Origin: Promethearchaeati archaeon
GTDB taxonomy: Archaea; Asgardarchaeota; Heimdallarchaeia; Heimdallarchaeales; Heimdallarchaeaceae
Direction of reading: 5' to 3'
Length of the DNA stretch: 64,000 nt
NCBI GenBank assembly: GCA_013166775.1
Contig: JABLTJ010000002.1
Coordinates: 78,264 to 142,263, forward strand
Part shown: piece by piece, positions 1 through 64,000 of the stretch
Numbering within the stretch: the stretch's first letter is position 1
Layout: each line of letters begins with the position of its first letter
Notes under the pieces: model-generated
The model's input: only the letters and a program-made list of their open reading frames with translations
Database searches by the model: none
Told to the model about the DNA's origin: nothing
Made by a program: the position numbers and the translations under genes

Positions 1-97
1 GTACATTACGATGAAATACAAATTTTACCCAAGAAGAATTATAAATCGATAGCAGAAAAGATTCTCGAATCAAAGAAAGAGATAAGATAAAATCTCA

Positions 98-724
98 TCA
101 AGTGAGTTTAATATCAAGTTTTCCCATACTCTCAGAAATAATCTTTCCATAATCCAAATTTTGCTCTTCTTTCAAAATATTCTCTAAATTTGCATTTGTG
201 ATTGGATGTTTAGGTCCTAATAAATCGCACACTTCAGGGCCAGCAGATATATCGAACGTTTTAATCTCTCTTGTTAGAAATATGATTTTCTCTTTATCGA
301 ATGTTATCAAAGGTTTCAATACACGGTATCTTGTTGCTTGTTCAATTACTGAGATATTAGCTAAAGTTTGACTCGATACTTGTCCTAAACTCTCTCCGGT
401 TCCAATATATTCAGCTTTCTCAAGATCAGCTATTTCACACCCTAACTTAAGCATAAGTCGTTTCATTAAAACGAAATAATACGAATGCTTACAATCATCC
501 ACTAGAGTTTGTAGAGCATCAGCTATATCTATAACATACATTTTCTTCCAATTGAACTTTTCAGAAATGAGCAAACTCTTCTCAATAGATTCTTCTCCTG
601 CAAAATCAGTATTTGAAAAGTGCAGAGGAATTATCTCGAAACTCTTTTTCTGAAGAAGGTAACCAGCGATACTACTATCAAATCCACCACTTAATAAGAG
701 TACAACTTTGTTAGTAGTCATCAT
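98..724 (-). CDS. PP-loop ATP pyrophosphatase, ThiI-like (tRNA sulfurtransferase C-terminal-type domain, stand-alone)
   Basis: N-terminal SGGFDS PP-loop motif (LLLSGGFDSSIAGYLL). Size 208 aa with no THUMP domain. Confidence 0.55.
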   Translation of the reverse strand: MMTTNKVVLLLSGGFDSSIAGYLLQKKSFEIIPLHFSNTDFAGEESIEKSLLISEKFNWKKMYVIDIADALQTLVDDCKHSYYFVLMKRLMLKLGCEIADLEKAEYIGTGESLGQVSSQTLANISVIEQATRYRVLKPLITFDKEKIIFLTREIKTFDISAGPEVCDLLGPKHPITNANLENILKEEQNLDYGKIISESMGKLDIKLT

Positions 725-786
725 AATGCTGTAAATTTGGGACTTTTAGAATGTTTAGTTAAGGAAAAATTCTTTAATTTAAAATC

Positions 787-1212
787 ATGTTCAGATTTAT
801 GGAAATAACTCAATTCTCTACTGAAATGTATAATGATGTATTCAAACTATGGAAAGATTCAGGTTTATCTCTTGGTGCTTCCGATACCAAGGATCAAGTA
901 GAAAGATTGAGCGAAATGAATCCTGATTTATTCTTAGTTGGGATCAAAGATAGTAAAATTATAGCAGTAGTTGCAGGAGCCTTTGATGGGAGAAGAGGTT
1001 ATGTACATCATTTAACAGTTGATAGTCAATACAGAAGGAAGGGATATGGAAGAAAAATGATGGAAGAGTTACACAAGCTGTTTTCCGAAAAAAATATAAT
1101 CAAAGTTCACTTATTTGTTGAAATTGAAAGCGAAGAAGTGATAGAGTTTTATAAAAAAATCGGTTGGCATGTGCGAGATGATTTAGAGATGATGAGTTTT
1201 GTTCCTGAATAA
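787..1212 (+). CDS. GNAT family N-acetyltransferase
   Basis: Acetyl-CoA binding motif RRKGYGRKMM, typical GNAT core. 141 aa. Confidence 0.7.
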   Translation: MFRFMEITQFSTEMYNDVFKLWKDSGLSLGASDTKDQVERLSEMNPDLFLVGIKDSKIIAVVAGAFDGRRGYVHHLTVDSQYRRKGYGRKMMEELHKLFSEKNIIKVHLFVEIESEEVIEFYKKIGWHVRDDLEMMSFVPE

Positions 1213-1284
1213 CATTTTTTCTGGGAAATTGAATTATCAAATAGTGCATAAATAAAATAGAAAAGAGAAGAAATAATCTTTTTT

Positions 1285-2055
1285 TTAAACTGGTGATATT
1301 TCAATATTTAGAACGTCAAGAATTCTTGTCATTTCTTTAACATCTTCGATTGTTTTTATTCTTAAAGCACTTCTAAACATTGTTGAATTTAATTCAGAGG
1401 CAGTTTTGAAAATGTCACGTTTTCTCCAGACATCAACTGAGGGATTGTAAAGAAGAATGTACATCACTTTTTTGTCCATATCACAGAGAAGATAAGTGTC
1501 TGCATATTCCAATCTTTTTCCTATCATTTCTTTTAATGTATTATCTTGGTTCACACCATAAATTCTGGGTATTTTACCTGAAAACATGTCTATCATTCTT
1601 GTATACATTTTCTTGATTGAACTTGGATCGATTCCAGATTCTCTCTGCAAACCTCTAGCTATCAATGTGAAATATGGTTCTATTAATCCATAACTATCTA
1701 GAACTTCTCTTACTGCTATTCCTTCAAATAGGAAATAAGCTACGCACAATCTATAACCAGAAGCAGCAATTCTTTCATCTGCTGAACTTGTAATTTCTGT
1801 TTCAAAAGGTATTGCAATAGCTTTGATATTTTCATGATCAGGAACAGGTATTGGACCTAACATTTTTGGATTTTTGGTTCCATCAACTTTTCCGATTGAT
1901 CCTTTGTTCATCTCAACTAGTGTCATTCCACTCATTACTAAAGTTAAGGCTGTATTTTCTTCTACTTCTGAATTGTTAAATAATATCTCGGGACCGTAGT
2001 CCTTGAATATACTGAATATCAATTTTGGTTCTTTTGAAACATTTGGATTTATCAT
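1285..2055 (-). CDS. hypothetical protein, last gene of the GTPase operon
   Basis: 256 aa ORF lying 11 bp downstream of the GTPase-roadblock gene on the same strand. No recognisable motif. Confidence 0.45.
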   Translation of the reverse strand: MINPNVSKEPKLIFSIFKDYGPEILFNNSEVEENTALTLVMSGMTLVEMNKGSIGKVDGTKNPKMLGPIPVPDHENIKAIAIPFETEITSSADERIAASGYRLCVAYFLFEGIAVREVLDSYGLIEPYFTLIARGLQRESGIDPSSIKKMYTRMIDMFSGKIPRIYGVNQDNTLKEMIGKRLEYADTYLLCDMDKKVMYILLYNPSVDVWRKRDIFKTASELNSTMFRSALRIKTIEDVKEMTRILDVLNIEISPV

Positions 2056-2066
2056 TTTGGCACTCC

Positions 2067-3062
2067 TTATTGTGTATCTTCTCTACTTGGTTGTTGATCT
2101 AATAGAATTGCTATTTCAGGAATCTTGCTGAGAATTTCGTATTTGACTTGTCGAGGCATTTCCTTTGAAGGATCGCGTTCTTTTTCCTCAACAAAAGCAT
2201 TTAGAATCTCTTCTGCGAGAGATTGTGCTTTGGATTCACTATCATCTCGATCAACAAATAGAACTATACTCCATCCTCCCATCTTGCGGATAACCATCTT
2301 TACAACACCAAGTTTCACTACATCCATTACAGAATCACTTTCAAAGATGGTTGAAGCCATGATATTAAGCGCACTAATCAACCCCCCAAGTAGAGTACTA
2401 TCATGTTCTTCGACTGTTTGATCAAATGTATAATCAAACGCTGGGACTCCTCCTTCTTGAAGTATTATGACCCTCTTTGGATTAACTTCTTCCCTTAGAG
2501 GTGTTCTTCCTGTCATTCTGGAGATTATCCAATCAAAAGCTGTGTAGAAATTTTCTCCAGTTTTTACACTGACTGGATAAATTGAAACAGAACGATTGAT
2601 ATCTTCCATAATTACTTGAAAAGCTGGATCTTGTAACAAATCTGCAAAAGGAACAGCTTCAGCTATATCTGTTTTATTTGCCAAGAAAAGAATAGAAGTT
2701 TTTTGTGGTATCTTATCTAGTAAACTAAAAATATACTCAAAAGATACATCTACGTGTCTAGATGTTTGAGTATCTATAACAAAAACCACTCCATCTATTT
2801 CACCTAATATATCTTGGAAATAAGGACTTTCTCTTGCTGTTTCTTCATCTGCTTCAATAATTGTAAGAATGGACTTACCATAAGTTACATTTATAAAACA
2901 AGTTAGTTGTGTTGGTTGCGCGTCTGAAACAGTACCATATATCAAACGATTTACAACACTTGATTTACCTGATTTCTCTAATCCTAATATAACTATCTGT
3001 GGTTTCTTTCCTTCTTTATTTAGTAGAAGTTTATCCCTAACGAAAGAAAGATAACTACTCAT
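2067..3062 (-). CDS. small GTPase (Arf/Ras-like) fused to a C-terminal roadblock/longin-like domain
   Basis: P-loop GLEKSGKSS and G4 motif ANKTD. The roughly 150 aa C-terminal domain (VIILQEGGVPAFDYTFDQ...SIVLFVDRDD) resembles the roadblock/MglB fold. Confidence 0.7.
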   Translation of the reverse strand: MSSYLSFVRDKLLLNKEGKKPQIVILGLEKSGKSSVVNRLIYGTVSDAQPTQLTCFINVTYGKSILTIIEADEETARESPYFQDILGEIDGVVFVIDTQTSRHVDVSFEYIFSLLDKIPQKTSILFLANKTDIAEAVPFADLLQDPAFQVIMEDINRSVSIYPVSVKTGENFYTAFDWIISRMTGRTPLREEVNPKRVIILQEGGVPAFDYTFDQTVEEHDSTLLGGLISALNIMASTIFESDSVMDVVKLGVVKMVIRKMGGWSIVLFVDRDDSESKAQSLAEEILNAFVEEKERDPSKEMPRQVKYEILSKIPEIAILLDQQPSREDTQ

Positions 3063-4066
3063 TATCTGCGTCCTCCTTCAACCTCAAGTGGAAACTTACT
3101 CTCTAATACTTCACTCAGATTCTTTTGAGCTTCTGTAGGATTTCGACTGAAATTCTCTAGAATTCTTAATTGAATCTGTTGTGCTCTAGTTACTGGATCA
3201 ATTGGGTCTATCATAACAGATAAACAGTAAGCTCCACGTTTAACATGACTAACATGTTTTTTATAGAGGCTTTCTAGTTTTACAGATTGAATACTTTCTT
3301 TTGACTCTATAGCAAAGAGTTTGGTTAATTCCTTGAGTTTCTTAAAATCATTTGCAACGAGAGCTTGCTCACTTGGTCTACCAAATAAAGCTTCAGAGAT
3401 AATGTTTCCATCAATATCACTTAAAACTGCTGCACCAATCTTGACTTTCCATTGCTGAGCGCCACAAAGCACATCTACAATCCAATCCCATGCGCTATAA
3501 ACTCCTTGTCCAGTTAAAGCAGACACTTTTTTAATGTTGAATGGTCTTAAATTTCTGAGAAATTTATCTAATTCAAATGATTCATTAATTTCCGATAATT
3601 CCTTTGAATTAGGTAGGTCTCCCTTGTTTGCTAAGAATAGTACTGGAGCACTTTGTTTTGCGAAATTTATATAATGCCAGAATGTTTGTTTTGATTCATC
3701 AAATCGAGCGTGATCAGCTGAATCTACTAAATAGATTACTGCATCAGCTCTCTCAATAAATTTTTTCCATAAACTTAATCTAAATGGTTGATGTCCTCCT
3801 AAATCAAAACAAGTAAAATTTAAATCACGATATTGATAATTTTCTAAATTGACCCCATAAGTAGGTCTTACAACTATATCATCTTGTTTTAGTAGTTTTT
3901 TAACCAAAGATGTTTTTCCTGCTCTTTCTAACCCTAGCAGAGCAACACTAAATTTATTCCTTCCTACAACTGATTCTTGGCTAGTTTCTACCTTCGTTGG
4001 TTGTTCTTGTTGCTCTCTTCTCTTCTTTTCTTCCATTATACGTTTTCGAAATTCATAGAAAGACAT
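3062..4066 (-). CDS. Arf/Sar-like small GTPase with a C-terminal extension
   Basis: P-loop GLERAGKTSL, G3 DLGGHQ, G4 ANKGD, and a basic N-terminal helix. Its stop overlaps the start of the downstream GTPase, so the two are translationally coupled. Confidence 0.7.
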   Translation of the reverse strand: MSFYEFRKRIMEEKKRREQQEQPTKVETSQESVVGRNKFSVALLGLERAGKTSLVKKLLKQDDIVVRPTYGVNLENYQYRDLNFTCFDLGGHQPFRLSLWKKFIERADAVIYLVDSADHARFDESKQTFWHYINFAKQSAPVLFLANKGDLPNSKELSEINESFELDKFLRNLRPFNIKKVSALTGQGVYSAWDWIVDVLCGAQQWKVKIGAAVLSDIDGNIISEALFGRPSEQALVANDFKKLKELTKLFAIESKESIQSVKLESLYKKHVSHVKRGAYCLSVMIDPIDPVTRAQQIQLRILENFSRNPTEAQKNLSEVLESKFPLEVEGGRR

Positions 4067-4247
4067 TCATTCACCTTAATTATCTGCAAGAGTGAGTTTT
4101 TTTCTCAGATACCTAATCAGAATTTAGTATCTTAACATAGTAATTTAATGTTTCGCTAACTGTAATTTAGTCTAGATAACTAGAACGATTCACGCTTCAT
4201 TCCATTCTATTTAAACATTAAGATAGTAAAAGCTACGCTTTCTAATC

Positions 4248-5069
4248 CTAACCTATCCATCTCAAGAAAAAGAACAGTATTGTGATAATTCCAAGTAACA
4301 AACACACAATAGCAAAATTATATTTTCTAGCTATAAGTAGAAAGAGTTCCATTGTCAAATAACCTACAATTGCTGTAATGATAATAGCAATTAATAATTG
4401 CCACCACACAAGAGGAAAAACATTACCTCCTTCTATCATGATGACAATAAGATTTAGAAAAAAACCTCCCAAAACAGCAGGAATGCTCATGATAAAGCTC
4501 CCCTTAATGCTATCTTCTTTTTCCACTGACATGAACAATAATCCGCTCATTGTTATACCAGATCTGCTAATACCAGGAATTATGGAAAAACCTTGTAACA
4601 GTCCACTGATAGTCATCTCTTTCTTAGAAGTATTCTCTATCAGTTTTCCTTCTCTATCTTGTCTTTTAGCGTAGTATAGAAGAGCAGCTGTAATTAACAA
4701 GGATATTCCAATGATGAGCATAAAATATTCTCCAATTTGAGAATTGGAACCTAGATGTCGTACCAAGAAATAACAAGGCACACCTGTGATTATTGTGCCT
4801 AGAGTACTTAAGAGAATAAACCATCTCCATTTTCTTATTGTTTCTTCTTTAACTTGTGGATTAATGTATTGATATATTTCTTTTCGAAACTTTACTACTA
4901 CAGCAATTAATGTTCCTAAATGCAGCCATAAAGATATTTCTAGAGCTTCTTCAGGAGTAATTCCTAGAAAACCTGTTAATAGAGTTATAGTTTGCCCTTC
5001 TGAACTTACTGGTAACCATTCCAGAACTCCTTGAAGAAACGCAAAAGCAATAATAATCCATAGAAGCAT
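4248..5069 (-). CDS. uppP: undecaprenyl-diphosphatase (UppP/BacA)
   Basis: EWLPVSSEGQ motif near the N-terminus, 8 predicted TM helices, ISRSGITMSG motif. 273 aa. Confidence 0.8.
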   Translation of the reverse strand: MLLWIIIAFAFLQGVLEWLPVSSEGQTITLLTGFLGITPEEALEISLWLHLGTLIAVVVKFRKEIYQYINPQVKEETIRKWRWFILLSTLGTIITGVPCYFLVRHLGSNSQIGEYFMLIIGISLLITAALLYYAKRQDREGKLIENTSKKEMTISGLLQGFSIIPGISRSGITMSGLLFMSVEKEDSIKGSFIMSIPAVLGGFFLNLIVIMIEGGNVFPLVWWQLLIAIIITAIVGYLTMELFLLIARKYNFAIVCLLLGIITILFFFLRWIG

Positions 5070-5127
5070 CTGTTATTCCTTAAATTGACTATTGTATAAA
5101 AAATTATGTAAAAGAGCTTTAGTATTG

Positions 5128-5565
5128 CTATTCTTCACTAATTCTCCGGCGAATGTAATTTTCTAGTTTTTCCCCAGCTGGAACTATTTCTATGTCTTCA
5201 ATTAATTTGTTCTCAATATCACTACCTTCTATCAACAGAATCCAACCTTCTCCATAGGCATCAGTGTTGATTAAATCAGGTGTTTTTCTTAGTTGATCAT
5301 TTTTCTCTATAATTATACCAGCAATAGGAGCTCGAATTTGTCCAACCCATTTTCCACTTTCATAGGTCCCAATTATCTGGTTTTTTTTCACTCTCTGTCC
5401 CTCTTTCATCGTTCGAACAAATTCAATTTTTCCTGCTCTTTTTGAAGCATAATCGTCTATCCCCAACTGAATGATACTTTCAGATTTTCTTCTAATCCAT
5501 ACATGACCTGGATCTCTTAGAATGTAAAACAAATCATCTGGGAAATCGTATTGTTCAATTTTCAT
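5128..5565 (-). CDS. glycine-cleavage H-protein-like lipoyl carrier protein
   Basis: The segment YESGKWVGQIRAPIAGII...NTDAYGEGWI matches the GcvH lipoyl-lysine region ESVKA...SDPYGEGW. Confidence 0.75.
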   Translation of the reverse strand: MKIEQYDFPDDLFYILRDPGHVWIRRKSESIIQLGIDDYASKRAGKIEFVRTMKEGQRVKKNQIIGTYESGKWVGQIRAPIAGIIIEKNDQLRKTPDLINTDAYGEGWILLIEGSDIENKLIEDIEIVPAGEKLENYIRRRISEE

Positions 5566-6974
5566 AACATAAACCTACTTGCTAATTTTAACGCTGTTTT
5601 TAAACTAATTACTGGGAACAATTTAAATCTTGGTGGGATTACTTTCCCAGGATTACTTATTCCTTTTGGGTCAACTATCTTTTTGAATTCTTTATACTTC
5701 TTGTATCGTTCTTTTCCAAAAATAGCTTGATAATATCCTGAAAACCATAGTCCAGTAGTGTATGGATATCCTTTAACTTTTATCCCTTTGAGTACGTTTT
5801 TATACAAATCCAGATTGACTCGAAGCTTCTTAAATGGACCTAGTTTTTCTTCGAAATATAGAAACATTAGAAGCGAATAATGAGTTTTACCAATCATTTC
5901 TCCCTCAAGATGAATTTGTCCATCAATCTTTGAAGATAATTTCTGCAGATATTTGCTACTTGTTTCTATGGGAAGAATTATTTCATTAGTAAGGTAATCC
6001 TTATACTCTTTTAACATTGCAAACGTCTTAAAACGAATATTCCATATATTGATAATGTATCTCCTGTCTAAAATTTGCCCTCCTGCATTTCTTACTGTTT
6101 GGTTGAAGCTGAGATTAAATTCGTTTTCTTCTTCTTCATAGCTAATTTCTTTTGAAACAATAATAACATATCTTTCAGGAAGCGAATATCCAAAAGACTG
6201 GTTAATCTCTTCAACATGTTTTGGATTAAAGAACCATATAGAATAAGGATCGATTTCGGAAATTTCTTTCAATCCCTTAGCTAATTGTAGTGGTGAATCA
6301 AAGGTGCATCCGAACTGTTTTAGAGGAATATCAAATTTAATTTTTAATTGTATTCTTGTAATTAATCCCAAAGTTCCATTTGAACCAACAAAAAGTTCTA
6401 AATCCTCTTTTTCAGTGATCTTCTTTATTTCTCCTGTTGGTAATACCACATCCAAAGCTAAAATTTGATCTAAAGCTCCTCCATATTTAGCACTACCCAC
6501 ACCATAACCACCATGAGCAATCCAACCGCCAATTGTAGCAGAATGAAAGCTTGAAGGATATGAGCAAAGAGAGAATCCTTGGAGATTTAGCTTTCTTTGC
6601 AGCTCTGAAATCACTGTTGCAGGACTAACTAAAACGGATTGATCAAAGGGTTCAATCAACAGCTCACTTTCTAAACCTTTAACGTCGACAATTATACCCC
6701 TTTTGTAGGTGACACATCCACCAAAACCTGCTGTTCCACCACTTCTTGGAGTGACAGGTACCTTATTTTCCGTCGCAAGCTCGTAGAGCTTTTTCACTTC
6801 TTCAGTAGTAGATGGAAGTACTACTGCATCAGCTGTATTATTGTAGAATAGCCTTGTGATTGGTGGTAAATCTGCTAAATCTCTAGAATAAATTCGAATA
6901 GTCGTTTCATCATCTCTAAAACCTTTTCCTAAGTGTCGCACGAATTTAGTACGAACTTTATTTTTCAAGGTCAT
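5562..6974 (-). CDS. FAD-linked oxidase (GlcD / D-lactate dehydrogenase family)
   Basis: PCMH-type FAD-binding motif PRSGGTAGFGG and C-terminal FAD-oxidase domain. Overlaps both neighbouring genes by 4 nt. Confidence 0.8.
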   Translation of the reverse strand: MTLKNKVRTKFVRHLGKGFRDDETTIRIYSRDLADLPPITRLFYNNTADAVVLPSTTEEVKKLYELATENKVPVTPRSGGTAGFGGCVTYKRGIIVDVKGLESELLIEPFDQSVLVSPATVISELQRKLNLQGFSLCSYPSSFHSATIGGWIAHGGYGVGSAKYGGALDQILALDVVLPTGEIKKITEKEDLELFVGSNGTLGLITRIQLKIKFDIPLKQFGCTFDSPLQLAKGLKEISEIDPYSIWFFNPKHVEEINQSFGYSLPERYVIIVSKEISYEEEENEFNLSFNQTVRNAGGQILDRRYIINIWNIRFKTFAMLKEYKDYLTNEIILPIETSSKYLQKLSSKIDGQIHLEGEMIGKTHYSLLMFLYFEEKLGPFKKLRVNLDLYKNVLKGIKVKGYPYTTGLWFSGYYQAIFGKERYKKYKEFKKIVDPKGISNPGKVIPPRFKLFPVISLKTALKLASRFML

Positions 6975-8167
6975 TTTTTACCCTCCACCATTCGACTGAC
7001 CAATTCAGCTATATCAATTACTTCAACATCCATTTCTCTTTGTTTAATTCCTTGTTGAATAGTATCTAAACAAGTTGGACACCCATTAACAACAATGTTA
7101 GCTTCTGAATATTGAATTTCAGATATTAGGTGGGAATTGACTTGTCCAACTAATTCTTCATCATTTAGTTTTAGTAAACCACCTCCTCCACAACAAAGTG
7201 ATTCTTCCCTATTAGATGGTAGTTCTTCATATCTGACATTAGGAATGTTTTTGATTACTTCCCTTGGAGCATCACTTAATCCACAATGTCTCACTAGTTC
7301 ACATGGATCTTTGAATGTTATTTTTTCTTTAATTGGATTAATTACTTTCAGTTTCTTTTCTTCGAAAAGTTCATTTGCTAATTCAGAAATATGAACTACT
7401 TCGATATCCCACTCTTCACCCAAGACTCTGGGGTAAACTATTTTGAAAGCTCTATAACATCCTGCACAAGCTGTAACTACTTTCTTAACACCAAGTTTCT
7501 TGAATTGATCTAAGTTATGTTTTGCGAAAGTCTTCCCAACGGAAAAACCACCAGCTAAGAAAATTGGAGAACCACAACACCTTTCTTCAGTTCCTAAGAT
7601 AGTGAAGTTTAATTTTGCTTTTCTAAGAATCTTAACAACGCTTTCTGCTATACTTCCCATTTTACCAGAATATGAGGCTTGACATCCCACGAAATACGCT
7701 AAAGGTGCTTTCTTTTGCGTTCGTCTAGACATATTCATACCACTTAATGCTGCCCAAGAAACTCTTTCTTCAGTAGGTAGCCCAAAAATATTAAAGAAAT
7801 CTTTTACTCTGTTATAGAGAGATAAGAGTTTGGGATTCCATCTTCCTCTTTTGAATGCTTCTTGTCTTATCTGTTCCCAAACTTTCAACAAAGGAAGATC
7901 AACAATACAGATGTCTTCACAAGCACGACATGCAGTACAAAGGAATACGCTTTCAAATAGCTGTTTAGAGACGTCGTTTCTCAACTTGTCCTTTATTTCT
8001 TCTGAATAATATAGTTTAATCTGATCCAAAATCCCTCTTGGATGATTAACCTCCCATTTAAGTTCCTTATAGGTCGGACATAATGAACAATAACCACAAT
8101 ATACACATTTTTGTGCTACATCCAATACATCTACTTGCCAACCTTGTAGAGAACTCATCTGCAACAA
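6971..8167 (-). CDS. Fe-S oxidoreductase with 2x4Fe-4S and CCG domains (GlcF/HdrD/LutA-like)
   Basis: Ferredoxin-type motifs CVYCGYCSLCP and CTACRACEDIC, and CCG cysteine motifs CCGSP and CCGGGG. Confidence 0.75.
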   Translation of the reverse strand: MLQMSSLQGWQVDVLDVAQKCVYCGYCSLCPTYKELKWEVNHPRGILDQIKLYYSEEIKDKLRNDVSKQLFESVFLCTACRACEDICIVDLPLLKVWEQIRQEAFKRGRWNPKLLSLYNRVKDFFNIFGLPTEERVSWAALSGMNMSRRTQKKAPLAYFVGCQASYSGKMGSIAESVVKILRKAKLNFTILGTEERCCGSPIFLAGGFSVGKTFAKHNLDQFKKLGVKKVVTACAGCYRAFKIVYPRVLGEEWDIEVVHISELANELFEEKKLKVINPIKEKITFKDPCELVRHCGLSDAPREVIKNIPNVRYEELPSNREESLCCGGGGLLKLNDEELVGQVNSHLISEIQYSEANIVVNGCPTCLDTIQQGIKQREMDVEVIDIAELVSRMVEGKK

Positions 8168-8252
8168 ATAAATGATATTTATATCTCTTTTAATTTCTTG
8201 TGGTAAGTTTAATCAAAATTGCATAAACAAATGTCAAGGGATTTATGACCAA

Positions 8253-8810
8253 TTAAGGCTTATAACGGTTAAAAACGAAGAAATGGAGTTTCTTCTTTAT
8301 TTTTGATGCAACAACGAAATTCTTTCTAACAGTTGTTGCAAGTCTTCCTGCTCTCACGAGTTCAATAGGATTTATTTTTCCCTCTTGTTCTATGATTTGT
8401 ACCATATATGGACTATGTTCCAAACCAGGACCTTTAATATATACAGCAAAGTCCACACCGAATTTCAATCCAGGTCTAACAATATAACCTAGGTTCCTTA
8501 AATACCTGTAGACGTACATTTTATTTTCAAAATTCATATATTGCTTGTTGCATCTTTCCATGAACACTTTCTTTGTTACTTTTTCTTCCTTTTCGTCAAG
8601 TATTGTTAATTTCTTATTCTCAAGAAGATAAAGGCCTTCAAAGTAAGAAATCTCAGATGGATCTCTGAATTCATCACCAAGGTTGGGTTTTCTTACTCCT
8701 ATGGGTTTTCCATAGAAACCTGCAGAATAAAGTTCAATGCCTTCTTTTATATTCCACACTATCAATCTATTGCCTATCATCTGTGCGGTATATTTTGAAG
8801 TCATTTTCAT
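8253..8810 (-). CDS. endA: tRNA-splicing endonuclease (EndA)
   Basis: Catalytic domain pattern YRYLRNLGYIVRPGLKFGVDFAVY...HSPYMV. 185 aa, archaeal size. Confidence 0.7.
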   Translation of the reverse strand: MKMTSKYTAQMIGNRLIVWNIKEGIELYSAGFYGKPIGVRKPNLGDEFRDPSEISYFEGLYLLENKKLTILDEKEEKVTKKVFMERCNKQYMNFENKMYVYRYLRNLGYIVRPGLKFGVDFAVYIKGPGLEHSPYMVQIIEQEGKINPIELVRAGRLATTVRKNFVVASKIKKKLHFFVFNRYKP

Positions 8811-8926
8811 TCTAATCCGTGAATAATTATATAAATAACTTGAGATTGTTAAGAATTTGTATATTTCTATCTGTTTCTGGTTAATACTTTAGATATAATT
8901 TTATAGATGTTAATTGTAAATTAATA

Positions 8927-10342
8927 TTGAATTATATGATTATCTCAACAGGGATAAACGAATTAGATAAAATGATAGATGGAGGGTTAAGAACAAGTTA
9001 CTGTTATGCAATTAAAGGAACAGCAGGTGCAGGAAAAACTGTTCTCTCATTGTTTATTACACACGGTGCATTGCAAAAAGATATACCAGTTTTATTTATT
9101 TCCACAGAAGTCGAGTCTGATAAAATAGTCGAATACGGAAAATCCTTTGGAATGGATTTACAATCCTTCATAAAAAGTGGTCAATTAAGCGTAGAAAAAA
9201 TGACACTAAAACCCCAAGGAGTCAATCTTGTTCAAACTGAAAGATTTGACCTTTCAGGAATAATAGCTAGAACTAAAGCAAAATTACAAAAAATCAATGC
9301 TAAATTAGTTATTTTTGATTCTATCACTGCATTCTTTGCTGAGTTTCAATATGAGAAAACTGCAAGAAGCAATTTTATGGATTTTATTAGGGAAATCACA
9401 AATGAAGATACAGTACTTATATTCACAGCTGAATCACAAGTTGCTGAAGAATATGCTACTCTTGAAGAATTTTTAGTAGATGGTGTAATTAAAATCAGAA
9501 CTGAACTTAAGAATAATCAACTTATCAAAAAAATATCTGTCCCCAAACTCAGATCTGCTCAACCAACTCATTTTGAAAATAGATTTATTATAGATAAAAA
9601 AGGTGTAACCATTTTCCGTTCAGAACATCCTCCAATATCATTAATTGAAGAAGAGAAAACAGGAATAGGAAGACTAGATGAATTATTAGGAGGAGGTATC
9701 CCAACTGGGAGTGTCATCCTTATTGAGGTGGATGGAGAAACAAATTACTTCCCCTTATTCTTAACTTCTATGTATCATCATCTAAGTGAAAATAAAGGAG
9801 TTATTATTCATTCCAATGTTCACATGTATTCTTCCAAAATCGTGGAGGAGTTTAAAAGATCGAAAAGTGATATTACTTCCCATCTTAATGAAGGGAATGT
9901 AGTTTTCATTGACAAATATAATCGCTCGGTTACAGCAGTAGAAGCAAGAGAAATGAGTCAATTAATGACAACTGATGATATGATCTCAGTGACAGTTGAA
10001 TTAATGGAAGCATTTGCACAAGCAAAACAAAAAGTTGTTTTATTTGGTGATTTAACAGATGATGCAAACATCCTATCTGAATCTGATTTCCTACGTTATT
10101 TTGCTCTCCAATCTTTCAACATCAAAGAAAGAAGAGCAATTGCTTATTCGTTTATCAACTTTAATGCAATAAGTAGGGAAATTCTTGCTAGATTGCGAAC
10201 CACAGCTGACATAATCATTAGATTCTCTAGAGTAGAGTATAATCATTATATAGAATGTTTGAAGAGCTCAACAGGTGCTACATTCTTACCTAAGATCGTA
10301 AAATTCAACGATACAGTCCCGCTAATTGAAATTATTGGTTAG
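8927..10342 (+). CDS. KaiC-like two-domain RecA-superfamily ATPase
   Basis: Walker A GTAGAGKT in domain 1 and a second RecA-like repeat. Confidence 0.7.
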   Translation: MNYMIISTGINELDKMIDGGLRTSYCYAIKGTAGAGKTVLSLFITHGALQKDIPVLFISTEVESDKIVEYGKSFGMDLQSFIKSGQLSVEKMTLKPQGVNLVQTERFDLSGIIARTKAKLQKINAKLVIFDSITAFFAEFQYEKTARSNFMDFIREITNEDTVLIFTAESQVAEEYATLEEFLVDGVIKIRTELKNNQLIKKISVPKLRSAQPTHFENRFIIDKKGVTIFRSEHPPISLIEEEKTGIGRLDELLGGGIPTGSVILIEVDGETNYFPLFLTSMYHHLSENKGVIIHSNVHMYSSKIVEEFKRSKSDITSHLNEGNVVFIDKYNRSVTAVEAREMSQLMTTDDMISVTVELMEAFAQAKQKVVLFGDLTDDANILSESDFLRYFALQSFNIKERRAIAYSFINFNAISREILARLRTTADIIIRFSRVEYNHYIECLKSSTGATFLPKIVKFNDTVPLIEIIG

Positions 10343-10351
10343 GTAGATAAA

Positions 10352-10618
10352 ATGGAACTAAAAGTAATGTTCTTCACAAGTCCAACATGTGGTTGGTGTC
10401 CATTTGTTGAAGGAATATTAAAGAAAATAATCGATGAAGTAAGCCATCTGACTTTGGAGATTATTGATATTTCTAAAGAAGTAGATAAAGCTGAAGAATA
10501 TGAAATAGTTGCCATACCAACTATCATTCTTCCAAATAACCAAAGAATTATTGGAGGAGCTGACGAAGCTTTTATTCGAGAACAACTAAATTTCTTTGTG
10601 TTTATGGGACAAAGTTAA
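10352..10618 (+). CDS. thioredoxin/glutaredoxin-like small redox protein
   Basis: CGWC active site in a roughly 85 aa thioredoxin fold, with VAIPT downstream. Confidence 0.6.
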   Translation: MELKVMFFTSPTCGWCPFVEGILKKIIDEVSHLTLEIIDISKEVDKAEEYEIVAIPTIILPNNQRIIGGADEAFIREQLNFFVFMGQS

Positions 10619-10642
10619 AAAAATCTGCAACTTACTTCCTTT

Positions 10643-11998
10643 ATGAATAATTCCGATGAAGTGCTAGAGAAACTACTTGGAAAGAGCTTCACTCAAAATA
10701 CAATTTTACACAGAATTAAAGACTTATGTCTTTTGGGAAGTAGATTTTCAGGTACAGAGAGTGAGAAAAATGCTCAACAGTATATGATTGATTTTCTTTC
10801 TGAATTGAATGTTAGTAAACAGGAGTATGAATTCGAATACCAAGGTTGGTGGAGAGGAGCGTGTAATTTCTATATAAGAACTGATGCGAAAAGAGAATTT
10901 CCTGCTATTTCTTTAGTTCTAGCACCTTCAACTCCAGATGAAGGAACTAAAGGAAGAATCATAGATTGTGGAGGAGGGTCGGTAACAGAAATGAACCGAT
11001 TGAAGGAAATTATACCTGGAAATATCGCAATGGTTCATTCTGGGAATACTGAGGAAGGTTGGTTGCATAGAAGGATAAAATATGCAAATGCGTACAAGTT
11101 CGGTGCGAGTGGATTCATATTTGCAAATCATAATCCAGGTCAATTATTTCCAACTGGAAGTGTTAGATCAAATCGAATAGGTGAGATACCAGCAATTGGA
11201 ATATCAAAAGAATCTTACGAATACATAAAAGAAATGATGAATAGATATGAAGATGTAACAGGAAAAATAACAGTTTACAACAATTATGAAAATACAACTT
11301 CTAAACATATTATTTGGGAAATACCAGGAGTACAAAAGGACGAAGTAATTATTATTGGTGGTCACTATGATGGTCATGATATTGCTCAAGGAGCAACAGA
11401 TAATGCTGCGTCTATAGCTGTTTTATTAGAACTAACAAAATTGATGGTTGAGAATAATTATGTTCCTTATAGGACAATTCGATTTATTGCCTTTGCAGTA
11501 GAAGAATTCGGTGTAGTGGGTTCGAACATTCTTGTCAATGATAAAGGAGTGAAAAACATTGTTGCTATGATTAATTTCGATGGTTTAGTAGGTCACATCC
11601 CCAAGCATATTGCTTGTAATGGATATGAGGAACTGTACAAAGCAATGTTGAAATTAAAAGAGGAATTACTCTATGAGCCAAAAATTTCAAAGAGTATTAT
11701 TACAGCAAGCGATAATTTTCCATATATGTGCAAAGGAATACCAAATTTCTGTGTATATGGAGAGAAACCTGACCCAAGAGCTGGAAGAGGATATGGTCAT
11801 ACATCTGCAGACACCTTTGATAAGATTTCCAAAGTAGATGCGAAACTGTCACTAGCTTTTGCATTAGTATTCATTGATAAATTTAGTAAGTTAGCTGAAT
11901 TACCAAAGAGATTATCAGATTCCGAAGTAGTGAAAATACTTAGAGATGCTAAATTGGAAGAGAATCTGAAATTACTAGAAAAATGGCCTTTCAAGTAA
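10643..11998 (+). CDS. M28 family metallo-aminopeptidase (with PA-like insert)
   Basis: Zinc-ligand motifs HYDGHD and DNAASIAVLLEL, EEFG and DGLVGH. Confidence 0.75.
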   Translation: MNNSDEVLEKLLGKSFTQNTILHRIKDLCLLGSRFSGTESEKNAQQYMIDFLSELNVSKQEYEFEYQGWWRGACNFYIRTDAKREFPAISLVLAPSTPDEGTKGRIIDCGGGSVTEMNRLKEIIPGNIAMVHSGNTEEGWLHRRIKYANAYKFGASGFIFANHNPGQLFPTGSVRSNRIGEIPAIGISKESYEYIKEMMNRYEDVTGKITVYNNYENTTSKHIIWEIPGVQKDEVIIIGGHYDGHDIAQGATDNAASIAVLLELTKLMVENNYVPYRTIRFIAFAVEEFGVVGSNILVNDKGVKNIVAMINFDGLVGHIPKHIACNGYEELYKAMLKLKEELLYEPKISKSIITASDNFPYMCKGIPNFCVYGEKPDPRAGRGYGHTSADTFDKISKVDAKLSLAFALVFIDKFSKLAELPKRLSDSEVVKILRDAKLEENLKLLEKWPFK

Positions 11999-12629
11999 AC
12001 TTCAGAACAAAAACTATTTTTTCTTCTTTCTTCTCGGAAAAAATCTTTCCCTCTTTCTTCATATATTCTCTATATTCATCTCCAAATTCTTCTAGAAGAA
12101 TCTCTTCTTCATTTTTTGTTGTTATAACATATCCAGGAATACCTAGCAATAGGACAAGTAGATAAGGGGAATGTGTTACAAGTGGGAGACCAATAAAACA
12201 AACAATAGACATAGTATATTCAGGATGACGAACGATAGCTTATCCCCACTTTGTAACTAGTTTTGAACTATCTATAGCCAGATAAGCACTTCTCCCAATT
12301 CTTCCAAATGAAGCGATGATAATTCCAATAGTCATCAAAAACATTCCAATTAATACCAAAACAACTTGAGCTATAAATGGGAGGTAAATTGTAAGAAATA
12401 GGACTTTTCTGGTTTAGTATAGAATAGGTGCAATGAAAATATATACCCAAAAGAAAACTGTTGGGAAAAAGACAAAAATCCCTTCAAGAATAGATTTGAA
12501 AGATGCATTGGGGTATGAAGCTTTACCCTTCTTAATCAGCATATAAATGTCGAAAGGAATGTGAGTAAGAATATAAACACTAAGAAAACTAATTAGAAAT
12601 TTGTGTATTAAATCACCAATATAAACCAT
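11991..12629 (-). pseudogene. isoprenylcysteine carboxyl methyltransferase (ICMT/PEMT) family gene interrupted by two in-frame TAA codons
   Basis: A single frame of 213 codons reads ...PTVFFWVYIFIAPILY*TRKVLFLTIYLPF...LVTKWG*AIVRHPEYTMSIV...EEEILLEEFGDEYREYMKK. The RHPxY and EE..L...FG..Y motifs are intact. TAA stops lie at 12414-12416 and 12240-12242. Confidence 0.55.
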
Positions 12630-12696
12630 ATAATCACAAATTCTAATTTATTATAGAGCAGATTTAGTGTTGTAATTGAGGAAAAAAAAAGAAAAA

Positions 12697-14508
12697 TTAT
12701 TTATTAACTTTTCTCGACACATATACTGATACTATTCCAGAGAACATGAATATTATTAAAAGAACATTACTATACTCAGAAATTGTTGAAAAATAACCTG
12801 CTTCTTCCATTAATGTAGTAGCTAGACTTATATCATAAGTATAGGGAGTAAGGCTATTATCAAAATCTACGCAGCCATCAGGCATTGTACTTACAGCAGG
12901 AAATCCCAATCCGTTTAAAATATCATCAACAATTGTTTGACGAGGAATACAGTGACTTATTGCATGTCTAACTTTCTTAGCTGCTTCTGGTGTTCCAACT
13001 GGAGTAAGTTCACCTGTACCTAGTACAGGATGTTTCATGTTAATTGATAATTCTCCGTGCCTAAGATTTGTAACAAGAACACCTTCAATTCCAGTAACAC
13101 CTTCAAAATCTGTCCAATCTGGGAAGAATTGAGCATCCATAATGTCTATTGTTCCATCAATTAATGAAGCAACAGCTGAATCTTTACCTGAAATGAATGC
13201 TAGATAGAATTCATCTAAATCTACTGGGTCTCCAAGCCAATATGGATTAGGTTCTAGCTTTACTACACTATTTACTATATCAAAAGCTGTAAGCATCATT
13301 GGACCACAAGATTTGACAAGTGCAGCACCATCGCCGTTAACATCTGCAACGCTGAAAGGCATGATATCAAGAATACCCCATCCACGAGCATTAATACGAG
13401 GTTCAACATCACTTTTATCAAGAATTGGAATGTTATACAAATATTCCCAGAAATTGTAAATGCCTGTCATTTCAAAGGTAACATTTCCACCAGCTACATT
13501 GCCAGTATCTGCGTCAACTGCAATAGAAGAGTTGTCACCAAACCAATATACCATGGTTGAATAATCTGCTGAACCAGATAATGGTGTCATATGCATTTGG
13601 TAGCTGTAAACAATATCCTCAGGAATGACTTCTTCTCCATCACTGAATTTAGCTAGTGGGTCTAGTTTCATTTCAACGGTTTGTGTTCCTGCAACAAGAT
13701 TGAATTCAGTATACAGAGATTCTGCAACTTCTGGTTCCCAGCCATGGGTTCCTTGAGCTCGTTTTAATGGACAGCCATAAACTTGACTCATCCATTGTTT
13801 ATCGTAAAATGATTCAGCTCCGAAGATGTTTGGTTCGCTCAAATCAGAAGGGATTCCATATTTGATTATATTATCATCTGGGTCATCCCAGTACTCGATA
13901 CGGTAATTGGAAGTAGATAGTAACAAATTATCGATTCCTGTAAGTCCTTCTTTGAATCCAAAGAGATCACCGCGGTAGATTATTCCAATAGCTGGAAGAT
14001 CTTCATAGATTATTGCTTGTAGTTGATGAGAGTTACTCATTCTCTCAGTAAAATCAACAGAGGTAAGATATTGCTCAAATATTGCATCATATGTTGGATT
14101 TGAATATTGGTAATAGTTGTCGCCAAGAGGGATTATAGCTGTGGTTTCATACATACTCGCTAAATCTCCATCTAAATCCCAAAGCCATCCTACAAAGAGG
14201 ACATCATATCCACCATCTTCAAATGTTGGAATATGATCATATTCGACACCAACTGGATAAGCCCAAGTTCGTGGAGCGATGTTGCCCCAACCTGTTAAGT
14301 CTTCGAAAGAAACATTTATTCCAATTTTAGCTATTTCTTGTTCAATTAAATTAGCCCATTGAATTCTAGCTGGATTAGTATTTGGTGTTAAGAAATTTAT
14401 ATAAATGACTGGATCTGGATTTTGACCTTGTACTCCTAACAAGAAGTTTGGTGTAAGTAAAATCAATATTAAAATGAATATATCGAATTTTGTTTTCATT
14501 TTTATCAC
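12697..14508 (-). CDS. extracellular solute-binding protein family 5-like, C-terminally membrane-anchored
   Basis: Signal peptide and C-terminal TM helix (archaeal-type anchor). It is a paralog of 15797-17635, sharing YQYSNPTYDA and MKHPVLGTGELTPxGTPEAAK blocks. The family assignment is tentative. Confidence 0.45.
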   Translation of the reverse strand: MIKMKTKFDIFILILILLTPNFLLGVQGQNPDPVIYINFLTPNTNPARIQWANLIEQEIAKIGINVSFEDLTGWGNIAPRTWAYPVGVEYDHIPTFEDGGYDVLFVGWLWDLDGDLASMYETTAIIPLGDNYYQYSNPTYDAIFEQYLTSVDFTERMSNSHQLQAIIYEDLPAIGIIYRGDLFGFKEGLTGIDNLLLSTSNYRIEYWDDPDDNIIKYGIPSDLSEPNIFGAESFYDKQWMSQVYGCPLKRAQGTHGWEPEVAESLYTEFNLVAGTQTVEMKLDPLAKFSDGEEVIPEDIVYSYQMHMTPLSGSADYSTMVYWFGDNSSIAVDADTGNVAGGNVTFEMTGIYNFWEYLYNIPILDKSDVEPRINARGWGILDIMPFSVADVNGDGAALVKSCGPMMLTAFDIVNSVVKLEPNPYWLGDPVDLDEFYLAFISGKDSAVASLIDGTIDIMDAQFFPDWTDFEGVTGIEGVLVTNLRHGELSINMKHPVLGTGELTPVGTPEAAKKVRHAISHCIPRQTIVDDILNGLGFPAVSTMPDGCVDFDNSLTPYTYDISLATTLMEEAGYFSTISEYSNVLLIIFMFSGIVSVYVSRKVNK

Positions 14509-14612
14509 TTTTTAATTAATCAAATCAAATCTTGATAGAATAAAAATAAAAAGCTTTTGCATTATATTTATAAAGTGAATATTTTAATGAAATACTAAAA
14601 TAAATAATTCGA

Positions 14613-15713
14613 TTAAATCAATTTAAACAGGTTAACTTTTCTTGAAAATGCTCTTTTGAACATCCATCTTATTAAATTTTTTGGACGTTTGGAAATCTCT
14701 GAAGCTTTTCTTGGAATTAAACTCATTGCATCCTTTGGACATACAATTGCACATACACCACACCCCACACATTTATCATTAGAAACGCACTTTCTATCAT
14801 CAACTTCCAGTGCATTAAACTGACATCGAGCTATACATTTTCCACAACCTATGCAATCTTCTTCGTTAATTGAGATTCTGTAATCAGATTTAACAAAAGC
14901 GTGAGGTTGATTCCATTCTGTTAATCCTCTAAGGACACCACAACAGCATGTGCAACAATTGCAAATATATTTATGGCCTAATTCTACATTCATTGATGTA
15001 TGGATAAGACCTGCTTCTTCCGTTTCTTTGAGGATTTCTAGAGATCTTTCCTTTGTAATTGGTTCTGTTCTAATGCTATTCTCGTAGGCATTCTCTCGAC
15101 TTGAAAAAGTCATACAAACCTTTGTAGGATACTTACAAGGATTCTCTCTTATCATTTCCTGTTGTACTTTGCAGATACAGTCTCTTATTCCCCAGCTTTT
15201 TGCGTCTCTCACAATGTTCTCTGCTTCATCATAAGTATGGATTTCAAGCTCTGTTTTTATCACTCTCTTAACTGGTACAACTCTTTGAATGGGAGGAGTT
15301 GATGAAAATAAGACTTCCCCTTGAGTTTTTTGGACATAATCTTCGAACAGCTGTGCAAATTCAGAATCCATTCTGTGAATCTGTTCTTCATAAATTCCAA
15401 CAACAAACGGTAGCACACCGTATTTCTTTTTACCTTTAGATCTTCGAATATGAATTTGCCCTTTCTCTTTCATGATTTTGAGCTTTGCTGCTAGTTTTTT
15501 AATAGGAATCTTCAATCGCTTGGACATTTTCTCAACTGTTTCTCCTGAAAGCTTCATCTTACTGGCAAGTTCAGCTTCATCAGGTTCAAAAATCCATTGT
15601 AAAAGTTTCAAGTGGGTACCATCTTCTACAGTAGCGAATCCATTAGGAATTCTATTGAGTGTCTTAGATAATTCATGGTAAGGGTCGTAAGTCCTCTTCA
15701 CAGCTTTAGTCAA
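14613..15713 (-). CDS. winged-helix / 4Fe-4S dicluster ferredoxin-domain protein (putative redox-sensing regulator)
   Basis: N-terminal HTH-like region, then cysteine cluster CNCCTCCCG and two ferredoxin motifs CIGCGKCIARC and CVGCGVCAIVCP. Confidence 0.5.
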   Translation of the reverse strand: MTKAVKRTYDPYHELSKTLNRIPNGFATVEDGTHLKLLQWIFEPDEAELASKMKLSGETVEKMSKRLKIPIKKLAAKLKIMKEKGQIHIRRSKGKKKYGVLPFVVGIYEEQIHRMDSEFAQLFEDYVQKTQGEVLFSSTPPIQRVVPVKRVIKTELEIHTYDEAENIVRDAKSWGIRDCICKVQQEMIRENPCKYPTKVCMTFSSRENAYENSIRTEPITKERSLEILKETEEAGLIHTSMNVELGHKYICNCCTCCCGVLRGLTEWNQPHAFVKSDYRISINEEDCIGCGKCIARCQFNALEVDDRKCVSNDKCVGCGVCAIVCPKDAMSLIPRKASEISKRPKNLIRWMFKRAFSRKVNLFKLI

Positions 15714-15796
15714 TATATCCGCGTCCTGATTTATTGAGTTGTGGAAAGCTTACTAAAAAAGATTCACTTGAAACAAATAAAGAAAAAGCTTGGAAT

Positions 15797-17635
15797 TTAT
15801 TTCTTTCTTCTAGAAAAAATGACTAGCATTGTAATAAATGAACAACCTAGAAGAGAGAATATTGTGCTAAAGGTAATAAGCAATTCTTTTTGTTCTTCTT
15901 TTAAAATTTGGTAGTTTTCGAATGGATTGAAGGGAAAATCGGAAAGACCTCCATCTGACATAAAATCACTAGCTAACTCAATATCAAAACGACGAGGTTC
16001 TAAATATTCACTAAAGCCAACACATCCATCTGGTATACTTGTTACCCCTGGTATTGCATTATCTTTAATCAATACGTCACTTATATATTGCCTTGGAATG
16101 GCATGACTAATACCTTTTCTTATCAATTTAGCAGCTTCAGGTGTTCCTATTGGTGTCAACTCACCGGTGCCTAACACCGGATGTTTCATGTTTACTGCAA
16201 TAATTTCTGTAAAAAACGATTTGCTATAAACTGGAATCATGTCACTGATATTTTCAATATCTGAGTATTTTAAGTAGTATTTTGAGTCTATTATATCAAC
16301 CTGGTTATCTATAAATTTCTGTAAGACTAGGTTTTTATCCTGGATTCTTAAGAAATTTATTTCATCAAAATGAGGGGTAGGACCAAACCAAAATTCATTA
16401 GGTATTAATCTCACCGTTTGATCACTTTGGTTATAATCCTTCATTTTAAACGGCCCACAAGAAGTAACAAGTGAATCATTTATATCAACCGAAAAGGGTG
16501 CATCATTAAAGATATCATAACCATATAAACTGACAAGAGGTTCTATTTCACTCTTATCAATAATACCAAATGACAATAGTTTGAGGTGGTGACTATAAGG
16601 TTGTGATACAAGGAATTCAACTCTATCTACATCTTTGATACTTATTGAAGAATTTGATAGGAACCAATCTGTAAGGTAATCGTAAGCAGAGGAATTAACA
16701 TCTGGAGTTAGGTGAAGCTGGTAAGTATAAACTATATCTTCAGCAAGAACTGATTCTCCATTACTAAATGTCGCATTTGAGTTTATATCTACTGTTAAAT
16801 TAATTATATTACTTGGTTTAAGGATAGCAGAATAATTTTGAGCTATTACAGGTTCCCAGTTATGATGTCCTTGTCCTCTTTGAAACAAGGAAGCATATAC
16901 ACATTGTGACCAAAGAGCATCAGAGTTTATTGGATCATTAAACTGATCATATTCGATTCTGAAACAATTAAAGTTTGAGAATTCATCTGGTTGTGAGTAA
17001 ATTAGTTTACTATCAGTACTACTATTCCAATATTCCGATCTATGATTTCTTTTCAGTAACAATGTTGGATCAACATTGTAGGATTCATTCCTATAGCAGA
17101 ACATCTCTTTGAGATAGGAGATCGAGATATCAGGTTGATCTTCAAAAAGAAATTTTTGGAGAATTTCTGCACGATTTAACTGTTCAAAAGGTTCCAATTC
17201 TTCAATAAATGCATTTAGTACTGCATCATATGTTGGATTGCTATACTGATAGAAATTGTCTCCATCAGGTGTTATAGCTGCTGTATCATATAATCCTTGT
17301 ATGTTTAAATCTAAACCCCATTCTTTTCCTAGAAAAATGATATCATATCCACCATTTTGATATATTGGAATATAATCATAATCAATCATCGGATAAGACC
17401 AAGTTCTTTGAGAAATATCACTCTTAGATTTTACATCAAAATTTGTAACACCAACTCCTATATTTTCAAATATCTCAGTTAGATACGATGCTATTTCTAT
17501 TCGGTCCCTACTATCTTCTAAAACCAGAATACTAATTGAAAATGCTGTCTCCTGTTTGTAATTTTGAGTTAGTGTAATTGTTGGTCCAATTAAGAATGAG
17601 ATAATGAAAATAATCACAAGCGTTTTCTTATTCAT
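15797..17635 (-). CDS. extracellular solute-binding protein family 5-like paralog, C-terminal TM anchor
   Basis: Signal peptide and C-terminal TM helix. Paralog of 12697-14508. Confidence 0.45.
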   Translation of the reverse strand: MNKKTLVIIFIISFLIGPTITLTQNYKQETAFSISILVLEDSRDRIEIASYLTEIFENIGVGVTNFDVKSKSDISQRTWSYPMIDYDYIPIYQNGGYDIIFLGKEWGLDLNIQGLYDTAAITPDGDNFYQYSNPTYDAVLNAFIEELEPFEQLNRAEILQKFLFEDQPDISISYLKEMFCYRNESYNVDPTLLLKRNHRSEYWNSSTDSKLIYSQPDEFSNFNCFRIEYDQFNDPINSDALWSQCVYASLFQRGQGHHNWEPVIAQNYSAILKPSNIINLTVDINSNATFSNGESVLAEDIVYTYQLHLTPDVNSSAYDYLTDWFLSNSSISIKDVDRVEFLVSQPYSHHLKLLSFGIIDKSEIEPLVSLYGYDIFNDAPFSVDINDSLVTSCGPFKMKDYNQSDQTVRLIPNEFWFGPTPHFDEINFLRIQDKNLVLQKFIDNQVDIIDSKYYLKYSDIENISDMIPVYSKSFFTEIIAVNMKHPVLGTGELTPIGTPEAAKLIRKGISHAIPRQYISDVLIKDNAIPGVTSIPDGCVGFSEYLEPRRFDIELASDFMSDGGLSDFPFNPFENYQILKEEQKELLITFSTIFSLLGCSFITMLVIFSRRKK

Positions 17636-18534
17636 TTTCTACCCTCCACAATTCTTTTCTTTCTAGAGATTAAAGAAAAAGGTATTATTACAACTGCATT
17701 TAATGTAGCTAGTATAATACTGTAAATTTTCATCTTTCTAATTCTTTGTTCTTGCCTAATAAGTGTTTTATCGAATTTCATTCCTACATAATCTTCTTCG
17801 ATATATTCATTGTCCCAGAACCATATGTAAGAAGTTGAATTCAGATTTTCAATAATCTGAAGTTTTTGAGAAAGGGTTCCTTCGGAATTATCTATTACTC
17901 TTTCTGGTTGGTATCCTTCTATTCTGAATTCTACTCTTTCAGTTATATTACCTTTCCAGGATCTTCCCGTACCAACATCATAGACATAATAAAATTCATC
18001 ATTGCTAGTATTCCAGCTATATTCAACAGAAGTAAACGTTCCTCCTTCAAAAGTAATATTAGAAAGAATGAAATCTCTTTCATAATAGTTTATCAGATAT
18101 CTATTCCACTGAAAAAAAACATTATCAGTTATCTCAGTAAAATTATGCTGTATTTCACGTCCATTTACTTTAACCAATAAAGAATCAACAAAACCTTGAT
18201 CAACACCATAAAAAGGTGCTGCAATTGTCAGAGTTATAGTTTCGTGTGGATTGTAAAATTTATAGGAACCTAGAAAACTTACTTCAAATAATTCTTGATG
18301 AATACCTTTAGATGGATTTGATTTAATTGTCATTTTTACATCTGCGTTTTTCATTGAAATATTATAATTGGTCTTACTTGGGATAATACCTCCCATCGTT
18401 AATCCATTATAATAATAATAAGATACATAAATTGGATTAGCTGCTGATTTGTTCATAGGTAAGGTGATACTTCCAGTTAGAAATAATAGGATAATCAACA
18501 TTATTCTTTTATTATGAGTAGAAATTACAGACAT
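17632..18534 (-). CDS. hypothetical membrane-anchored secreted protein
   Basis: N-terminal signal/TM segment and C-terminal TM helix with a basic tail. Overlaps the upstream SBP gene by 4 nt. Confidence 0.4.
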   Translation of the reverse strand: MSVISTHNKRIMLIILLFLTGSITLPMNKSAANPIYVSYYYYNGLTMGGIIPSKTNYNISMKNADVKMTIKSNPSKGIHQELFEVSFLGSYKFYNPHETITLTIAAPFYGVDQGFVDSLLVKVNGREIQHNFTEITDNVFFQWNRYLINYYERDFILSNITFEGGTFTSVEYSWNTSNDEFYYVYDVGTGRSWKGNITERVEFRIEGYQPERVIDNSEGTLSQKLQIIENLNSTSYIWFWDNEYIEEDYVGMKFDKTLIRQEQRIRKMKIYSIILATLNAVVIIPFSLISRKKRIVEGRK

Positions 18535-18680
18535 ATCCCATATACTATAGTTTCAAACCCTTAAATTATTTTCTAGTATGTTTCAAGGATTGGAATTATA
18601 TCTTTTTTGCATTTTACCAGAAAAGAGAATAGTCAGACACTAGTAATTCAGTTATTAGAACCAAAATATCCTAATTCTAA

Positions 18681-19130
18681 TCATGCTCCAATTCTTTCTT
18701 GTTTTTCTAGATTTTTCAGTATATTTGCAATATTTTCTTCGATTTCGTCGATTTCAGTAGGTGAAAAACCTTCATAGTAAATACTACTCATTTCTAATAC
18801 TATCTTAAAATATCTTTCAAAATCTTGTTGAAATTTGTCCAACAGTTTTATCAGATGCTTTCTTCTATCTTTCTTCGAAGGAACTCTTTTTACAAGTTTT
18901 TTACTTTCAAGTTTATCTATAACTACTGTTAATGTTGAATTGCTTAATGAAGTTCGATCCGATAATTCTTGCATAGAGATTAAATCTTGCTCTTTAAGTG
19001 CAAACAAAACCCGACCTTGTGACGGATTTAAATCGGCTAAATCATTTTCCCTTAATTTTCTTTGAAACAATCTATCAGAAATCTGGTGGATTTGAGCGAT
19101 ATTTAATCCTATTTTCGAAGGTTTTTTCAT
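18681..19130 (-). CDS. MarR family transcriptional regulator
   Basis: Winged-helix segment LSPSQGRVLFAL...LVKRVPSKKDRRKHLIKL. Confidence 0.8.
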   Translation of the reverse strand: MKKPSKIGLNIAQIHQISDRLFQRKLRENDLADLNPSQGRVLFALKEQDLISMQELSDRTSLSNSTLTVVIDKLESKKLVKRVPSKKDRRKHLIKLLDKFQQDFERYFKIVLEMSSIYYEGFSPTEIDEIEENIANILKNLEKQERIGA

Positions 19131-19164
19131 CTATGAATCCACCTATTCAGACACAAATAAATCT

Positions 19165-19191
19165 TTCGAATGCGTAATTTACGGTTTCGAA
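19165..19191. promoter_or_regulatory. 27-bp imperfect palindrome in the divergent MarR/NmrA-like intergenic region (candidate MarR operator)
   Basis: TTCGAAtgCGTAAtTTACGgtTTCGAA, with a perfect CGTAA-T-TTACG core flanked by TTCGAA. Confidence 0.3.
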
Positions 19192-19243
19192 ATATTTTTA
19201 AACTTCCAATTAATTTTATTTTGGGTGAATCTAAATTACTAAT

Positions 19244-20083
19244 ATACTAGTTACTGGCGCTACAGGTAATGTAGGTAGGGAAGTAATCAAATTTCTAATA
19301 GATGAAGATGTAACTGTTTTTGCAGCTGATATCAATCCGGAAATTGTTAAAATACGATTTGGTGATGACGTTCAATTTCGCAAACTTGACTTTTATGATC
19401 CCACAACTTTTGAATCAAGTCTGGAAGGTATGGGTCGAGTTTTCCTAATGCGACCTCCGCAAATAGGCAAAGTAAAGAAATACATGTTCCCATTTATAGA
19501 TTTAATCAAAAAGAAAGGGATAAAACATGTTGTAACTCTTTCAATAGCTGATGCAATGCCTTTTGTTCCCCATTATAAAATAGAAAAATATCTCGAGAAA
19601 TCAAAAATAATCTACACACATATTCGAGCAGGATACTTCATGCAGAATCTGTCAACAACACACAAAGAAGTTATTCAGAAAGAAAAAGACATTTTCATTC
19701 CTGCTGGAGATGGAAAGATTAGTTTCACTGACGCAAGAGATATTGCAGAGGTTGCTGCTACCATATTGATGAAAGGAACACATAAAAACCGTACACTCAA
19801 AATTACTGGAGATGCTGCACATAATTTCTATGAAGTAGCAGAGAAAATGTCCTCAATAACAAATCAACCCATTAAGTATAGTAATCCTACAGGAAAAGAA
19901 TTTAAGAAAAAAATGCTGAGTTACAAATTTGACAAAGGAATGGTCAGAATAATGGGTTTTATTTATTCTGCCATAAAAAATCATAAATCTGACAAAACTT
20001 ATCCCGACTTCAAGAAACTATTAAAGAAAGATCCTATAACTATTGACCAGTACATTGAGGATTATGCTGAGAATTGGTTATAA
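19244..20083 (+). CDS. NmrA-like NAD(P)-binding oxidoreductase (atypical SDR)
   Basis: The Rossmann motif ILVTGATGNVG is encoded in-frame upstream of the first ATG (19430). Between the in-frame stop at 19232 and the glycine loop there is no ATG/GTG/TTG, so the N-terminal boundary is uncertain. Confidence 0.6.
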   Translation: MLVTGATGNVGREVIKFLIDEDVTVFAADINPEIVKIRFGDDVQFRKLDFYDPTTFESSLEGMGRVFLMRPPQIGKVKKYMFPFIDLIKKKGIKHVVTLSIADAMPFVPHYKIEKYLEKSKIIYTHIRAGYFMQNLSTTHKEVIQKEKDIFIPAGDGKISFTDARDIAEVAATILMKGTHKNRTLKITGDAAHNFYEVAEKMSSITNQPIKYSNPTGKEFKKKMLSYKFDKGMVRIMGFIYSAIKNHKSDKTYPDFKKLLKKDPITIDQYIEDYAENWL

Positions 20084-20095
20084 AGTACAGAAACA

Positions 20096-21616
20096 TTACA
20101 ATTTTTTCAGTACTTCATTAGCACATTGCCAACCAGACCAAATTGTAGATGAGTATCCACCTCCAGGAAAAGTCCAAGCAGATGCGAAGTACAGATTTTT
20201 GACTGGTGATTTGTTTTTCAATCTCATCATACCAGATTGTTTAGGAGTATAGGCAAATCCTAGAAAAGTTCCATTTGGATTAAGGGTATATTCCACTTTT
20301 GTTCTAGGTGTTGAAACATAATAGTAATCGATATGACCTACCATATCTGGCATTAGTTTGTATAAACGATCAATGAACATATGTGCAACTTCTTTCTTCT
20401 TTGCAGTATATTCTGCTTTGCTCAAACCCCCCCAGTTTTCAATATAGTCCACAACGCTGATTACGCCGATACTACGCCCAGAACTAGCAAGCATTGAATC
20501 GATTTGGCTAAAATCAACAAAAATGAAATTTCGTTTCTCATAATCTCCTTTATGATTATCTGCTATTTGATGGAGACTAATAATACTTGGGTCATTCACT
20601 ACTGTAGTATAACTAGTATTTCCAATTTCTATTGGAGGTTTATTGAAACCAAGGTAGATGTTAAGTATTGAATGACCTACATCTAGTTTATTAATTTGCT
20701 CTCTGAATTTCTTGTGACGCTTTCCTTGTAATAGCTCATTTGCAACCTGAGGGACAGGTGCATTTGCGATGATAATTTTTCCACTAATTTTGTGAATTTT
20801 TTTGTCGCTTTCTTTTTTAGATATATACTCAACTCCACAAGCTTTTCCTCTTTCAACTACAATTCTTGTGACTACTCTATCAAACAGAAAGGTTCCACCA
20901 TGTTGTTTGATGAATTTTACAAGACCGTAACTAAATTTGATCGAACCACCTTTAATATAGTGAGTTCCACCCTTAAAGCGTGTTGAGAGTGCGATTGCAT
21001 AAATTATAGCAGATAGTTTGTAAGGATCGTCTCCATAGTATTGAATAGTACCTGCTAATGCAAGTTTAAGATCTTCATTATTAAAATGTGAATCAAATAG
21101 ATCTCCAGCTGTCTTTCCTCCCCATCTAGGAATACTTGGAAAAATCATAGGCACAAATGGACCAATTATTCCTTGCATGAACTTAGACCTTGGTATATTG
21201 TGAGTGTCCTTTGTTATTGCATTTATTGTTTTGAAAAATTTCTTTATTGATTTCTCTTCATCAGGAAACCATTCAACTAGTTTCTCTATTGCTTGTTCTT
21301 CGTTATCAGGAATCGTAAAATCCTTTCTTTCATTATAAAATTTGTAAAAACCAGTTAATATCTTCTCAAATTCTATGTTGAAGAATATGTCTAAATCTTC
21401 AAAAACTTCTATCTTTGGATCTTTTTCATATAATCCATCCATTGCATGAAGACCAAAGTCAATCATATAATCATCGGAAAGTTTAAGACAAGAAGCATAA
21501 CCACCTGGAGTTGATTCTTGTTCTATTAGCAGAACCTTCTTCCCTTCTTTTGTTAATTTAGCTCCAGCAATGAGTCCTCCTATACCTGTTCCAATAATAA
21601 TGGCATCATAATCCAT
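20096..21616 (-). CDS. FAD-dependent oxidoreductase, phytoene desaturase (CrtI)-like family
   Basis: N-terminal dinucleotide-binding motif DAIIIGTGIGGL...LLIE. 506 aa. Confidence 0.7.
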   Translation of the reverse strand: MDYDAIIIGTGIGGLIAGAKLTKEGKKVLLIEQESTPGGYASCLKLSDDYMIDFGLHAMDGLYEKDPKIEVFEDLDIFFNIEFEKILTGFYKFYNERKDFTIPDNEEQAIEKLVEWFPDEEKSIKKFFKTINAITKDTHNIPRSKFMQGIIGPFVPMIFPSIPRWGGKTAGDLFDSHFNNEDLKLALAGTIQYYGDDPYKLSAIIYAIALSTRFKGGTHYIKGGSIKFSYGLVKFIKQHGGTFLFDRVVTRIVVERGKACGVEYISKKESDKKIHKISGKIIIANAPVPQVANELLQGKRHKKFREQINKLDVGHSILNIYLGFNKPPIEIGNTSYTTVVNDPSIISLHQIADNHKGDYEKRNFIFVDFSQIDSMLASSGRSIGVISVVDYIENWGGLSKAEYTAKKKEVAHMFIDRLYKLMPDMVGHIDYYYVSTPRTKVEYTLNPNGTFLGFAYTPKQSGMMRLKNKSPVKNLYFASAWTFPGGGYSSTIWSGWQCANEVLKKL

Positions 21617-21742
21617 ATCGTATATTTGAAGAGAGCATTTATTATCTTTTTGTAGAGGAGTAGCAAAGGGAATCTAGAACCAATTTCCAGTATCAATGTA
21701 TTTACGTAAAAATAAATAAAGAATTACGAAACAAAGTCATAT

Positions 21743-22831
21743 ATGAAAATTTCTTACCTTCCATCTGATTATATAATCAATGGTTTAAGAAACCTTGAAG
21801 AGATTCAGAGAAAAGAATCAAGTTTCTTCTTAAGAGCAGTTAGAATCGAGAATGATTCATCAAACAAGATTAAGCTAACACAATACCAATTTGATATTCA
21901 AAGAAATTCTGAAACATTGAAATCAATAATGTATAATGAGAAGATGATTCAGAAGAAAGCAGAGGATGTAAGTAAACTAATTGAAGCACTACCACATCCT
22001 GATTTAGCTAAGTTTTTCCTAGGTACAGCAGAATTTTGGAACAAAGATAAACTTTCACTAAATGACCTAGAACAAGACCAAGAAACAGGATTAATATTAG
22101 AGTATTTTGAATACATGGATAGAGAACCGGTAGATCAGCTTAAATTCACTGTTTATTATATAGAGAATGATGAACAGAAAAAAGAAGCAATCATAATCCC
22201 TATACAGCACTATGAATGTAAGAATGAGTACATTCTCCCTCTTAGAGGAGCATGGATACCAGCCAATCCCTTCGACAATCCATATGAGCATAGAAGAATG
22301 CATTCACAAGAGTTTGGTTTTGATTTAATAAAAGTAGATAAAGAAATGAATCTGAGTTCCAGCTCAGGAAGGGAAAATGAATCACATATCTTTTATGGTG
22401 AACAAGTAATTGCAATAGCGGATGGAGTAGTGGTAGATACTTTTGATCAGCTACCTGATAATCCCGCAGCTGGTAAGTTATTACCTGAAGAGGATTTAGG
22501 AAAAATAATCATGGAATCAGGATATCTTCCTGTTGCAGCAGGAAACTATGTTGTGATTGAACATCTTGAAGATGAATTTTCTTTTTATGCTCATTTGATA
22601 CCAGAATCCTTGAAAGTCAAAATCGGAGATAAAGTCAAACAAGGTCAATGTATAGGTCTTCTTGGTAATTCAGGAAACTCTTCAGCACCTCATCTACATT
22701 TCCAACTAATGCAGGGCTCGAATCCATTAACAGCAAGAGGGTTACCATGTAAGTTTAACAATCTCACTGGTTTAGAAGGAGAAAAAGTAGAACTGGTTGA
22801 CAAGAATTTCTCTATCATCTATGCAAAGTAA
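21743..22831 (+). CDS. M23/LytM-domain metallopeptidase-like protein
   Basis: C-terminal GNYVVIEH...YAHL...GLLGNSGNSSAPHLHFQL, the M23 signature. Confidence 0.65.
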   Translation: MKISYLPSDYIINGLRNLEEIQRKESSFFLRAVRIENDSSNKIKLTQYQFDIQRNSETLKSIMYNEKMIQKKAEDVSKLIEALPHPDLAKFFLGTAEFWNKDKLSLNDLEQDQETGLILEYFEYMDREPVDQLKFTVYYIENDEQKKEAIIIPIQHYECKNEYILPLRGAWIPANPFDNPYEHRRMHSQEFGFDLIKVDKEMNLSSSSGRENESHIFYGEQVIAIADGVVVDTFDQLPDNPAAGKLLPEEDLGKIIMESGYLPVAAGNYVVIEHLEDEFSFYAHLIPESLKVKIGDKVKQGQCIGLLGNSGNSSAPHLHFQLMQGSNPLTARGLPCKFNNLTGLEGEKVELVDKNFSIIYAK

Positions 22832-23129
22832 TGAAATCTTAATTATTATAATACACATTTTCCCTTTTCATTACGATGCAAGGCATCCTTCCTAATAGTA
22901 AGGTGCCCAATCCAAGAAGGTGAGGTTACTGTTCTGCTAAGCTTGAGTATTCATGACACTATCTTATAAGAAGGAGACTTTAAAACAAAGTAACGGTTAA
23001 ACAGAAAAAATCCTATCTAGAACGCTGAACCTGCAGAATCTTCATTCGACTTTTTAAACGCTTGTTTATTCAAGTTTTAGACTAACGTAAATATTTTATA
23101 AGTGAATTACAACACGTTGATTGTAGAAA

Positions 23130-24359
23130 ATGAGCGTTGACAGAGAAGGTTTAGAATCCAAAGTAGCCATATTGGGACTCTCACAATCTGGAAAAACTTC
23201 CATCAGACAAGTAATTTTTGAAGGATTTGCTCCAGAATCCACATCGCAGAATCCAGCAACAGTCAGAATTAACAGGAAGTTGTTCAATCTCGCAGGAAGT
23301 TCCATAAACTTATTTGATGTAGGAGGGCAGAGCGCTTATCTAAATGAAGTCTTTCAACAGTATCAAGAAAGAACTTTTTCTGATGTGAAAGCAGTTATCT
23401 TTGTTGTAGATGTATCTGATGCTGCTAACATAATGAGATCTAAATATTATTTTGATCTAACAGTTGAGAATGTCAAAGAGATAAGCAGAACTGCTAAGAT
23501 ATATGTCTTTGCTCACAAAATGGATGTTGTACCTGTCAATAAAAGACAAGCAGTACTTCAATCCATTAAAGATATCTTTGAAATCGATAATATGGAAAAT
23601 GCAGAGATTTATGGTACCTCAATCTTTGAAGATACGCTCTGGGATGCGATGCAGAAGATTCTTGCTTTGGTTTATCCTAAGGATGATAGCAAAACATTAG
23701 AAATCAAAGATGTTGTAGGGGCATATGATTTATCATTTTTAGCTGTATCAACAACTCATGGTCTTGTCCTTTATTCCCAACCAGAAGCTCTTGCAGGAGT
23801 AAATTATGAGAGGTTGAGGAATGAGTTGTCCAACACATTTTTCCCTGGAATGGTAATGGATTATGCAATTTTCTCATTGGGAAACTTTTGTGTTTTTATG
23901 AGGGAAATTGATAATGATTTAGTACTTACTTCAGTTTTTGAACACGGTCCTGATCTGGGTGATACTCGTAGTAAATTCCTAGAACTTAGTGGAAAGATAA
24001 TGCAAATCTTCCAACCTGATGAATTAATAGGACAAGCAAAGGCAAAGATGAAATCAACTCTATCAAAATACTTAGAAAATAACAAAGTAAGAGAGATAGC
24101 TACTCTTGAACGAAGGTTCGATGTTAAAGTGAATGTCAAGTGTGATATTTGTGGAAAACAAGTTCAAAAATCGATTCTAGATGTAGCTGTAGAAAATTCT
24201 GAAAAACTTGAAAGAGGAATAAAAATTACTGCAGGATTTGGAGTAACAACAATTGAGATGTATCCTATACATGAATGTATAGAAGGAATGAGAGAAATTC
24301 CAGTTTTCCTAGATAGTGATCTTGAATATAGAAGATATGATAACAGTAGACCAATCTGA
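23130..24359 (+). CDS. Rag/Gtr1-like GTPase with C-terminal roadblock domain and terminal zinc ribbon
   Basis: G1 GLSQSGKTS, G3 DVGGQ, and the RagA/Gtr1-type G4 HKMD. The C-terminal domain is roadblock-like, and CDICGKQ sits at the end. Confidence 0.7.
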   Translation: MSVDREGLESKVAILGLSQSGKTSIRQVIFEGFAPESTSQNPATVRINRKLFNLAGSSINLFDVGGQSAYLNEVFQQYQERTFSDVKAVIFVVDVSDAANIMRSKYYFDLTVENVKEISRTAKIYVFAHKMDVVPVNKRQAVLQSIKDIFEIDNMENAEIYGTSIFEDTLWDAMQKILALVYPKDDSKTLEIKDVVGAYDLSFLAVSTTHGLVLYSQPEALAGVNYERLRNELSNTFFPGMVMDYAIFSLGNFCVFMREIDNDLVLTSVFEHGPDLGDTRSKFLELSGKIMQIFQPDELIGQAKAKMKSTLSKYLENNKVREIATLERRFDVKVNVKCDICGKQVQKSILDVAVENSEKLERGIKITAGFGVTTIEMYPIHECIEGMREIPVFLDSDLEYRRYDNSRPI

Positions 24360-26207
24360 TTATTCTTCTTGTTCTTCTGTTTCTTTAATTTCTTTATTAT
24401 TTGTCGCTCCTTTTGTTAAGAAATCTGACATACTTTTGATTGCTTCCTTTGAAAAAATGCCTTCAGGAACTTCATCTTTTGTTTTCATTAAGAAACTAGC
24501 AAAACCTTTGATATCATTTGCGTCGAATTCGATTTGAGCAGAAGCTTCTTCAGATACTGCTGCGATTTCTTGTGCTGGTTCCTCTTCTGAAGTAACTTCC
24601 ATTTCTCCATTTACAAATGTTCCAGTTTCTTGTATCAGCTCTTCAGTTACTTCTGATTTTCCTTCTAAAACAGTTTCCACTTCACCTGGATCAGGAATTT
24701 CTAGAATCTCACTCAGACCAGCAGCTAGTTCTCCTTTAAGCTCAGAATCTACTGGTTTATCAGATGCAATCTTTGGAACTGAATCAGGAACTGCAACTGG
24801 CTCTATTACTTTTGGAGGAGCAGGTGTTTCTACTTCTTTAGCAGGTTCAGAAAAAGGTTCTGGTTTGACTTCAACTTGAATTTCAGGAATAATCTCAGGA
24901 GCTTCTTCAGTGGAAGTTTCTTCAACAAACTCTAGAGAAGTTTCAGCCATAATTTCTACAGGAGTCTCCTCAAGGGGTATGTCTTCTGTTGATTCTACTT
25001 GTGCTACTTCTATTGGAATTACTGCAGGAGTTGGTGCTTCTGTAGCAACTTCAGCTAATGTCTCAACAGCAGCTTCAACAGGTGCTGCAACTGCAGGAGG
25101 TTTCTCTATTTTTGTCTCAATTTCCCCTGTTGATTGAGCAAATTTGAATATTAGTTCATAGAGAATTTCCTTTTTCTGATCTGTAATCTCCGAAAATGAT
25201 GTGACTAGAAGAAAATTGGTTGCTAGATTAAAGATCATTCCGTGTACAGTTCGATCTGCAGAAGAAATAATACTTCCAGTAGAATCAATATCATCTCCTA
25301 AATCCTTTATCTGATTTTTAAGGTGATGTAGTCCAATTAGATAGTCCATTGATTTTTCGATGTTCACATTAGACTGCGAGGAAGCTCCGATAATTGGAGA
25401 ATAGGTTGCTTTATCAATTAAAACCATTTCGACAATGTCATATTCAGTAAGATCAAACTCTAAATCTAATTTGCCAAAAGTTGGAAGAATAGGTTCAGGT
25501 TCTGGATTCAAGAACTCTCTTAACTGTTTTATTCTAGGATCTTCTTGATGTTCCATAACATAGCTTTGGAATTCATTGCTTTGTTCAACTGCTTCACCAA
25601 CATTTGATACTAACTCGAATCTTCTAGTGTCAATACCAGATTCTTTCATAACGGTGAACATTAAATCTTTGAGACTTTCATAATAGTAAATACTAGTATT
25701 CTCAAATTCTATCTCGAAACGAGGATCATCGAACAGTTCTCGAATATGTTGATGAATTACTACCATTCTTTCAGGAGTAACTAAATCCACCTTATGACAG
25801 AGAACGGTAATATGGCCTTCAGGATTCTCTTTGACATATTGACGAATAGTAAAACTAAATCTTCTTTCTGATTCTTCAAAAAGTTCAGGTTGAGTGACAT
25901 CAACAACCCATACTAGAAGTTTCACATTGGAAAAAACAAGATGTCTAAAATGCGTAACAGCTTCATTCCAGTAGCTCTCTTGTCCTCCAGAATCGATAAC
26001 TAAACTCTTTTTTTCCTCATCAATAAAGTGACGTTGATAATGAACTGTAGCCATATAATCTTCTGCATCAGCAGGTTTTTTATCGAAAAAGACAACATCT
26101 TTTATTGCTGTCTTCCCTGCTGACTGTAAACCCATGAGAAGGATTTTATCCTCTACAGCAGGTGCATCTGATTTATCTTTGTATAATTCATCGAATAAGT
26201 AGGACAC
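24360..26207 (-). CDS. Rag/Gtr2-like GTPase with roadblock-like domain and a long acidic Pro/Glu/Val-rich tail
   Basis: G1 GLQSAGKTA, G3 DSGGQ, and the RagC/Gtr2-type G4 HKVD. It has a roughly 250 aa low-complexity acidic C-terminus. Confidence 0.65.
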   Translation of the reverse strand: MSYLFDELYKDKSDAPAVEDKILLMGLQSAGKTAIKDVVFFDKKPADAEDYMATVHYQRHFIDEEKKSLVIDSGGQESYWNEAVTHFRHLVFSNVKLLVWVVDVTQPELFEESERRFSFTIRQYVKENPEGHITVLCHKVDLVTPERMVVIHQHIRELFDDPRFEIEFENTSIYYYESLKDLMFTVMKESGIDTRRFELVSNVGEAVEQSNEFQSYVMEHQEDPRIKQLREFLNPEPEPILPTFGKLDLEFDLTEYDIVEMVLIDKATYSPIIGASSQSNVNIEKSMDYLIGLHHLKNQIKDLGDDIDSTGSIISSADRTVHGMIFNLATNFLLVTSFSEITDQKKEILYELIFKFAQSTGEIETKIEKPPAVAAPVEAAVETLAEVATEAPTPAVIPIEVAQVESTEDIPLEETPVEIMAETSLEFVEETSTEEAPEIIPEIQVEVKPEPFSEPAKEVETPAPPKVIEPVAVPDSVPKIASDKPVDSELKGELAAGLSEILEIPDPGEVETVLEGKSEVTEELIQETGTFVNGEMEVTSEEEPAQEIAAVSEEASAQIEFDANDIKGFASFLMKTKDEVPEGIFSKEAIKSMSDFLTKGATNNKEIKETEEQEE

Positions 26208-26315
26208 GATTACGACCCCTAGTACTGTCTAATATAAAGATGTCTGTGTAATACTAAAGCAAAATTTTACATATCAATATATCGATACTGACTAATGAAA
26301 AAGAGGAGAAAAGGA

Positions 26316-29300
26316 TTACTCAGGTTGAGTTTCTTCCAATTCTTGAGCTGCTAACATAATCATTACTGATTTCTTTCTTACTACCTCAAGCTTTTCTTTA
26401 ATCTCTGGAAGTTCTTTTTTAGCTTTAAGATCCTTAATCAAATCATCAACTTCATCATAAAGAAAATCTTGGTAATTCAGAAGGAAATTACCAAAATCGC
26501 TGTCAGCTAAAACTATAAGTGAAAGATTCTCAAACCCACCACGAGCAGCTTCATTTGAGAGTTGAATTCCATGAATAAAGCCTATCATCTTTTCTCTTGG
26601 AAGAACTATTGAACCAGTTCTTCTCCCAGCATCATGTTCTTCAAAACCAAGTGAGGAATATGCTTGGTCAGCTATCTTGAGCAAGAAATTCTCAACATCA
26701 ATTTGCATCCTATTCTTATATCTAGCAATGTTTAGAGAGTGTTCTTCCAGAAGAGGTGTTGGACCCTTTCTTTGATCGAAAATAGTTAGTATTACACCAG
26801 GAGATACAATTGAATAGTTTAAAGCTATATCTTCGTCCGTTAGGTTTGACAATAGTTCTTCAAATTCTTTTGGACGAGTTACTTTGTAAACTATGAAAGC
26901 TATTAAAGCAACAGCAAGAACACTACCTCCAATTATTAGGTAAAGCATCCAACTTGGGAAACCAGGTGGTACAATTCGAATCACTTTTTCTTCAAGTTCA
27001 AAACTACTTGAGGATCTGATATTATCACCATCAAATGTTGCATTAATCATTACATAATCAATTTCAGGAGACATAGTAAACACGACAGTTGCAGAACCTG
27101 AGAAATCTGTTGTTTTATTTAGTATAACATAAGTAGTATAATTTGTTGGAATTAATCCTTGAACTCCTGACGTTTGATCGTAACTATATGAATAGATGTA
27201 GAAATGGATTTCTTGTATTGGTACTCCTGTGTCATTTTCATATGTTAAAATACCTGTTATTGCTAGTTGTGTACCTTCTAGTACTGTGAAATTAGAAACC
27301 TGTATATCTAGGTACAAAGGTAAAGGTAATACTTCAAATTCGAATGTCAAGTTTCCTTCAGCAATTGCGTAATAGAATTTGCTTTCTACATAAATATCGA
27401 AGGAGTAATTTCCTTTTGGAAGTGCGTATGTAGAATAATTGAACCAGTATGTTGAAGTACCAGAAATATTATAGAACATAGTCGATACAGAGTTGACTTC
27501 AACATAATCAATCGATATATTTTGTCCAAGATGATCTTTTAGATTAAGATAAACAGTTACATCTTCACCATAATACACTGAAAATCTACTCTCATCTAGT
27601 ATAGACAAATCTGCTATTTTTTTGTCAACAATAAGATTTACTCTTATTGTTCTGCTTCCCCCAGCTAGTGTATAAAACTCAATGTCAACGAAAGTCACAT
27701 TACCATTTGTAATATTAGTACACTCTATCTCACAGTAGTAAATTGTACTGTCTTGTTTAGTTATATCTACTTTAAAATTATAAGATTCTTGATGATGTCT
27801 TGTATATAAATCTGTTATTTCTATTTGATTAACTGTATCTGTTACATTTACAATAAAATAAACAATGTCTGAGTAATTTGTTTGAACCGAATAAATATCA
27901 TTTATCCATTCTTTTTCCGTTGGATCTATATATTTAATATCAATGTCAGCAACTTTGATGTAGAAGGTTGCTGATGCTTTATTTGGTGCTAAACCTATTG
28001 CATCATCAAATAAATTAATTTGTAAAGTGTGATTTCCATCTACTGGTTTTACTTTGAAAATCCATGAATCTGCTTCTCTTAATTCATCAGTTTCATCATC
28101 ATCCCATTTATAGTAGAATCTAGCTAAATCTTGATTTACAGAACTATTGTACCATATTGGTGTGTTCCCTGTAAAAATATAACTCCCCCCATTGATTAAT
28201 TCTGTTAACACTCCGCTTTCATTTAGATACAATTTTATTATAGGTGCTTCAAAATCAGTAAGAAAATCAAAAATATAGGTTGCTGAACTACCTAAAACAT
28301 CAGTTGCTTCTATAACCACTGATGCAGTTTCGTTATGATCATAAAAATTCTGAGGATTTGGTAGAAAACTTATCTCGAAATCAGTTAGTGGTACATTATC
28401 ATTCCACCAGTTTTTCGTAAGATCAGAATCCCAATAATATCGTATTTCACTTACAGTTAATAGATATTCATCATAAACACTGAAACCAAAAATTGTACCT
28501 CCATTCACCGTAGTATTCTCTGGAAAAGATGAGAGTGAGATAATAGGAGCATCTGAATCAATTGTCAGTATTCTCGAAAACGCTTGAAAATTCCCAAGAC
28601 TATCATTAACAAAAATGTAGAGTAAAGCAGTTCCATCAGGTTGGCTTAAAATAAATTCATCTGTAAATTGTATTAGTGATGAACCATTCCATGCATAATA
28701 ACTGAAAACGGAATTATCATCATCAGTAATGTCAATTTGAATTGTAGCATCTGAAGGAATGTATATATTTCCATCTATCGAAGTATAATCTACTTCCAGA
28801 GGGATAGTTACATCTATTGTTGGTTTTGTTGTATCTATAATGAAAACTAATAATTTAACTTCAAAATTTCCTGCAATATCTAGAGCATATATACAGAATT
28901 CATGTTTTCCATCAGCAAGAGTGATTAGGTTAAATTGGTAGGGATAGATTAATGTTTGATTTGCTTTTTCATCAATTGAGTATAATACTATCAAATCACT
29001 TGAAAGAATATAATTATCAGTTATTGTAAAGATGAATATTGTATCAGTCGTGAATCTTGTATTATTATAAATTAAAATACTATTATCAATATTGGGAGCT
29101 GTTTGATCAACAGTGAGATTAAAGAAAAATATGTGTTCGACATCAAAAACATCAGAACAAAAAACTGTTAAGTTATGAAAACCAGGAGTAGAAGGAAGTG
29201 CATCAACTCCAGTCAAAGTTAATTGACCAGCGATTATATCTCCGTCTTCTCTTATTCCACCATCCCAGATATAACTAATAGTTCCGTTGCTTTTTTGTAC

Positions 29301-31091
29301 ATTAATTATTACTTCTTCACCACCAAGATAATAGGAATTGTTTCTTAATTCAGCTAATTCAACCAAAAATACGTTAGGATCAGTATAGAATTGAAACATT
29401 ACATTAGTTAAATGTTCATAATTATCATATGCAGAAATGTACAAATAATGATTTCCTTCAGCCGAAGGTAAGCTTGTTTGGTATATTTTTCCTTGTGCAG
29501 GAAGCCAAGGAGCATCTCCATCTGAATCCCAATGAAAATTTACATTATTGATTCCTAAATCATCATCTATCTCTACTTCAATTATTTTCCCTGGAGCATA
29601 CGTTGAACCATCAATCACATTATAAAGAATAACCGTAGGAAAATCAGAATCAAAAGTAAATTGATAGAAGAAGGTTTCAGTTGAATAGAAATCAATTATC
29701 CTCAAGGTAATATTATGTAATCCTGAAAAACTAGGATTTGTTATGTCATATGGACTACTTAATAGATACCACATTCCATTATTGTCCCACATATACTCGA
29801 CCGTATCAACGCTAAATGCCGTGAAATTTAATATTGATCCTCCCCCAATCGTTGAACCATTTATAGGAGAATTCAGTACTAAATTCGTAGTCGATGCATC
29901 ATAACCAAATCGATAAAATTCTGTTCTTGTATTGCCAAAAACAGGATCAATAGCTTCAGTCTCCAAATCATGCCAACCATGCACAGAAGGCAGATTTATT
30001 GTTGTTTGATTTTCAAAAGGTATCCAACTCCCCCCATCCCATCTGTAAGAGCTAGTAGAGCCATCAGTAACATCAATAGTCATTTCTTGAGCTGTTTGAT
30101 ATACTGTCTCATTTGATGCACCTAAAAGATTAATATCTGGAATTCTTTTGGATCTCATGTAAAGCTGAATTCCAGTCATTCTAGTTACATTATTTATCGT
30201 GTATGTATTACTATAGATATCATCATTAATGGTCCATGTTGTTGAACTTGTAGTACCATCATAAGGATAACCTGTCATATGCAAAAAAGAACCTGTAGAA
30301 GGTACTGAACTGAAACTTAATTGTATATCCCATCTTAATCTATATCCTGCTGGTATTGTAGTTGTAGAAATTGTGTCTGAAAAAGTTCTATATCCAGTCC
30401 ACATACTTATTGGGTAAGTCTGAGTTCTCGATGCAATTAATTGTGGATTGAGAGGATCAGCTGGATTAAATAAGTATAATAGCACTCTATAACCTATAGT
30501 AACAGCTTCAGAAAAAACTGCAGAATCATTAACAGTTAACCATGACCACCAATGAACTTTGCCTGAAATTTCATAATCCTCAGTAAAAACAGGACTATAT
30601 ATTTTAGAAGGCTCATTAGGATAACCTTGTTCTCTTAAATAGAACCAATTGGTATCATTAGGCCAAGTTTTAGGTACAGAACTAAGAGCTCTCCAGTAAA
30701 ACTCTTTGTTTAGGGTACCATCATTCTTAATCTCATCATATGGTACCCATTCTACAATGTTTCGTCTTCCATATGGATCTTCCCCAGAAGGATCTGTTAT
30801 TAGGGTTTCACCTACTCGTGATTCACCATAGATATAGCCAGTACCTCCAGGAAAGAAAGCGAAAGTTTCGAAATCACCAAGAGTTTCAGATTTTGTTACA
30901 GGATCATTATAAGGTGTATCACTTCTTGCGTCTGAATTCTTTGTATTGTCATTCATTTCTAAGGATTTATCAAGTTTTCTTGTATCATTTTTTTCTTTAT
31001 AATCTATATCCAAAAGACGGTTAATAACTAGTGTATTTAAGCATAAAATTATCAAGAATGTTCCAAACAATTGGTGGTTTTTATTTTTCAT
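26316..31091 (-). CDS. giant single-pass surface protein (1591 aa) with a conserved cytoplasmic roadblock-like domain
   Basis: Signal peptide, a roughly 1330 aa extracellular region rich in N-X-S/T sequons and beta-type repeats, one TM helix (SWMLYLIIGGSVLAVALIAFIVY), and a 220 aa cytoplasmic domain. Confidence 0.7.
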   Translation of the reverse strand: MKNKNHQLFGTFLIILCLNTLVINRLLDIDYKEKNDTRKLDKSLEMNDNTKNSDARSDTPYNDPVTKSETLGDFETFAFFPGGTGYIYGESRVGETLITDPSGEDPYGRRNIVEWVPYDEIKNDGTLNKEFYWRALSSVPKTWPNDTNWFYLREQGYPNEPSKIYSPVFTEDYEISGKVHWWSWLTVNDSAVFSEAVTIGYRVLLYLFNPADPLNPQLIASRTQTYPISMWTGYRTFSDTISTTTIPAGYRLRWDIQLSFSSVPSTGSFLHMTGYPYDGTTSSTTWTINDDIYSNTYTINNVTRMTGIQLYMRSKRIPDINLLGASNETVYQTAQEMTIDVTDGSTSSYRWDGGSWIPFENQTTINLPSVHGWHDLETEAIDPVFGNTRTEFYRFGYDASTTNLVLNSPINGSTIGGGSILNFTAFSVDTVEYMWDNNGMWYLLSSPYDITNPSFSGLHNITLRIIDFYSTETFFYQFTFDSDFPTVILYNVIDGSTYAPGKIIEVEIDDDLGINNVNFHWDSDGDAPWLPAQGKIYQTSLPSAEGNHYLYISAYDNYEHLTNVMFQFYTDPNVFLVELAELRNNSYYLGGEEVIINVQKSNGTISYIWDGGIREDGDIIAGQLTLTGVDALPSTPGFHNLTVFCSDVFDVEHIFFFNLTVDQTAPNIDNSILIYNNTRFTTDTIFIFTITDNYILSSDLIVLYSIDEKANQTLIYPYQFNLITLADGKHEFCIYALDIAGNFEVKLLVFIIDTTKPTIDVTIPLEVDYTSIDGNIYIPSDATIQIDITDDDNSVFSYYAWNGSSLIQFTDEFILSQPDGTALLYIFVNDSLGNFQAFSRILTIDSDAPIISLSSFPENTTVNGGTIFGFSVYDEYLLTVSEIRYYWDSDLTKNWWNDNVPLTDFEISFLPNPQNFYDHNETASVVIEATDVLGSSATYIFDFLTDFEAPIIKLYLNESGVLTELINGGSYIFTGNTPIWYNSSVNQDLARFYYKWDDDETDELREADSWIFKVKPVDGNHTLQINLFDDAIGLAPNKASATFYIKVADIDIKYIDPTEKEWINDIYSVQTNYSDIVYFIVNVTDTVNQIEITDLYTRHHQESYNFKVDITKQDSTIYYCEIECTNITNGNVTFVDIEFYTLAGGSRTIRVNLIVDKKIADLSILDESRFSVYYGEDVTVYLNLKDHLGQNISIDYVEVNSVSTMFYNISGTSTYWFNYSTYALPKGNYSFDIYVESKFYYAIAEGNLTFEFEVLPLPLYLDIQVSNFTVLEGTQLAITGILTYENDTGVPIQEIHFYIYSYSYDQTSGVQGLIPTNYTTYVILNKTTDFSGSATVVFTMSPEIDYVMINATFDGDNIRSSSSFELEEKVIRIVPPGFPSWMLYLIIGGSVLAVALIAFIVYKVTRPKEFEELLSNLTDEDIALNYSIVSPGVILTIFDQRKGPTPLLEEHSLNIARYKNRMQIDVENFLLKIADQAYSSLGFEEHDAGRRTGSIVLPREKMIGFIHGIQLSNEAARGGFENLSLIVLADSDFGNFLLNYQDFLYDEVDDLIKDLKAKKELPEIKEKLEVVRKKSVMIMLAAQELEETQPE

Positions 31092-31112
31092 ATTCTTCCT
31101 CTTCTTCTTGTT

Positions 31113-34100
31113 TTAATTTTCCATTTTTTGCGCAGCTAACATAATTTGGACAGATTTCTTTCTGATTTTTATCAGAATTTCATTTATCTCAGTTAGTTCT
31201 TTCTTCGATTTAAGAGCAGAATTTAGCAAATCTGCTTCATCATAAATATATTCTTGGTAGTTTAATAGATAAGTTCCAAAATCAGTATCAGCTAAAACTA
31301 TAAGGGACAGATTTTCAAATCCTCCTCGTGCAGCTTCATTTGGGAGTTGAATACCATGAACCCATCCAATCATTTTTTCACCAGGCAAAACTATAGATCC
31401 CACTCTTCTTCCAACATCATGCTCTTCAAAACCTAAGGAACTATATGCTTGATCTGATATTTTAAGTAGGAAGTTTTCTATTCCCATTCTTAACCTAATA
31501 CTGTATTTTTCAAATTTCAAGCTATGATCCATTACTAAAGGTACAGGACCTTTCTTCTGATCAAAGATAGATAAAACTGCACCTGGTGAGATAATTGAAT
31601 AATTTTCTTCAACTTCTTCATCAGTAATCTCTTCTAGGAATTTTTGGAATGGTTTTCTTCGTGTTACTTTATATACAATTATAGAAATAATTAATGCAAG
31701 AGCTAAACTTCCACCAATAATAATGTATAATAGCCAAGAAGGTAAACCGGGAGGAGGGGTTGTAAAAACTGGTGCCTCAAGAGCAGAATTTATTATTCCA
31801 TAATAATCATCTCCAGAGTAACTAACTTCAATATCAACATAATCTATATCAGCACTCATCGAGAAAGCCTTTTGGAAATAACCTTCAAAATCAGTAGTTA
31901 CTGTAAAAACTTCTAGATCATCATAATTAGCGGTATCGAAAGCATATACTCTTTTTCCATTTTCCTTTAATTTAATATAAATTGTAATTTCAATCTCTGC
32001 TAAACTTATTGGGGTTCCATTAAGTAATGTTAGTTGTCCAGTTATAATTAATTGAGCTTCTTCTATAATTTCATGTTCTGAAACTTCAATTGTTAACATA
32101 GTTTCGAGAGGATTTATTTCAATATCAATGATACTCTCCCCTATAAAGAAATTTGATTCAACGTAAATTACAAGAGAATAATTTCCTTTTCCTTGAAACA
32201 TTACAGAGGAGATATTGAATTGATAGAACCTATCAGGAAGCTCTGTAAAGTTAAAAATATGGGTATCTCCATCAATAATAATCATGATAATTCTTTCATT
32301 TTCACCCACATTATTTTCCAGTTTCATTACAATAGTGATATTTTCTTCGTATGTGACCTCTTGAATACTTCTGGAATCTATTGAAAGGCTTCCTTCTTTC
32401 TTTTCAATATCTAGATATATTCTAATGAGCTGTTTACTTTCTTCAAATTTGTAGAATTGAATCTCAATTTCTGTTAGTAAACCTTTAGTTACATTTGTTG
32501 CAATAATCAGAATCTCATATGTTATGTTATCTAATTTGATAATTTCAACAGAGAGGTTTAATTTCATATCTTTTATTATTTTATATTGAAGTCCAAGTAT
32601 TTCTAATCCATATGTTGCATCAGTTATATTTAGTACAAAACTTACATTATTACCGTATATCAAATTTGTTGAATTTTCATATGCATACAGGGTTTCAATA
32701 AAATCGTTTGATTTTGAGAAATTCAAAACTATGTTATCTACGAAAAAGTAGAAGGTTTGTGTAACTTGATTAGGAAATAATCCCACAGAGTCATCAGTTA
32801 GAATGACAGTCAAATTATGGAAACCATCGATTAGAGGAGTTTCTAACGTCCAACTTTCACTTTCATTTAAAATTTGGATATTCTCACTATAGCCATCCCA
32901 ATAATATTCGAAAGAAACTAAATCATCATTCACAGAAGCGTTATATACAATCTGAATTCCACTTTTGACATAATAAACACCTGAAGCATCAACCCATTTA
33001 TCTTTAGCTGGATTAAAAATAGCTAGGTCGACTATTGGAGCTTCAATGTCAATCAAAAACAGAAAAGTATAGGTAAAATTATTTCCAACTATATCTTCAA
33101 TATAAACAGAGAATTTCGCTGTAGTATCGTGTTGATAAACAGGGAGAACACTTATGCTAAGATCGTTTATTGGGGAAGTAAACCAAAATCCAGTAAGTTT
33201 ATCCCAAGAATAGCTAACCTCGTCAATAGTTAAATCTGAATAATCTTCAATTTCAAACTCAAGTAGAGTTTCATAATTTATTTTAGTGGTTACATTTTCA
33301 TAGTTAAGTAGAGTTATACTAGGAATTGTTCCATCTATTATAAGATTAAACTGAATACTACGAGCATTACCTAAAGAATCTATAGCTCTAATATGGAGGA
33401 TACTATTTTCGTCAGAATAAGCCAAATAAAAATGATAGCTAAAATCAATATATGGAGGATCACCCCATGCATATTCTGTTGTTACTAAGGGATCATCATC
33501 TACGATAGTAACTATTACTTCTGCATTAAAAGGAACATATTTATTACCATCAATGGTTACAAAATCAACTAAATCTGGTATTGATACAATTATTATTGGT
33601 TTTGTTGTATCTACAACAAAAACAAGAAATTTCTCATCTATATTTCCTGCTATATCAATTACTTTGATGTTTAAATAATGCGTGCCATCTTCTAAGTAAA
33701 TCAATGCGTATTGATAAGGCTCATTTAGGAGCCTATTTGCTTTACCATCTATTGAATACAATACAGTCAAATCAGATCCAGAAACATAATTATCTGTGAT
33801 ATTAAAAATAAATATTTGATCAGTTAGGAATCTGCTGTTATTATAGATAGAAATATCAGAATCAATCACTGGTGCTTCTAGATCTACAATGAGAATGAAA
33901 TAAAGTATATATTGAACATCTGAAGAGTCGTAAGTTATTATTGTAAGATTGTGAGAACCTGCAGTTAAAGGAATACCTTCTGAACCTTCTAATGTAAGTG
34001 TTGAACTGAAAATTGAACCTTCTTCTTCTATCCCACTATCCCAAATATAAGAAACTGTACCATTACTTTTTTGGATAGTTACCTTAACAGTTTCTCCTCC

Positions 34101-35870
34101 TTGATAGTATGAATTATTTGTCAATTCTTGTAGCTCGACAAGAAATACATTACTATCTGCATAAAAGTAGAAAACCGTACTATTAACTTGGTTTAAAATA
34201 TCAGAAGCATATACATACAAATAATGATTACCATCAGTGATTGGTATATTGGTTCTGTATATATTTCCAAATTCAGGATTCCATGTAGAATTTGAATGAG
34301 AATCCCAGTGATATTTAACATTTTTAATACCTGAAGAATCAGAAATCTCAACATCAATTGTTTTTAATGGAGCATAAGTTGATCCATTAACAACGTTATC
34401 AAGTAGAATAGATGGTATATCGGAATCAAATGTAAAATAATAGATGTAAATATCACTAGAATAGAAATCCGTAGTTCTTATCGTCAAGTTGTGTTCTAAT
34501 TCAAACACTGGGGCTAGTATATCATAAGGAGATAATAGAGGGATCTGTGTTTCGCTACTATCCCACTCGTATGTAACAGTATCCACAGCATAAGCTGAAA
34601 AATTTAGATAAGTTCCAGCTTCAACCGTTGATCCATTTGAATATGGTTCATGTAGTTCTAAGTTTATAATTGAAGCATCATAACCGAATTGATAATAAGC
34701 TGTTCGTGTATTATTATACACTGGATCACTGGCAACAATTTCTAAATCATGCCAACCAGCAGTTGTTGGAAGTGTAATTAGTGTTGAATTATCAAAAACA
34801 TTCCAAATTCCACTATCCCACCTGTACTTACTTATTGAACCATCAGTGACATCAATAGTCATTTCTTGAGCATTCTGGTATACAGTGTTATTCATAGCAT
34901 TATATAAATCGATATCCGGAGTATTGTTTTCATGCATATAAAGTTGAACACCAAGAATTCCATCTACATTATATATAGTGTAACTATTGGAATGAATACC
35001 ATCATTAATGTTCCAATCCATGTTTGTTCCTGAGATCCCTGAATCAGAATATTGTCCATCTTGTATTATGTTCAAAGTACAATGACCTTGTGTTGCTCCT
35101 ACATCACTATATGCATACTCATATGTTAATTTGAATCTATCACCTGCGGGAACAGTATACGATGTTAGCGTGCTATTTGTTTCTAACCATTCCCAATACT
35201 CTGTATCGGTTGGAGTATTAATCTTCGGTAATAGATATGCAACTGAAGTTATTTCTGTAGAAATATTCGTACTAGAATGATAGTGCCAGAGAATGATTTT
35301 TAATGTTATATCTATTGAGTTAAAATATGAATCATAGGGATCGTCGTTTAAATCTCTGTGCATATTAAAGATATAATGAACTTTATCTTCTATAGTTGTG
35401 TCATAATCTAAAACTGGACTGTACATAATTGATTTTAAACCTGAAGCCCAATAATCAACTCCAAAATAATAAGCATCATTTTCAGAAGGTACTGGAGCAT
35501 AGGTTATATCTCCAACTCCAAATCTTTTAGTATTTATATCCCAAGCATCATGCCCAAGAATACTATCATAAGCTGTCCACTGATAACCTGATCCATTTGC
35601 ATCCAGTTGAGAAGTGAATGTCTTATAGCTGAAGAAAGATTGTGTTTTAAAATCTCCTTCAATTACCTCTTGACGAATTTTATTCTTTGCTCCTTCTTCA
35701 ATAGAATTATCATTTCTATTATCTATTTTTTCTAGATTAGTATCTGAGGAATAATCTAGAAAATCACTCATTTGCTGCTCTTCTGGCATTGAAAGTTGAT
35801 AAAACACTAATGAATTAATAAACACGAATATTAGCATAAATGATAATGCTCTACTAGTATACAACTCCAT
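31113..35870 (-). CDS. giant single-pass surface protein (1585 aa), tandem paralog of 26316-31091
   Basis: Same architecture as its neighbour. The cytoplasmic tail is nearly identical between the two paralogs, whereas the ectodomains are much more diverged. Confidence 0.7.
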   Translation of the reverse strand: MELYTSRALSFMLIFVFINSLVFYQLSMPEEQQMSDFLDYSSDTNLEKIDNRNDNSIEEGAKNKIRQEVIEGDFKTQSFFSYKTFTSQLDANGSGYQWTAYDSILGHDAWDINTKRFGVGDITYAPVPSENDAYYFGVDYWASGLKSIMYSPVLDYDTTIEDKVHYIFNMHRDLNDDPYDSYFNSIDITLKIILWHYHSSTNISTEITSVAYLLPKINTPTDTEYWEWLETNSTLTSYTVPAGDRFKLTYEYAYSDVGATQGHCTLNIIQDGQYSDSGISGTNMDWNINDGIHSNSYTIYNVDGILGVQLYMHENNTPDIDLYNAMNNTVYQNAQEMTIDVTDGSISKYRWDSGIWNVFDNSTLITLPTTAGWHDLEIVASDPVYNNTRTAYYQFGYDASIINLELHEPYSNGSTVEAGTYLNFSAYAVDTVTYEWDSSETQIPLLSPYDILAPVFELEHNLTIRTTDFYSSDIYIYYFTFDSDIPSILLDNVVNGSTYAPLKTIDVEISDSSGIKNVKYHWDSHSNSTWNPEFGNIYRTNIPITDGNHYLYVYASDILNQVNSTVFYFYADSNVFLVELQELTNNSYYQGGETVKVTIQKSNGTVSYIWDSGIEEEGSIFSSTLTLEGSEGIPLTAGSHNLTIITYDSSDVQYILYFILIVDLEAPVIDSDISIYNNSRFLTDQIFIFNITDNYVSGSDLTVLYSIDGKANRLLNEPYQYALIYLEDGTHYLNIKVIDIAGNIDEKFLVFVVDTTKPIIIVSIPDLVDFVTIDGNKYVPFNAEVIVTIVDDDPLVTTEYAWGDPPYIDFSYHFYLAYSDENSILHIRAIDSLGNARSIQFNLIIDGTIPSITLLNYENVTTKINYETLLEFEIEDYSDLTIDEVSYSWDKLTGFWFTSPINDLSISVLPVYQHDTTAKFSVYIEDIVGNNFTYTFLFLIDIEAPIVDLAIFNPAKDKWVDASGVYYVKSGIQIVYNASVNDDLVSFEYYWDGYSENIQILNESESWTLETPLIDGFHNLTVILTDDSVGLFPNQVTQTFYFFVDNIVLNFSKSNDFIETLYAYENSTNLIYGNNVSFVLNITDATYGLEILGLQYKIIKDMKLNLSVEIIKLDNITYEILIIATNVTKGLLTEIEIQFYKFEESKQLIRIYLDIEKKEGSLSIDSRSIQEVTYEENITIVMKLENNVGENERIIMIIIDGDTHIFNFTELPDRFYQFNISSVMFQGKGNYSLVIYVESNFFIGESIIDIEINPLETMLTIEVSEHEIIEEAQLIITGQLTLLNGTPISLAEIEITIYIKLKENGKRVYAFDTANYDDLEVFTVTTDFEGYFQKAFSMSADIDYVDIEVSYSGDDYYGIINSALEAPVFTTPPPGLPSWLLYIIIGGSLALALIISIIVYKVTRRKPFQKFLEEITDEEVEENYSIISPGAVLSIFDQKKGPVPLVMDHSLKFEKYSIRLRMGIENFLLKISDQAYSSLGFEEHDVGRRVGSIVLPGEKMIGWVHGIQLPNEAARGGFENLSLIVLADTDFGTYLLNYQEYIYDEADLLNSALKSKKELTEINEILIKIRKKSVQIMLAAQKMEN

Positions 35871-36046
35871 TTAGACCATCAAATCTTTCTAGTTTTAATC
35901 TTATACTTTGAAGCTTACAGTTGAAGAAACTTCCAATTGATTTCTAATAAAGTTTCTTTCACATGCAATATTACCACTTATTATAAATAATGCATTAGTT
36001 TTAAGCTTCTCTTCTACTATTTGTGTAATATGAATATAATCGTGAT

Positions 36047-36823
36047 TTAGATAAATGAATCTTCATTTTCTTGATTGATTATTTTTTGCTCAATCTTAGC
36101 AACTTGATCTCTGCTGTTAATATAATCAATAAGCTCAAACGAATGAAAGAAAGAATTCAAAACGGTATCTTGAAGGTTATCTAATCCTTCTCTTGTAGTG
36201 TTTGAAATCTTAACTGAATGAATTCTATCTGAACCTATTTTAATCCCTATTCTATCTTCAATACTTTTGAGAAGATATCTTTTACCTTCTTCAATCATAC
36301 TATCATTTGTAGTAACAAATAATCCGTGATCTAAATGAGTTCCAAGAAGAATAATGCTAGTAAGATCTGAAATTAGTTCATGTTCGATAGCTCTATTTAA
36401 CCAATATTCTAAATTCTGAAAAGATTTGACATCTGCTAAATTATATGTCATAATAAGAATAACCACATCATTAATGCTTCTCACATTACGATACATATCT
36501 ACAGCATCCTCAAATGCTAATCCTTCCCCTATTTCAGATCTACCCTTTTGTCCAGGCAGAATAAACAATTGAGAGCTAATCGTAACTTTATATTTCTCAA
36601 TGTTTGAATACAATATGAAGTAATCAAATTCCAGATTAACTGATTTGGATAGGTTCGTACAATCAGTTGTGTCGTAAAAATGCCCCTTCTTGTATTGAGC
36701 TAAATTCAAGGCAGTATGAGTTTTACCTGTATGACCATCACCAATGAAGACTACTCCTCCTGTGCAAGTGATATCTGTTTCTCTACAGATTAAGAGTCTA
36801 TTCTTTGGTGAATCAAACCTCAT
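36047..36823 (-). CDS. atypical small GTPase-like P-loop protein
   Basis: P-loop GDGHTGKT. G3 and G4 are degenerate (LPGQ and THLD). Lies 177 bp upstream of the giant-protein pair on the same strand. Confidence 0.55.
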   Translation of the reverse strand: MRFDSPKNRLLICRETDITCTGGVVFIGDGHTGKTHTALNLAQYKKGHFYDTTDCTNLSKSVNLEFDYFILYSNIEKYKVTISSQLFILPGQKGRSEIGEGLAFEDAVDMYRNVRSINDVVILIMTYNLADVKSFQNLEYWLNRAIEHELISDLTSIILLGTHLDHGLFVTTNDSMIEEGKRYLLKSIEDRIGIKIGSDRIHSVKISNTTREGLDNLQDTVLNSFFHSFELIDYINSRDQVAKIEQKIINQENEDSFI

Positions 36824-36927
36824 AAACGATGCCTGCCTTAGATGGTTATGTATTAAAGCTATATTAGTGAAAATAAATTATAAAACTATCTTTAGTGCAA
36901 CTCGTAAAGAATAGCAATTCGTGATGA

Positions 36928-39897
36928 TTAGTAGTATGTTTCTTTCTTCCTTATGAACATCTTATAAACTTCTAGGGTAACCAAAGGTAGAGCTATAGCT
37001 ACTAATAATATGATCCAGTCTACTACTCCTAATGCTACAAATTCTACCCTAAAACCTAACAGATTATTCGCAAGGTTTTGTAGAGGAACAACGTAGATTA
37101 ATAGAATATGAATAAGAGGAACTATCATTACTAGAATAAATACTAACCATTTCCAATCTTCCTTGAAGGATTTGAAAACTGATTTATTCAACCTACGAAG
37201 ACTAAAGACTACTAGACTTTCTGAAATAACCAATATTGTTACAAGCATCGTTCGTGCCTTTGCATGTGACCAGTTAATTGGAGAGGAAGCAGTTGCATTA
37301 ATATCACCTAATAGAATCAAATCAATTCCTGATTGATTGAACTCTGTTATAGGTATAATACCACGATATGTTAAGAAGTAAACCAGAAAACCAGCAAAGG
37401 CTAAAACTAAAGCTAGTATAACAAGAGCCCAAACATATCTTTTATTGAATATTTCTTCATCATCTCTTGGGGGATATTCCATTATTTCCTTAGAAATACT
37501 ATCGAAGATGAATGCTAAGGGGGGTATAAGATGAGCTGAAGAGAAAATATACACTCTCTGGAAATCATTCACGAAATGAAATCCTGGAATAAATGAAGTT
37601 GAGAAGTAGAGAATTGCTTCAGCAATATTAAGTGTAATGTAGAAGAAGATCATAACCCTTATCCTGTCAAATAAACCTCGACCTTCTCTTATCCCTAGAA
37701 CAGTGCTTGTAAAACTATCATCTGAGATGATGACATCAGAAGCTTGTTTAGCTACTTCAGTTCCTTCAATCCCCATGCATATTCCTACATCTGCATTAGT
37801 TAATGCAAGTGAATCATTTACTCCATCTCCGCACATTGCTATTATTTTGTTTATTTTTTGATATCTTTCTACAATTACTTGTTTATGTTGAGGTGATACA
37901 CGAGCGAAAATTCTTGTATTGTAAAAATCAGTTTCTGTTAGATCTTTTATCTTATTTCCTTCTACTACTAGTTCTTCCCCTTGAATTAACCCAACTTCTT
38001 TTGCTATAGCTTTTCCAGTAAGTGGACTATCTCCTGTTATCATAATGGTTGTTACTCCTGCCCTCACACAGTCTTCTACAGCGCTTTTTACTCCGTATCT
38101 TGGTGGATCTAGCATACATACAAAACCATTGTAAATCATTTCCTTTTCTGTTTCATCTCTATCATGGTCAAGCAACACATCTCTTGACATTGGTCGAACA
38201 GCTAAAGAAATAACTCTATATCCTTGTGATGCAAAATCACTGACATACTTGTTGATTAAATTGATATCGTTTTCTTCTAGAGGTTTGTGATCAAAAGGAC
38301 TCCCAATATGCGAACATAGAGGTAGAACTGTTTCTGTTGCCCCTTTACAGAACATGGAAAAACCTCTCTCATCTTGGAATGTTCTACTCATTCTCTTAAG
38401 AGTGGAATCAAAGTTGAATTCCATTACATATCCATAATTTTCTCTTATCTCCTTCTCATTCAAACCTGATTTGTTGAACAGTGCAAGAAAGGCTCCATCT
38501 GTTGGATCTCCTGTAGTTTTCCATGAAATCTGATGATGAGGTTCAAACACTTCTTCAACTATTAGATGAGCATTATTGTTCAACATTCCTCCAACTAGTA
38601 AAAACTCTAAAATTGAATCTTTCGCGAAGGGTTTTATGTTATCAGGAATCATCATATCTTCAGGTATTTCAGTTGTATCTTTACCTATAGGAAAAATTGC
38701 ACCTTGATCACTAAAACCTACACCTGATACGCCATAAAAATACTCAGTATCCCACACCTTTTGTATTGTCATCTGATTAGTGGTGATTGTTCCTGTTTTA
38801 TCAGAACACAAAATTGAGCACCTCCCTAGAGTTTCAACAGCTGATAGATTTCTGATAATGACTCTATCTTTTGCCATTGATAAGACTCCAGTTAGCAGAA
38901 TTAAAGTTGTCAAGAGAGGGATACTGATTGGCATGATAGCCATTGATGTTGTGATGGAATTAATTGCATCATCTATATAAAGCATATCTGTTCGGTTGTT
39001 AACAGCAAAATGGATTATAGCCTTATAAGTTAAAGAAACAACTAAAAATACAACTACAGCAAAACCCAGCCATTTTGCTAGTCGATTCACTTTTGTTCGA
39101 ATTGGTATTTCGTTGCTTCCTATTTCTTGTAGCTCTGTTGATAATCTGCCGATTTCTGTATAGAGACCTGTATTAACTACAATTGCATTTGCTCTTCCTG
39201 CTTCAATAAAAGTACCAGTATAGAGCATATTTACTCTCTGTGAGATTGGAGTATCTTCATCTATAGTTTTTGTAGGTTCATTTGACTTTTCAACTGCTAC
39301 TGATTCTCCAGTTAGGGCTGATTCATTGACCAGACAATTACTTGAATAGATAATTCGAGAATCAGATGGAACTCTATCTCCTTGATCGAGTTCGATTAAA
39401 TCTCCTGGGACTAATACTGCTGCACCTAGAGTTTCAGGTACTCCATCTCTAATAACAGTTGAAGTTGGTGCTGAAAGCTTATGAAGAGCATCTAATTTGA
39501 ATTGAGCCCTTATTTGTTGGAATATCGTAAAAACAATATTTACGCCTATAATGGCCATCCAGAAACCTATTTGGCTCCACACATCAGAAGAAGGGATTTT
39601 CATAACAAAAGTTTTAATCAAACCTAAAATCACCATCAGTATTGAGACGATTAAATAGATATTAATCAGCCAATTCAGCAATGGAGCTATGTAAACATCC
39701 CAGACTGAACCTTTGATTTTAGGAAGAACGTTTTCTCCGTAGTTTACTAATCTACTATCAGCTTCTTCTTTTTTCAAGCCAAACCTGACATCAGTGTCCA
39801 ATTCATCACAAATCTCGTCTATTGTTCTATTATGAGGGCAGAGATTTTTTTGTGTGATCTTCTCTTCAGATTTGGTTTCTCTTTTCATTCTTGTCAA
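36928..39897 (-). CDS. P2-type cation-transporting P-type ATPase (Ca2+/Mg2+ pump-like)
   Basis: Motifs DKTGTIT, MITGDSPLTGKAIA and GDGVNDSLAL. 989 aa with about 10 TM helices. Confidence 0.85.
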   Translation of the reverse strand: MTRMKRETKSEEKITQKNLCPHNRTIDEICDELDTDVRFGLKKEEADSRLVNYGENVLPKIKGSVWDVYIAPLLNWLINIYLIVSILMVILGLIKTFVMKIPSSDVWSQIGFWMAIIGVNIVFTIFQQIRAQFKLDALHKLSAPTSTVIRDGVPETLGAAVLVPGDLIELDQGDRVPSDSRIIYSSNCLVNESALTGESVAVEKSNEPTKTIDEDTPISQRVNMLYTGTFIEAGRANAIVVNTGLYTEIGRLSTELQEIGSNEIPIRTKVNRLAKWLGFAVVVFLVVSLTYKAIIHFAVNNRTDMLYIDDAINSITTSMAIMPISIPLLTTLILLTGVLSMAKDRVIIRNLSAVETLGRCSILCSDKTGTITTNQMTIQKVWDTEYFYGVSGVGFSDQGAIFPIGKDTTEIPEDMMIPDNIKPFAKDSILEFLLVGGMLNNNAHLIVEEVFEPHHQISWKTTGDPTDGAFLALFNKSGLNEKEIRENYGYVMEFNFDSTLKRMSRTFQDERGFSMFCKGATETVLPLCSHIGSPFDHKPLEENDINLINKYVSDFASQGYRVISLAVRPMSRDVLLDHDRDETEKEMIYNGFVCMLDPPRYGVKSAVEDCVRAGVTTIMITGDSPLTGKAIAKEVGLIQGEELVVEGNKIKDLTETDFYNTRIFARVSPQHKQVIVERYQKINKIIAMCGDGVNDSLALTNADVGICMGIEGTEVAKQASDVIISDDSFTSTVLGIREGRGLFDRIRVMIFFYITLNIAEAILYFSTSFIPGFHFVNDFQRVYIFSSAHLIPPLAFIFDSISKEIMEYPPRDDEEIFNKRYVWALVILALVLAFAGFLVYFLTYRGIIPITEFNQSGIDLILLGDINATASSPINWSHAKARTMLVTILVISESLVVFSLRRLNKSVFKSFKEDWKWLVFILVMIVPLIHILLIYVVPLQNLANNLLGFRVEFVALGVVDWIILLVAIALPLVTLEVYKMFIRKKETYY

Positions 39898-40074
39898 CCA
39901 GTCTCTTAATTACAGATTGTATAAATTTTTCTAATATAAAATTTTAACTCAAGAAGGATATGCAATTGTACAATATTATTAATTCTAGTTATGAAAACCT
40001 AAAAGATACAAGAAGAAAGTTTAATAAAATAAGAGAAAAAGGTATCTTACGAAAGAAGTTACAAATATCAACAA

Positions 40075-40869
40075 GTGAGTACGATGAGTCAACAACCCAC
40101 AGGTCCTCCCGCTGGTCCTCCACGAGGTCCAATGTTTATGAGAGACGAATATCAGAACTTAATTGATGAATTTACTAAAGATATAAAAACAGAGTTGAAA
40201 AATGAAGTACTAAGCTTACTCTTAGTAGGTAGTGTTGTTACACAAGAGCATATTGCAGGAGAATCAGATTGTGATTTTATTATTATTCTTAAAGATAAGG
40301 CATCTGGAGAAAAACTACAAGAATCAATGGAAAAAATAAGCAAAATAGTATTCAAATATCTTGAAGATCCTTTGTACAGCTCCATTTTAGATGTTGAAGT
40401 TCTTGGAGATGATGAAATACCAAAGCAGGGAGAGGGTTCTGAATATCCATGGACTAAAATATTGGTTGCTCAAAGAGGAAAGGCACTAATTGGAGATAAT
40501 CCTTTTGCTAAACTTAAGGTAGATGAAGGTCAGATAAAAGAAGCAGCAAAAGAGATGGCAAGAGTTTTTCTAGAACAAATGGAAGAAATTCCTACACTTG
40601 AAGAAGTAGATGATTATGATAAACTATATCTTACTGTCGAAGCAGTATTAGGCTGTGGGTGTGCTTTTCTCTACTATAATGGAGAAAAAGAGTTCTATAG
40701 AAGCTCAGCAATTATCTTGTTCGAAGATAAGTATCAAGATAAAATTAACATTGAACCTCTCCAAACAAGTCACAGATTAAGACTTGCTGCTAAATCTATT
40801 GAAACAAAAAATTTCATCCCTAACTCATTAGCTTTCTGTAAAGAAGTTAATAAAATACTTAATGCATAA
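40075..40869 (+). CDS. nucleotidyltransferase (Pol-beta superfamily) domain protein
   Basis: GSVVTQEHIAGESDCDFIII fits the GS-x9-DxD pattern. Pro/Gly-rich N-terminus, and the true start may be an internal Met. Confidence 0.5.
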   Translation: MSTMSQQPTGPPAGPPRGPMFMRDEYQNLIDEFTKDIKTELKNEVLSLLLVGSVVTQEHIAGESDCDFIIILKDKASGEKLQESMEKISKIVFKYLEDPLYSSILDVEVLGDDEIPKQGEGSEYPWTKILVAQRGKALIGDNPFAKLKVDEGQIKEAAKEMARVFLEQMEEIPTLEEVDDYDKLYLTVEAVLGCGCAFLYYNGEKEFYRSSAIILFEDKYQDKINIEPLQTSHRLRLAAKSIETKNFIPNSLAFCKEVNKILNA

Positions 40870-40882
40870 ACGAGGTTATTGA

Positions 40883-41539
40883 ATGTCATTAAAAACTAGT
40901 ATTGATATTCTGGTTCAGAATATCGAGAGATCTTTAATTTTAATGCTTGGTGAATCAGGTACTGCTAAAGAAGAAATAGCTTTTCGTTTCCTTGAAGATG
41001 GTTTAGCAAAAAAAGAGACAGTACTAGTGGTGCTATTTTCGCATTCTTCTTTTGATTATTTAGAGGAATTGAAAAAACGAGAGATTGCTGTTGATAAATA
41101 TCTCAAAGATGGAACACTGAATTTCATTGATGCTATTTCTTTTAGATCTATTCCTAAAGAAAAACCACCGAATACAATTATATTAGAAAATGCAAGTGAT
41201 TTACTTGCTCTTTCAATAAACCTGAATGACATTTCTCTGAAAACTACTAAGTTACGAATTATCTTTGATCAGCTATCGCTCATCGCATTATATAATTCTG
41301 CAATGCAAGTAGTTAATTTCTTACAATCTTTAGCTGCTAGAGTAAGACAAAGGAACCAAAGTGCTCTAATGCTACTAGACACAGGAGTAATCGATGATCA
41401 AACTGAAAAAACACTTCATACAATTGTTGATATGGTAGTAGAAACAAAGAGAACAGAAGAACCTTCTGGGGTTCAGCAACTTGTCAGAATCAAATTTGCA
41501 AAACATAAATATGAACCCAGATGGGTGCAAGTAGTATAA
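40883..41539 (+). CDS. KaiC/RecA-like ATPase-fold protein with a degenerate P-loop
   Basis: LGESGTAKEE stands in place of a Walker A motif, with a RecA-like beta-strand pattern. Lies 13 bp downstream of the NTase gene. Confidence 0.4.
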   Translation: MSLKTSIDILVQNIERSLILMLGESGTAKEEIAFRFLEDGLAKKETVLVVLFSHSSFDYLEELKKREIAVDKYLKDGTLNFIDAISFRSIPKEKPPNTIILENASDLLALSINLNDISLKTTKLRIIFDQLSLIALYNSAMQVVNFLQSLAARVRQRNQSALMLLDTGVIDDQTEKTLHTIVDMVVETKRTEEPSGVQQLVRIKFAKHKYEPRWVQVV

Positions 41540-41807
41540 CAAAAATAAGAGGGAGAAAAACATTCATTCATCACATAAATGAGATTCAAGAAAAAACTAG
41601 AACCTAATTTCTTCCCCATGAAGAATTATTAATAGAATCTAAATTTTTCATGAGGAAAATCAAAATTCTTGAAGTTCTATTCAAGAGACATGAAATAGTT
41701 TCAGAAAATATATTTATTGTAAAAAATACTAATTCAGAATAATTTACTCGAACATCTCTGCTATAGGAAAATTTATTTTCTTAGTAGCGAAAGTTTTTTT
41801 ATTCAGA

Positions 41808-44333
41808 TTGAGTATACTATGTATTTGGAGTATTATGAAATGGACAATATTAAATGTCTTGCTCATTATAGTTATCATAACTACTTTATACCACCCATTC
41901 TCTCAAATAATAGAGAATGATATGCCTGAGGGGCCGGAATTATCTAATACCAGAACTAAGGAGCAGTCTAATGTAATTAAAGTGGATTATATTACACAAT
42001 ATGAGGATTATTACAGTAATATACACAAACAACCCAATTCATTTCAAAATATTGGAGAACCTCGTTCTGTTCAATTTTTATGGCAAAATTCTGAACAATT
42101 TCTGAATTTATTTAATCAGACAGACATTATTATTTCTGATAAAGAAGAAATGATGTATAGAGAAATATTGAATTTTTCACATATTGGAGCTCTTCCTATT
42201 ATAAGTGCTGTCGAAGATTATGACCCAATCCTGTCTCCTGAAATAAATTATATCCAAAAAAGTGAGACTCTATACATGGGATTTCAAATAAATGGTTCAC
42301 AAGTTGTTAAAATTAATGGATTTTGGATTTATCTTCGTGGGGAATCAGAAGGTATAATTAGATTTCAACTGTATCCTGCAAAACCTGGTGTTGAAGCAGT
42401 TACTCTTCCAAATACTACATCACCTTTAACTCAAGAAATCGATACTCCAATATCACCAAATATTCTATTAGGAGAAGAAAGATGGATTTGGTTAGGGATA
42501 GATGAAACATTAATCCTTGATCCACTTGACACTTATGCAAATACATTTTATATTGGAATCAGTAGACCTGATCAAGATTCCTCAAAAATTAACTGGGTAT
42601 GTTGTTCTGATAATTCATGGCCCGATGATAATGATGAAGGGGATGCATATGCATATACATTTGATCTCACTTATCTACAAAAAGATTTCTTTCTTAATTA
42701 TTCTATTTCACCAGTATTAGATCATCCCTATCCAACAGATATCAATTTAAAGGTAAACAATACTGCAATCTCTAATCAATTAACGCCAGGAATAGGGAGA
42801 TGGGATAGTGATGAATTAGTCCCTGCAATTAATATGACAAATAATAAAATCTCTTTATCAATAACATATTCATGGCCTGATTTCTATCAATGGCAAATTA
42901 ATTATGATGTTATATGGTATGGATTTTTCTACGAAAATAGTATGGCTGATACAGAATATCAAGTATCGGTTGATCAATCCACTTCTGATTGGAGTATCTC
43001 ATTTGTAGCAGATTATCCTAGTAATTCAGAAAATCAGATGATGAATGTTAGCATAGAAAAAGAATGGACGGTTTTGTCTGTATATAGAAATACGATAAAT
43101 CACACTTATTGTACGGAATCTCCTTGCAACCTATTGATTCAGGAAGCAAGTGATGGTGTATGGGAGATTAATTGTATTTCTCAAAACAAAATTATTGAAA
43201 TAGATATCTTGGATATAAAAAACAAACCAATCATTGAATCATACTATGATGAAGTAGTAAAAATCTGCGGTAAAATCTTAGAGCCAAATGGGGAGAAAGT
43301 ATCAAGTGGACGAAGCAGTCTTTATATTTATGATCCTAATGAAGTAGAAAAATATTGTGAATTAGATTGTCTGATTGATAATTCTTCTGAATACTCAGTA
43401 ATTTTCTTATGGGATATCCATTCAGAATTTCAAATTGAAGGAAATTTTATAATCAATTTAATCTGGTCTAACGGAACAGAAGCAGGAATTACGAACGCCA
43501 ATATTTTTATAAAAATCCCAATTCCACCCTTAAAAAGGATTTTTACTTATCTAGGTTGGTCAGGTTTAGGTGTGTTAGTCTCAGTTAGTGTACTATTTTT
43601 GATTAGACAAAGGTATTATGTCCCACAAAAAAGAGCACATCTTCTTCGGTTGAAGACAATGATGTATGAATATCAAGATTCGATAAAATTAACTCGATTG
43701 TTAATTATTCATAAGCAATCCGGTTTATGTTTTCTGGATCCAATGGCTGATGAAAAGAAAATTGATGCAAATCTTATGGCGGGTTTACTTCACGCCTTTT
43801 CATCTTTTGGAGGTAGTCTTTTAGAAGAACATTCTTTTATTATGGAAAAAGAAGGAGAGACTATTCTTCAACATATGAACTACAAAGACCATCATATTGT
43901 AATGTTTGATGGTCAAATTACTCGAATTGCTGCTATTTATACTAGTATTCCAAGTGAGAATATAAAGAATCAACTAAATGAATTTTCAAAGATTTTCGAA
44001 GAGCAATTTTACAATGAACTAACTAATTGGACAGGGGACTTAGATAAATTTTCATATTCTATAAATCTTATTGAAAAGATTTTTGCTCTTTCATTTATTT
44101 TACCACACAAAGTAAAACTAATAGATTTAGATGAAATTAATCTTAACAAATTGGAAAAGAAAATTTATAATTACAGTTCGAAACTAAAGGAAACTAAAAA
44201 TTATTTTTATTTGGAAGATCTTCTTAATAATTACAATGATAAAAAAGAAAAAAAAGTTCTATATGCATTAGAAGCGATTATCTCTCTACGGCAGAAGGGA
44301 ATCCTCTTCTCATATAATATTGAAAAAGAATAA
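41808..44333 (+). CDS. membrane protein (841 aa) with a large ectodomain, one TM helix and a cytoplasmic roadblock-like domain
   Basis: N-terminal TM segment, roughly 560 aa extracellular region, TM helix IFTYLGWSGLGVLVSVSVLFLI, then cytoplasmic LLIIHKQSGLCFLDPMADEK...HHIVMFDGQITRIAAIY. Confidence 0.55.
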   Translation: MSILCIWSIMKWTILNVLLIIVIITTLYHPFSQIIENDMPEGPELSNTRTKEQSNVIKVDYITQYEDYYSNIHKQPNSFQNIGEPRSVQFLWQNSEQFLNLFNQTDIIISDKEEMMYREILNFSHIGALPIISAVEDYDPILSPEINYIQKSETLYMGFQINGSQVVKINGFWIYLRGESEGIIRFQLYPAKPGVEAVTLPNTTSPLTQEIDTPISPNILLGEERWIWLGIDETLILDPLDTYANTFYIGISRPDQDSSKINWVCCSDNSWPDDNDEGDAYAYTFDLTYLQKDFFLNYSISPVLDHPYPTDINLKVNNTAISNQLTPGIGRWDSDELVPAINMTNNKISLSITYSWPDFYQWQINYDVIWYGFFYENSMADTEYQVSVDQSTSDWSISFVADYPSNSENQMMNVSIEKEWTVLSVYRNTINHTYCTESPCNLLIQEASDGVWEINCISQNKIIEIDILDIKNKPIIESYYDEVVKICGKILEPNGEKVSSGRSSLYIYDPNEVEKYCELDCLIDNSSEYSVIFLWDIHSEFQIEGNFIINLIWSNGTEAGITNANIFIKIPIPPLKRIFTYLGWSGLGVLVSVSVLFLIRQRYYVPQKRAHLLRLKTMMYEYQDSIKLTRLLIIHKQSGLCFLDPMADEKKIDANLMAGLLHAFSSFGGSLLEEHSFIMEKEGETILQHMNYKDHHIVMFDGQITRIAAIYTSIPSENIKNQLNEFSKIFEEQFYNELTNWTGDLDKFSYSINLIEKIFALSFILPHKVKLIDLDEINLNKLEKKIYNYSSKLKETKNYFYLEDLLNNYNDKKEKKVLYALEAIISLRQKGILFSYNIEKE

Positions 44334-44523
44334 AGAAATTCATACTCTACAAAAACTTAAAAAATAATATTTAGTGATTTCGGTTCTCCGCAGTTTAAGA
44401 AGTTATGATTTTTCAAAAGAATTGTTTAATGATGAATTAGTTTAGGTTTAGCAATATTATTCAGTTTTCTGAGAGAGATGGAATTTTTTATTGCTTTGAA
44501 CTGCAGATAATATTTTCAAATAA

Positions 44524-45537
44524 TTATTTTTTGATGTATCTAAAATATACTAAACAAGCTATAGTTACAATAAATAAACTACTTCCGATTATAATGGCTG
44601 TCACTATCCACCCTTCTCCTGTAACTTCCTCAGGATTGGATAAAGCCAAGAGATTATACTCAATCATGTCAATATATGTGCTGATATCATTAATTCCTAA
44701 GAGTGGAGTTAATTTAGCTAGTTTTGCATTAGTATCACGAGCAATCTGTATTATCATTTTCTCTTCGATTTGAGGTTGAGTAATTATGATGGAAACATTC
44801 TCTGCAATCATTGTATCAATTATTTCTCCTATATGTTGAGCTGAAGGTTCAGATCCCTCATGTTCCTCAATAACACCTACTCTTTCAATCCCTAATAAAT
44901 CTAGAAGATACATAAAGGAAGGATGGTGAACTACAACTTTCAAACCTTCAAATTGATTTTCGTTATCAATCATTGTGATTAAATCATCTAATTCAGATAG
45001 ATAATCATCTCTGTTTGATTCATATTCAGCTTGATGTTCAAAATCTAATAAGATTACTTCATTTGTTATTTTTTGCACAAAGGTTTTCGTTATAATTGGA
45101 CTCATCCATAGATGTGGATTTGGATCACTTGTTACAGGATCTATTGTCATCATTTCATCGGTTGCTAAATATAATACATTTAAATTATGATTATCTGGTA
45201 AAACCTGCTCAGCCCAAGGTTCTAATCCTTCTACTCCAAAAATGATGAAGAGATCAGAATTTTCTATCATATGAATATCGCTTCCTAATAATTCAAATGT
45301 ATGAGGATCTTCACCTCCAGTCACAACTGAAGTTGGAATAAATAATCCTTCACCAATCTCTCCTACCCAGTCAGCAATAATTGATATTGAGGTTACAACT
45401 TTGATTTCCCCAGAAAGTTGTTTAGAGATTATTGAACCATCAATTGAATTTGATATAGGACTGCTTAGAAAAGCAAATGAAGATAGTAAAATAAGAAAAA
45501 ACACTAGATTTTGATTCTTCCTTGTTGGATACTTCAT
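44524..45537 (-). CDS. znuA: ABC metal (Zn/Mn) substrate-binding protein, ZnuA/TroA family, C-terminal TM anchor
   Basis: Signal peptide, His-containing metal-site segments (DPHTFE, HHPSFMYL), and a C-terminal TM helix. Confidence 0.75.
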   Translation of the reverse strand: MKYPTRKNQNLVFFLILLSSFAFLSSPISNSIDGSIISKQLSGEIKVVTSISIIADWVGEIGEGLFIPTSVVTGGEDPHTFELLGSDIHMIENSDLFIIFGVEGLEPWAEQVLPDNHNLNVLYLATDEMMTIDPVTSDPNPHLWMSPIITKTFVQKITNEVILLDFEHQAEYESNRDDYLSELDDLITMIDNENQFEGLKVVVHHPSFMYLLDLLGIERVGVIEEHEGSEPSAQHIGEIIDTMIAENVSIIITQPQIEEKMIIQIARDTNAKLAKLTPLLGINDISTYIDMIEYNLLALSNPEEVTGEGWIVTAIIIGSSLFIVTIACLVYFRYIKK

Positions 45538-45567
45538 CTTAAATAGATAACATGGAACACATTTATT

Positions 45568-45590
45568 ATTTTTTGTAAATGCACAAAAAA
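45568..45590. promoter_or_regulatory. palindrome in the divergent znuA / znuBC promoter region
   Basis: TTTTTTGT-aaatgc-ACAAAAAA, an inverted repeat with 8-nt arms. Confidence 0.25.
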
Positions 45591-45621
45591 GATATAGAGC
45601 TAAAAGATAAATGATATTTGT

Positions 45622-46641
45622 ATGTCATCATTTCTTGATTTCTTCTTAGCGATTGGAGAAGGTTTCATGCTTAAAGCTTTAGCAACAGCATTAATTATAG
45701 GAGTTTTGGGAGGAACAATAGGTGTCTTTGTTCTCCTAAAAGGGATGGTTTTCTTGGGGGAAGCAATCGCTCATTCAGCATTCGCAGGAGCTGCCTTAGG
45801 AATTCTACTTGGGATTGACCCTTTAATTACAATAATCGCATTTGGATTACTAGCCTCTCTTGGTGTCGGTTATGTGAATGAGAAGAAAGTAATGAAAGAT
45901 GAGGTCATTATCGGAATCGTATTTACAAGTTTCATGGCTCTCGCGATTCTATTCATAGGTCTGATGCCATTCTATTCCACAAATGTAACTTCGATTCTAT
46001 TTGGGAATATCTTCTCTGTTTCAAGTGAAAATCTAATAATTCTAGTTTTCCTAGCTGCAGCAGTTCTCCTAATATTATTCGGATTGAAGAAGGAGCTATA
46101 TTTCATGACCTTTAATCCTGAAATGGCTTCTATAGTAGGTATTCCTGTAAAATTCATAAATTATCTGTTTCTAGCTCTTATGGCTATTACCATAGATATA
46201 TCCCTTCAAGCAGTAGGAGCAATTCTTGTGTTTGCTATGATTATCACTCCAGCAGCAGCTGCTTATCAATGGACCTTTAAACTCAAAAAAATGTTATTTT
46301 TGGCAAGTCTTTTTGGAGTTCTTTCTGGTTTCATTGGTGTATTTTTCTCTTACATCTGGGACTTCCCATCAGGATCAACAATTGTTGGAGTTGCCACATT
46401 AATATTCATAGTATCTTTTATTGCATCCCCTAAAAGAAGAAAATCAGGAACAGGTCATGTAGTAGCAGATTGTGAGTATTGCTCAAGAACTATAGATGGG
46501 AGACAATACTGTATTGAAGAAAACTGTGTAGCACAAGATATACCTCATAAACACGATGAGAAAGGATTGATTATTTACAAAACTGATCTACATAAGAAGA
46601 AGATTCCTTCAAAGCATAAGCATGAGGAGGAGGGGGATTAA
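45622..46641 (+). CDS. znuB: ABC-3 family metal permease (ZnuB/TroC-like) with a His/Cys-rich C-terminal tail
   Basis: 8 TM helices typical of ZnuB. The C-terminal 60 aa is rich in His, Cys, Lys and Glu. Confidence 0.75.
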   Translation: MSSFLDFFLAIGEGFMLKALATALIIGVLGGTIGVFVLLKGMVFLGEAIAHSAFAGAALGILLGIDPLITIIAFGLLASLGVGYVNEKKVMKDEVIIGIVFTSFMALAILFIGLMPFYSTNVTSILFGNIFSVSSENLIILVFLAAAVLLILFGLKKELYFMTFNPEMASIVGIPVKFINYLFLALMAITIDISLQAVGAILVFAMIITPAAAAYQWTFKLKKMLFLASLFGVLSGFIGVFFSYIWDFPSGSTIVGVATLIFIVSFIASPKRRKSGTGHVVADCEYCSRTIDGRQYCIEENCVAQDIPHKHDEKGLIIYKTDLHKKKIPSKHKHEEEGD

Positions 46642-47383
46642 ATTGAATTCAAAATCAACAAAAGATATTATCATCTGTTTGAAAGATGTTAATGTAGTAT
46701 ACGGTAATTTAGCAGTTCTTTATGATATCAATTTTGATGTTCATAAAGGAGATTTCATAGGAATTTGTGGTCCTAATGGATCTGGAAAAACAACACTTCT
46801 AAAAACTATGATTGGGTTGATTGAACCAATCACAGGAGATGTAAAGCTTTTTGGAAAAGATGTAAAAAATAATATCCCTAAGGAAACAAGATTTAGATTT
46901 GGTTATGTTCCTCAAATCACAGAGATTGATCGTAATTTTCCAGCGTTAGTAAGAGACGTTGTAGAAATGGGCAGATATGCAAAAGCAGGATTAGTAAAAT
47001 CCCTTACTAAAGAAGATAAAGAAAAAGCTATGAATGCTTTAGAACTAGTAGAGATGGATTATGCAGCAGATAGACCTATTGGTCATCTCAGTGGAGGACA
47101 ACAGCAACGAGTTTTAATTGCACAAGCTCTGGCAGCTGAAGCTGAAGTCTTACTACTGGATGAATTTGATGCGTCACTTGATTTTAGGATGTCTGAAGAG
47201 ATTATGGAACTCTTAGATTATCTGAAATTCACTCATAAAATAACTATTGTTACAGTTGGTCATAATTTAGAACTATTGAGAGCTTATTGTAATAGGATTG
47301 TTTGTATAAACAAAATGATAGCTTTTGATGGTGAACCAAAAGATTCAGAATTAGATTCAGCAATTAACAGAATTTTTCATTAG
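46622..47383 (+). CDS. znuC: ABC transporter ATP-binding protein (ZnuC-like)
   Basis: Walker A GPNGSGKTT, signature LSGGQQQR, Walker B LLLDE. Overlaps znuB by 20 nt. Confidence 0.85.
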   Translation: MRRRGIKLNSKSTKDIIICLKDVNVVYGNLAVLYDINFDVHKGDFIGICGPNGSGKTTLLKTMIGLIEPITGDVKLFGKDVKNNIPKETRFRFGYVPQITEIDRNFPALVRDVVEMGRYAKAGLVKSLTKEDKEKAMNALELVEMDYAADRPIGHLSGGQQQRVLIAQALAAEAEVLLLDEFDASLDFRMSEEIMELLDYLKFTHKITIVTVGHNLELLRAYCNRIVCINKMIAFDGEPKDSELDSAINRIFH

Positions 47384-47447
47384 AGGTATATTATCTCAAT
47401 TAAAAAGTAATAGGGAATAATTGAACCTCAAGAGTTTATTGTGGTTA

Positions 47448-47753
47448 CTATTTCGCTGTTTTTCGTTTAAGAACTATATCGATAGTCGAAACTGTTTTCA
47501 TTCCATATTCGCCTTCAAGTTCTTCAGAACCGATATTTACTGTATCAATTTCAATGATCTCAGGTAAGAATCTTCTAGATGAAATTTCAGCAACGTCTAC
47601 CGCTTTACTAATAGATCTGCCACGAGCACGAATAGTACAAACGTTTTCCCCCTTGTTGAAGATTGTGACAATAACAAGGCAATAGTTCATTGTACCTTTT
47701 CTACCGATGTAGACAGCATTTTTCTCTTCTTTAGACATGTTGTTCTTCTCCAT
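47448..47753 (-). CDS. albA: chromatin protein Alba
   Basis: VYIGRKGTMNYCLVIVTIF...IRARGRSISKAVDVAEI...STIDIVL matches the Alba consensus. Confidence 0.85.
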   Translation of the reverse strand: MEKNNMSKEEKNAVYIGRKGTMNYCLVIVTIFNKGENVCTIRARGRSISKAVDVAEISSRRFLPEIIEIDTVNIGSEELEGEYGMKTVSTIDIVLKRKTAK

Positions 47754-47868
47754 TTTTTGAAAGAGGTAAATGACATAATAGTATCTACTCTTTTAAATCT
47801 TATTTTTCAATATAAAGTTTAAAAGAAAAAACTGTTGTCTAATAAAATGAAAGATATAGTATTTCTTT

Positions 47869-48882
47869 TTATTTTTGTTTAATTCTCTTTATCTTACGCT
47901 CTTTGAATGATTCTTCAAAATCTTGGTAATATAGTGATTCTTCATAATCATAAGTGTATTCTCTATCTTTAGGAACAATTATTCGAATAGCATCATCAAT
48001 TCTTTCCATTTCTGCTCTCAAACCTGTCTCATTGAAAACTTCTCCTTCTGAAGTCCAACAAAGAGGTTCTTCATCTGTTTCTACAACAAGCTTCTTTCCT
48101 CTAGAAAGCCAAATTCCTCTCATACCAACATGATTTCCAGAACTAGCTTTTAGTAGCATCTTTAATCTTCTTAATCCACGCATTCCATGAGCTATAACTA
48201 TTCCCAGATCTTTGTTTTTTTGAGAGAAATAAGGATTACCTGGAAGGACTTCATATCCAGCAATAACATCACCTACAGCTGCAAAAGCATTTGTTAAATC
48301 TTCAATTCTTATAGGTTCTTTGTCATCTATGGTTATTGTACCTGCTAGATTCTTAAACTTAAGAACATATTTTACTGCAAGATAGTTGTATTTTATAACT
48401 CCTACTTTCATCCATTTCATTTCAGATTGAGAGGCTGCTGCAGCTTTTGCTGTAAATCCTCCATCAGCCATATCTAAAGCATAATAGCTATAATCGCCTG
48501 TACATTTAATTGCGGGAAAATTACCTACGTGACCCTCTGCAAATATTTCCAAACTGCTTTCTAAGTCGTATGGAATGGAGTGAGTTCTATGAATATCACA
48601 CATAGAACCAGCAGATAGTAATCCTAGCGTTACATCAGGATGGTTTACAACAACATCTCCTATGTTCGTTGCTGTTCCATCTCCTCCGAGAGCTACAATA
48701 GTCCTGTATCCTTCACTGATTGCTTTTAAAGCAAGGTCAACTTCATGACGAGGTTTTTCAGTAAGTATATATTCAAAATCCCCAACATAGCTTCTTGTAA
48801 TATTAAGAATCTTTTCTAAATTCTTCCCTAATCTTCCAGAATTGGCATTTGGGTTAATAATAACAAAAGGTTCCTTGCTCAT
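47869..48882 (-). CDS. lipid kinase with DAGK catalytic domain (YegS / sphingosine-kinase / diacylglycerol-kinase-like)
   Basis: N-terminal VIINPNANSG and VALGGDGTATN motifs (GGDG). 337 aa. Confidence 0.7.
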   Translation of the reverse strand: MSKEPFVIINPNANSGRLGKNLEKILNITRSYVGDFEYILTEKPRHEVDLALKAISEGYRTIVALGGDGTATNIGDVVVNHPDVTLGLLSAGSMCDIHRTHSIPYDLESSLEIFAEGHVGNFPAIKCTGDYSYYALDMADGGFTAKAAAASQSEMKWMKVGVIKYNYLAVKYVLKFKNLAGTITIDDKEPIRIEDLTNAFAAVGDVIAGYEVLPGNPYFSQKNKDLGIVIAHGMRGLRRLKMLLKASSGNHVGMRGIWLSRGKKLVVETDEEPLCWTSEGEVFNETGLRAEMERIDDAIRIIVPKDREYTYDYEESLYYQDFEESFKERKIKRIKQK

Positions 48883-48984
48883 TGATTGTAGAATTTTTGG
48901 CTTATTTATAAAATTAGTCTACTTTTGAACTAAAAACTTATTTCATTGAATTACACAAGAAATAGATAGGTTTTAAAATCTGGG

Positions 48985-49326
48985 GTGACTAAGAAGAATA
49001 GTGATAAAATGATTTGTCCCAAATGTGGAACTGTAAATGCTGATAATGCAAGATTTTGCGGAAAATGTGGTAGAGAACTAGATGTTCAACCAGAGCAACC
49101 AGCTCAACAGCAAGTAGAACAAAAAAAATCTAGAAAATTTGTCAGATGCGCAAATGATAAACAACTCGGAGGAATATGTTCAGGTTTTGCCAAATATATT
49201 GATGCTGATGTCAGTTTAGTGAGAATTTTAACTCTCGTTAGTTTTCTAATATCTGGATCATTTACTTTCTGGGCTTATATTCTCTGCTGGATTATTGTGC
49301 CAGAAGAGGAATGTGATCAAAGATAA
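48985..49326 (+). CDS. zinc-ribbon plus PspC-domain membrane protein
   Basis: CPKCG...CGKCG zinc ribbon, then GGICSGFAKYIDADVSLVRI and a TM helix, the PspC pattern. Confidence 0.65.
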   Translation: MTKKNSDKMICPKCGTVNADNARFCGKCGRELDVQPEQPAQQQVEQKKSRKFVRCANDKQLGGICSGFAKYIDADVSLVRILTLVSFLISGSFTFWAYILCWIIVPEEECDQR

Positions 49327-49334
49327 GCCCTTCC

Positions 49335-50114
49335 TTATTTTTCTTTGAAAAATTCTTCTAATTTACTATCTTTTGATCGTTTAATTAATGGAAAGATTTC
49401 TTCCCACTTAATCACCTTAAATACAAGTTTATGATTAGTTAAATATTCCGAGACCTTTACAGGAAAATCTGGAGCAACTAATATTCCCTTAACTTCCTTT
49501 TTTTCTTTTTCTTGAAAAAATTCGATATAACGCTTTAATTGATGAGCATCTTGAGGTGTAGCTTTTCGTTTCTTTACTTCAACTATTGTTTCTCCTTCTT
49601 TTCCAATCCCGCGTATGTCAACTGGACCAACATCTGTGTTATATTCAGTTTTAAGAACCTGAAAACCAGGTTCGATAAGTTCGGGATTAGAAACTAGATA
49701 CTTAACTAAATCACTCTCATCACCATAGATTTCCAATTCAGTTTCATCGTATGCATGCCAAAGTGCAAGAAATTGTAAGTTCGAGAAAAGTATTGTCAAG
49801 GTTTCCTCAGTTTTAGTTCTTTTGGTAAACATCTCTAATAATTTCTCCTTAAGCTTAAACTGAATAGGTCCAGCCTGAGGTTTTTGCCAATTAAGAGGTT
49901 TAACACCTGTAGGTCCATGCATTATTATTGAGAGATCTTTCTTTATAAAAAGAAAACGATCACCATCTTCTAACGTTGACTTGATTCTACCATCAAAGAA
50001 AGCTTTACAGTGACCAGCAAGGATAATCATTTTTTCACCCACTGCTGAATTCAATCTCTTAACAACTTCCGTTAATGAATCAAGTGATAGAATTTCAAAG
50101 TTAGTTATATCCAT
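49335..50114 (-). CDS. nucS: endonuclease NucS (EndoMS)
   Basis: N-terminal dimerisation/DNA-binding domain and C-terminal RecB-like nuclease motifs D...EVK and GILVAP. Confidence 0.8.
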   Translation of the reverse strand: MDITNFEILSLDSLTEVVKRLNSAVGEKMIILAGHCKAFFDGRIKSTLEDGDRFLFIKKDLSIIMHGPTGVKPLNWQKPQAGPIQFKLKEKLLEMFTKRTKTEETLTILFSNLQFLALWHAYDETELEIYGDESDLVKYLVSNPELIEPGFQVLKTEYNTDVGPVDIRGIGKEGETIVEVKKRKATPQDAHQLKRYIEFFQEKEKKEVKGILVAPDFPVKVSEYLTNHKLVFKVIKWEEIFPLIKRSKDSKLEEFFKEK

Positions 50115-50264
50115 TTAAAGTCCTCTTGAATTGTGATAACTAATCGATAAAGATTAAATCTGTTTTTATATTTATTTACTATTCAACAATAATAAAATCA
50201 ATAAAAAACTATAAATGAGCAATTAATGAAGATATTAAATATCATATAATAGATGTGAGAATTA

Positions 50265-51083
50265 ATGGCTGAGATTATCCAAATTATGTTGTATATACAG
50301 GTTGCTACAGTTGTTGGCTGTTTAGCATACAGCGCTATTATAGACCTGATAAAAAGAGAAATTTCTGATATCCCATGGATAATAATGGCTGTTGAGGGAG
50401 TCATTACAACCATAATCATAATCATTTTTTCCAATAGAAGTAGTTTGTACACAAGACAACAAGTAGGCATATCAGTAGCAATTAACCTTGTCGTGGGAGT
50501 ACTATTGGGATACTTACTCTATTATACAGGCGTAATGGGAGGTGCAGATGCTAAAGCTCTAATGGCTTTATCAATAAACTCTTCAGTTTATCCTTTTCTA
50601 ATTGGAGTAACTCAATTGGATGTTTACAGGTTTATGCCTTCAGTTTTCAACACATTTTTTAACTGGCTGTTAACAATGGTAATTATCTATCCCTTACCGC
50701 TTCTATTTTACAACGTCTACCTAAAATCTAAGGGAGCAAAACTATTCGAAGTAACTTCTGCTAATTTTGCTAGTAAAATTCTCATGATGATTTCAGGATA
50801 TCTAATTCCAGTTGAAAAAGCTTTGAATAGAACAGATGTTGTATACTCTGAAACATTCGATGAAGAAGAAGAAAAATGGGAAATCAAGCATTTCTTGCAA
50901 GTACAGGAAATAGAAGAAGAAGAGGAATTCAAGAAAGAGATAGAAGAGAAGATAAAAGAAACCAGAAGGAAAAAAATCTGGGTAAAAGTACTACCACCAG
51001 GAATTGTATTCCTTTTGATTGGTTACATAATAAATATACTTGCAGGAAATATTCTATTCCTTATTTATCATTTCACCTTGTAG
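50265..51083 (+). CDS. A24-family archaeal prepilin/preflagellin peptidase (FlaK/PibD-like)
   Basis: Polytopic membrane protein with the two catalytic Asp contexts DLIKREISD and MGGADAKAL (the GGxD(A/V)K motif). Confidence 0.65.
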   Translation: MAEIIQIMLYIQVATVVGCLAYSAIIDLIKREISDIPWIIMAVEGVITTIIIIIFSNRSSLYTRQQVGISVAINLVVGVLLGYLLYYTGVMGGADAKALMALSINSSVYPFLIGVTQLDVYRFMPSVFNTFFNWLLTMVIIYPLPLLFYNVYLKSKGAKLFEVTSANFASKILMMISGYLIPVEKALNRTDVVYSETFDEEEEKWEIKHFLQVQEIEEEEEFKKEIEEKIKETRRKKIWVKVLPPGIVFLLIGYIINILAGNILFLIYHFTL

Positions 51084-51140
51084 AAGTATTGATTGAACTA
51101 AACAAATTTATAGGAATTGTCAACTGTTTAAACGATTAAA

Positions 51141-51827
51141 ATGGAACCAAATGAAATGGCGGAGAAAGCTATTGAGATGGTTAAGAACAAAAAAACAGAT
51201 GAAATTGTTCCCTTTATTGTGAGTAAATTTGATGATGAAAAAGAAGTATTCAAAGCTCTCATTAGTGTTCAAGTACAAATGAAGGAAATAGGAGGAGGGT
51301 ACCCTCCAGTTGGGGAGCAAATTAGAACTATTGACGAAATTATAGAATATACAGAGAAAGCTATCAGCTACGCTCTTGAGAATGGTAATACCCTAATAGC
51401 TGGAATATTGAATCATAATGTTGCATCATTCTGTTTTCCAAACATGGATGATGGAGTAGATGAGAGATTAATTGAACCTGGTTACAAAGCTGCAGTTAAT
51501 GATTATGAACTAAGAAAGAAAATAGGCGATAAAGGTCCATTGCTTTGGGCTAAGTGGTTGGTTGGTGTTGCTGAGTTCATTAAAGGAGAAACAGAGAAGG
51601 GAATCAAAACCTTAGATGAAACAGCTAATTTAGCACACGAAGATCCTGAAACAAAAAGCATTGAATCTTGGAGTAAATTAATGATAGGAAAATTCTACTT
51701 CAAATCTGATCCTAGTAAAGGAGCTTTAGCAATTGAAGTATTGGAAGAAGTCAAAGAGGAATTTACTTCTCAAGAAGATAAATGGGGATTGGATATATTA
51801 GAAGGAATTTTGAAAATTTATTTTTAA
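51141..51827 (+). CDS. hypothetical protein
   Basis: 228 aa ORF, predicted helical. Confidence 0.4.
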   Translation: MEPNEMAEKAIEMVKNKKTDEIVPFIVSKFDDEKEVFKALISVQVQMKEIGGGYPPVGEQIRTIDEIIEYTEKAISYALENGNTLIAGILNHNVASFCFPNMDDGVDERLIEPGYKAAVNDYELRKKIGDKGPLLWAKWLVGVAEFIKGETEKGIKTLDETANLAHEDPETKSIESWSKLMIGKFYFKSDPSKGALAIEVLEEVKEEFTSQEDKWGLDILEGILKIYF

Positions 51828-51858
51828 AAAAGGGGAGATAGGTCTCCCAATATGCTTC

Positions 51859-52650
51859 TTAATAGCTCATTTCATGCTTCAGTTCAAGCTCTTTCTCTAT
51901 CTTGTTTTTTATATCTCCAGTAATATAATCTAATACCTCATTTTGATCAGCTTGTAATCTATGACATCGTTTAAAGTATGTCAAAATTGCGTTTACATCC
52001 CTTTGCAGAATACGATAAGCTCTCGTTAAAGGGATCAATTTAGAACCTCCATCTATTGAGTCTTTCAGAGCGAATTTTTTTGTTTGTAGAAAATCAATCA
52101 CTACTATTTCTTCATTATGAAGAATAATATTGTGTTCACTGAAATCTCCATGAACATAGTGTAATTGAAATATATCATAAAGGAAATCGATGCATTTCTC
52201 CATTAACTCAGACGGATCATCAAAATACTCCTTTGAGAAATCCTTCAGTAGAGGCGAAGGTCCCGCATTGTCTCCAATTAATTCCATTGAAAAACTGAAA
52301 TCATGCCATTTGTAAGGTTGAGGAACTGGCAATTTTAATTCGAACAGATCTAGCGTTTTATAGAATTCCAACTTAGCAAACTGTTTGATTACTTGGTAAG
52401 GAGATATTCTAGAGGTATTGTTTATTCTTTGCCTGTGTGTTGTACGGTAAATTTTATAGCTTTTTAGAGCAATTTGTCTTTCTTCTTCATCTATTCCCCA
52501 GCAAACAAAAGCTTCTTTCCCTTGTCCTATTACCTGAAAAGCTTCCCTAATAAGATTATTTTCTATAGCTTCCGCTAAAGCTTCTTGAGGAGTCAGCTCA
52601 TATGCTGAAACTCCTGTTTCACGCCACATCCAATATTTTTCATTCATCAC
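51859..52650 (-). CDS. RIO-type atypical serine protein kinase
   Basis: YVHGDFSEHNIIL...IVVIDFLQ matches the RIO catalytic and metal-binding loops (HGDLSEYN / IDFxQ). 263 aa. Confidence 0.7.
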   Translation of the reverse strand: MMNEKYWMWRETGVSAYELTPQEALAEAIENNLIREAFQVIGQGKEAFVCWGIDEEERQIALKSYKIYRTTHRQRINNTSRISPYQVIKQFAKLEFYKTLDLFELKLPVPQPYKWHDFSFSMELIGDNAGPSPLLKDFSKEYFDDPSELMEKCIDFLYDIFQLHYVHGDFSEHNIILHNEEIVVIDFLQTKKFALKDSIDGGSKLIPLTRAYRILQRDVNAILTYFKRCHRLQADQNEVLDYITGDIKNKIEKELELKHEMSY

Positions 52651-52908
52651 TTTTTGTGCACATCCTTAGGAAGTATCAAGATAAGAGAAAATGATTACAG
52701 AGAAAATATCAATCTAAAGCAAATGTGGGTAAGAATAAAAGATTATCTCGATAATCGAGGTGTCACTGTATCTAGCAAACGAAGACCAACAATTTTCTTT
52801 GTATATTTACTTTTCGCTTTCATTTTGCTCTTGACACCTCCTTACTATACTGAATTGATATTGAAAAACTCATTTATAAGAATTTCTAAAAAAGATAATT
52901 ATACAAGC

Positions 52909-53112
52909 CTATTCTTCTTCTATGACTCGTTGCATGTAAATATCACAGTCCTTACAAACTAAGAAATCGTAAGAATCTTTGTCCTTATAGTATATTGTAT
53001 AGAACATGGTTTTATTGCATTTACCACATTTAATATCGGATTCTTCTTCTGAAACGAATAACAATTTTTTCACGTCTTCATTGGGTGTTACATATTTGGA
53101 CAACTTAATCAC
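52909..53112 (-). CDS. small zinc-ribbon protein
   Basis: CGKC...CKDC pairs. 67 aa. Confidence 0.35.
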   Translation of the reverse strand: MIKLSKYVTPNEDVKKLLFVSEEESDIKCGKCNKTMFYTIYYKDKDSYDFLVCKDCDIYMQRVIEEE

Positions 53113-53240
53113 CTAGGTTATGTGAATCTTATTCTTAAATAAAATAGCTCACGGTTATTAATATATATTTTTTTTTGAGTAAAAATATCCTTAAAGGTAA
53201 AATTAGATAAATAATGAATAAACATATATATGTGTGAATA

Positions 53241-53630
53241 ATGGCACACTACGTTATGATTGGAGATATCTATAACATAAAATTCATCCTCCCAAACATC
53301 GGAGAAGCAGAAGGAGAACTAATAAGAATAAGAGGACCTCATCTCACAGAACTTATGAATCGTGAGCTCCCAATTAATTCTAGAGGATTAAAGCGAGAAA
53401 ATCTTTTCCTTATTCCTGTTAATTTTATTTATGCGATTGAAAAACCTACTACCACTGCAAAGAGAGGAGATATCGTTTTTGAGCCAAAATCCAAAGCAAT
53501 CATCATACTGCTAGAGGACAGGAAATTTGATTCAAAAATTGCTGCAATAGGTTCAATAGTTAAGAATTTGAAAATGTTTGATAAATTATCCCAATCTACT
53601 GGTGTTCGCATAGAGAGTCTGAATGAGTAA
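53241..53630 (+). CDS. hypothetical protein
   Basis: 129 aa ORF with no recognisable motif. Confidence 0.35.
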   Translation: MAHYVMIGDIYNIKFILPNIGEAEGELIRIRGPHLTELMNRELPINSRGLKRENLFLIPVNFIYAIEKPTTTAKRGDIVFEPKSKAIIILLEDRKFDSKIAAIGSIVKNLKMFDKLSQSTGVRIESLNE

Positions 53631-53711
53631 ACTTTATGCTCTACTTGCTCATCAATATTTTTATAAATAGATTATACGTCAGTAAGTCGAAAGGTAATTT
53701 AAGGGATAATT

Positions 53712-54053
53712 ATGAGTAGCCGACAAAACATTGGTGAATCTTTTAGATCAATAAGAAAGGAAATTGGAAAATTCGAATTCAGTGATAAGGTTTTAGATTT
53801 AATTTCATTAGTGGGAGTAGTATTGTTCATAATATCTTTTATCTCTGTTTTCCTGTCTGATAAATTCAACATAGTAAATATTGTATTTATATTATATCCT
53901 CTAGCTATTGGTGGTTTAGCAGCGGCTTTTCGAATGAAAAGAAGAGATAAACCTGAAGATACACCAAAAATGTTCAGAGAATGGTTAATCATAATGAGTT
54001 CCATCACAGTAATTGGTATATTAATCATCATAATTGCACATATTCTCTTCTAA
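53712..54053 (+). CDS. small membrane protein (3 TM)
   Basis: Three hydrophobic helices. It overlaps the long ORF that starts at 53981, so the downstream gene probably starts at 54107. Confidence 0.35.
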   Translation: MSSRQNIGESFRSIRKEIGKFEFSDKVLDLISLVGVVLFIISFISVFLSDKFNIVNIVFILYPLAIGGLAAAFRMKRRDKPEDTPKMFREWLIIMSSITVIGILIIIIAHILF

Positions 54054-54106
54054 AAGTATTAGACTATCAGCAATTTTTTTATATCTTGGTAGGGTTACAT
54101 TATTTA

Positions 54107-55534
54107 ATGACTCATGAAACTTATCGAATTTATTCAAGAGTTTTAAAGTTTGGACAAAAAATAGGACTCAGAAGATTCATAGAAACTATTGTTTTTTCGT
54201 TAACTATCTTTGCTATTACTTCAGTTTATTTTGTAGTTCTCACTCGAACTTCAGAAGCAATACGTCTTTCAGCGTTTACAGCTGCAGGAACATACATTTT
54301 CTTTCCTCTAGGTTTATTCGCTGAAATTGCATTAATCTTAAGTTATATTGAAAATCGATATCAAATTGATATTTTTGGTGATAGTATAAACAAATTCTTT
54401 GGTTTCTTTAGTTTCATTTCAATAACTGTTATAATTCTATATTCCGCTATTCCTGGATTATATCTAGATAAGGAATTAAATGCTTATAATATCTCAATCA
54501 TAGTTCTTTTCTTCCTGCTTGCTGTAATTGAAACAGGGTACTTTCTCTACTCTTCCCCAAGATTAGTAAAATCAGAAACATTTGGTTTGGAATATCAATT
54601 CTCAAACATGGAAAAAAGACTTAAAGATAAAAGATTAATCGACTTACCGATTGAAAAAGCTATTAACAAAGGATTAAATGCTATAAAGAAGCGAATTAAT
54701 GAAGAAGGATTATGGGGAGAATTGAGTTCAGTTTATGAAACAGCTTGCGTTCTTGATTTATTCCATAAGTTGGGGTACAATAGAGATACAGAATGGGTGA
54801 TTTCTACCTCAGAAGGTAAAAAGACTGTTACTTTAGGGCAAACACTAGATAATATGGAAGCTATAATAAATACAGCAGAGACAATTGAAACTTCATATGA
54901 GCAATTCTATGTTCTTTATGCTCTAAGCTTATTTAATCCAACTATATTCGATGATAGAAATCAAGAGATACAAGATTTTCATGATTCAGTTTTTGAAGAA
55001 ACAGAATGGGATTTCATTAATAAATTGAACAGATTTACACCAAATCTTAGATCAAGAACAACTCCTATTCATCTAATAATGGCCTATGTTGGAGATGTAA
55101 CAGGCAATATTACTACCCTAGATAGAATGGCATCTTTATTCTCAGCTAGCATTGAAATCGTCATAAAACGTGGATATGCTCGTTTTTCAACATCACAAAC
55201 AGGGAGAACACCAATAGAAATGTTCGCAAAGCTATTGCTTGCCTTACATGATATCAGGAGAGCTCCTACAAGAAGACAACAATTCATTCAAGCTATTACA
55301 GGAACACAATTTATTGAAGGTTCTTGGGCTGGAAATGTAGGAACTACAGCTTATGTGATACAGGCTCTCATTCCTAGCGAAAATGCTGATTCTATCACAT
55401 TGAAGAAAGCTGCTATCTACTTAGCTGCTATTCAAGACAAGGAAGGATTATGGGGAGCAAACATAGAAGATACTACAATAGTTCTAAAAGCTCTAATTTC
55501 TCTTAAAAGAATGGCAGAACAAGAGACTGTTTAG
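54107..55534 (+). CDS. membrane protein with C-terminal alpha/alpha-toroid prenyltransferase / terpene-cyclase-like repeats
   Basis: About 6 N-terminal TM helices. The C-terminal half has repeated EEGLWGE... / KEGLWGAN... segments typical of prenyltransferase/squalene-oxidase repeats. Start chosen at the internal Met after the overlapping small ORF. Confidence 0.5.
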   Translation: MTHETYRIYSRVLKFGQKIGLRRFIETIVFSLTIFAITSVYFVVLTRTSEAIRLSAFTAAGTYIFFPLGLFAEIALILSYIENRYQIDIFGDSINKFFGFFSFISITVIILYSAIPGLYLDKELNAYNISIIVLFFLLAVIETGYFLYSSPRLVKSETFGLEYQFSNMEKRLKDKRLIDLPIEKAINKGLNAIKKRINEEGLWGELSSVYETACVLDLFHKLGYNRDTEWVISTSEGKKTVTLGQTLDNMEAIINTAETIETSYEQFYVLYALSLFNPTIFDDRNQEIQDFHDSVFEETEWDFINKLNRFTPNLRSRTTPIHLIMAYVGDVTGNITTLDRMASLFSASIEIVIKRGYARFSTSQTGRTPIEMFAKLLLALHDIRRAPTRRQQFIQAITGTQFIEGSWAGNVGTTAYVIQALIPSENADSITLKKAAIYLAAIQDKEGLWGANIEDTTIVLKALISLKRMAEQETV

Positions 55535-55598
55535 ATACAGTTCTTATTTTTCTTTATTATATATAGTTAAAAAGAGATATTTAATTTATAGAAAGGAG

Positions 55599-56099
55599 AT
55601 GAAAATGAGTACTGTCTATATTGCTTGTTCTATGATAAGATCTGTAGGAATCGATTTCTCTCTATTAGATATTTTAGAAGAGTGGATAATAAATCAGCAA
55701 CTATTACCTTTTACTCCAGGAAAGATGGAAGATACAAGTCCGGATGTAATTTTCAAAAGAGATATGAAAATGTTGGAAAAATCTGATTTCATTATTGCAG
55801 ACGTCAATGAACCTTCCCATGGAGTTGGGATGGAAATCATGTATGCTTATGAACATGGAATGCCAGTTATTTGTGTACTAAACAAAGAGAACAGACCATT
55901 TTCGAGGATGGTAGATGGGAGTCCTCATGTTTACTTGATTGAATATGAAAACAAAGAAAATCTGAAAACAAAATTAGAAAGAATCAAATTGAAAGATTTA
56001 TTGATAGAATTTTGTGAAACTTGCCAGAATAGAACAATACACTACGAGAAAGTATGTAAAAGATGTAAAAATAAAGGTAACAGCCCCAAGGCGATTTGA
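55599..56099 (+). CDS. nucleoside 2-deoxyribosyltransferase-like protein with C-terminal zinc ribbon
   Basis: HGVGMEIMYAYEHGMPVICV resembles the NDT family active-site region. CETC...CKRC at the C-terminus. The 3' end overlaps a tRNA gene on the other strand. Confidence 0.45.
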   Translation: MKMSTVYIACSMIRSVGIDFSLLDILEEWIINQQLLPFTPGKMEDTSPDVIFKRDMKMLEKSDFIIADVNEPSHGVGMEIMYAYEHGMPVICVLNKENRPFSRMVDGSPHVYLIEYENKENLKTKLERIKLKDLLIEFCETCQNRTIHYEKVCKRCKNKGNSPKAI

Positions 56100-56152
56100 A
56101 CGCCTGCCTCAGGATCCAGAGTCCCGTATCCTTCCAACTAGACTATGGGGCT
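56081..56152 (-). tRNA. tRNA-Gln (anticodon CUG), intronless
   Basis: Folds as a cloverleaf by hand. Acceptor AGCCCCA/TGGGGCT, U8, D-loop with GG, anticodon loop CUCUGGA, T-loop TTCAAAT. Confidence 0.7.
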
Positions 56153-56286
56153 TTGTTTCTTATGGTGTCTGGTTTTTACCTAAATAAAATTTTTTGGTAA
56201 TAACAATTAATTGAGTCCTTAATTATAGAGATAAATTCTTAAATACTTTGTATTTTTTTACTAAATGCTTATCAAAGTGGTGAAAT

Positions 56287-56865
56287 ATGCAAGAAAAGCC
56301 ACTAAAAAACAGATTTATAGCAATTTTCAAGCTTCTAAGTAAAGAGTATATTCTTCTCTCGATTTGTACTTTCTTAGTTCTTTTGGCTCTTATAATAGAT
56401 CTTTTTACTTCAGTAAATTATTTCTTAACAATAGTACTTATACTCACATGTTTCTTAGTTGGAATTTTATTAAATAAAAAAATTTCAGTAATATTTGCAA
56501 GTGTAATGATTGTTATTTATTGTTCAGCTATATTTTCGTTGTTGATGGTAAATCAGGATTTATTTGATAATTCTGATCTTGCTTCGATTATGTACAGAAT
56601 AGGCGGAGGAGCTTGGGGACTTTGGGGATTGTTATTATTCCCACCTTTTATAATAATAGGTGGTTCAACTTTTCTAGGAGCATGTATTCAAGTGATTATA
56701 TTTTATTCTACAACTCCAAAAGAAGAAATAGAAGAAAAACATGTAAAAAAAATATGTCCTAATTGCCTTTCAGTTAATTCAAAAGAATCAACGAATTGTA
56801 AAAAATGTGGAAAAAAATTTCAATCAGTACAGACTAATAGTAAAAATGATTCTTTCAATTTATAG
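56287..56865 (+). CDS. membrane protein with C-terminal zinc ribbon
   Basis: 4 TM helices, then CPNC...CKKCG. Confidence 0.4.
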   Translation: MQEKPLKNRFIAIFKLLSKEYILLSICTFLVLLALIIDLFTSVNYFLTIVLILTCFLVGILLNKKISVIFASVMIVIYCSAIFSLLMVNQDLFDNSDLASIMYRIGGGAWGLWGLLLFPPFIIIGGSTFLGACIQVIIFYSTTPKEEIEEKHVKKICPNCLSVNSKESTNCKKCGKKFQSVQTNSKNDSFNL

Positions 56866-56879
56866 AAAAGAAAGGTAGT

Positions 56880-56981
56880 TGCCCCAAGGTGATTAATTCA
56901 AGGCTTCCCTCGAGAACACCTTTTTGAACACCTGTCTCTGGGATCAAATCCCAGCGTGATTGACCGCTACACTATGGGGCT
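56880..56981 (-). tRNA. tRNA-Gln (anticodon UUG) with a roughly 30-nt intron in the T-loop
   Basis: Same acceptor and D arm as the CUG isoacceptor, anticodon loop AUUUGAU. The T-stem halves AGGTG and CACCT are separated by 37 nt (TTCAAAAAGGTGTTCTCGAGGGAAGCCTTGAATTAAT) instead of the usual 7. Confidence 0.6.
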
Positions 56982-57072
56982 GTCGATTATTTCTTTCTAT
57001 TTCTCTTGATTTCCCTATTTGGTTTTAAATCCTTCTTTTTTTACCTAGTGTTAATATAACTTGGTTTCTAGA

Positions 57073-57882
57073 TTAGGACTGAACAAAGTTCCTTACTGTA
57101 TTAATAAAACTATCAAACTGTTCTCTTTGAATATTATATCCTGTCTGCTCATAGAGAACCCATTCACCTTCCTGAAAACTATCTTTTAATGATTGAAAAT
57201 ACTTCTTAGGTATAACGCCATTCTCAGCTACCATTAATAAAATTGGGACTTTTATATAAGGTAAAACTTCTCTGTATAATACACGATCTGTTCTTAATTG
57301 TCTCAGAGAAGGTTTTTGTTTTAATTGTGCAAATTGGTATTGAGCTCTAGCCCAACTTTTCTGATCTATAATGTTCCAATCAGTATTTTGCTTCGTACTC
57401 CTCTCTATAATTTCTTCCTCAGTTTTATTTCTCATTGAACTTAACCTCATACTAAAAGCGAAATAAATCATAATCTCTCTAAAGGTTAGAGATGGTTTGA
57501 AGTTAAAAGCGGGTTCTACTAAAACGATGCCTTTAACAAGTGGTGAATATTCTTTTGCCAATAAACTAGTGATTCTTGCGCCCATCGAATGACCTAAAAT
57601 CCAAGTTTTATCTAATTCAAGAGTTTTGATAAGTTCTGCAATTTCTTGCATCATTTCATAGCTATCTATTCCTTTTGAAGAAATAGAAGACAATCCATGA
57701 TTCCGAAAATCGGGCATGATTACATCAAATTCTTTCTCAAACACTTGAGCTGCTCTGGTCCAACATAGACCATTGTCTGCATAGCCATGAAGTAGAATTA
57801 AAGGTGGTTTATCCCCTCCTGTTCTAGTATAATGTAAATTCAAGCTATTGACATTAATGTAATCTGAAGTCCAGTTGTTCAT
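57073..57882 (-). CDS. alpha/beta-fold hydrolase
   Basis: Nucleophile elbow GHSMGA, preceded by LILLHGYADNG. Confidence 0.75.
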   Translation of the reverse strand: MNNWTSDYINVNSLNLHYTRTGGDKPPLILLHGYADNGLCWTRAAQVFEKEFDVIMPDFRNHGLSSISSKGIDSYEMMQEIAELIKTLELDKTWILGHSMGARITSLLAKEYSPLVKGIVLVEPAFNFKPSLTFREIMIYFAFSMRLSSMRNKTEEEIIERSTKQNTDWNIIDQKSWARAQYQFAQLKQKPSLRQLRTDRVLYREVLPYIKVPILLMVAENGVIPKKYFQSLKDSFQEGEWVLYEQTGYNIQREQFDSFINTVRNFVQS

Positions 57883-58004
57883 TTTAAATCCATTAGCTGT
57901 TTTTCGTAAATAAGGTATCTGAATTAAAAATGTATGTTTTCATTTGAGTAAATCTTTAATCACATAAGGTTATTCAAGTATTTATAGAATTTTTAAGAAA
58001 AAGT

Positions 58005-58111
58005 GGCAGTCCTAGGGAGATATTTTCAGGCTTTCCTCGCAAGAAACACCTTTTGAACTCCCGGTGCCAGATTCAAAGTCTGGAGTGTTTCCAGGCTACA
58101 CTATAGGACTG
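58005..58111 (-). tRNA. second tRNA-Gln(UUG)-like gene with a homologous T-loop intron and genomically encoded CCA
   Basis: Acceptor AGTCCTA/TAGGACT, D-stem GTGT/ACAC, anticodon loop CUUUGAA. The T-stem halves GGGAG and CTCCC are separated by 37 nt (TTCAAAAGGTGTTTCTTGCGAGGAAAGCCTGAAAATAT). The 3' end reads GCCA. Confidence 0.55.
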
Positions 58112-58197
58112 TAATGTAAGTCATTCTCTTCTAATACGATTTTAAATTTTTCTCTTTAAACTAAAAAAAATTATGGTAAAAGAAGTAATTACTCTTT

Positions 58198-60129
58198 TCA
58201 ATTACTCTTTTTTGCCCATGTATCTCTTAGTGTTATTATTCTGTTAAAGACTAAGTTTTCTTTTGTGGAATCAACTATATCAATTACAAAGTAGCCATTT
58301 CTTTCGAATTGAAATCTTGATCCTTGTTCCTTATCCTTTAGGAATGGTTCCACATAGGAGTTCAGAATAGTTATAGCATTTGGATTAAGATAATCAGTAA
58401 ACTCTTTACCTTCCTCAGTTTCCATTGGATTCTCTTTTGTATACATCCTATCATATAATCTTACTTCGGCTTCTAAGGCACTATCTGCTGATAACCAATG
58501 AATAGTTCCTTGCACCTTTCTTCCATCTGGGGATTCTCCTCCTTTACTTTCGGGATCATAGGTGCAATGGATTTCAATTATATCTCCTGTTTCTCTATCT
58601 TTAACTACATTTTCACACTTTACGAAATAAGCATATTTCAGTCTGATTTCTTTTCCTGGAGAAAGACGATAATAATCTTCGGGAGGATTTTCCATGAAAT
58701 CTTCCTTTTCAATATAGAGGTTTTTTGTAAAGTTAACTTTTCTAGTCCCCATTTCCTTATCAGAAGGGTGATTTGGTACAGTAAATTCCTCTATTTTATC
58801 ATTAGGGAAATTTGTGATAACAAGTTTGATTGGATTAATTACACTCATTACTCGTGGGCATCTTTTATCCAAATCATCTCGAATGTAGTGCTCAAAGATT
58901 GACATATCTATTAGTTTATCTCGCTTAGTGAAATTTATTGCTAATGAGAAATTACGTATAGCTTCAGGAGTTATCCCTCGTCGTCTCATACCTGCGATTG
59001 TTAACATCAATGGATCATCCCATCCTTTAACATAACCCTCTTCAACGAGCATACGTAAACGTCTTTTACTTCCCACCATATATGTGAGATTCATTTTCGC
59101 AAACTCTATTTGTTGAGGATGGAAAATAGGATTACCATCTTCATCGTCTAGTTGATCCAAATACCAATCATAGAGAAGTCTATGGACTTCAAATTCCAAA
59201 GTACATATTGAATGAGTTATTCCTTCTATTGAATCTTCCAAACCATGAGCCCAATCATACATTGGATAAATGCACCACTTATCACCAGTATTAGGATGAT
59301 GAGCATGAAGTATTCTATACACTATAGGATCTCGCATAAGCATGTTTGGATGAGCCATATCTATTTTTGCGCGGAGAACTTTTTCTCCATCTTTGAATTC
59401 ACCATTTTTCATCCGCTCAAACAAGTCAAGATTCTCTTCAATTGATCTATTTCTGTAAGGGCTTTCTTGTCCAGGTTCTGTTATTGTTCCTCTCATTTCT
59501 CTGATTTCTTCTACACTAGAATCATCTACATACGCTAAACCTTTCTTAATCAGCTGAATAGCATAGTCATATAACTGATCGAAGTAATTGGATGCAAAAA
59601 GCAATCTGTCTTCAAAATCAACTCCTAACCAACGTACATCTGCAGTTATAGATTCAATGAACTCCTCTTCTTCAGTAATAGGGTTTGTGTCATCGAATCT
59701 CAGATTGAATTTCCCACCATATTCCACTGCGAAGTGATAGTTCCTATTTATGGAATAAGCATGACCAATATGTAACCAACCATTTGGTTCAGGAGGAAAA
59801 CGTGTATGAACTCGACCACCATATTTGCCTGTTTTCATATCCTCATTGATTATTGTTCGTATGAAATCGACATCCTCTTCAGTATCTTCTTCTACTTCCT
59901 CCAATAATTCTGGATACTGCTGTTGTGCTAGTTGTTGTATCTCAGATGAGTTTAATGAATTGATGTAACTAACTTTCTTAGCTACAATTGCTTTAATGTT
60001 CTCTATATCCTTTCGCAGTTCAGGATTGGATTTAGCAATTAATCCTATAACTGCTCCAACAACTGCTTCACCATGCTCTAAAGCATTTAGAACGGTGAAC
60101 TTTTCGCACAACTTTTCTAGTGATGTCAT
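58198..60129 (-). CDS. glutaminyl-tRNA synthetase-type class I aaRS (GlnRS / eukaryote-type GlxRS) with an N-terminal appended helical domain
   Basis: HIGH region [26 protein letters not shown], and the MSK region [11 protein letters not shown]...[17 protein letters not shown] closely match GlnRS. It has a roughly 90 aa N-terminal extension. Confidence 0.75.
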   Translation of the reverse strand: [643 protein letters not shown]

Positions 60130-60203
60130 ACATAGATTCTGAAGAAAGGGAAATAATAAATTTTTAGTCTAATGTGTTTTTGAAAAAAGAAAAAAAAGGA
60201 TGA

Positions 60204-61364
60204 TTATTTCTTCTTTAAGGAAATAATAACCAAGCTAATAAGAGATAGAAGTAAAACACCTAAAACTATTGAAGAAAATTCAGGAATAATTACTATGGAA
60301 TTGAGAGGGTAAGGATCATTGTTATTAGCAGTTCCATCAATATTATAGACTCCAGGACCTACATAGTCATCCCAATAGTTACCTTCATTTGTAGCAACAT
60401 CGTACCATGTGGCATTTTGTGTGGTCAATACTGCATCATCCTCTGCTTGTACACCTCCACCATTATTTCCTATAAAGTTATTATGATGAAGAGTACAAAA
60501 ATCTACACCGGCTTCTAGATACACTCCATAAGAAGTAGTGTCTTTAATCAGGTTGAACACATAAAGTCCATTATGAGTAGATAGAATTTGGAAACCGTAG
60601 GCACCATTTTTTAGTACTGTATTATTTTCTGCAACTAGATCATTCCCATAATAATGTCCAAATCCTGCATAACTGTTGTCAGTACAATTATTGTAACGAA
60701 ATGTATTAGAGTGGCTAAAATCATTTCTAATTCCCCAGGCATTTTTTTCACATTTATTATTCAAAAACAAACCATCGTTTGAGTTATTATCGATGAAAAT
60801 TCCTTCATCACCATTATTCTTACAGATATTATTTTCTACCCACAATACTGGACACTTATCCAATCTAATTCCTGTGTGGAAATTATTAATGCAATCACAA
60901 TTTATTATTGTGGCTCCATTGCATCTAATAAGATAAATACCCACACCATCCCCACCAAGAGTATTAACACAAGTGCAATTATCAATTGTAACTAAACTGG
61001 GATAAGCATCAATAATCTTTATACATACTTCTGCAGCAGTTATCCAACAATCACGGATAATAAACGAAACATTAAAACCTGTACTACCACCACTTGCATC
61101 GATTAGAATTCCTATAAGACTACTAGTAGTTATGTTATAGTTTTCTATTATGTATGGATCACCAGGTATTCCGTTGCCAGGAAATGAACTGAATCCAGCA
61201 TCAGTTGTTATTACAATTGGATCATGGTCAATTAAATCATTCAATATAATAGGATCAGATATACTTTGATTCTTCGCGTCTGAAGAGTATGATGTAATGG
61301 TTAGTAACAGCAAAACCAAAACTACCCAAAATAACCATTTAAGTTTGTTAATCTTTGTTTTCAT
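60204..61364 (-). CDS. right-handed parallel beta-helix repeat surface protein, C-terminal TM anchor
   Basis: Signal peptide, repeated N/D-rich GxxxxNN turns typical of pectate-lyase/NosD-like beta-helices, and a C-terminal TM helix with KKK. Confidence 0.55.
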   Translation of the reverse strand: MKTKINKLKWLFWVVLVLLLLTITSYSSDAKNQSISDPIILNDLIDHDPIVITTDAGFSSFPGNGIPGDPYIIENYNITTSSLIGILIDASGGSTGFNVSFIIRDCWITAAEVCIKIIDAYPSLVTIDNCTCVNTLGGDGVGIYLIRCNGATIINCDCINNFHTGIRLDKCPVLWVENNICKNNGDEGIFIDNNSNDGLFLNNKCEKNAWGIRNDFSHSNTFRYNNCTDNSYAGFGHYYGNDLVAENNTVLKNGAYGFQILSTHNGLYVFNLIKDTTSYGVYLEAGVDFCTLHHNNFIGNNGGGVQAEDDAVLTTQNATWYDVATNEGNYWDDYVGPGVYNIDGTANNNDPYPLNSIVIIPEFSSIVLGVLLLSLISLVIISLKKK

Positions 61365-61466
61365 TTAATTTTCTCCATTAGGATGAATTCTAAAAGCAAT
61401 TTAGGGATTTCATATTTATAGTTTCCTTGAAAACTTACATACCGTAAATCTGCACAAAAGATTTAT

Positions 61467-61676
61467 TTGTTAGAAGAACCTACATATAAGTTGATTAAAA
61501 TGCCAGAACTTCCAACAACAGTTTATTGCTTTGCTTGTGGAGAAAAATTCACTAAAAGTGATCCTGAAGGATTTGAACCATGTCCCAGCTGTGGAAAGGG
61601 TTTAACAGATTTATCTGAAGATGCTCAATATGCAGTAAAGATGGTTATGAAATCAATGATAGAACATTTTCGATAA
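61467..61676 (+). CDS. small zinc-ribbon protein
   Basis: CFACG...CPSCG. 69 aa. Confidence 0.35.
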   Translation: MLEEPTYKLIKMPELPTTVYCFACGEKFTKSDPEGFEPCPSCGKGLTDLSEDAQYAVKMVMKSMIEHFR

Positions 61677-61721
61677 GTATTCCAATACTTAATTTTTTTC
61701 TCTATTTCAATAATATAGTTA

Positions 61722-62822
61722 TCAAAGAATTAAATCCAGAAAGTTGAATCTGTTATTCATACCTATAAACACTATTAGAGCACTGAGAACCACAAAAGTT
61801 AATACTATTTGGATTATATATAACCTACTAATTTTCTTATATTGTCTAGTAGAAAATGTACCTCCTTTTACAAAAGATTGTGAGGTCCAGAAGATCATTG
61901 CACACGAAGCATAGATTGCTATTACATTCAACACTAGGAGAATCAAAGACCCAATCGCACCTTCTATTGTAGCCTTACTAGCTAATAAAACACCCACATT
62001 AGCTGCTGGTGGGCACAAAGATGCAGCAACAGCTACACCCACAATTGCTGTACTTTCTCCGCGCATTATAAAAATTCCAGCTGCTAGTCCACTTGCTATT
62101 GCAAAGATTATATCACCATAATTTGGTACAGTTCTTATTGTAACTTGATTACTGTTTAAGATTAAATCAGGATTGGAATAATTGTAAATCAAACCAACAA
62201 TTAACCCAAAAAGAATTATGATGATTAATCCTGTTACTTCAGCAAACATAGCTTTTCTAGAATAGATATTCTTTGGAGTCATTGTACCAATAACTGTCAG
62301 AGCTATTGGATTTAAGAGTGGAGCAATAATCATACTAGCGATCACAATAATTACGTTATCATAAATTAATCCAAAAGATGCTAATGCTCCTGCTAAGATA
62401 ATTAGACCAATAAATGTAGGATTAATCATACCTAATCCTTTGATATTTGATATAATCTCATCAATACCTATTCCTCTACCTTTATGAGCAAATTCCTTAA
62501 TTTTAGATCTAATTGCAAATGAAACTGGTGTTACAGTTATACTTCCAAAAACTGTTCCTACACCAACTCCTTTTAATTCCTCTAAAAGAGTTGAAGTATG
62601 ATGATTTTCTATAACTGTTTCCAATGTAGCTGTATCTTCAAAAACTGAAAGGTTGAACGATATGTTTAATTTCTCTTCAAGTTCTCTAACAATTTCCAGC
62701 TTTTCAGATGGTATGATTATTTTTACCTCTTTCATGGTAAAACCTCTATTGTCTGATATTGATATTATTAATGATGAACCTTTAAAAGTCTTGCACAAAT
62801 AAACGGTGCGAAAAATAAACAA
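61722..62822 (-). CDS. polytopic membrane protein (DUF389-like)
   Basis: Soluble N-terminal roughly 100 aa domain, then about 8 TM helices. The likely true start is the internal Met (MKEVKIII). Confidence 0.45.
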   Translation of the reverse strand: MFIFRTVYLCKTFKGSSLIISISDNRGFTMKEVKIIIPSEKLEIVRELEEKLNISFNLSVFEDTATLETVIENHHTSTLLEELKGVGVGTVFGSITVTPVSFAIRSKIKEFAHKGRGIGIDEIISNIKGLGMINPTFIGLIILAGALASFGLIYDNVIIVIASMIIAPLLNPIALTVIGTMTPKNIYSRKAMFAEVTGLIIIILFGLIVGLIYNYSNPDLILNSNQVTIRTVPNYGDIIFAIASGLAAGIFIMRGESTAIVGVAVAASLCPPAANVGVLLASKATIEGAIGSLILLVLNVIAIYASCAMIFWTSQSFVKGGTFSTRQYKKISRLYIIQIVLTFVVLSALIVFIGMNNRFNFLDLIL

Positions 62823-63188
62823 GAAGCCTTAAAATTTAGGAATTATGATGTTAGAGTGGGATATTAAAACATTTCTTTCAAACATGATTAATTCCATTAC
62901 TGTGAAAAATATGAAACGAGAAATGAGATAAAATGTAGTCTTCAATTATCTGCCATTATTGTATTTGTATAACTCATAATTGAGTTTCTTTGTATCATTA
63001 TCCATATAACGAGGATACTTCTTCAGAATTTTATCTAACTCTCTATTAAGACCTTTAAGTTGTTTATCCATCTTAAATAGAACATTGTTCATTTCTTCAA
63101 CTAGACTCTTGGAATCCATATTAAAAAGATGTAAACTGTTTTTTATAGAATTAGTATGATAAGGAAACTACCGTGGTAATACAAAATG

Positions 63189-63374
63189 CTAGATTTCTTC
63201 TGCTTCCCTTTGACCTGTAATTGTTGTTCTGATATCAGGAGATAAGCAGTTTGGACAGACAGTTTTAGTTATAAAAATTCCATCTACTTCTTCCTTTAGT
63301 ACTTTCTTTTCTTCATTATTAAATCTTAAATCGCAGTTATTACAAATATAAGCATCTGGTCTTTGGACTGACAT
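63189..63374 (-). CDS. small zinc-ribbon protein
   Basis: CNNC...CPNC. 61 aa. Confidence 0.35.
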   Translation of the reverse strand: MSVQRPDAYICNNCDLRFNNEEKKVLKEEVDGIFITKTVCPNCLSPDIRTTITGQREAEEI

Positions 63375-63524
63375 TACGTCACCTAAAAGACAGTTACAGT
63401 TCTGAAATATAACTTTTACTCTGCTTTTTCTTCTTTCTCAGATAGATTATTGCTTATCCAAGAGATAAAGTTAAGAACTCTCTTTGAAAAAAATAGGATA
63501 GGAGGAATATAGGAAAAAGTCTAA

Positions 63525-64000
63525 TTATATACAGCGGTGCACTGCCGATGAGCCTATTTCTTTATATTCTTTCCTCGTTACCCAAAGTTTGTTAAATGTT
63601 TTTAGTGAGCCAAGGATACTTCCTCCAATCCATACAGAATATCTTCTTTCAGGAGGAGCTATTATTCTTACTTCTGCTGTTTCAGGTACTAGTTCTGTCA
63701 ATTCTCTATGCAATCTCTCCTTTAATCCAGGAAACATTGTTGTTCCTCCAGATAAAACAATATTCGAAAATAGATCTCGACGAAGATCTACATCACAGTT
63801 TTGTACCATCTGGTAGATTAGTTCATCTAAAGGAGCTTCTTCTGAACCTACTACTCCTGGATTGAATAGTAATTCAGGTGCCATGAATCTTTCCGGTCCT
63901 ATTGTAAGATTTTCTCCATCAGGTAAAACATATTGCTTCTCCATTCCAGAAACTTTCTCAGAGAGTTTGAGTTCCTTTTCCGGATCAAGTGCAACATAGC
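63525..64000 (-). CDS. actin (C-terminal portion; the gene continues beyond the window edge)
   Basis: YVLPDGENLTIGPERFMAPELLFNP...VLSGGTTMFPGLKERL...IIAPPERRYSVWIGGSILGSLKTF...HRCI aligns with actin subdomains 3/4 through to the C-terminus. Confidence 0.85.
   Translation of the reverse strand, partial: YVALDPEKELKLSEKVSGMEKQYVLPDGENLTIGPERFMAPELLFNPGVVGSEEAPLDELIYQMVQNCDVDLRRDLFSNIVLSGGTTMFPGLKERLHRELTELVPETAEVRIIAPPERRYSVWIGGSILGSLKTFNKLWVTRKEYKEIGSSAVHRCI

Follow-up and report, generated by a model that had tools for sequence, protein, structure and literature searches.

Introduction

Asgard genomes encode many small GTPases together with longin and roadblock proteins, and which regulator is paired with which GTPase is hard to read from the genomes, a difficulty on which Tran et al. 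(2024) are explicit. In eukaryotes, the longin of folliculin (FLCN/Lst7), which in humans turns Rag GTPases off, belongs to the FLCN-FNIP GAP for RagC/D, and Arg164 of FLCN is the catalytic GAP finger (PMC8107286). Longin GAPs of the FLCN/NPRL2/SMCR8 class pair with a second, non-catalytic longin subunit (FNIP, NPRL3 or C9orf72) and promote hydrolysis of GTP by Rag or Arf GTPases. The combination of an arginine finger with a GP motif, defined in the loop where strand β2 starts, is reported as specific to GAP longins (PMC12290439). Asgard longins of the FLCN/SMCR8 type that carry both features are enriched in Heimdallarchaeia (PMC12290439; Liu et al., 10.1101/2020.10.19.343400). Both reports treated them as longin proteins and left the partner GTPase open: for the 2025 Traffic paper (PMC12290439) either Arf-related or Rag GTPases may be the partners, and the operon of Liu et al. 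holds a non-Rag GTPase.

On the lysosome, the membrane protein SLC38A9 communicates directly with the Rag heterodimer and the longin GAP (PMC8107286). In that system an organelle inside the cell carries the membrane protein, the anchor (Ragulator) and the GAP as distinct polypeptides. Plexins are receptors of eukaryotes that cross the membrane by one transmembrane (TM) helix, with a large domain outside the cell and a Rap/Ras GAP domain in the cytoplasm; their GAP activity depends on receptor dimerisation.

Here we describe a locus within a 64,000-nucleotide stretch of Asgard (Heimdall-group) DNA (the window), in which giant surface proteins with FLCN-class tails would act on a neighbouring pair of Rag-like GTPases. 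We give this reading a probability of about 0.6. As proposed, the locus shares with the SLC38A9-Ragulator-Rag-FLCN system the direct communication of a membrane protein with Rag heterodimer and longin GAP; unlike in that system, the GAP-like domain is the membrane protein's own tail, presumably at the cell surface. The operating logic would resemble that of plexins without homology, as plexins use a RasGAP-fold domain and the giant proteins a longin, and no RasGAP-type Pfam domain was found in the giant proteins. The tail falls in the same class, with the same two motifs, as the Asgard FLCN/SMCR8-type longins (PMC12290439) and the FLCN-like and NPRL2-like longins of Liu et al. (10.1101/2020.10.19.343400), and the entries published there may include fragments of the tail family. 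In the texts of these two reports, supplementary sequences apart, we found no description of a TM anchor, a giant ectodomain or conserved synteny with a Rag pair. The longin domain of a Lokiarchaeota Roadblock-Longin protein (PDB 8yqg) is 15-18% identical to the tail; its PDB name describes a roadblock-longin protein and, unlike in the giant proteins, points to neither a membrane anchor nor an ectodomain.

Organisation of the locus

All five open reading frames proposed in the initial annotation were recovered at the same positions. The module begins on the minus strand with a divergent Ras-superfamily GTPase of 258 aa (36047-36823), followed on the same strand by giant paralog B (31113-35870; 1585 aa), giant paralog A (26316-31091; 1591 aa) and a long Rag-like GTPase of 615 aa (24360-26207). 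A short Rag-like GTPase of 409 aa lies on the plus strand (23130-24359), convergent with the long one so that their stop codons abut. We consider it probable that the locus represents a conserved Asgard module with four parts: the gene of a divergent Ras-like GTPase, between one and three genes for giant single-pass surface proteins, and the genes of a long and a short Rag-family GTPase. The earlier description thus held for reading frames, protein architecture and GTPase families; it did not hold for the near-identity and length of the tails, for a homology to the GTPase at 2067-3062, or for the RagA and RagC labels.

The giant surface proteins

Paralog B has a hydrophobic segment at its N-terminus; its ectodomain, rich in sequons and with signals of Ig-like domains (Big_13/PKD), is followed by one strong TM helix and a longin tail. 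Paralog A has the same architecture, in agreement with the sizes and layout given initially, and the two proteins are 44.5% identical overall. The TM helix of A (aa 1381-1402; 26886-26951, minus strand) is followed on its cytoplasmic side by the basic residues KVTRPK, and that of B (aa 1379-1400; 31671-31736, minus strand) reaches a Kyte-Doolittle 19-mer maximum of 2.67. The ectodomains of A and B contain 36 and 35 N-X-S/T sequons, against 16.8 and 16.2 ± 3.5 in shuffled sequences, and none of 1000 shuffles reached the observed count; the ectodomains had rightly been called rich in sequons. A and B are surface proteins with a conserved cytoplasmic tail, and their large Ig-like and lectin-like ectodomains are probably N-glycosylated.

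The tail spans aa 1403-1591 in A (26319-26885, minus strand) and aa 1401-1585 in B (31116-31670, minus strand; tail HMM E 1.7e-110, included in alignment A1). At 185-189 aa it is shorter than the approximately 220 aa first proposed, and the two tails, described as near-identical, share 52-78% identity per 50-aa window. The ectodomains were said to be far more diverged. Their dN is indeed higher (0.35-0.86 between A and B, compared to 0.245 in the tail), but one part (aa ~324-770) is still 40-68% identical. Synonymous sites are saturated throughout (pS 0.64-0.74), which rules out recent gene conversion as the cause of tail conservation. With the lowest dN despite this saturation, the tail is under the strongest constraint in the protein, as the initial annotation had suggested for the intracellular domain.

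Fold and motifs of the tail

In the tail of A, two N-terminal helices precede an α/β/α sandwich with the order β-β-α-β-β-β-α-α, that is, a longin fold. The tail had been taken for a roadblock domain of the MglB/LAMTOR kind that shares ancestry with the C-terminal domain of the GTPase at 2067-3062. A Roadblock/LC7 domain has the order α-β-β-α-β-β-β, lacks the two C-terminal longin helices and is recognized by Pfam Robl_LC7, which matched no member of the tail family; moreover, longin-GAP proteins rank clearly above roadblock proteins. The homology described as visible could not be detected: the Smith-Waterman score of the tail against the 2067-3062 C-terminus was 33, compared to 31.7 ± 5.2 for shuffled sequences (363 of 1000 shuffles scored at least as high), and hhalign found nothing between the two. 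The fold and sequence tests therefore contradict a roadblock tail, which we regard as highly improbable.

The longin carries both motifs of the GAP class. The GP motif of A (G1443-P1444; 26760-26765, minus strand) opens longin strand β2 inside the family signature FDQxxGP, with tail residues G44-P45 sitting where strand E44-52 begins; that of B is at 31545-31550 (minus strand). Of 27 family members, all have the G and 23 the P, and FDQxxGP is kept in nearly all of 130 cluster representatives. The candidate arginine finger of A, R1517 (tail R118; 26541-26543, minus strand), belongs to the signature ARGGxEN, in the loop that leads into the last longin strand, and corresponds to the conserved Arg1515 of B (31326-31328, minus strand). 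R118 is invariant in 33/33 members and retained across the 130 representatives, where ARGGxEN, like FDQxxGP, is near-invariant down to E 1e-4. By hhalign, tail residues 71-159 align to FLCN 117-203 with 34% identity, placing R118 on the FLCN finger position, Arg164, in an alignment that is itself weak (E 0.2).

Among eukaryotic proteins, FLCN is the nearest to the tail by both sequence and structure, with a sequence link that is sub-threshold by every method (Pfam, hhalign). Pfam Folliculin (PF11704) matched 17 of the 33 members (best E 6e-4), with a best score of 20.0 bits under the cut-off of 23.3. An exhaustive HMMER profile search with the tail reached neither a eukaryotic FLCN nor a standalone longin, and a tail profile search of the PDB gave no matches. 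The tail ends after two helices, leaving no room for a DENN domain, and without that domain it falls outside the Folliculin family proper (FLCN/Lst7 orthologs). It further differs from FLCN/Lst7 in having neither the FLCN zinc-binding insert nor an FNIP-like Arg-less partner, and in following a TM helix that joins it to a giant ectodomain; its sequence similarity is below family thresholds, and its GAP activity is a prediction. The module showed no gene for an Arg-less partner longin of the FNIP/NPRL3 type. The Arg is found in A as well as in B, and the tail family is single-copy in many genomes. By analogy with the 8yqg dimer, tail homodimers are possible.

These data support the tail as a small-GTPase-regulatory α/β platform domain, and we think it probably is a longin domain of the folliculin/NPRL2/SMCR8 class. 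Alternatively, the tail could be a membrane anchor or scaffold: like Ragulator, it would bring the Rag-like dimer, or else the Ras-like GTPase, to the plasma membrane under the surface protein, with Arg and GP serving binding or folding instead of catalysis. This is unlikely: the motifs that are near-invariant over 130 clusters are exactly those that separate GAP longins from other longins, and the top structural matches are longins of GAP complexes, not Ragulator subunits.

The Rag-like pair and the upstream Ras-like GTPase

Both downstream GTPases belong to the Rag family, as first proposed, with Pfam Gtr1_RagA (PF04670) scores of 119.9 bits for the short and 90.2 bits for the long protein at a cut-off of 22. 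The long protein comprises a G domain, a Rag-type C-terminal roadblock domain (aa ~250-360), an acidic/Pro-rich low-complexity linker of ~200 aa and a short conserved C-terminal motif. Its profile matched Gtr1/RagA (2e-16) and RagC (1e-11) in the PDB. The AF2 model, of only moderate confidence, shows β-β-α-β-β-β-α at aa 258-360 and aligns to full-length two-domain RagA, Gtr1 and RagC over ~355 columns (E 5e-16). In the short protein, a G domain and a roadblock-type C-terminal domain are followed by a CxxC...HxC module in which C338, C341, H381 and C383 are invariant. Its profile matched Gtr1 in the PDB (3e-30), with an alignment extending to Gtr1 residue ~264-267, part-way into the roadblock domain. 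Thus a C-terminal roadblock dimerisation domain is predicted in both proteins, by the model for the long one and by profile alignment for the short one. The specific labels RagC-like and RagA-like are unsupported, because both proteins score higher against RagA/Gtr1 than against RagC/Gtr2. In a published phylogeny both eukaryotic Rag lineages nest among Asgard RagGtr proteins (10.1101/2024.02.28.582541). Rag/Gtr GTPases are obligate heterodimers of two paralogs, and the conserved adjacency of long and short genes suggests that their products may form a heterodimer too.

The upstream protein (36047-36823) is an atypical member of the Ras superfamily, as initially described, by both profile and G motifs. 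It gives a partial Pfam Ras match of 24.4 bits, and its profile finds Rab21, Sec4 and Cdc42 as best, weak PDB matches (E ~6e-4). The motifs G1 GDGxxGKTH, G3 xPGQ(K/R)G without Asp and G4 GTHxD are invariant across an alignment of 18 syntenic orthologs; the usual G3 and G4 motifs of the superfamily are DxxGQ and NKxD.

Linkage of giant and GTPase genes

A Rag gene lies directly downstream of a giant gene in 26 of 33 loci, compared to 4 of 179 background ORFs (Fisher p 7e-23, which overstates independence, the loci being related). The long Rag-like gene is directly downstream on the same strand in 25/32 loci, and the short one is convergent in every locus with enough downstream sequence. The module keeps its gene order in surroundings that differ between loci, as also seen in the complete genome of Ca. 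Heimdallarchaeum aukensis. Giant genes at a Promethearchaeota-labelled, an Odin-labelled and a third distant member locus likewise have long and short Rag-like genes beside them; no GTPase gene was nearby at 3 of the 7 distant members sampled, nor at ~6 Heimdall paralogous loci. The claimed neighbourhood of tail and Rag genes is therefore linked far beyond chance and reaches distant Asgard lineages. Neither a tail without a roadblock- or longin-like fold nor a chance-level co-occurrence with GTPases was found.

In 17 of the 21 informative loci, the Ras-like gene is the next gene upstream of the giant gene or genes and has their orientation, and a Ras-family gene is also near distant member L039. 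The tail could thus regulate this GTPase, or be a GEF, with the Rag-like pair as downstream effector or sensor. A G3 motif (xPGQ) without the canonical Asp would be expected of an unusually regulated GTPase, the targets of SMCR8-C9orf72 longins are Arf and Rab, not Rag, and the majority of longin complexes are GEFs (PMC12290439). Nevertheless, we judge this alternative rather improbable: FLCN, the nearest eukaryotic match, is a Rag GAP, distant member L041 has no Ras-like gene around it, and at L040 the closest gene of Arf/Ras type does not match the Ras-like profile or, with any strength, the Rag profiles, with the Rag pair present in both.

Proposed mechanism

For a tail acting on the Rag-like pair, we propose that the two Rag-like proteins heterodimerise via their roadblock domains, and that the longin tails, tethered to the membrane, form dimers (A-A, B-B or A-B) that dock onto the Rag G domains in the manner of FLCN-FNIP. 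The conserved tail Arg would then stimulate GTP hydrolysis on one Rag, so that the nucleotide state of the Rag-like switch at the plasma membrane would be set by ligands that the ectodomains bind, by their adhesion or by their clustering. In function, this would be a plexin-like receptor-GAP made of parts of the eukaryotic FLCN-Rag axis. The receptor-to-GTPase interpretation of the initial annotation is supported in part, namely for surface proteins, regulatory tail and Rag linkage, and not in its 2067-3062 homology and RagA/RagC assignment.

The locus is a concrete case in which an FLCN-type longin and a Rag-like pair are conserved together, in the unexpected architecture of a longin as intracellular tail of giant, diversifying surface proteins. 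It suggests that the Rag switch of eukaryotic nutrient signalling had a forerunner in an archaeal surface receptor. More tentatively, and with doubt, the folliculin-like tail of the giant receptors may be a direct GAP on the Rag-like heterodimer, and the FLCN-Rag switch may have begun as an outside-in, plexin-like archaeal surface pathway that was later internalised with its membrane. If true, the FLCN-Rag switch of eukaryotic lysosomal nutrient signalling originates at the archaeal cell surface. The system is directly testable with regard to whether longin GAP activity predates eukaryotes, the role of Rag GTPases before lysosomes and TOR, and Asgard signalling from surface contacts, e.g. with syntrophic partners, to a GTPase switch.

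Distribution of the tail family

The locus defines a widespread protein family of at least 130 clusters at 50% identity. In the 130 cluster representatives the TM helix is always ~205-225 aa from the C-terminus, and across Asgard archaea the TM-plus-longin cassette is joined to many different giant ectodomains; we therefore regard it as a common intracellular coupling module. The same cassette could instead serve trafficking or localisation of giant adhesins (protrusion clustering, quality control), with the GTPases controlling surface display inside-out. This appears quite improbable, as it does not account for the fact that the GAP-specific GP and Arg residues are kept, and it is compatible with a tail acting on the Rag-like pair, from which it differs only in the direction of signalling. 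Members of the family are currently annotated only as hypothetical or DUF2341.

Two tandem giant surface proteins with a conserved cytoplasmic tail

The initial annotation placed two giant surface proteins among small GTPases, and an ORF check found all five genes at the coordinates claimed. Four lie on the reverse strand: a Ras-like GTPase of 258 aa (36047-36823), giant paralog B of 1585 aa (31113-35870), giant paralog A of 1591 aa (26316-31091) and a long Rag-like GTPase of 615 aa (24360-26207), separated by 176, 21 and 108 nt. A short Rag-like GTPase of 409 aa (23130-24359) is convergent on the forward strand, and the stop codons of the Rag-like pair abut. A database search found the long Rag-like protein to be 100% identical to HGN29_02090 from an 'Asgard group archaeon' MAG. 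All relatives found by homology search and locus scan belong to Heimdallarchaeia.

Each giant protein has one strong transmembrane (TM) helix (residues 1381-1402 in A and 1379-1400 in B) and a hydrophobic segment at the N-terminus, in agreement with the proposed single-pass architecture. The cytoplasmic tail measures 189 aa in A and 185 aa in B instead of the ~220 aa first reported. The ectodomains are rich in glycosylation sequons as described, with 36 in A and 35 in B against ~16.5 ± 3.5 expected; none of 1000 shuffles reached the observed counts. Only 2-3 sequons occur in the tails, which is consistent with an exposed, glycosylated ectodomain. The only Pfam or NCBIfam matches in the ectodomains were Ig-like (Big_13, PKD and OmpL47-type).

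Overall, A and B share 44.5% identity, falling to 12-32% in the first 300 residues. The tails, previously called near-identical, are conserved at 52-78% identity per 50-aa window. Synonymous sites are saturated over the entire gene pair (pS 0.64-0.74), and dN reaches its minimum in the tail (0.245, compared with 0.35-0.86 elsewhere). Because dN is lowest where synonymous sites are nonetheless saturated, the similarity of the tails reflects purifying selection, as had been suggested. The same saturation rules out recent gene conversion as its source.

The tail is a longin of the folliculin class

A tail-only homology search retrieved very strongly conserved proteins from Heimdallarchaeia alone, most of them fragments at the ends of contigs. 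The AlphaFold2 model built on this alignment is confident (pLDDT 90.4, pTM 0.87) and shows the succession beta-beta-alpha-beta-beta-beta-alpha-alpha after two short helices at the N-terminus. This is the order of a longin and not of a roadblock, the fold assigned to the tail at first. In a Foldseek search of the PDB the best match was the Lokiarchaeota longin 8yqg (2e-5). Folliculin (FLCN) was also matched (8dhb_J, 3.6e-4, 23% identity; 6ulg_L, 22% identity), followed by Lst4, FNIP2, NPRL2/3 and SMCR8-C9orf72; roadblocks ranked low, the first being Ego3 with an E-value of about 0.2.

The Pfam family Folliculin (PF11704) was matched by 17 of 33 tail family members, at best with an E-value of 6e-4 and 20.0 bits, below the cut-off of 23.3 bits, and no other Pfam family recurred as often. 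Using a human FLCN sequence confirmed against PDB 6ulg_L, hhalign aligned tail residues 71-159 with FLCN 117-203 at 34% identity. In this alignment the invariant tail residue R118 (R1517 of A, R1515 of B) falls on FLCN Arg164, the catalytic finger of the RagC/D GAP (PMC8107286). Tail residues G44-P45, at the start of beta2, have their counterpart in FLCN G15-P16. Such a 'GP motif' together with an Arg finger has recently been described as setting GAP longins (FLCN, NPRL2, SMCR8/C9orf72) apart from the remaining longins (PMC12290439). A search of all PDB sequences with the tail family profile (hmmsearch) gave no match even at E 10, and the link to FLCN thus rests on the sub-threshold Pfam matches, the hhalign alignment and the structure. 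Judged from these, the tail is a longin of the FLCN class. It shares the GP motif and the aligned Arg with FLCN but lacks the DENN domain; given this absence, the sub-threshold Pfam scores and the empty PDB profile search, we rejected folliculin orthology.

These GAP-specific motifs favour the reading of the tail as a Rag GAP over its rivals. The tail could instead be a non-catalytic, Ragulator-like anchor, or an inside-out cassette for the sorting or positioning of adhesins; in both cases the GP and Arg motifs speak for a GAP.

The neighbouring GTPases

Both Rag-like proteins belong to the Rag family, as anticipated, with Pfam Gtr1_RagA scores of 119.9 bits (short) and 90.2 bits (long). Their labels as a RagC-like plus RagA-like pair had to be revised, since both are nearer to RagA/Gtr1 than to RagC/Gtr2 in profile searches (3e-30 versus ~1e-16 to 5e-15 for the short protein; 2e-16 versus 1e-11 for the long one). 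A published tree that nests the two eukaryotic Rag lineages among Asgard RagGtr proteins is in line with this (10.1101/2024.02.28.582541). A model of the long protein, of moderate confidence, contains a G domain and a bb-a-bbb-a domain at residues 258-360, and aligns with the two-domain RagA, Gtr1 and RagC over ~355 columns (E 5e-16). As the modelled long protein thus has a C-terminal roadblock-type domain, and the profile alignment of the short protein extends into the Gtr1 roadblock domain, a Rag-style heterodimer of the two is plausible.

Both proteins carry C-terminal additions. In the last ~215 aa of the long protein (24360-25000), beyond the Rag-type roadblock, lies a ~200-aa acidic low-complexity linker rich in Pro, Glu and Val. 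Its length differs among orthologs (whole protein 490-798 aa), and a short motif is kept at the very end (consensus ...S..DI...A.FL...K). Linker and motif may serve as a tether or binding helix. In the last ~75 aa of the short protein (24140-24359), C338, C341, H381 and C383 are invariant (CxxC...HxC), a pattern that indicates a small appended zinc-binding module. It is absent from the ~300-aa short Rags of distant lineages and is not known from eukaryotic Rags.

The upstream 258-aa protein is, as described, an atypical member of the Ras superfamily, with an invariant P-loop, xPGQ at G3 and THxD at G4. Its best profile matches were weak (Rab21, Sec4, Cdc42). An MglA-type identity, considered for the xPGQ motif, was rejected because the profile search gave weak Rab/Rho matches and no MglA; the protein is kept as divergent Ras-like. 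This third GTPase could itself be the target of the tail; action on the Ras-like protein, or a role as a GEF, is a further rival of the Rag GAP reading, which the GAP-specific motifs favour.

Conserved linkage among relatives

The linkage scan, which used one genome per species, returned 37 loci. Every one is from Asgard archaea, with few exceptions under the label Heimdallarchaeota, and the complete Ca. Heimdallarchaeum aukensis genome is among them. The recurring order was Ras-like, one to three giant genes and long Rag-like, with short Rag-like convergent, and it was kept while flanking genes vary and the giant proteins drop to 33% identity. The long Rag-like gene lay directly downstream on the same strand, with gaps of 39-110 nt, in 25 of 32 informative loci, and the short one was convergent behind it in all 18 loci with enough sequence (two apparent misses were antisense-ORF artefacts). 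A Ras-like gene stood directly upstream of the giant gene(s) in 17/21 loci. By HMM classification, a Rag-family ORF was directly downstream in 26/33 loci, compared with 4/179 other ORFs of the same loci (Fisher p 7e-23, inflated by the shared ancestry of the loci, although the effect is very large). The expected co-occurrence of tail and Rag-like GTPases was thus borne out among these related loci. Paralogous tail-bearing giants stood without a Rag pair at ~6 loci (L017, L029, L031, L034-L036), so that copies with and without a Rag link are both present in genomes.

The number of tandem giant genes differs among relatives (one, two or three; L012, L004, L010); at L012 (JAEOSZ010000165) three genes of ~1,610 aa follow the Ras-like gene. 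This variation points to repeated duplication and ectodomain diversification. At five loci (L001, L010, L014, L016, L027) two extra genes (~700 and ~385 aa) lie between a P-type cation ATPase and the Ras-like gene; they are missing from the corresponding window position and have no counterpart among the window ORFs. At L037 (8839-10248; DXJV01000091) the module has decayed: a frameshift interrupts the Ras-like gene, and all that is left of the giant gene is a TM-plus-tail remnant broken across several frames, with the downstream long Rag-like gene intact. Since an intact protein without an ectodomain also exists (P0022, 258 aa, on a 72-kb contig), short 'tail-only' membrane proteins may occur naturally.

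The wider tail family

An exhaustive HMMER profile search of 1.84 billion representatives (E <= 1e-3) defined a family of 130 cluster representatives at 50% identity. Every full-length protein among them is large (up to 5,809 aa) and carries the domain at its very C-terminal end. Nearly all representatives retain FDQxxGP, ARGGxEN and, ~205-225 residues before the C-terminus, a strong TM helix. The named members derive from Hodarchaeales, Kariarchaeaceae, Heimdallarchaeota, 'Promethearchaeota' and an Odinarchaeota-labelled MAG, and their ectodomains contain Laminin_G_3 and DUF2341. All matches were C-terminal tails of large proteins. Eukaryotic FLCN, SMCR8 and NPRL2 and standalone longins were absent, and the search yielded no transitive bridge to eukaryotes at the sequence level.

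Three of seven distant members examined (L039, L040, L041) have two Rag-family genes as neighbours, a long one (619-798 aa) and a short one (~300-340 aa). Three others (L038, RDOB01000005; L042, Ga0452210_001347; L043, JAEOUE010000295) share a second conserved context without a GTPase gene within 10 kb: a tandem pair of tail-bearing giants, one of them reaching up to 5,809 aa, followed by ~980-aa and ~78-99-aa proteins without Pfam match and adjoining a class I lysyl-tRNA synthetase. About 2 kb downstream of the long Rag-like gene at L039 (18679-19074; Promethearchaeota, JBHLLX010000015) is a 131-aa Robl_LC7/MAPKK1_Int (LAMTOR3-like) roadblock, which could be a Ragulator-like component.

A candidate receptor-fused Rag GAP

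The model we propose builds on what was observed: the architecture of the giant proteins, the signatures of a GAP longin in their tails, neighbours that are Rags, and a linkage that is conserved. The long and short Rag-like proteins would heterodimerise, and membrane-tethered longin tails, themselves as dimers, would bind the G domains of this pair in the manner of FLCN-FNIP, the conserved Arg stimulating GTP hydrolysis. Ectodomain engagement or clustering could then set the state of the Rag-like switch at the cell membrane. The logic resembles that of plexins, with the parts of FLCN-Rag. The Rag GAP reading has real weaknesses: a partner longin lacking the Arg is absent, a third GTPase is present, and some paralogs stand unlinked.

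Rag-family GTPases, longins and roadblocks of Asgard archaea have been published (including 10.1101/2024.02.28.582541), as have FLCN-like longin-DENN proteins and NPRL2-like longins, with a conserved operon containing a non-Rag GTPase (10.1101/2020.10.19.343400). Asgard longins of the FLCN/SMCR8 type that carry the GP and Arg motifs were described in 2025, with their partner GTPase posed as an explicit question (PMC12290439); some of these may be fragments of the tail family. MK-D1 GTPases have been stated to lie generally outside operons with longin or roadblock genes. In the literature searched we found no account of giant single-pass surface proteins that end in a cytoplasmic FLCN-class longin or of the conserved clustering of this longin with a Rag-like pair, and no paper on the Asgard PDB entries LokiRagO, LokiRagM and Roadblock-Longin. 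The module is presented as a candidate receptor-fused, Rag-linked longin GAP of predicted function, which bears on eukaryogenesis and Rag/TOR evolution.

Other GTPase-related genes in the window

The tail had also been considered homologous to the C-terminus of the GTPase at 2067-3062, but no such homology could be detected. The Smith-Waterman score of the two (33) is that of shuffled sequences (31.7 ± 5.2), and hhalign of the tail family against the entire GTPase and its C-terminal 145 aa gave spurious short matches only. That C-terminus matched neither Pfam (including Robl_LC7) nor the short-Rag profile. The gene encodes an Arf-family GTPase (331 aa, reverse strand) in tandem with a second one (3062-4066, reverse strand, 334 aa), whose stop overlaps the start of the first at 3062. 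Each has a C-terminal extension of ~135-145 aa without Pfam family or longin-tail match. A 256-aa ORF without Pfam match follows (1285-2055, reverse strand), and the three could form a further GTPase-plus-regulator module.

A 506-aa flavin amine-oxidase-like protein (20096-21616, reverse strand) has a weak Pfam GDI match (26.8 bits, residues 2-50), probably a mere shared FAD/Rossmann motif. A gene of this type is found near the GTPase module in many relatives.

Follow-up and report, generated by a model that had tools for sequence, protein, structure and literature searches.

The window analyzed here, a stretch of 64,000 nucleotides, carries at positions 41808 to 44333 of its forward strand an open reading frame (ORF) that begins at a TTG and encodes 841 aa (ORF list). 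The frame is real: NCBI holds an identical 841-aa product, NPD87491.1, named "hypothetical protein [Asgard group archaeon]", and the tail sequences quoted in a first-pass annotation of this DNA are found in it verbatim. A second assembly starts the same gene at the ATG at 41835, giving a product of 832 aa, and an identical 832-aa protein is public as well. This ATG is probably the true start, because a Shine-Dalgarno-like GGAG (41827 to 41830, + strand, read from the sequence) lies 4 nt upstream of it and because the resulting N-terminus, MKWTILNVLLIIVIITTLY, is canonical and signal-like; the gene would then extend from 41835 to the stop at 44333 (+ strand, from the ORF list and the public 832-aa and 841-aa products). 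Residue numbers below are those of the 841-aa version with the TTG start, unless the 832-aa version is stated.

Kyte-Doolittle hydropathy reveals two hydrophobic segments, at residues 2-35 and 581-599. The N-terminal one (MKWTILNVLLIIVIITTLYHPF..., 41835 to 41912, + strand) is signal-like and could be either a cleaved signal or an anchor, and the second, at residues ~581-599 (43548 to 43604, + strand), is a transmembrane (TM) helix. Because this helix is followed by a basic stretch, RQRYYVPQKRAHLLRLK, the positive-inside rule places the last 242 residues in the cytoplasm. The layout of ectodomain, single TM helix and cytoplasmic tail proposed by the first-pass annotation is thus recovered from hydropathy, with a signal-like N-terminus, ~540 aa outside and 242 aa inside. 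The ~540-residue extracellular head (residues ~36-578, 41913 to 43541, + strand) has 11 N-X-S/T sequons for N-glycosylation and 8 cysteines, is without a known domain, and matched no entry of Pfam, NCBIfam or the PDB sequences, neither an enzyme family nor a recognizable ligand-binding domain. An ectodomain search retrieves orthologues with E values down to 1e-138, and the head is as conserved as the tail, full-length identity to relatives being 28 to 40% versus 32 to 37% for the tail alone. Residues D259, D264, D267, and E268 (832-aa numbering) are invariant in the ten closest relatives, with the consensus PDxxDEGDAY. We predict that the product is a type I glycoprotein of the cell surface, crossing the membrane once, in an Asgard archaeon that probably belongs to the Heimdallarchaeia; this is part of an overall explanation to which we give about an even chance.

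For the tail, AlphaFold2 produced a confident model from a 36-sequence alignment (pLDDT 90.1, pTM 0.83) and an unusable one from the single sequence (pLDDT 37). In the former predicted structure, the ~140 residues that immediately follow the TM helix adopt a complete roadblock fold, in the order alpha-beta-beta-alpha-beta-beta-beta-alpha: the five-stranded antiparallel sheet by which we recognized this fold is sandwiched by the helix that follows beta2 and the pair at the N- and C-terminus, with elements at model residues H2-30, E31-38, E44-46, H57-77, E90-95, E98-104, E108-114, and H121-136. The TM helix is predicted to continue unbroken into roadblock helix 1, which forms a juxtamembrane helix at residues 599-627 (43602 to 43688, + strand; continuous over model residues 2-30, block pLDDT 94 to 95). 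The roadblock core follows at residues 628-733 (43689 to 44006, + strand) and comprises beta1, beta2, helix 2, beta3, beta4, beta5, and helix 3, as delimited by AlphaFold2, Foldseek, conserved columns, and hhalign. A Foldseek search of the PDB with this model returned 39 matches at E<=1e-3, with a probability of 1.00 for the best and TM-scores by target of 0.6 to 0.7; the best are MglB (6hjm), the Asgard protein Roadblock3 (9jue), MP1/p14 (LAMTOR2/3), and Ragulator chains (E of 1.5e-4 to 1e-3). Dynein LC7 chains are also among the top matches, and the longin domains of Sec22b and VAMP7 stand slightly lower.

Sequence profiles are almost silent on this relationship. The Roadblock/LC7 family of Pfam, PF03259, is not matched by the protein or the tail even at E<=10; the whole protein, the tail, and the C-terminal subdomain gave nothing significant in Pfam, NCBIfam, and PDB-sequence searches; a tail profile run against the PDB sequences retrieved no solved roadblock protein; and Pfam Robl_LC7 is matched by a single one of 36 family tails (E of 2e-4). 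It is therefore through predicted structure, and not through Pfam, which is blind to the tail, that its identity as a roadblock domain, as first proposed from the alternation of strands and loops, is supported: by the AlphaFold2 model and by its likeness to MglB, Roadblock3, and LAMTOR2/3. Roadblock and longin domains are related by circular permutation (PMC3747258). A longin domain of the folliculin/DENN type, with the order beta-beta-alpha-beta-beta-beta-alpha-alpha and no N-terminal helix, does not fit the model, which includes the N-terminal helix expected of the roadblock permutation; nor did Folliculin or other longin models of Pfam match the protein, the tail, or the 36 family tails. 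Within the roadblock core, helix 2 (DANLMAGLLHAFSSFGG) is the most conserved element and holds 6 of the 14 invariant or near-invariant positions of the tail (L59, G62, F63, A66, F70, and neighbors). It is the single "top" helix that, in solved roadblock/longin complexes, provides the dimer interface and the GTPase platform (Levine 2013, PMC3747258). The strong conservation of helix 2 is consistent with a dimer formed via beta3 and the top helix.

Beyond the core, a helical linker (residues 735-764, 44010 to 44099, + strand; model helices 138-167) stops just before the invariant proline (P169) of an "LPH" motif. The chain ends in a subdomain that is conserved across the family (residues 767-835, 44106 to 44312, + strand) and whose modeled elements (E170-172, H184-199, H205-211, H217-232, and E236-238) tentatively suggest, by their order, a winged-helix-like fold. 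Searches with the C-terminal ~70 aa against Pfam and the PDB sequences returned no helix-turn-helix (HTH) or winged-helix family and no solved structure. A tandem winged helix, formed by this subdomain and the +89-aa extension of some paralogues, is unsupported (hhalign 0.85%).

With the tail alone as query, an exhaustive search of cluster representatives (50% identity clusters) uncovered 600 of them at E<=1e-3, 233 of which reach E<=1e-10; a word-indexed protein search gave 0 matches with the tail and 4 with the alignment, and scanning species-representative genomes with the whole protein brought up no relative. Of the 150 top family matches, 136 have a TM helix directly before the tail, so the idea of the tail as a constant module stands. 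The first-pass annotation had coupled it to a variable ectodomain, and here it was only half right because the head is conserved too: an iterated profile detects a ~500-aa module, homologous to the head of the 841-aa protein, at the N-terminus of 78 of 121 family ectodomains, which are thus not freely variable. Long paralogues carry added Ig-like domains, such as the Big_1 domain of paralogue P0053. All named family members and loci belong to Asgard archaea, and wherever a protein name is supplied, it reads "hypothetical protein". The protein at 41808 to 44333 belongs to a large family without annotation, Asgard-only so far, and appears to be its minimal form, a reading that is again part of the overall explanation that we weigh as evenly balanced. 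At 50% identity the family counts no fewer than 600 clusters, all of it missed by Pfam and NCBIfam; the literature searched, which lay mostly outside subscription journals, contained no account of a roadblock family anchored by a TM helix.

Two giant proteins of the same window, at 26316 to 31091 and 31113 to 35870, had been grouped with the 841-aa protein. Hydropathy confirms that the gross layout is shared, with a single TM helix around residues 1378-1405 in one and 1376-1403 in the other, each directly followed by a tail of ~185 aa (26319 to 26888 and 31116 to 31673, - strand). The proposal that all three form one modular family with a constant roadblock-like tail and variable ectodomains draws on this resemblance—a signal, a long ectodomain, one TM helix, and an alpha/beta tail of 185 to 242 aa in each—and on the possibility that both kinds of tail belong to the roadblock/longin class, whose two folds are circularly permuted (PMC3747258). 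Three independent profile tests of the tails came back empty: a hidden Markov model (HMM) built from 132 family tails did not match the giants at E<=10 (hmmsearch), and hhalign gave the giants' tails probabilities of 0.13% and 0.6% against the tail of the 841-aa protein. The head profile of the latter also misses the giants, whose 34 tail homologues form a distinct set of their own, with given names from Heimdall lineages except for one from Thorarchaeota. Neither the likeness of the tails nor the single family claimed by the first-pass annotation survives these comparisons; as far as homology can be detected, a single family is refuted, and we regard it as scarcely credible. The lack of similarity between tails and between heads instead indicates two unrelated families that share a gross topology and whose tails fall in related fold classes. 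In the giants' separate tail family, 9 of 14 members match Pfam Folliculin, the longin domain of folliculin, weakly and below the curated threshold; if these matches are real, the giants' tails probably belong to the wider roadblock/longin fold class. The two kinds of protein share the post-TM position of the tail in a large surface protein, whereas the giants have another head and, next to them, Rag-like GTPase genes.

The only other protein of the window related to the roadblock domain of the tail is the Arf-like GTPase at 2067 to 3062, through its C-terminal domain (residues 183-331, 2070 to 2516, - strand, delimited by HMM and hhalign). The tail HMM scores 9 bits on this domain, and hhalign gives the pair 55.9% when the GTPase is entered as a single sequence and 83.2% (E of 8.7e-6 over 130 columns) when it is entered with 11 orthologues; six control proteins from the window reach at most 0.5%. 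Among 1646 ORFs, the only matches of a roadblock-only HMM, all weak, are the 11 GTPase orthologues that keep this domain. The comparison with this GTPase, singled out by the first-pass annotation, was thus positive, and it moderately supports homology between the roadblock domain of the tail and the domain at the C-terminus of an Arf/Rag-like GTPase encoded by the same genome; we call this evidence moderate rather than strong because the alignment of the GTPase domain has little depth, with 11 close sequences. In Rag-type GTPases, C-terminal domains of the roadblock kind mediate pairing (Tran 2024, PMC10933270).

None of the 150 best family members is fused to a GTPase, and neither five independent contexts nor 80 loci of a Loki-type subfamily contain a conserved GTPase, roadblock, or other signaling neighbor; in the window, the nearest GTPase gene is 5 kb off, on the opposite strand and past a P-type ATPase. 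Besides the gene at 2067 to 3062, GTPases are encoded in the window at 3062 to 4066, 23130 to 24359, 24360 to 26207, and 36047 to 36823. The missing neighbor is weak counter-evidence to a GTPase partner, since Asgard GTPase and roadblock genes generally do not lie in shared operons (PMC10933270). A gene of ~360 aa for a GTP-binding protein lies, non-adjacent, 1 to 2.7 kb upstream in 14 Loki-type loci. The window also encodes a KaiC-like ATPase and a nucleotidyltransferase upstream; neither gene occurs next to orthologues, and both were rejected as operon partners.

How might such a protein work? We infer from the fold of the tail that it may serve as a membrane-tethered platform for small GTPases, because roadblock/longin domains elsewhere dimerize, via beta3 and the "top" helix, and dock small GTPases. 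The tail would form homodimers or pair with a different roadblock domain, for example, the GTPase-fused one, and would in this way provide, beneath the cell membrane, a platform that docks or regulates a small GTPase, comparable to Ragulator for the lysosomal Rag GTPases. Since the model joins the TM helix to roadblock helix 1 in one rigid helix, clustering of the head or its binding of a ligand could alter how the tails pair and so change GTPase recruitment. Taken as a whole, this explanation—a surface protein whose roadblock tail acts as a membrane-fixed small-GTPase platform—seems to us as apt to be right as wrong. More tentatively, and with a good deal of doubt, we propose that the family consists of Asgard TM receptors in which the head acts through the rigid helix on a roadblock platform that recruits or regulates Arf/Rag-like GTPases, possibly via their roadblock domain.

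Other functions would fit parts of these data. The protein could be a structural surface protein or adhesin whose roadblock tail is a module for dimerization or for anchoring to cytoskeletal or envelope parts, with no GTPase involved. The large, conserved, and sequon-rich head, the Ig-like domains of long paralogues (Big_1 in P0053), which are typical of surface and adhesion proteins, and the lack of a genomic tie to GTPases in the contexts examined all agree with this, as do the matches to dynein LC7, since non-GTPase binders share the roadblock fold and some roadblock proteins, LC7 among them, are exceptions that work without GTPases (PMC3747258). Yet GTPases are present in most roadblock/longin complexes, the most conserved surface element of the tail corresponds to the helix from which known complexes build their GTPase platform (PMC3747258), and the roadblock domain is specifically related to a GTPase-fused one in the same genome, so that we consider a purely structural role rather unlikely. 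A head that carries the function itself, as an extracellular enzyme or transport-associated protein that the tail regulates or localizes, is less probable still: the invariant acidic and aromatic residues of the PDxxDEGDAY consensus form a candidate metal or sugar site, and the head matches the tail in conservation, but it has no enzyme-family match in Pfam, NCBIfam, or the PDB sequences.

The far end of the chain raises a further option, namely, that the protein is a membrane-tethered regulator whose winged-helix-like end binds nucleic acid or is freed by proteolytic cleavage, in the manner of one-component transcription factors bound to membranes. The last ~70 residues are conserved family-wide and are modeled as helix-strand-helix-helix-strand, which is compatible with a winged helix, but they find no HTH or winged-helix match by sequence and show no sign of repetition in the +89-aa variants, and the longin and winged-helix module of NPRL2/NPRL3 belongs to a GTPase-regulating complex (PMC3747258); we judge a regulator of this kind very improbable.

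The GTPase platform, which we prefer, would bear on how the small GTPases and roadblock/longin proteins that abound in Asgard genomes are recruited to the membrane and on the signals they receive; Asgard GTPases are without the lipid anchors of eukaryotic Rabs (PMC10933270). The fusion of a roadblock domain to a TM helix and a conserved head offers a testable route for membrane targeting and outside-in signaling, and the tail of the 841-aa protein and the GTPase at 2067 to 3062 make a defined pair for such tests. The receptor reading, if true, would place a receptor-to-small-GTPase axis at the cell membrane of the closest prokaryotic relatives of eukaryotes and constitute a one-polypeptide counterpart of Ragulator-Rag.

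Known systems share parts of this architecture. The soluble roadblock proteins of Asgard archaea (MK-D1 RB, 7yh1, and Roadblock3, 9jue) have the same fold, come from the same group of organisms, and are among the top Foldseek matches, but they are stand-alone dimers of ~120 aa (Tran et al. 2024, PMC10933270); that study reports no TM roadblock architecture, and the word "transmembrane" occurs 0 times in its text. NPRL2/NPRL3 of GATOR1 also combine a platform of the roadblock/longin class with a following winged-helix-type domain (PMC3747258), which is tentative in the 841-aa protein, but they are soluble and of the longin permutation, and no NPRL chain appears in the top 50 fold matches. MglB of Myxococcus and Thermus is the best structural match (6hjm, E of 1.5e-4, rmsd of 3.6 Å over ~119 residues), with the complete order of strands and helices in common, although it is small, soluble, and encoded beside its GTPase MglA; relative to it, the 841-aa protein adds the TM helix, the 540-aa head, and a C-terminal part of ~100 aa and has neither an adjacent GTPase gene nor a Pfam match. 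Ragulator (LAMTOR2/MP1-p14 and LAMTOR4/5, held by LAMTOR1) likewise presents roadblock domains on the cytoplasmic face of a membrane and docks Rag GTPases that bear roadblock domains themselves; LAMTOR chains are among the top Foldseek matches, and the genome has genes for GTPase-roadblock fusions, of which one is homologous to the tail. The anchor of Ragulator is a lipidated, separate subunit with no extracellular part, whereas in the Asgard protein the TM helix is in the same chain and the complex is hypothetical. In the conservons of Streptomyces, a membrane sensor (CvnA, kinase-like), a roadblock protein (CvnB), CvnC, and a GTPase (CvnD) are separate proteins encoded in one operon. The 841-aa protein differs in joining a sensor-like head and a roadblock domain in one chain, without an operon, but the combination of membrane sensor, roadblock domain, and small GTPase would be alike, and the Foldseek matches of the tail include a roadblock structure from Streptomyces (3kye).

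The open reading frame at 41808-44333 encodes 841 residues, as the first-pass annotation had it; it lies on the + strand with a TTG start (ORF list), and its product is the GenBank entry NPD87491.1, a "hypothetical protein" of an Asgard group archaeon. We favor the ATG at 41835, which gives the 832-residue version called in a second assembly, because a Shine-Dalgarno-like GGAG can be read at 41827-41830 (+) and the resulting N-terminus is signal-like (MKWTILNVLLIIVIITTLY). Hydropathy marks residues 2-35 and 581-599 (841-residue numbering) as hydrophobic; the two segments enclose a head of ∼540 residues with 11 N-X-S/T sequons and 8 cysteines; the basic stretch RQRYYVPQKRAHLLRLK after the second segment argues that the last 242 residues, the tail, are cytoplasmic. 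This confirms the proposed order of ectodomain, transmembrane (TM) helix, and cytoplasmic domain.

Neither the whole protein nor its tail matched any family or structure in Pfam, NCBIfam, or the sequences of solved structures, and a word-indexed protein search with the tail returned zero homologues. When 1.84 billion cluster representatives were searched exhaustively, 600 tail relatives came up at E ≤ 1e-3, 233 of them at E ≤ 1e-10. In 136 of the best 150 of these 600, the ∼240-residue match starts right behind a hydrophobic TM segment, and in most of the 150 it forms the C-terminal end of the protein. Family members range from 199 (fragments) to 1959 residues; those with names are all "hypothetical protein" and all belong to Asgard lineages (Asgard group, Promethearchaeota, Hermod- and Helarchaeota). 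Likewise, with one subfamily as the query, a genome scan yielded 80 loci, whose MAGs are without exception Asgard or unclassified archaea.

AlphaFold2 (AF2) gave a pLDDT of 37 for the tail as a single sequence and of 90.1 (pTM 0.83) with a 36-sequence tail alignment. The predicted structure begins with helix 1, which is continuous with the TM segment (model residues 2-30, protein 599-627), followed by β1 (31-38, protein 628-635), β2 (44-46, protein 641-643), helix 2 (57-77, protein 654-674), β3, β4, and β5 (90-95, 98-104, and 108-114; protein 687-711), helix 3 (121-136, protein 718-733), short helices up to 167 (protein 764), and a strand, a helix, a strand, two helices, and a strand (170-238, protein 767-835). 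As modeled, this is a complete roadblock arrangement, a five-stranded sheet with one helix set against an N-/C-terminal helix pair, as described for Asgard roadblock crystal structures (Tran et al., PMC10933270). Foldseek returned 39 PDB matches at E ≤ 1e-3, led by Myxococcus xanthus MglB (6hjm; E 1.5e-4, rmsd 3.6 Å over ∼119 residues), with MK-D1 Roadblock3 (9jue), MP1/p14, Ragulator chains, and dynein LC7 also near the top and longin domains scoring slightly lower than roadblock domains. The roadblock-like tail suspected from the sequence is thus supported by the predicted structure and its Foldseek matches, without a Pfam match for this protein; Pfam Robl_LC7 matched only 1 of 36 family tails (E 2e-4), and its reach stops short of the family.

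The window, which comes from an Asgard archaeon that probably belongs to the Heimdallarchaeia, encodes Arf-like, Gtr1/RagA-like, and Ras-like GTPases. Among its proteins, the tail HMM had only one other match, at 9 bits: the C-terminal domain of the Arf-like GTPase encoded at 2067-3062 (−). In hhalign, the tail profile scored 55.9% against this domain (E 1.1e-4, 132 columns), compared to ≤0.5% for six control proteins of the window, three of them C-terminal parts of other GTPases; adding metagenome orthologues of this GTPase raised the value to 83.2% (E 8.7e-6, 130 columns), so that the comparison envisaged in the first-pass annotation turned out positive. A roadblock-only HMM searched against the 1646 ORFs of all fetched loci strongly matched 89 family members, and its only other matches up to E 0.06 were the 11 GTPase orthologues that retain the C-terminal domain, with every match falling inside that domain. 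These sequence comparisons point, moderately but consistently, to homology between the membrane-fixed and the GTPase-fused roadblock domains. The gene at 2067-3062 overlaps a second Arf-like GTPase gene (3062-4066, −) by base 3062, which ends one ORF and begins the next and thus suggests an operon pair. Both proteins carry a C-terminal domain of ∼135 to 150 residues; that of 3062-4066 scored 0.4% against the tail, so within the pair only the 2067-3062 domain appears related.

The first-pass annotation had pictured a variable ectodomain on a constant tail, which is only partly right. The head directly matches those of the ten closest tail relatives (E 1e-55 to 1e-138), and after three iterations its profile matched 78 of 121 family ectodomains, sitting N-terminally and spanning most of the profile wherever the N-terminus is intact. 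Within the subfamily, the whole protein (28 to 40% identity) and the tail (32 to 37%) are similarly conserved. Invariant head residues include D259, D264, D267, and E268 (832-residue numbering; consensus PDxxDEGDAY). Searches of Pfam, NCBIfam, and PDB sequences with the head came back empty. Longer paralogues carry some 450 to 900 extra residues between head and TM helix, including an Ig-like Big_1 domain in one member (P0053). The protein studied here is the minimal form of this family, whose heads and tails travel together. Two additions recur behind the roadblock/winged-helix-like module: (i) an ∼89-residue helical domain beginning PRTNYLI (P0053, P0071, P0079, P0083, and others), for which profile comparison detected no relatedness to the preceding winged-helix-like subdomain, and (ii) ∼200 lysine/glutamate-rich, helical, coiled-coil-like residues terminating in a conserved ASEIFKLG motif (P0025, P0027, P0031, P0050, and others).

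What is established here is the topology, the family, a predicted roadblock fold running on from the TM helix, and likely homology to a GTPase-fused roadblock domain. Roadblock and longin domains dimerize via β3 and their single top helix, and small GTPases use them as platforms (Levine et al. 2013, PMC3747258). Because of this, and because helix 2 is the best conserved element of the tail (6 of the 14 most conserved positions), we consider the most likely role, to which we would give an even chance, to be that of a membrane-fixed platform. The tail would pair with itself or with the roadblock domain of a GTPase, this pairing would position or regulate a small GTPase beneath the cell membrane, and the extracellular head and rigid helix could offer a route to outside-in control; Ragulator-Rag would be a functional analogue. 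The main rival, which we regard as rather unlikely, is a purely structural or adhesive role in which the roadblock domain would be a clustering module. No GTPase domain occurs within the best 150 of the 600 family proteins, and no small GTPase was found next to the family gene in the Loki-type subfamily loci. Such a lack of linkage is expected and says little, since MK-D1 GTPase genes generally lie outside operons with roadblock or longin genes (Tran et al., PMC10933270). The diversity of the Asgard roadblock superfamily (Liu et al. preprint: 130 asCOGs, many of which occur in new multidomain architectures) and GTPase-roadblock fusions (Tran et al.) were already known; a literature search turned up no account of a roadblock family that is TM-anchored and carries a conserved extracellular head.

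In the window, the family gene stands alone. A 218-residue KaiC/ArlH-like RecA-superfamily ATPase (40883-41539, +) lies directly upstream across a 268-bp gap, preceded by a nucleotidyltransferase-domain protein (40075-40869, +), and ZnuABC genes follow downstream; in four other contexts, none of these genes was found next to the orthologues. Loki-type loci share a different gene order, in which a P-type ATPase and an ATP-grasp protein come before the family gene and a ∼172-residue protein and RadA after it. A P-type cation ATPase lies ∼2 kb upstream both in the window (36928-39897, −; opposite strand) and in some 31 loci of this distant subfamily (same strand, e.g., L001:1-2475). It was not found beside the closest orthologue, and the shared neighborhood may be chance. 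In 14 Loki-type loci (among L001-L020, L027, L069, and L073), a gene for an ∼360- to 390-residue GTP-binding protein, recognized solely by similarity (E 1e-7 to 1e-11) to the G domain of the Arf-like GTPase in the window, recurs 0.7 to 2.7 kb upstream on the opposite strand.

The two giant surface proteins of the window (26316-31091 and 31113-35870, both −), 43% identical to each other, share the gross layout of the protein studied here, with tails of ∼185 residues behind a single TM helix (26319-26888 and 31116-31673, −). The supposed likeness of these tails to ours was contradicted by every comparison: BLASTP found no match, an HMM of 132 family tails found none with filters off and a cutoff as lax as E ≤ 10, and hhalign gave 0.13% and 0.6%. 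The head profile did not match the giants either. At the level of detectable homology, these negative profile tests rule out a single family with a constant tail; from the absent similarity of both tail and head, we conclude that the window holds two distinct surface-protein families, whose tails probably represent the two permuted forms of a common fold class. Of the 34 close homologues of the giants' tails, all that are named carry a Heimdall label except one labeled Thorarchaeota; the closest homologues of the neighboring genes (90 to 93% identity) carry the Heimdallarchaeaceae label. Nine of 14 giants'-tail members weakly matched Pfam Folliculin, the longin domain of folliculin (best E 5.6e-4, below the curated threshold), and the tails bear the motif AARGGFENLSLIVLAD. 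One neighboring Gtr1/RagA-like GTPase (24360-26207, −; 615 residues) has an ∼430-residue C-terminal extension, in which hhalign found no similarity to the roadblock tail. The giants' genes adjoin this gene, a second Gtr1/RagA-like gene (23130-24359, +), and a Ras-like one (36047-36823, −), and such Rag-like GTPases beside a membrane-anchored folliculin-like longin domain merit separate study.

Follow-up and report, generated by a model that had tools for sequence, protein, structure and literature searches.

Probable protein-spliced introns in the T-loops of two tRNA-Gln(UUG) genes of a Heimdallarchaeia-like archaeon

The window analysed here is a 64-kb stretch of DNA from an Asgard archaeon that is Heimdallarchaeia-like. 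Three tRNA-Gln genes, here called t1, t2, and t3, lie together on its minus strand (Table 1). This trio had been proposed in a preliminary description of the sequence and proved to be real, and for t1 both the ends given there and the normal T-loop (TTCAAAT) were borne out by ARAGORN and Rfam. The ends of the other two genes needed small adjustments. Gene t2, described as 56880-56981, was refined to 56879-56981, and t3, described as 58005-58111, was off by one position. Similarly, 37 nt had been counted between the T-stem halves of both genes, which is right for t2, but the distance in t3 is 38 nt. The t3 acceptor stem (AGTCCTA/TAGGACT) is unlike that of the other two genes; this stem and the genomic CCA of t3 had both been described and are both real. 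The CCA is degenerate (CTA) in t2 and is not encoded in t1, which has no intron.

Table 1. Features of the tRNA-Gln locus and the splicing endonuclease gene, in window coordinates
Feature	Position	Strand	Remarks
t1, tRNA-Gln(CUG)	56081-56152	minus	ARAGORN call; Rfam RF00005 59.8 bits
t2, putative pre-tRNA-Gln(UUG) with T-loop intron	56879-56981	minus	ARAGORN call only after deletion of the insert
t2 5' exon	56923-56981	minus	
t2 putative intron	56893-56922	minus	30 nt, placed at 59/60; AAGGTGTTCTCGAGGGAAGCCTTGAATTAA
t2 3' exon	56879-56892	minus	
t3, putative pre-tRNA-Gln(UUG) with T-loop intron	58004-58110	minus	CCA encoded at 58004-58006
t3 5' exon	58052-58110	minus	
t3 putative intron	58021-58051	minus	31 nt, placed at 59/60; AGGTGTTTCTTGCGAGGAAAGCCTGAAAATA
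t3 3' exon	58004-58020	minus	
192-aa ORF	56287-56865	plus	Between t2 and t1
Alpha/beta-hydrolase	57073-57882	minus	Between t3 and t2; Pfam Abhydrolase_1 E = 6.5e-21
Bacterial-type GlnRS	58198-60129	minus	TIGR00440 glnS 700 bits (cut-off 426); NF011291 837 bits
EndA, tRNA-splicing endonuclease catalytic (alpha) subunit	8253-8810	minus	Pfam tRNA_int_endo and tRNA_int_endo_N

The archaeal type of tRNA-Gln combines the anticodon UUG or CUG with an A1-U72 pair and with A73 as discriminator base (PMC9499178). All three genes have such an anticodon. A1-U72 is present in t1 and t3, and t2 has an A1.A72 mismatch, which the preliminary description does not record. The bacterial identity base G73 occurs in t1 and t3, and A73 occurs in t2 and in the t3 orthologues of related genomes.

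Neither t2 nor t3 was called by ARAGORN or matched by Rfam at the gathering score, with intact t3 giving only a partial Rfam match of 18.7 bits. When 28-33 nt were cut from the T-loop, tRNA-Gln(ttg) was returned by ARAGORN for t2 in 49 of 650 deletion variants and for t3 in 64 of 775. The inserts were placed between positions 59 and 60; in t2 a repeated A makes the 58/59 placement equally compatible. Aligned with each other, they match in 24 of 33 columns (73%), in keeping with the homology noted for them earlier.

The same genes were then compared in related Heimdallarchaeial contigs (loci with L numbers). In every relative examined a bacterial-type GlnRS gene has the t3 orthologue immediately downstream of it, which makes t3, first presented as the odd gene of the three, the conserved member. 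This orthologue is free of an insert, and its T-loop reads TTCAAAT, in L002, L003, L082, L083, L084-86, L130/131, L134, and L135; insert-less orthologues scored 57-62 bits as tRNA in Rfam at the eight loci scanned. A homologous 32-nt insert occupies the same T-loop site of t3 in L132/133 and L136-138, where the exons are identical to those of insert-less L130, and the window t3 intron has 81-84% identity to its counterparts in L132 and L136. At L139 the intron of this gene is placed at 37/38 instead, within a perfect 3-4-3 bulge-helix-bulge (BHB) motif with a 3-nt 3' bulge. This gene therefore does acquire introns of the EndA type, and the geometry used in our motif scan was validated by this case. 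The t2 orthologue in L084-L086 carries the same insert and the same A1.A72 mismatch and ends in AACCA, and the L084 t1 orthologue likewise has an encoded CCA. The relatives as a rule encode the CCA, so t1 and t2 of the window are the copies from which it has been lost. At the t2 position of other relatives there is an anticodon-less tRNA-like gene. Among close genomes, one orthologous gene thus occurs intron-less, with an intron in the T-loop, or with a canonical one in the anticodon loop, and intron presence is patchy on the GlnRS tree. [quoted passage not shown] We give this reading a probability of roughly 0.8.

We also considered that t2, or t2 and t3 together, might be decaying pseudogenes disrupted by insertion, with a functional tRNA-Gln(UUG) elsewhere in a genome of which 64 kb were in view. 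The failure of standard tools to call either gene would agree with this, as would the mismatch and missing CCA of window t2 and the anticodon-less gene at its position in other relatives. However, the t2 exons of the window and L084 are identical at 72 of 73 positions (99%), compared with about 85% for nearby non-tRNA DNA (the 75 nt preceding t3 and the 3' end of GlnRS), and A1.A72 itself is conserved. Gene t3 is orthologous to the single conserved, GlnRS-linked tRNA-Gln(UUG), and its stem stayed under selection, because C6:G67 of L084 is replaced in the window by the compensatory pair U6:A67. Moreover, the insert-bearing t3 is the sole UUG-anticodon gene at the locus in L132 and L136. In the window both UUG-anticodon genes of the locus carry the insert, and CAA is the dominant glutamine codon (268 of 317 in 16 long ORFs). 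By the exon and stem comparisons t2 and t3 are under selection, and decay is very unlikely.

The neighbourhood of the tRNA genes bears on another possibility, namely that the inserts are scars of mobile-element integration or excision (an att remnant or a miniature transposon) tied to the hydrolase as cargo. The GlnRS, whose stop codon lies 87 nt upstream of t3, has 79% and 67% identity to proteins of two Heimdallarchaeota MAGs and 55-63% to bacterial GlnRS. The hydrolase gene is flanked by t3 and t2 as described earlier, an arrangement that the window shares with L084-L086 alone; in the remaining relatives the interval is empty of genes or holds different ones, and the hydrolase is variable cargo. 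Between t2 and t1 the 192-aa ORF is specific to the contig of the window, the L084 spacer being 6 nt long with no ORF. The 3' trailers of t1 and t2 share a window-specific repeat around this ORF (..TACCTTT.TTTT, repeat family D4). Such variation in gene content between the tRNAs and the shared trailers would suit an integration history, and tRNA genes have been documented as integration sites in Heimdallarchaeum (PMC8813620). On the other hand, no integrase was found among the ten ORFs scanned from 50265 to 62822, and no att-like repeats were found flanking the hydrolase gene. The idea of an old integration event raised in the preliminary description is therefore left with the variable gene content in its favor, but without the machinery or repeats expected beside the hydrolase. 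The borders of the inserts show neither target-site duplication nor terminal inverted repeats. Within the 64-kb window and 18 related loci the insert was confined to tRNA-Gln T-loops, with no further copies, and loci whose neighbouring cargo is entirely different have it at the identical nucleotide. Integrases usually act on the 3' portion of a tRNA gene and leave a duplicate of it, not an added 30-nt hairpin. We consider an origin as integration scars extremely improbable.

Other insert types were also rejected. At 30-31 nt and with no motifs of group I, group II, or self-splicing introns, the inserts do not fit these classes. No C box was seen by eye and no Rfam match was obtained for a C/D-box guide or intron, and a MITE lacked motifs, an Rfam match, and other copies. 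Apart from tRNA, Rfam returned nothing in the region at E <= 10. A pattern scan of JGI metagenomes (GTTCAAAAN{0,1}GGTKTTN{5,12}AAGCCTKR) gave 43 matches, all of them coding or chance and none in tRNAs.

Five variants of the insert were used to define the pairing. In all five, the central helix (H) pairs UUCA (U54-A57) with UGAA across the exon-intron boundary, and the 5' bulge is the 3-nt AAA formed by A58, A59, and the first intron A. In the motif scan of these variants a helix h' of 3-4 bp directly abuts UGAA on the other strand. It has 4 bp in t2 and 3 bp in t3, where the BHB reading takes only GG:CC plus a U.G pair; in L084 t2 it runs on into the inner hairpin with nine consecutive pairs. 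The pairings AAGG/CCTT and TTCAA/TTGAA, first given for both introns, hold in t2, but t3 has AGG/CCT and TTCA/TGAA. The hairpin loop and 3' tail vary among the five. The 3' bulge is 5 nt long in every variant (UUAAU, AAUAU, or UUUAU between UGAA and the T-stem), and none has the 3-nt 3' bulge of the strict hBHBh' (3-4-3) motif. What is found is a central helix, one intact bulge, and h', with the other bulge disrupted, which corresponds to the relaxed HBh' form as defined in PMC6379350 and PMC3239211; the exon helix is still present, offset by two extra nucleotides. The expectation of a BHB splicing substrate was thus right as to a relaxed, HBh'-like motif, but not as to a canonical one. Other registers were sought for a 3' bulge of 3 nt, by moving H to GUUC:GAAU, by placing the intron at 57/58 or 58/59, or through AGUU:AAUU pairing in L132. 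They break the T-stem, produce an odd T-loop (e.g. UUCAUAU), or are unconserved between t2 and t3, and none of those tried gave a 3-nt 3' bulge.

The BHB-like conformer lies 1.0-1.7 kcal/mol above the minimum free energy (t2 1.4, t3 1.7). H and h' are invariant across the variants and hence without covariation; the thermodynamic consensus consists of the T-stem and the intron hairpin only, and the central helix was not recovered by thermodynamic folding alone. This failure is not evidence against the helix, because the canonical L139 control also fails when folded as an isolated arm, at 6.9 kcal/mol above the minimum. Since about 2% of shuffled inserts yield the helix and bulge arrangement, a single sequence is modest evidence, and the case for an intron rests on the comparison of orthologues rather than on the motif in any one sequence.

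The window encodes a candidate enzyme. Its EndA catalytic subunit has its best PDB matches in A. pernix 3P1Z_B (E = 4e-34), S. tokodaii 2CV8, and P. aerophilum 2ZYZ_B, in each case the catalytic subunit of a heterotetrameric EndA. The alignment runs nearly without gaps (one residue) over the specificity loop and puts K41 opposite A. pernix K44, whose role in EndA has been described (PMC3241643). The subunit thus resembles the crenarchaeal broad-specificity type and has retained the lysine of the specificity loop. Asgard EndAs have been classed as (alpha-beta)2 with this loop (PMC5829648); a phmmer search of the 64-kb window gave no match to an EndA beta subunit. Whether the EndA of the window could cleave relaxed BHB motifs had been posed as a check on the intron proposal, and by its loop and lysine it is of a type expected to do so. 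We presume that this enzyme removes the t2 and t3 introns.

Under the intron reading, U54-A57 of the precursor T-loop would pair with the invariant UGAA close to the intron's 3' end and form the 4-bp central helix. A58, A59, and the first intron A would serve as a canonical 3-nt bulge containing the 5' splice site, and the intron side would be closed by the internal helix (A)GG(U):(G)CC(U) and a small hairpin. The 3' splice site would lie in the enlarged 5-nt bulge between UGAA and the T-stem. A heterotetramer-type EndA, with the alpha subunit and its specificity-loop lysine described above, would cut at both sites, and exon joining by an RNA ligase would yield a normal tRNA-Gln(UUG), its T-loop reading UUCAAAU. 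The analysis shows how the genes are built, that insert-less alleles exist, that the pairing elements are conserved, and of what type the enzyme is; the cleavage of t2 and t3, the exact 3' cut, and the ligation are inferred.

The position of the 3' cut might be set differently. In the BHB-EndA complex a fixed distance across the 4-bp helix separates the two active sites of EndA. If EndA cut by a strict rule, 2 nt 3' of each strand of this helix, the mature T-loop would have 9 nt (UUCAAA+AAU in t2 and UUCAAA+UAU in t3). This spacing speaks for such a rule, which the L139 control obeys exactly, and UGAA stands exactly 5 nt from the T-stem in all five T-loop variants. Nevertheless, insert-less alleles with identical exons have the 7-nt TTCAAAT, and what the longer alleles have in addition is exactly the stretch that must be taken out to return to 7 nt. 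A T-loop of 7 nt is nearly universal in tRNAs, and altered bulges are tolerated by broad-specificity EndAs (PMC3239211, PMC6379350). We regard a strict-rule cut as unlikely.

It might also be supposed that the insert is never removed and stays in the mature tRNA as a hairpin expansion after A58/A59. Nucleotides 59-60 of the T-loop normally bulge outward, which should make the site structurally permissive. By itself the insert forms a hairpin between UUCAAA and GAAnnnAU, and function is evidently kept, given the selection evidence from the exons and the stem. Retention would, however, give no account of why UGAA is invariant and the AAA bulge exactly 3 nt long, and no tRNA known to us has its T-loop expanded in a comparable way. 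The genuine BHB intron of this gene in L139, the broad-specificity-type EndA encoded by the host, and the coexistence of insert-plus and insert-less alleles among near-identical relatives, which is typical of introns, all argue for removal, and the chance of retention seems slim indeed.

With excision as the preferred reading, the distribution of the introns can be considered. The t2-type and t3-type introns are 70-76% identical and the exons 64-68%, a small margin between two paralogous host genes. Together with the patchy occurrence among closely related genomes, this suggests a dynamic intron family and fits gain and loss by transposition-like spread or allelic recombination. More tentatively, these introns may be a BHB-type family that is, or recently was, mobile in Heimdallarchaeia, its UGAA guide targeting 59/60 through the near-universal UUCA. 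The family would have passed from one paralogous tRNA-Gln(UUG) gene to another and from population to population, with EndA setting the 3' cut from the exon helix across the 5-nt bulge and not by a fixed two-fold rule. This extended proposal is possible rather than probable. No recombinase or mobile element was found associated with the family. If it is correct, the natural insert-plus and insert-less alleles would be a ready system for studying intron gain in the archaeal lineage closest to eukaryotes.

Several consequences follow for genome analysis. Both tRNA-Gln(UUG) genes of the locus are invisible to ARAGORN and to Rfam at its gathering score, even though most glutamine codons are CAA. 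As both genes escape standard finders, tRNA-Gln(UUG) may seem to be missing from Heimdallarchaeial MAGs; incomplete tRNA sets have been noted for Asgard genomes before (PMC5829648). Alleles differing only by the intron are unusually clean comparative material on the gain and loss of tRNA introns, and the conserved 5-nt 3' bulge lends itself to a specific test of cleavage-site choice by an Asgard EndA. The linkage to GlnRS in an archaeon, with G73 and A1.A72 departing from the archaeal norm, bears on the long-held view of archaea as lacking GlnRS.

T-loop introns, presented as a rarity in the preliminary description, are not new at position 59/60. A 59/60 intron in the pre-tRNA-Cys(GCA) of ARMAN-2 (Micrarchaeota) was cleaved in vitro (Fujishima et al. 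2011, PMC3239211), and another was predicted in its pre-tRNA-Pro(GGG) (PMC3239211). Both systems have a short intron at T-loop 59/60, a BHB-type motif that can be relaxed, and, presumably in the present case, an EndA of broad specificity. They differ in that the ARMAN-2 motif is hBH (BHL) or strict hBHBh', whereas the window introns have a canonical 5' bulge and h' but a 3' bulge of 5 nt. Moreover, the ARMAN-2 EndA is of the epsilon2 form, whereas the catalytic subunit of the window is like that of the crenarchaeal (alpha-beta)2 EndAs, and the introns are in tRNA-Gln of an Asgard host. Relaxed BHB motifs of Crenarchaeota and Thaumarchaeota (PMC3241643, PMC6379350) share with ours an intron outside 37/38, a 4-bp helix, one intact 3-nt bulge, and one disrupted bulge. 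Their (alpha-beta)2 EndAs share the specificity loop and the Lys44 equivalent with the window subunit. The relaxed bulges of the literature are 1-4 nt long or absent (PMC3239211), as in the HBh' and hBH/BHL forms of these phyla, in contrast to the 5-nt bulge here, which is still closed by the exon helix. Similar introns in different tRNA genes recall the transposed tRNA introns of Fujishima 2010, as far as these are represented in PMC4033280; compared with that account, the present family involves two paralogous tRNA-Gln(UUG) genes only and a single site. Presence and absence among close genomes resembles the intron heterogeneity of a natural Caldiarchaeum population (PMC3293823). Within the Asgard superphylum, Atabeyarchaeia and Freyarchaeia have introns in 92-95% of tRNA genes (Valentin-Alvarado et al. 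2024, PMC11291895), abundantly at non-canonical positions, whereas here one of the three genes is intron-free and most t3 orthologues have no intron. If spliced as proposed, the t2 and t3 introns belong to an already known class of T-loop introns; of moderate further interest are their presence/absence pattern and the GlnRS context in an archaeon.

The tRNA-Gln cluster of the window comprises three genes on the minus strand, spanning 56081-58110. Only t1, a tRNA-Gln(CUG) gene, was detected at normal thresholds. The two tRNA-Gln(UUG) genes, t2 and t3, escaped both ARAGORN and Rfam, t3 giving a partial Rfam match of 18.7 bits. Read on the minus strand, the acceptor, D and anticodon arms of t2 and t3 were complete and the anticodon was UUG. 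Their T-stem, 5 bp long, enclosed 37 nt (t2) or 38 nt (t3) instead of the usual 7. When every 20-44 nt block around t2 and t3 was removed and ARAGORN repeated, a tRNA-Gln(ttg) call was regained in both genes on T-loop deletions of ~28-33 nt. The preliminary description of three tRNA-Gln genes, two with T-loop inserts and one with an encoded CCA, was accurate apart from small errors: t3 had been placed one base off, and 37 nt between the T-stem halves was right for t2 but not for t3. The acceptor stem of t2 also carried an A1.A72 mismatch absent from that description.

Coordinates of the features discussed (window positions unless a related locus is named)
Feature	Location	Strand	Remarks
tRNA-Gln(CUG), t1	56081-56152	minus	ARAGORN call; Rfam 59.8 bits
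tRNA-Gln(UUG), t2	56879-56981	minus	30-nt insert 56893-56922
tRNA-Gln(UUG), t3	58004-58110	minus	31-nt insert 58021-58051; CCA 58004-58006
t1 3' trailer	56068-56096		..TACCTTT.TTTT
t2 3' trailer	56866-56894		..TACCTTT.TTTT
ORF between t2 and t1	56287-56865		192 aa; membrane and zinc-ribbon-like
GlnRS gene	58198-60129	minus	adjoins t3 on upstream side
EndA catalytic subunit	8253-8810		both EndA domains in ORF
Giant ORF	26316-31091	minus	1591 aa
Giant ORF	31113-35870	minus	1585 aa
Actin fragment	63525-63944		
t2 orthologue	L084 4966-5071		A1.A72 kept
t3 orthologue	L139 6995-7099		29-nt intron at canonical 37/38; perfect 3-4-3 BHB
Promoter-like region upstream of t3	L130 ~6923-6997		
Anticodon-less tRNA-like gene	L083 6726-6801		
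Anticodon-less tRNA-like gene	L130 7180-7254		
Anticodon-less tRNA-like gene	L135 5353-5427		
Anticodon-less tRNA-like gene	L132 9610-9684		
Anticodon-less tRNA-like gene	L136 7665-7739		
Anticodon-less tRNA-like gene	L134 11235-11311		

Using GlnRS as anchor, we collected 18 related loci, the window's own contig being one of them (L084-86 from ENA assemblies ERZ23498471, ERZ23498405 and ERZ23498442; L136-138 from ERZ25073486, ERZ25073479 and ERZ25073472). A tRNA-Gln(UUG) gene, the t3 orthologue, lay 70-90 nt downstream of GlnRS in 18/18. It was insert-less in L002, L003, L082, L083, L084-86, L130/131, L134 and L135, with T-loop TTCAAAT (TTCGAGT in L003) and encoded ACCA, and scored 57-62 bits with the Rfam tRNA model in the eight loci scanned. 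In L132/133 and L136-138 the same nucleotide was the site of a homologous insert, 32 nt long, and the exons were identical to those of insert-less L130. The L139 orthologue, with its intron in the anticodon loop position, was missed by ARAGORN and by Rfam at gathering score. Because relatives show no insert, a T-loop insert or a 37/38 intron, one orthologous gene exists in three states. What separates alleles with the insert from those without it is precisely the stretch that must be removed to leave a 7-nt T-loop; a repeated A allows its placement at either 59/60 or 58/59. The t2 orthologue of L084-86 has the same insert, with two insert differences and one exon difference; it shares A1.A72 with the window's t2 and in those loci is followed by A73 and CCA.

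All five distinct insert variants have a common layout: T-stem 5' strand-UUCA-AAA-(A)GGU-variable hairpin-GCC(U)-UGAA-5 nt ending AU-T-stem 3' strand. The bulge-helix-bulge (BHB) geometry was calibrated on the L139 intron, in which the 5' bulge consists of the last two exon bases and the first intron base, and the 3' bulge of the last two intron bases and the first exon base. In the T-loop inserts the predicted central helix is 4 bp (U54-A57:UGAA), the 5' bulge is exactly 3 nt (A58, A59, A), and an intron-side helix (h') of 3-4 bp abuts UGAA directly; in L084 t2, h' has 9 consecutive pairs running into the inner hairpin. On this geometry the 5' cut would fall after A59. The 3' side departs from it, since UGAA is separated from the T-stem by 5 nt rather than the expected 3 in all variants, and no alternative register gives a 3-nt 3' bulge. 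The predicted motif is thus a relaxed, HBh'-type BHB rather than a strict one. In the isolated arm, the BHB-like conformer lay 1.0-1.7 kcal/mol above the minimum-free-energy structure, and RNAalifold predicted the T-stem and intron hairpin alone, without the central helix. The helix and bulge arrangement arose in ~2% of shuffled-insert trials. The BHB elements AAA, GG/CC and UGAA are invariant across both intron types despite their divergence, in contrast to the variable hairpin loop and 3' tail.

The presumed catalytic subunit of the tRNA-splicing endonuclease (EndA) in the window is nearest to catalytic subunits of heterotetrameric broad-specificity enzymes (Aeropyrum, Sulfolobus, Pyrobaculum). 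The alignment crosses the Crenarchaea-specific loop with a single-residue gap and places K41 opposite A. pernix Lys44, which is needed to cut non-canonical and relaxed substrates (PMC3241643). Asgard EndAs have already been grouped as (alpha-beta)2 enzymes bearing this loop (Kaneta et al., PMC5829648); the beta subunit was not found within the 64-kb window. Judged by its sequence, the catalytic subunit is of the kind predicted to cleave relaxed BHB motifs, a point that the preliminary description had raised as a check.

We further considered whether the insert is compatible with tRNA function. The t2 exons of the window and L084 are identical at 72/73 positions, against ~85% for comparison DNA (the GlnRS gene 3' end and a 75-nt stretch upstream of t3). 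The window's t3 shows a compensatory change relative to its relatives (C6:G67 to U6:A67), the insert-bearing t3 is the sole UUG-anticodon gene at the L132 and L136 loci, and CAA outnumbers CAG among Gln codons (268 vs 49 in 16 long ORFs). On these grounds, the insert does not conflict with function. Combined with the BHB-like layout and the type of enzyme, this makes splicing the best explanation for the T-loop inserts, with a probability of roughly 80%. The earlier interpretation is thereby supported in part, its T-loop introns being retained with the help of the insert-less alleles. The weakest point of the splicing explanation is the exact 3' cut. Splicing would join ...GGGAGUUCAAA to UCUCCC... 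in t3 and ...AGGUGUUCAAA to UCACCU... in t2. Were EndA instead to cut 2 nt 3' of each strand of the 4-bp helix, the mature tRNA would have a 9-nt T-loop, UUCAAAUAU or UUCAAAAAU; we consider this improbable, given that the product defined by alleles lacking the insert has 7 nt.

The gene upstream of t3 encodes a true GlnRS, scoring 700 bits with TIGR00440 (glnS), for which the cut-off is 426. It is bacterial-type (55-63% identity to bacterial GlnRS) with an additional N-terminal segment of ~80 aa. Its closest relatives come from two Candidatus Heimdallarchaeota MAGs (79% and 67% identity), and its database homologues carry the names Heimdallarchaeaceae or Asgard group. Bacterial GlnRS opens the 1:72 pair, so one might speculate that A1.A72 of t2 is an adaptation; the L083 tRNA-like gene has A1.G72. 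G73, the bacterial identity base, is found in the window's t1 and t3, and A73 in the t3 orthologues of relatives. A 2022 review describes all archaea as lacking GlnRS (PMC9499178), and a 2024 preprint mentions it in passing in Hodarchaeales and Kariarchaeaceae. The 5' third of the window's GlnRS gene is nearer L082/L083 (79-87% vs 65-80%) and the 3' quarter nearer L084 (84-90% vs 78%), with which the window also shares the downstream order t3-hydrolase-t2. The gene thus looks mosaic, suggesting recombination between lineages. The window has ~32% G+C and contains archaeal markers and an actin fragment; with the GlnRS relatives, these point to a Heimdallarchaeia-like Asgard archaeon as its source, a lineage also represented in the sample of Logan SRR26538808. 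Its two giant ORFs are neighbours. Upstream of t3 in L130, with equivalents in L002, L003, L132, L134, L135, L136 and L139, a conserved promoter-like AAAAATTTAAAAT is followed by a conserved palindrome, GGTTGTCAAAGAAATTTGACAAC, which stops a few bases short of the tRNA 5' end and might serve to bind a regulator or form a leader hairpin. The palindrome is missing from the window, L083 and L084.

Gene content between the tRNAs differs among relatives: the window and L084-86 have a hydrolase there, others SDR, HIT, Macro or SBBP-type genes. In L083 this space is empty, and three tRNA-type genes fall inside 320 nt. The ORF between t2 and t1 is confined to the window's contig and bracketed by similar tRNA 3' trailers (repeat family D4), whose common motif occurs in the window only. 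Unlike their L084 orthologues, t1 and t2 have lost the encoded CCA. The cluster is an insertion-deletion hotspot, which leaves the T-loop inserts unexplained; neither integrase nor flanking repeats accompany the hydrolase, leaving the integration once suggested there without direct support. The anticodon-less genes of relatives lie mostly at the position of the window's t2, the L134 copy being elsewhere in its locus. They keep the cloverleaf and encoded ACCA, and a 7-bp stem with a UUCG, UUAG or AUUU tetraloop replaces the anticodon arm. Four copies scanned scored 42-49 bits with the Rfam tRNA model, and 10/22 consensus pairs show compensatory changes.

The t3-type introns are 81-97% identical to each other, the t2-type introns of the window and L084 93%, and the two types 70-76%, with t2 and t3 exons at 64-68%. 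The intron's 5' portion, AGGTGTT, reproduces the T-stem and T-loop start found in t2 rather than that of t3, a hint that the family had its origin in a t2-like gene. No target-site duplication was seen at the insert, nor further copies in the window or related loci. In the GlnRS neighbour-joining tree each insert-bearing t3 (window, L132/133, L136-138) has an insert-less sister, and the introns of L132 and L136 share 97% identity where neighbouring GlnRS DNA is 80%. To account for this pattern, gain or loss must have recurred, or alleles must have recombined.

A literature search found no paper on these specific genes, but T-loop introns as a class are already known. In ARMAN-2, 59/60 introns are documented, that of tRNA-Cys being cleaved in vitro, and two T-loop introns are predicted in tRNA-Pro(GGG) (PMC3239211). 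For Crenarchaeota, BHB introns located in the acceptor stem, D-loop or T-loop are textbook knowledge (PMC3241643, PMC6379350), and Atabeyarchaeia and Freyarchaeia have introns in 92-95% of tRNA genes, frequently at non-canonical positions (PMC11291895). Given these precedents, the putative t2 and t3 introns belong to the known class. Particular here are the conserved 5-nt 3' bulge, an intron family common to two paralogous tRNA-Gln genes, and a single gene that is polymorphic with three states. The distribution of the insert among relatives is reminiscent of intron transposition as put forward for Thermoproteales (PMC4033280) and of the heterogeneity within a Caldiarchaeum population (PMC3293823).

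Follow-up and report, generated by a model that had tools for sequence, protein, structure and literature searches.

A bacterial-type glutaminyl-tRNA synthetase with an archaeal GluRS-type N-terminal domain, predicted from the genome of a Heimdall archaeon

How does an archaeon come to carry a gene for glutaminyl-tRNA synthetase (GlnRS), and where did that enzyme come from? Reviews up to 2022 hold that archaea lack a gene for GlnRS altogether, the reason given being that archaeal tRNA-Gln, with its A73 and A1:U72, is orthogonal to the bacterial and eukaryotic enzymes (PMC9499178, PMC8762117). In the literature that we searched, we found no dedicated study of GlnRS, GatD or GatE in Heimdall or Asgard archaea, and the sole mention is a passing sentence, in a preprint, that puts GlnRS beside cox genes in Heimdallarchaeia. 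The glnS gene in the 64-kb stretch of DNA analysed here (the window) contradicts this textbook absence, since it encodes an intact bacterial-type GlnRS in a Heimdall archaeon. An initial annotation had suggested that such a gene, with an extra domain at its N-terminus, tells us something about how eukaryotes came by GlnRS. Our own answer, in which we have considerable confidence, is that glnS encodes a predicted functional GlnRS that charges the host tRNA-Gln with glutamine, that its body came from bacteria by horizontal gene transfer, and that the domain fused to it is the N-terminal domain of an archaeal glutamyl-tRNA synthetase (GluRS).

The identity of the protein is clear. The ORF starts with ATG, and its product, identical to NCBI entry NPD87509.1, scores 700.1 bits against the glnS equivalog TIGR00440 (cut-off 425.8), with aa 107-640 matched to profile positions 1-524 of 524, and falls below the cut-offs of the archaeal gltX models (386.9 against 401.75 bits for TIGR00463, and 365 against 516 for PRK04156). 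The match to TIGR00463 is long (aa 7-626) because the N-terminal domain is of archaeal GluRS type. The best PDB matches are the GlnRS of Pseudomonas aeruginosa (1e-199) and Escherichia coli (1e-195), with bacterial GlnRS scoring 650-667 bits as against some 400 bits for eukaryotic GlnRS (1e-119), and archaeal GluRS weaker again (1e-64). Both class I signature motifs are present, HIGH at aa 120-123 and a KMSKS-type loop, VGSKR, at aa 352-356, which aligns with VMSKR of E. coli. Indeed, the three peptides quoted in the initial annotation as evidence for a GlnRS rather than an archaeal GluRS are found in the ORF (aa 109-124, 141-150 and 351-385), the E. coli strings set beside them agree with a residue-by-residue alignment to PDB 1o0b, and the profile scores and invariant specificity residues bear its assignment out. 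Those residues, R30, Y211, C229 and Q255 in E. coli numbering, are the same in 35/35 members of the Heimdall clade; from the E. coli literature, we take all four to act in discriminating glutamine from glutamate, and C229 and Q255 are presumably the two that are different in GluRS and that were the targets of mutations made to switch specificity. PDB entry 2rd2 is a C229R mutant of GlnRS. The residues that read the (C/U)UG anticodon are just as well kept, R341, R402, Q517, E519 and R520 being invariant in the same 35 proteins, while R410 is kept in 33 and replaced by K in 2. An AF2 model of the full-length protein (pLDDT 90.6) superposes on bacterial GlnRS structures with target-normalised Foldseek TM scores of 0.95-0.98 and rmsd of 1.3-1.9 A, and on the E. 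coli GlnRS-tRNA complex (4jxz/4jyz) with TM 0.98 and rmsd 1.3 A. The enzyme is a GlnRS with its active site and anticodon-recognition residues intact, and its core is under strong purifying selection (dN/dS about 0.05).

Table 1. Features of the glnS locus, in window coordinates
Feature	Coordinates	Strand	Basis
glnS, 643-aa glutaminyl-tRNA synthetase (bacterial-type core with archaeal GluRS-type N-domain)	58198..60129	(-)	ORF, TIGR00440, PDB matches, AF2 model
N-terminal helical domain (aa 1-76), homologous by sequence to the N-terminus of archaeal non-discriminating (ND) GluRS	59902..60129	(-)	profile search, model
Acidic linker (aa 77-87), predicted disordered	59869..59901	(-)	pLDDT <50 at residues 78-87 of the full-length model
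Class I catalytic domain (aa 107-420)	58870..59811	(-)	PF00749 at 4.5e-96
Two beta-barrel anticodon-binding domains (aa 424-617)	58279..58860	(-)	PF03950 and PF20974
A/T-rich TATA-like element (AGAAAAATTTAAAAT)	58139..58155	(-)	some 30-45 nt 5' of tRNA-Gln(UUG)
tRNA-Gln(UUG) with 31-nt T-loop intron (5' exon 58052-58110, intron 58021-58051, 3' exon 58004-58020 including CCA)	58004..58110	(-)	sequence, blastn, alignment, ARAGORN on the spliced form
tRNA-Gln(CUG)	56081..56152	(-)	ARAGORN and Rfam, 59.8 bits

Might so bacterial a gene be a contaminant or part of a chimeric assembly, and its N-terminal extension an artefact of gene calling? The closest sequences are from Chloroflexi, Anaerolineales and Dehalococcoidia, with 62-65% identity in the core, and several database entries lack the extension, both of which would fit such a reading. 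However, the same contig carries archaeal intron-containing tRNAs and encodes Asgard signature proteins (actin and two Gtr1/RagA GTPases) together with NucS, RIO1 and an archaeal prepilin peptidase, and NPD87509.1 is itself labelled 'Asgard group archaeon', as expected from the Asgard host that the initial annotation had supposed. The base composition of glnS (GC 35.4%, GC3 25.6%) matches that of the window (33.5 +/- 1.8% and 22.5 +/- 2.6%), its GC content having ameliorated to host level. Some 55 orthologues of about 640 aa form a clade limited to Heimdallarchaeia, more than 50 of them with conserved synteny and an in-frame N-domain under purifying selection, and one lies in the closed 3.33-Mb chromosome of Ca. 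Heimdallarchaeum (CP084167.1) among archaeal genes that are partly syntenic with the window; the gene is chromosomal in closed Heimdall genomes. Finally, the 'short' entries are start-codon miscalls at an internal Met within the N-domain, which is present in all members of the clade. Contig context, composition, orthologues, the closed chromosome and the internal-Met starts refute contamination or artefact, to which we give next to no credence.

The body of the enzyme is of bacterial ancestry. In our tree, monophyly of the Heimdall clade is recovered in 200/200 bootstraps, as is (200/200) its position within bacterial GlnRS, its bacterial sister group being poorly resolved (42/200), and all 14 of the indel blocks that discriminate bacterial from eukaryotic GlnRS are in the bacterial state. 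This is a neighbour-joining tree of GlnRS only, with no GluRS outgroup, since homologue searches with the N-domain alone, or aligned with the N-terminus of Methanothermobacter thermautotrophicus (Mth) GluRS, returned short fragments and no full-length Asgard GluRS; in a tree of that scope, the placement within GluRS that the initial annotation had named as its own counter-evidence did not occur. Nesting in bacterial GlnRS, bacterial indels and nearest relatives in Chloroflexota imply a bacteria-to-archaea transfer rather than a precursor of eukaryotic GlnRS. It is of course tempting to see the Heimdall enzyme as an archaeal precursor, or a sister, of eukaryotic GlnRS, with an N-domain ancestral to the GatB-like N-domain of eukaryotes, given that the host comes from the archaeal class nearest eukaryotes and that an N-terminal domain is appended, just as in eukaryotic GlnRS. 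Yet the Heimdall clade groups with eukaryotes in 0/200 bootstraps, a split of bacteria plus Heimdall from eukaryotes is found in 168/200, and the indels and PDB scores side with bacteria too, which makes such an ancestry very improbable and leaves no support for an archaeal origin of eukaryotic GlnRS. A full-protein scan of genome contigs saturated on the universal motif DKWCIYPM, with at least 78 bacterial and at least 2 Heimdall loci among the matches listed, and so served to name bacterial relatives rather than to chart how widely the gene occurs in Heimdall archaea; a metagenome scan with a tighter alignment (A4) gave 6 loci.

What, then, is the N-terminal domain? The initial annotation was right that one is appended, the extension amounting to some 87 aa before the bacterial GlnRS start, with PDB matches beginning at query residues 83-88. 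Its likeness to the eukaryotic N-domain did not hold up, however: the eukaryotic families PF04558 and PF04557 have no match in the window protein, whereas 6/6 eukaryotic-type representatives checked have them. The suggested resemblance to GatB or YqeY was not detected by Pfam or by Foldseek against the PDB, and hhalign of the N-domain against the C-terminal YqeY tails of bacterial GlnRS was negative (probability 1.6%). In favour of that resemblance, and of a eukaryotic connection, the depositors of the Mth GluRS structure 3aii do name the archaeal GluRS N-terminus a 'YQEY domain'. It is to this N-terminus that the Heimdall domain is, at the level of sequence, homologous, and not to the N-domain of eukaryotic GlnRS. 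A profile of 28 Heimdall N-domains finds residues 1-72 of 3aii (E = 2.1e-15) as its sole significant PDB match, and the domain also occurs in fragments of archaeal GluRS. Its model has five helices (pLDDT 85.7); in the 3aii crystal, the archaeal GluRS domain is disordered. Both parts of the enzyme are under purifying selection, with dN/dS of about 0.2 for the N-domain against about 0.05 for the core, and the linker between them varies in sequence and length from one orthologue to the next. The domain is missing from all bacterial relatives, and tblastn extensions to query residues 41-60 at some bacterial loci proved spurious, the proteins concerned having short N-terminal tails only.

The tRNA-Gln cluster that the initial annotation had placed next to the synthetase gene is indeed there, with tRNA-Gln(UUG) 87 nt downstream of the glnS stop codon and tRNA-Gln(CUG) about 2 kb beyond it. 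ARAGORN and Rfam find only the latter in the genomic sequence; tRNA-Gln(UUG), interrupted by its intron, was missed by both and was recognised through blastn homology to intron-less orthologues, an alignment showing the same intron at one related locus (L091). The spliced form folds into a cloverleaf, and ARAGORN identifies it as tRNA-Gln(ttg). The TATA-like motif upstream, a putative promoter of this gene, is common to the window and the L002, L091, L093 and L094 loci. Linkage of glnS to tRNA-Gln is conserved within one subclade, and was not found at L003, at L005 or in the Heimdallarchaeum chromosome. At related loci, the same clusters also contain peculiar tRNA-like genes whose anticodon loops are aberrant.

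The bases of these tRNAs are of particular interest. Bacterial glutamine identity depends on G73, G2:C71, G10, U35 and G36 (PMC9976931), and the archaeal tRNA-Gln discriminator is A73 (PMC9499178). In the window, both genes have A1:U72 and the discriminator G73; tRNA-Gln(CUG), whose CCA is not encoded, has in addition G2:C71, C3:G70 and G10. G73 is also found in the CUG isoacceptor of the two closest relatives, whereas the more distant orthologous loci have A73; it is kept in both tRNA-Gln genes at most orthologous loci (L002, L007, L008, L091 and L093/94), from which it follows that the clade's enzyme does not need G73. The change may be neutral drift. Neither gatD, gatE nor a separate gltX was found within the 64-kb window or its 10-kb flanks. 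A sceptic could argue that GluRS/GatDE is still the main route to Gln-tRNA-Gln and that this GlnRS is a redundant or specialised paralogue, serving for example in condition-specific charging, in charging particular tRNA-like RNAs or in regulation. Most of the linked tRNA-Gln genes do carry the GatDE-type combination of A1:U72 and A73, and the tRNA-like genes in the related clusters, like the preprint's siting of GlnRS next to cox genes in other Heimdallarchaeia, would suit a side role. Set against this are the very low dN/dS of the core, the invariance of catalytic and anticodon-recognition residues, the retention of the gene across many Heimdall lineages and the shift of both glutamine isoacceptors of the window genome toward the bacterial GlnRS identity base, and we consider a mere side role unlikely.

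We return to a GlnRS of mixed parentage, in all likelihood a working one, whose history most probably ran as follows. By horizontal transfer, an ancestor within Heimdallarchaeia took over from bacteria the body with its catalytic and anticodon-binding parts, the nearest living relatives of which are Chloroflexota-like; the helical domain of about 76 aa that normally heads archaeal non-discriminating GluRS was then fused to its N-terminus through a flexible acidic linker. The enzyme would supply Gln-tRNA-Gln in vivo, in place of GluRS/GatDE transamidation or parallel to it. The N-domain would probably aid a bacterial enzyme on archaeal tRNA-Gln, with its A1:U72 and normally A73, and could do so by lending extra affinity for tRNA or by docking onto an archaeal partner. 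As for the switch from A73 to G73, we infer co-adaptation, in that G73 may improve charging by GlnRS or block mis-glutamylation by GluRS. A bolder version, which we put forward tentatively and would not bet on, is that chimeric direct glutaminylation has replaced GluRS/GatDE in a branch of Heimdall archaea, and that the window lineage is in the course of rewriting tRNA-Gln identity from A73 to G73, CUG first and then UUG; if true, archaea would thereby provide their first example of the direct pathway.

Why does this matter? In the archaeal class nearest eukaryotes, a GlnRS of bacterial type is encoded by a fixed and conserved chromosomal gene, and two features look like the means by which the tRNA barrier was overcome, namely an N-domain borrowed from the resident GluRS and a discriminator base in transition among close relatives. 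This amounts to a natural experiment in fitting a horizontally acquired synthetase to a foreign tRNA, and furnishes a source of candidate orthogonal aaRS/tRNA pairs. It also exposes annotation errors in the family, which include the 'YqeY fusion' name, truncated start codons and fragments called 'glutamate--tRNA ligase, partial'. The bolder version goes together with a dating problem. Bacterial GlnRS is classically seen as descended from eukaryotic GlnRS, and a Heimdall clade that spans several families nests inside it. Either lateral spread of the gene among Heimdall lineages came later than the rise of eukaryotes, or the accepted direction and timing of the eukaryote-to-bacteria transfer would need revising.

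It is instructive to set the window protein beside the systems that we already know. With eukaryotic GlnRS (yeast Gln4, human QARS) it shares predicted direct charging of glutamine and an N-terminal domain on a flexible linker, although the eukaryotic N-domain (R1/R2, PF04558 plus PF04557) is of another family and, at some 200-300 aa, much larger, the cores are only 33-40% identical and thus further apart, and the window protein has none of the five insertion and nine deletion blocks by which eukaryotic GlnRS is recognised. With archaeal ND-GluRS (TIGR00463; 3aii) it has in common a helical domain of some 72-85 aa at the N-terminus (38% identity to Mth, with a KYPELL motif shared with some GluRS fragments) and a class Ib architecture with beta-barrel anticodon-binding domains; it differs in having the GlnRS-specific C229 and Q255, and structural-alignment identity to 3aii is 28%.

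The closest kinship is with bacterial GlnRS of the E. coli and P. aeruginosa type (TIGR00440; 1gtr, 4jxx, 5bnz), with which the window protein shares a core of four domains (Rossmann catalytic domain, acceptor-binding insertion and a pair of beta-barrels), 52-53% identity, the indel pattern, and identical glutamine-binding and anticodon-binding residues, R410 among them. Unlike these enzymes, it has an archaeal host, the extra N-terminal domain and linker, and 5-8 additional residues, specific to the clade, that follow E. coli position 247 (DDEDGNPI at aa 328-335). Its presumed substrates differ as well, Heimdall tRNA-Gln having A1:U72 with C3:G70 or U3:A70 in contrast to the U1:A72 and G3:C70 of E. 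coli tRNA-Gln. D235, which contacts G3:C70 in E. coli, is V, I or N in the Heimdall clade and never D, though some bacterial relatives vary too; we considered D235-to-V as an adaptation and rejected it, as the change also occurs in some bacteria. A screen for columns conserved in bacteria and altered in the Heimdall clade gave three minor positions only. Lastly, there is the Deinococcus-type GlnRS (PRK14703; 2hz7), from whose family the NCBI product name was taken. The window protein scores 837 bits against PRK14703, but the match is confined to profile positions 8-560 of 769, its chain stops 3 aa past the core, and the C-terminal GatB_Yqey domain (PF02637), present in the representative P0122, was not found in it. 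In both enzymes, a bacterial core carries a single added helical domain, non-catalytic and presumably of help in binding tRNA, the difference being that the appended domain of the Heimdall enzyme sits at the N-terminus and is of archaeal GluRS origin.

Judged from its sequence, glnS encodes an intact and selected GlnRS of bacterial type that carries the N-domain of an archaeal GluRS and lies beside its presumed tRNA substrates. The initial annotation had recognised a GlnRS-type synthetase from three peptides, all of which are found in the protein (aa 109-124, 141-150 and 351-385), the E. coli strings quoted for comparison also matching an alignment with PDB 1o0b, and this identity is borne out by profile scores: 700 bits for the NCBIfam glnS equivalog (cut-off 426), with 387 and 365 bits for the archaeal gltX models, under their cut-offs of 402 and 516. 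Matches in the PDB descend from bacterial GlnRS (629-668 bits) through eukaryotic GlnRS (about 370-400) and eukaryotic GluRS (about 250) to archaeal GluRS (222). The AlphaFold model (pLDDT 90.6) superimposes on E. coli GlnRS from tRNA complexes with a TM of 0.98, an rmsd of 1.3 A and 52-53% identity. Across 35 non-redundant members of the Heimdall clade, the orthologues from Heimdallarchaeia, the glutamine-pocket residues R30, Y211, C229 and Q255 (E. coli GlnRS numbering) and the anticodon-binding residues R341, R402, Q517, E519 and R520 are invariant, position 410 being R in 33 and K in two. The core is under strong constraint (dN/dS about 0.05, with dS near saturation), and an insertion directly preceding the Q255-bearing strand is specific to the clade, occurring in at least 80% of its sequences and in no bacterial or eukaryotic one.

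Features of the window and of related loci on other contigs (L handles)
Feature	Position	Strand	Remarks
glnS	58198..60129	-	643-aa ORF, ATG start
Class I Glu/Gln catalytic domain	glnS aa 107-420		Pfam
Two beta-barrel anticodon-binding domains	glnS aa 424-525, 542-617		Pfam
DDEDGNPI insertion	glnS aa 328-335, nt about 59125-59148		after E. coli position 247
tRNA-Gln(UUG)	58004..58110	-	87 nt past glnS stop; read by comparison with L002
tRNA-Gln(UUG) intron	58021-58051	-	31 nt, after T-loop position 59
tRNA-Gln(CUG)	56081..56152	-	ARAGORN and Rfam; sole tRNA either tool calls in the window
Gtr1/RagA-family GTPase genes	23130-24359; 24360-26207	+; -	convergent, abutting
Giant ORFs	26316-31091; 31113-35870	-; -	tandem; 1591 and 1585 aa
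L091 tRNA-Gln(UUG) intron	about 2183-2213		32 nt
L094 tRNA-Gln(UUG) intron	about 7034-7061		anticodon loop
L002 hairpin	about 11965-11990
L007 tRNA-Gln-like gene	13615-13690	+
L002 tRNA-Gln-like gene	16235-16311	+
L087, L088, L089 tRNA-like genes	6726-6801; 8180-8254; 3187-3261		ARAGORN label tRNA-???

Matches from the PDB and from bacteria start only at residues 83-88; the roughly 87 aa ahead of them form an N-terminal extension. The profile built from 28 Heimdall N-domains gave a single significant PDB match, to residues 1-72 of 3aii, the non-discriminating GluRS of M. thermautotrophicus (E = 2.1e-15), a homology that explains why the alignment to the archaeal gltX model already starts at query residue 7. 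A profile search with the N-domain also found N-terminal fragments of archaeal GluRS (from Methanobrevibacter, for example) running on into RFAPNPSGPLHIGHAR, some of which share a KYPELL motif with the N-domain. In the model, five helices (pLDDT 85.7) are tethered to the core by a disordered acidic linker (aa 78-87), and the junction is the exact point at which bacterial GlnRS starts, at the xFIRxII helix. Every clade member has the domain, database short forms beginning at Met codons internal to it or to the linker; it was not found in the bacterial relatives, and it evolves under purifying selection (dN/dS about 0.2, dS saturated). As to the resemblance to the GatB/YqeY tail first proposed for this region, Pfam gave no match, hhalign against the YqeY tails of Deinococcus-type GlnRS returned a probability of 1.6%, and Foldseek matched the N-domain model to nothing in the PDB; the depositors of 3aii call the homologous GluRS N-terminus a disordered 'YQEY domain'.

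The name that NCBI gives the protein, 'GlnRS/YqeY domain fusion protein', is wrong in the sense intended, because the match to PRK14703 ends at profile position 560 of 769 and Pfam and NCBIfam profiles find no C-terminal YqeY domain. Annotation of the family is in fact systematically off: among database records (P0019, P0020, P0034, P0046, P0048, P0054, P0060, P0065, P0066, P0272 and P0299), starts set at internal Met residues truncate the N-domain, N-terminal fragments are labelled 'glutamate--tRNA ligase, partial', and full-length proteins bear the fusion label despite lacking the C-terminal domain.

Where did such an enzyme come from? The protein search returned about 55 full-length relatives (about 640 aa, 59-88% identity), all with the extension and, where the source is named, from Heimdallarchaeota, Heimdallarchaeaceae, Heimdallarchaeum or 'Gerdarchaeota', except for two labelled Bathyarchaeia and Pacearchaeota, which may be mis-binned; next come bacterial proteins of about 562 aa (62-65% identity) without the extension. 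In a distance-based neighbour-joining tree without a GluRS outgroup (232 sequences, 534 trimmed columns), which joins a small Heimdall sample of 35 drawn from named records to 153 bacterial sequences (70 from named genomes) and 44 of eukaryotic type (the eukaryotic N-domains PF04558 and PF04557 confirmed in all six checked), the Heimdall sequences form one clade in 200/200 bootstraps, and eukaryotes split from bacteria plus Heimdall in 168/200. In 200/200 replicates the clade forms a group with some bacteria that leaves out every eukaryote and at least 30 other bacteria, and in 198/200 at least 60 other bacteria are left out. The immediate sister has little support (an uncultured Chloroflexi sequence in 42/200, then Anaerolineales). 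Independent support for bacterial ancestry comes from indels, the clade having the bacterial state at 5/5 eukaryote-specific insertion blocks and 9/9 bacteria-specific blocks. The simplest reading is a single transfer from bacteria to Heimdallarchaeia, rather than an archaeal forerunner of the eukaryotic enzyme; the suggestion that this gene bears on the origin of that enzyme is not supported, since the clade never groups with eukaryotes in 200 bootstraps and all 14 indel blocks are in the bacterial state. Two high-scoring representatives, P0123 and P0125 (52% identity), fall among the bacterial sequences and have N-terminal extensions of about 220 aa, one with a GST_C-like match where the R1/R2 domains of eukaryotes would be; their sources are probably eukaryotes or organelles that use a bacterial-type GlnRS.

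Contamination or mis-binning of glnS is excluded by its Asgard neighbours, its host-like GC and an orthologue on a closed chromosome. The protein is exactly NPD87509.1 ('Asgard group archaeon', 217,890-bp contig), and neighbouring DNA codes for actin, two Gtr1/RagA-family GTPases, NucS, a RIO1 kinase and an archaeal prepilin peptidase. Its GC (35.4%) and GC3 (25.6%) differ by about one standard deviation from the averages of the other 28 ORFs (33.5 +/- 1.8% and 22.5 +/- 2.6%). The orthologue on the 3.33-Mb chromosome of Ca. Heimdallarchaeum endolithica (CP084167.1) neighbours tRNA-splicing endonuclease, Alba, NucS, diacylglycerol kinase, P-type ATPase and ZnuA/ABC-3 genes, several of which are found in the window too. 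Both GTPases belong to the eukaryotic signature proteins typical of Asgard archaea, and one of them, 615 aa long, is much extended at its C-terminus; for the giant ORFs Pfam gives essentially nothing beyond one marginal hit in the second, to the Ig-like Big_13.

The 'tRNA-Gln cluster' of the initial annotation is correct, because the window holds a second, intron-split gene, tRNA-Gln(UUG). It was L002, with this gene directly after glnS, that led to the one in the equivalent spacer, whose 5' exon matches its orthologue across 59 nt; once spliced, it folds as a cloverleaf and is called tRNA-Gln(ttg) by ARAGORN, and Rfam missed the unspliced form even at E <= 0.1. Such T-loop-intron forms escape standard tRNA finders. 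The metagenomic L091 has a homologous intron at the same site, with compensatory hairpin changes, L093/L094 have an anticodon-loop intron instead, and the other orthologues are intron-free, a pattern that indicates recent intron gain, loss or movement.

The order glnS, tRNA-Gln(UUG) about 70-140 nt downstream on the same strand, and tRNA-Gln(CUG) 0.3-4 kb further on is kept in the window, L002, L007, L008, L087, L088/L089 and L093/L094, and L091 has glnS followed by tRNA-Gln(UUG); the linkage is not present in L003, L005 or the Heimdallarchaeum chromosome. A conserved AGAAAAATTTAAAAT element upstream of tRNA-Gln(UUG) suggests that this gene has its own, putative, promoter. Between a TATA-like box and the same gene, L002, L091, L093 and L094 have a hairpin, GGTTGTCAAAGAAxTTTGACAA, that is not in the window. 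L007 and L002 also have, a few kb downstream of the cluster, a tRNA-Gln-like gene with no counterpart in the window: the L007 copy has a clean cloverleaf, ends A73-CCA and has the anticodon loop AUUUAUU, so that its UUA anticodon would read the stop codon UAA, and the L002 homologue (89.6% identical) has an 8-nt loop, AUAUUUAU. Both may be suppressor tRNAs or tRNAs that decode quadruplets, or else copies in decay. In L087, L088 and L089, the loci closest to the window, a tRNA-like gene between the two tRNA-Gln genes has normal acceptor, D and T arms, with aberrant 8-nt anticodon loops in L087 (UCUUCGGG, together with an A1.G72 mismatch) and L088 (GUUUAGGC); mascRNA, which is tRNA-like, lacks an anticodon loop and is bound by eukaryotic GlnRS, offers a parallel (PMC9976931).

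Discriminator bases of linked tRNA-Gln genes
Locus	GlnRS identity to window	UUG	CUG
Window	100%	G73	G73
L087	86%	A73	G73
L088/L089	84%	A73	G73
L007	79%	A73	A73
L094	78%	A73	A73
L002	74%	A73	A73
L008	67%	A73	A73
L091		A73	gene not on contig

G73 belongs, with G2:C71, G10, U35 and G36, to the experimentally validated identity elements of bacterial GlnRS (PMC9976931), and A73 is described as the archaeal state of tRNA-Gln and as part of the barrier to gaining GlnRS (PMC9499178). The Heimdall genes here carry the other four elements, and all linked genes keep the archaeal A1:U72 pair. The distribution of bases fits a stepwise A to G switch at position 73 in the window's lineage, which we read, on gene comparison, either as likely co-adaptation with GlnRS or as the gain of an antideterminant that would repel GluRS; neutral drift may also have produced it, since most clade members keep A73, and for the same reason the clade's enzyme evidently accepts that base.

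Reviews hold that all, or almost all, archaea are without GlnRS (PMC9499178, PMC8762117). Heimdall GlnRS has automatic annotations in NCBI, and the only mention of it in Heimdallarchaeia that we found is a passing remark that it neighbours cox genes in Hodarchaeales and Kariarchaeaceae, so the presence of the gene is on record without analysis. As far as we have searched, its bacterial ancestry, its chimeric architecture, its linkage to tRNA-Gln (including the hidden intron-containing gene) and the discriminator polymorphism are new. The enzyme is of real interest to specialists in aaRS and the genetic code, and provides no evidence about where eukaryotic GlnRS came from. We infer that it makes Gln-tRNA-Gln directly, with an N-domain that would have been taken from the one archaeal synthetase already binding tRNA-Gln and that may help to bind archaeal tRNA or to dock an archaeal partner, a role for which the domains appended to GlnRS in Deinococcus and in eukaryotes would be the parallel.
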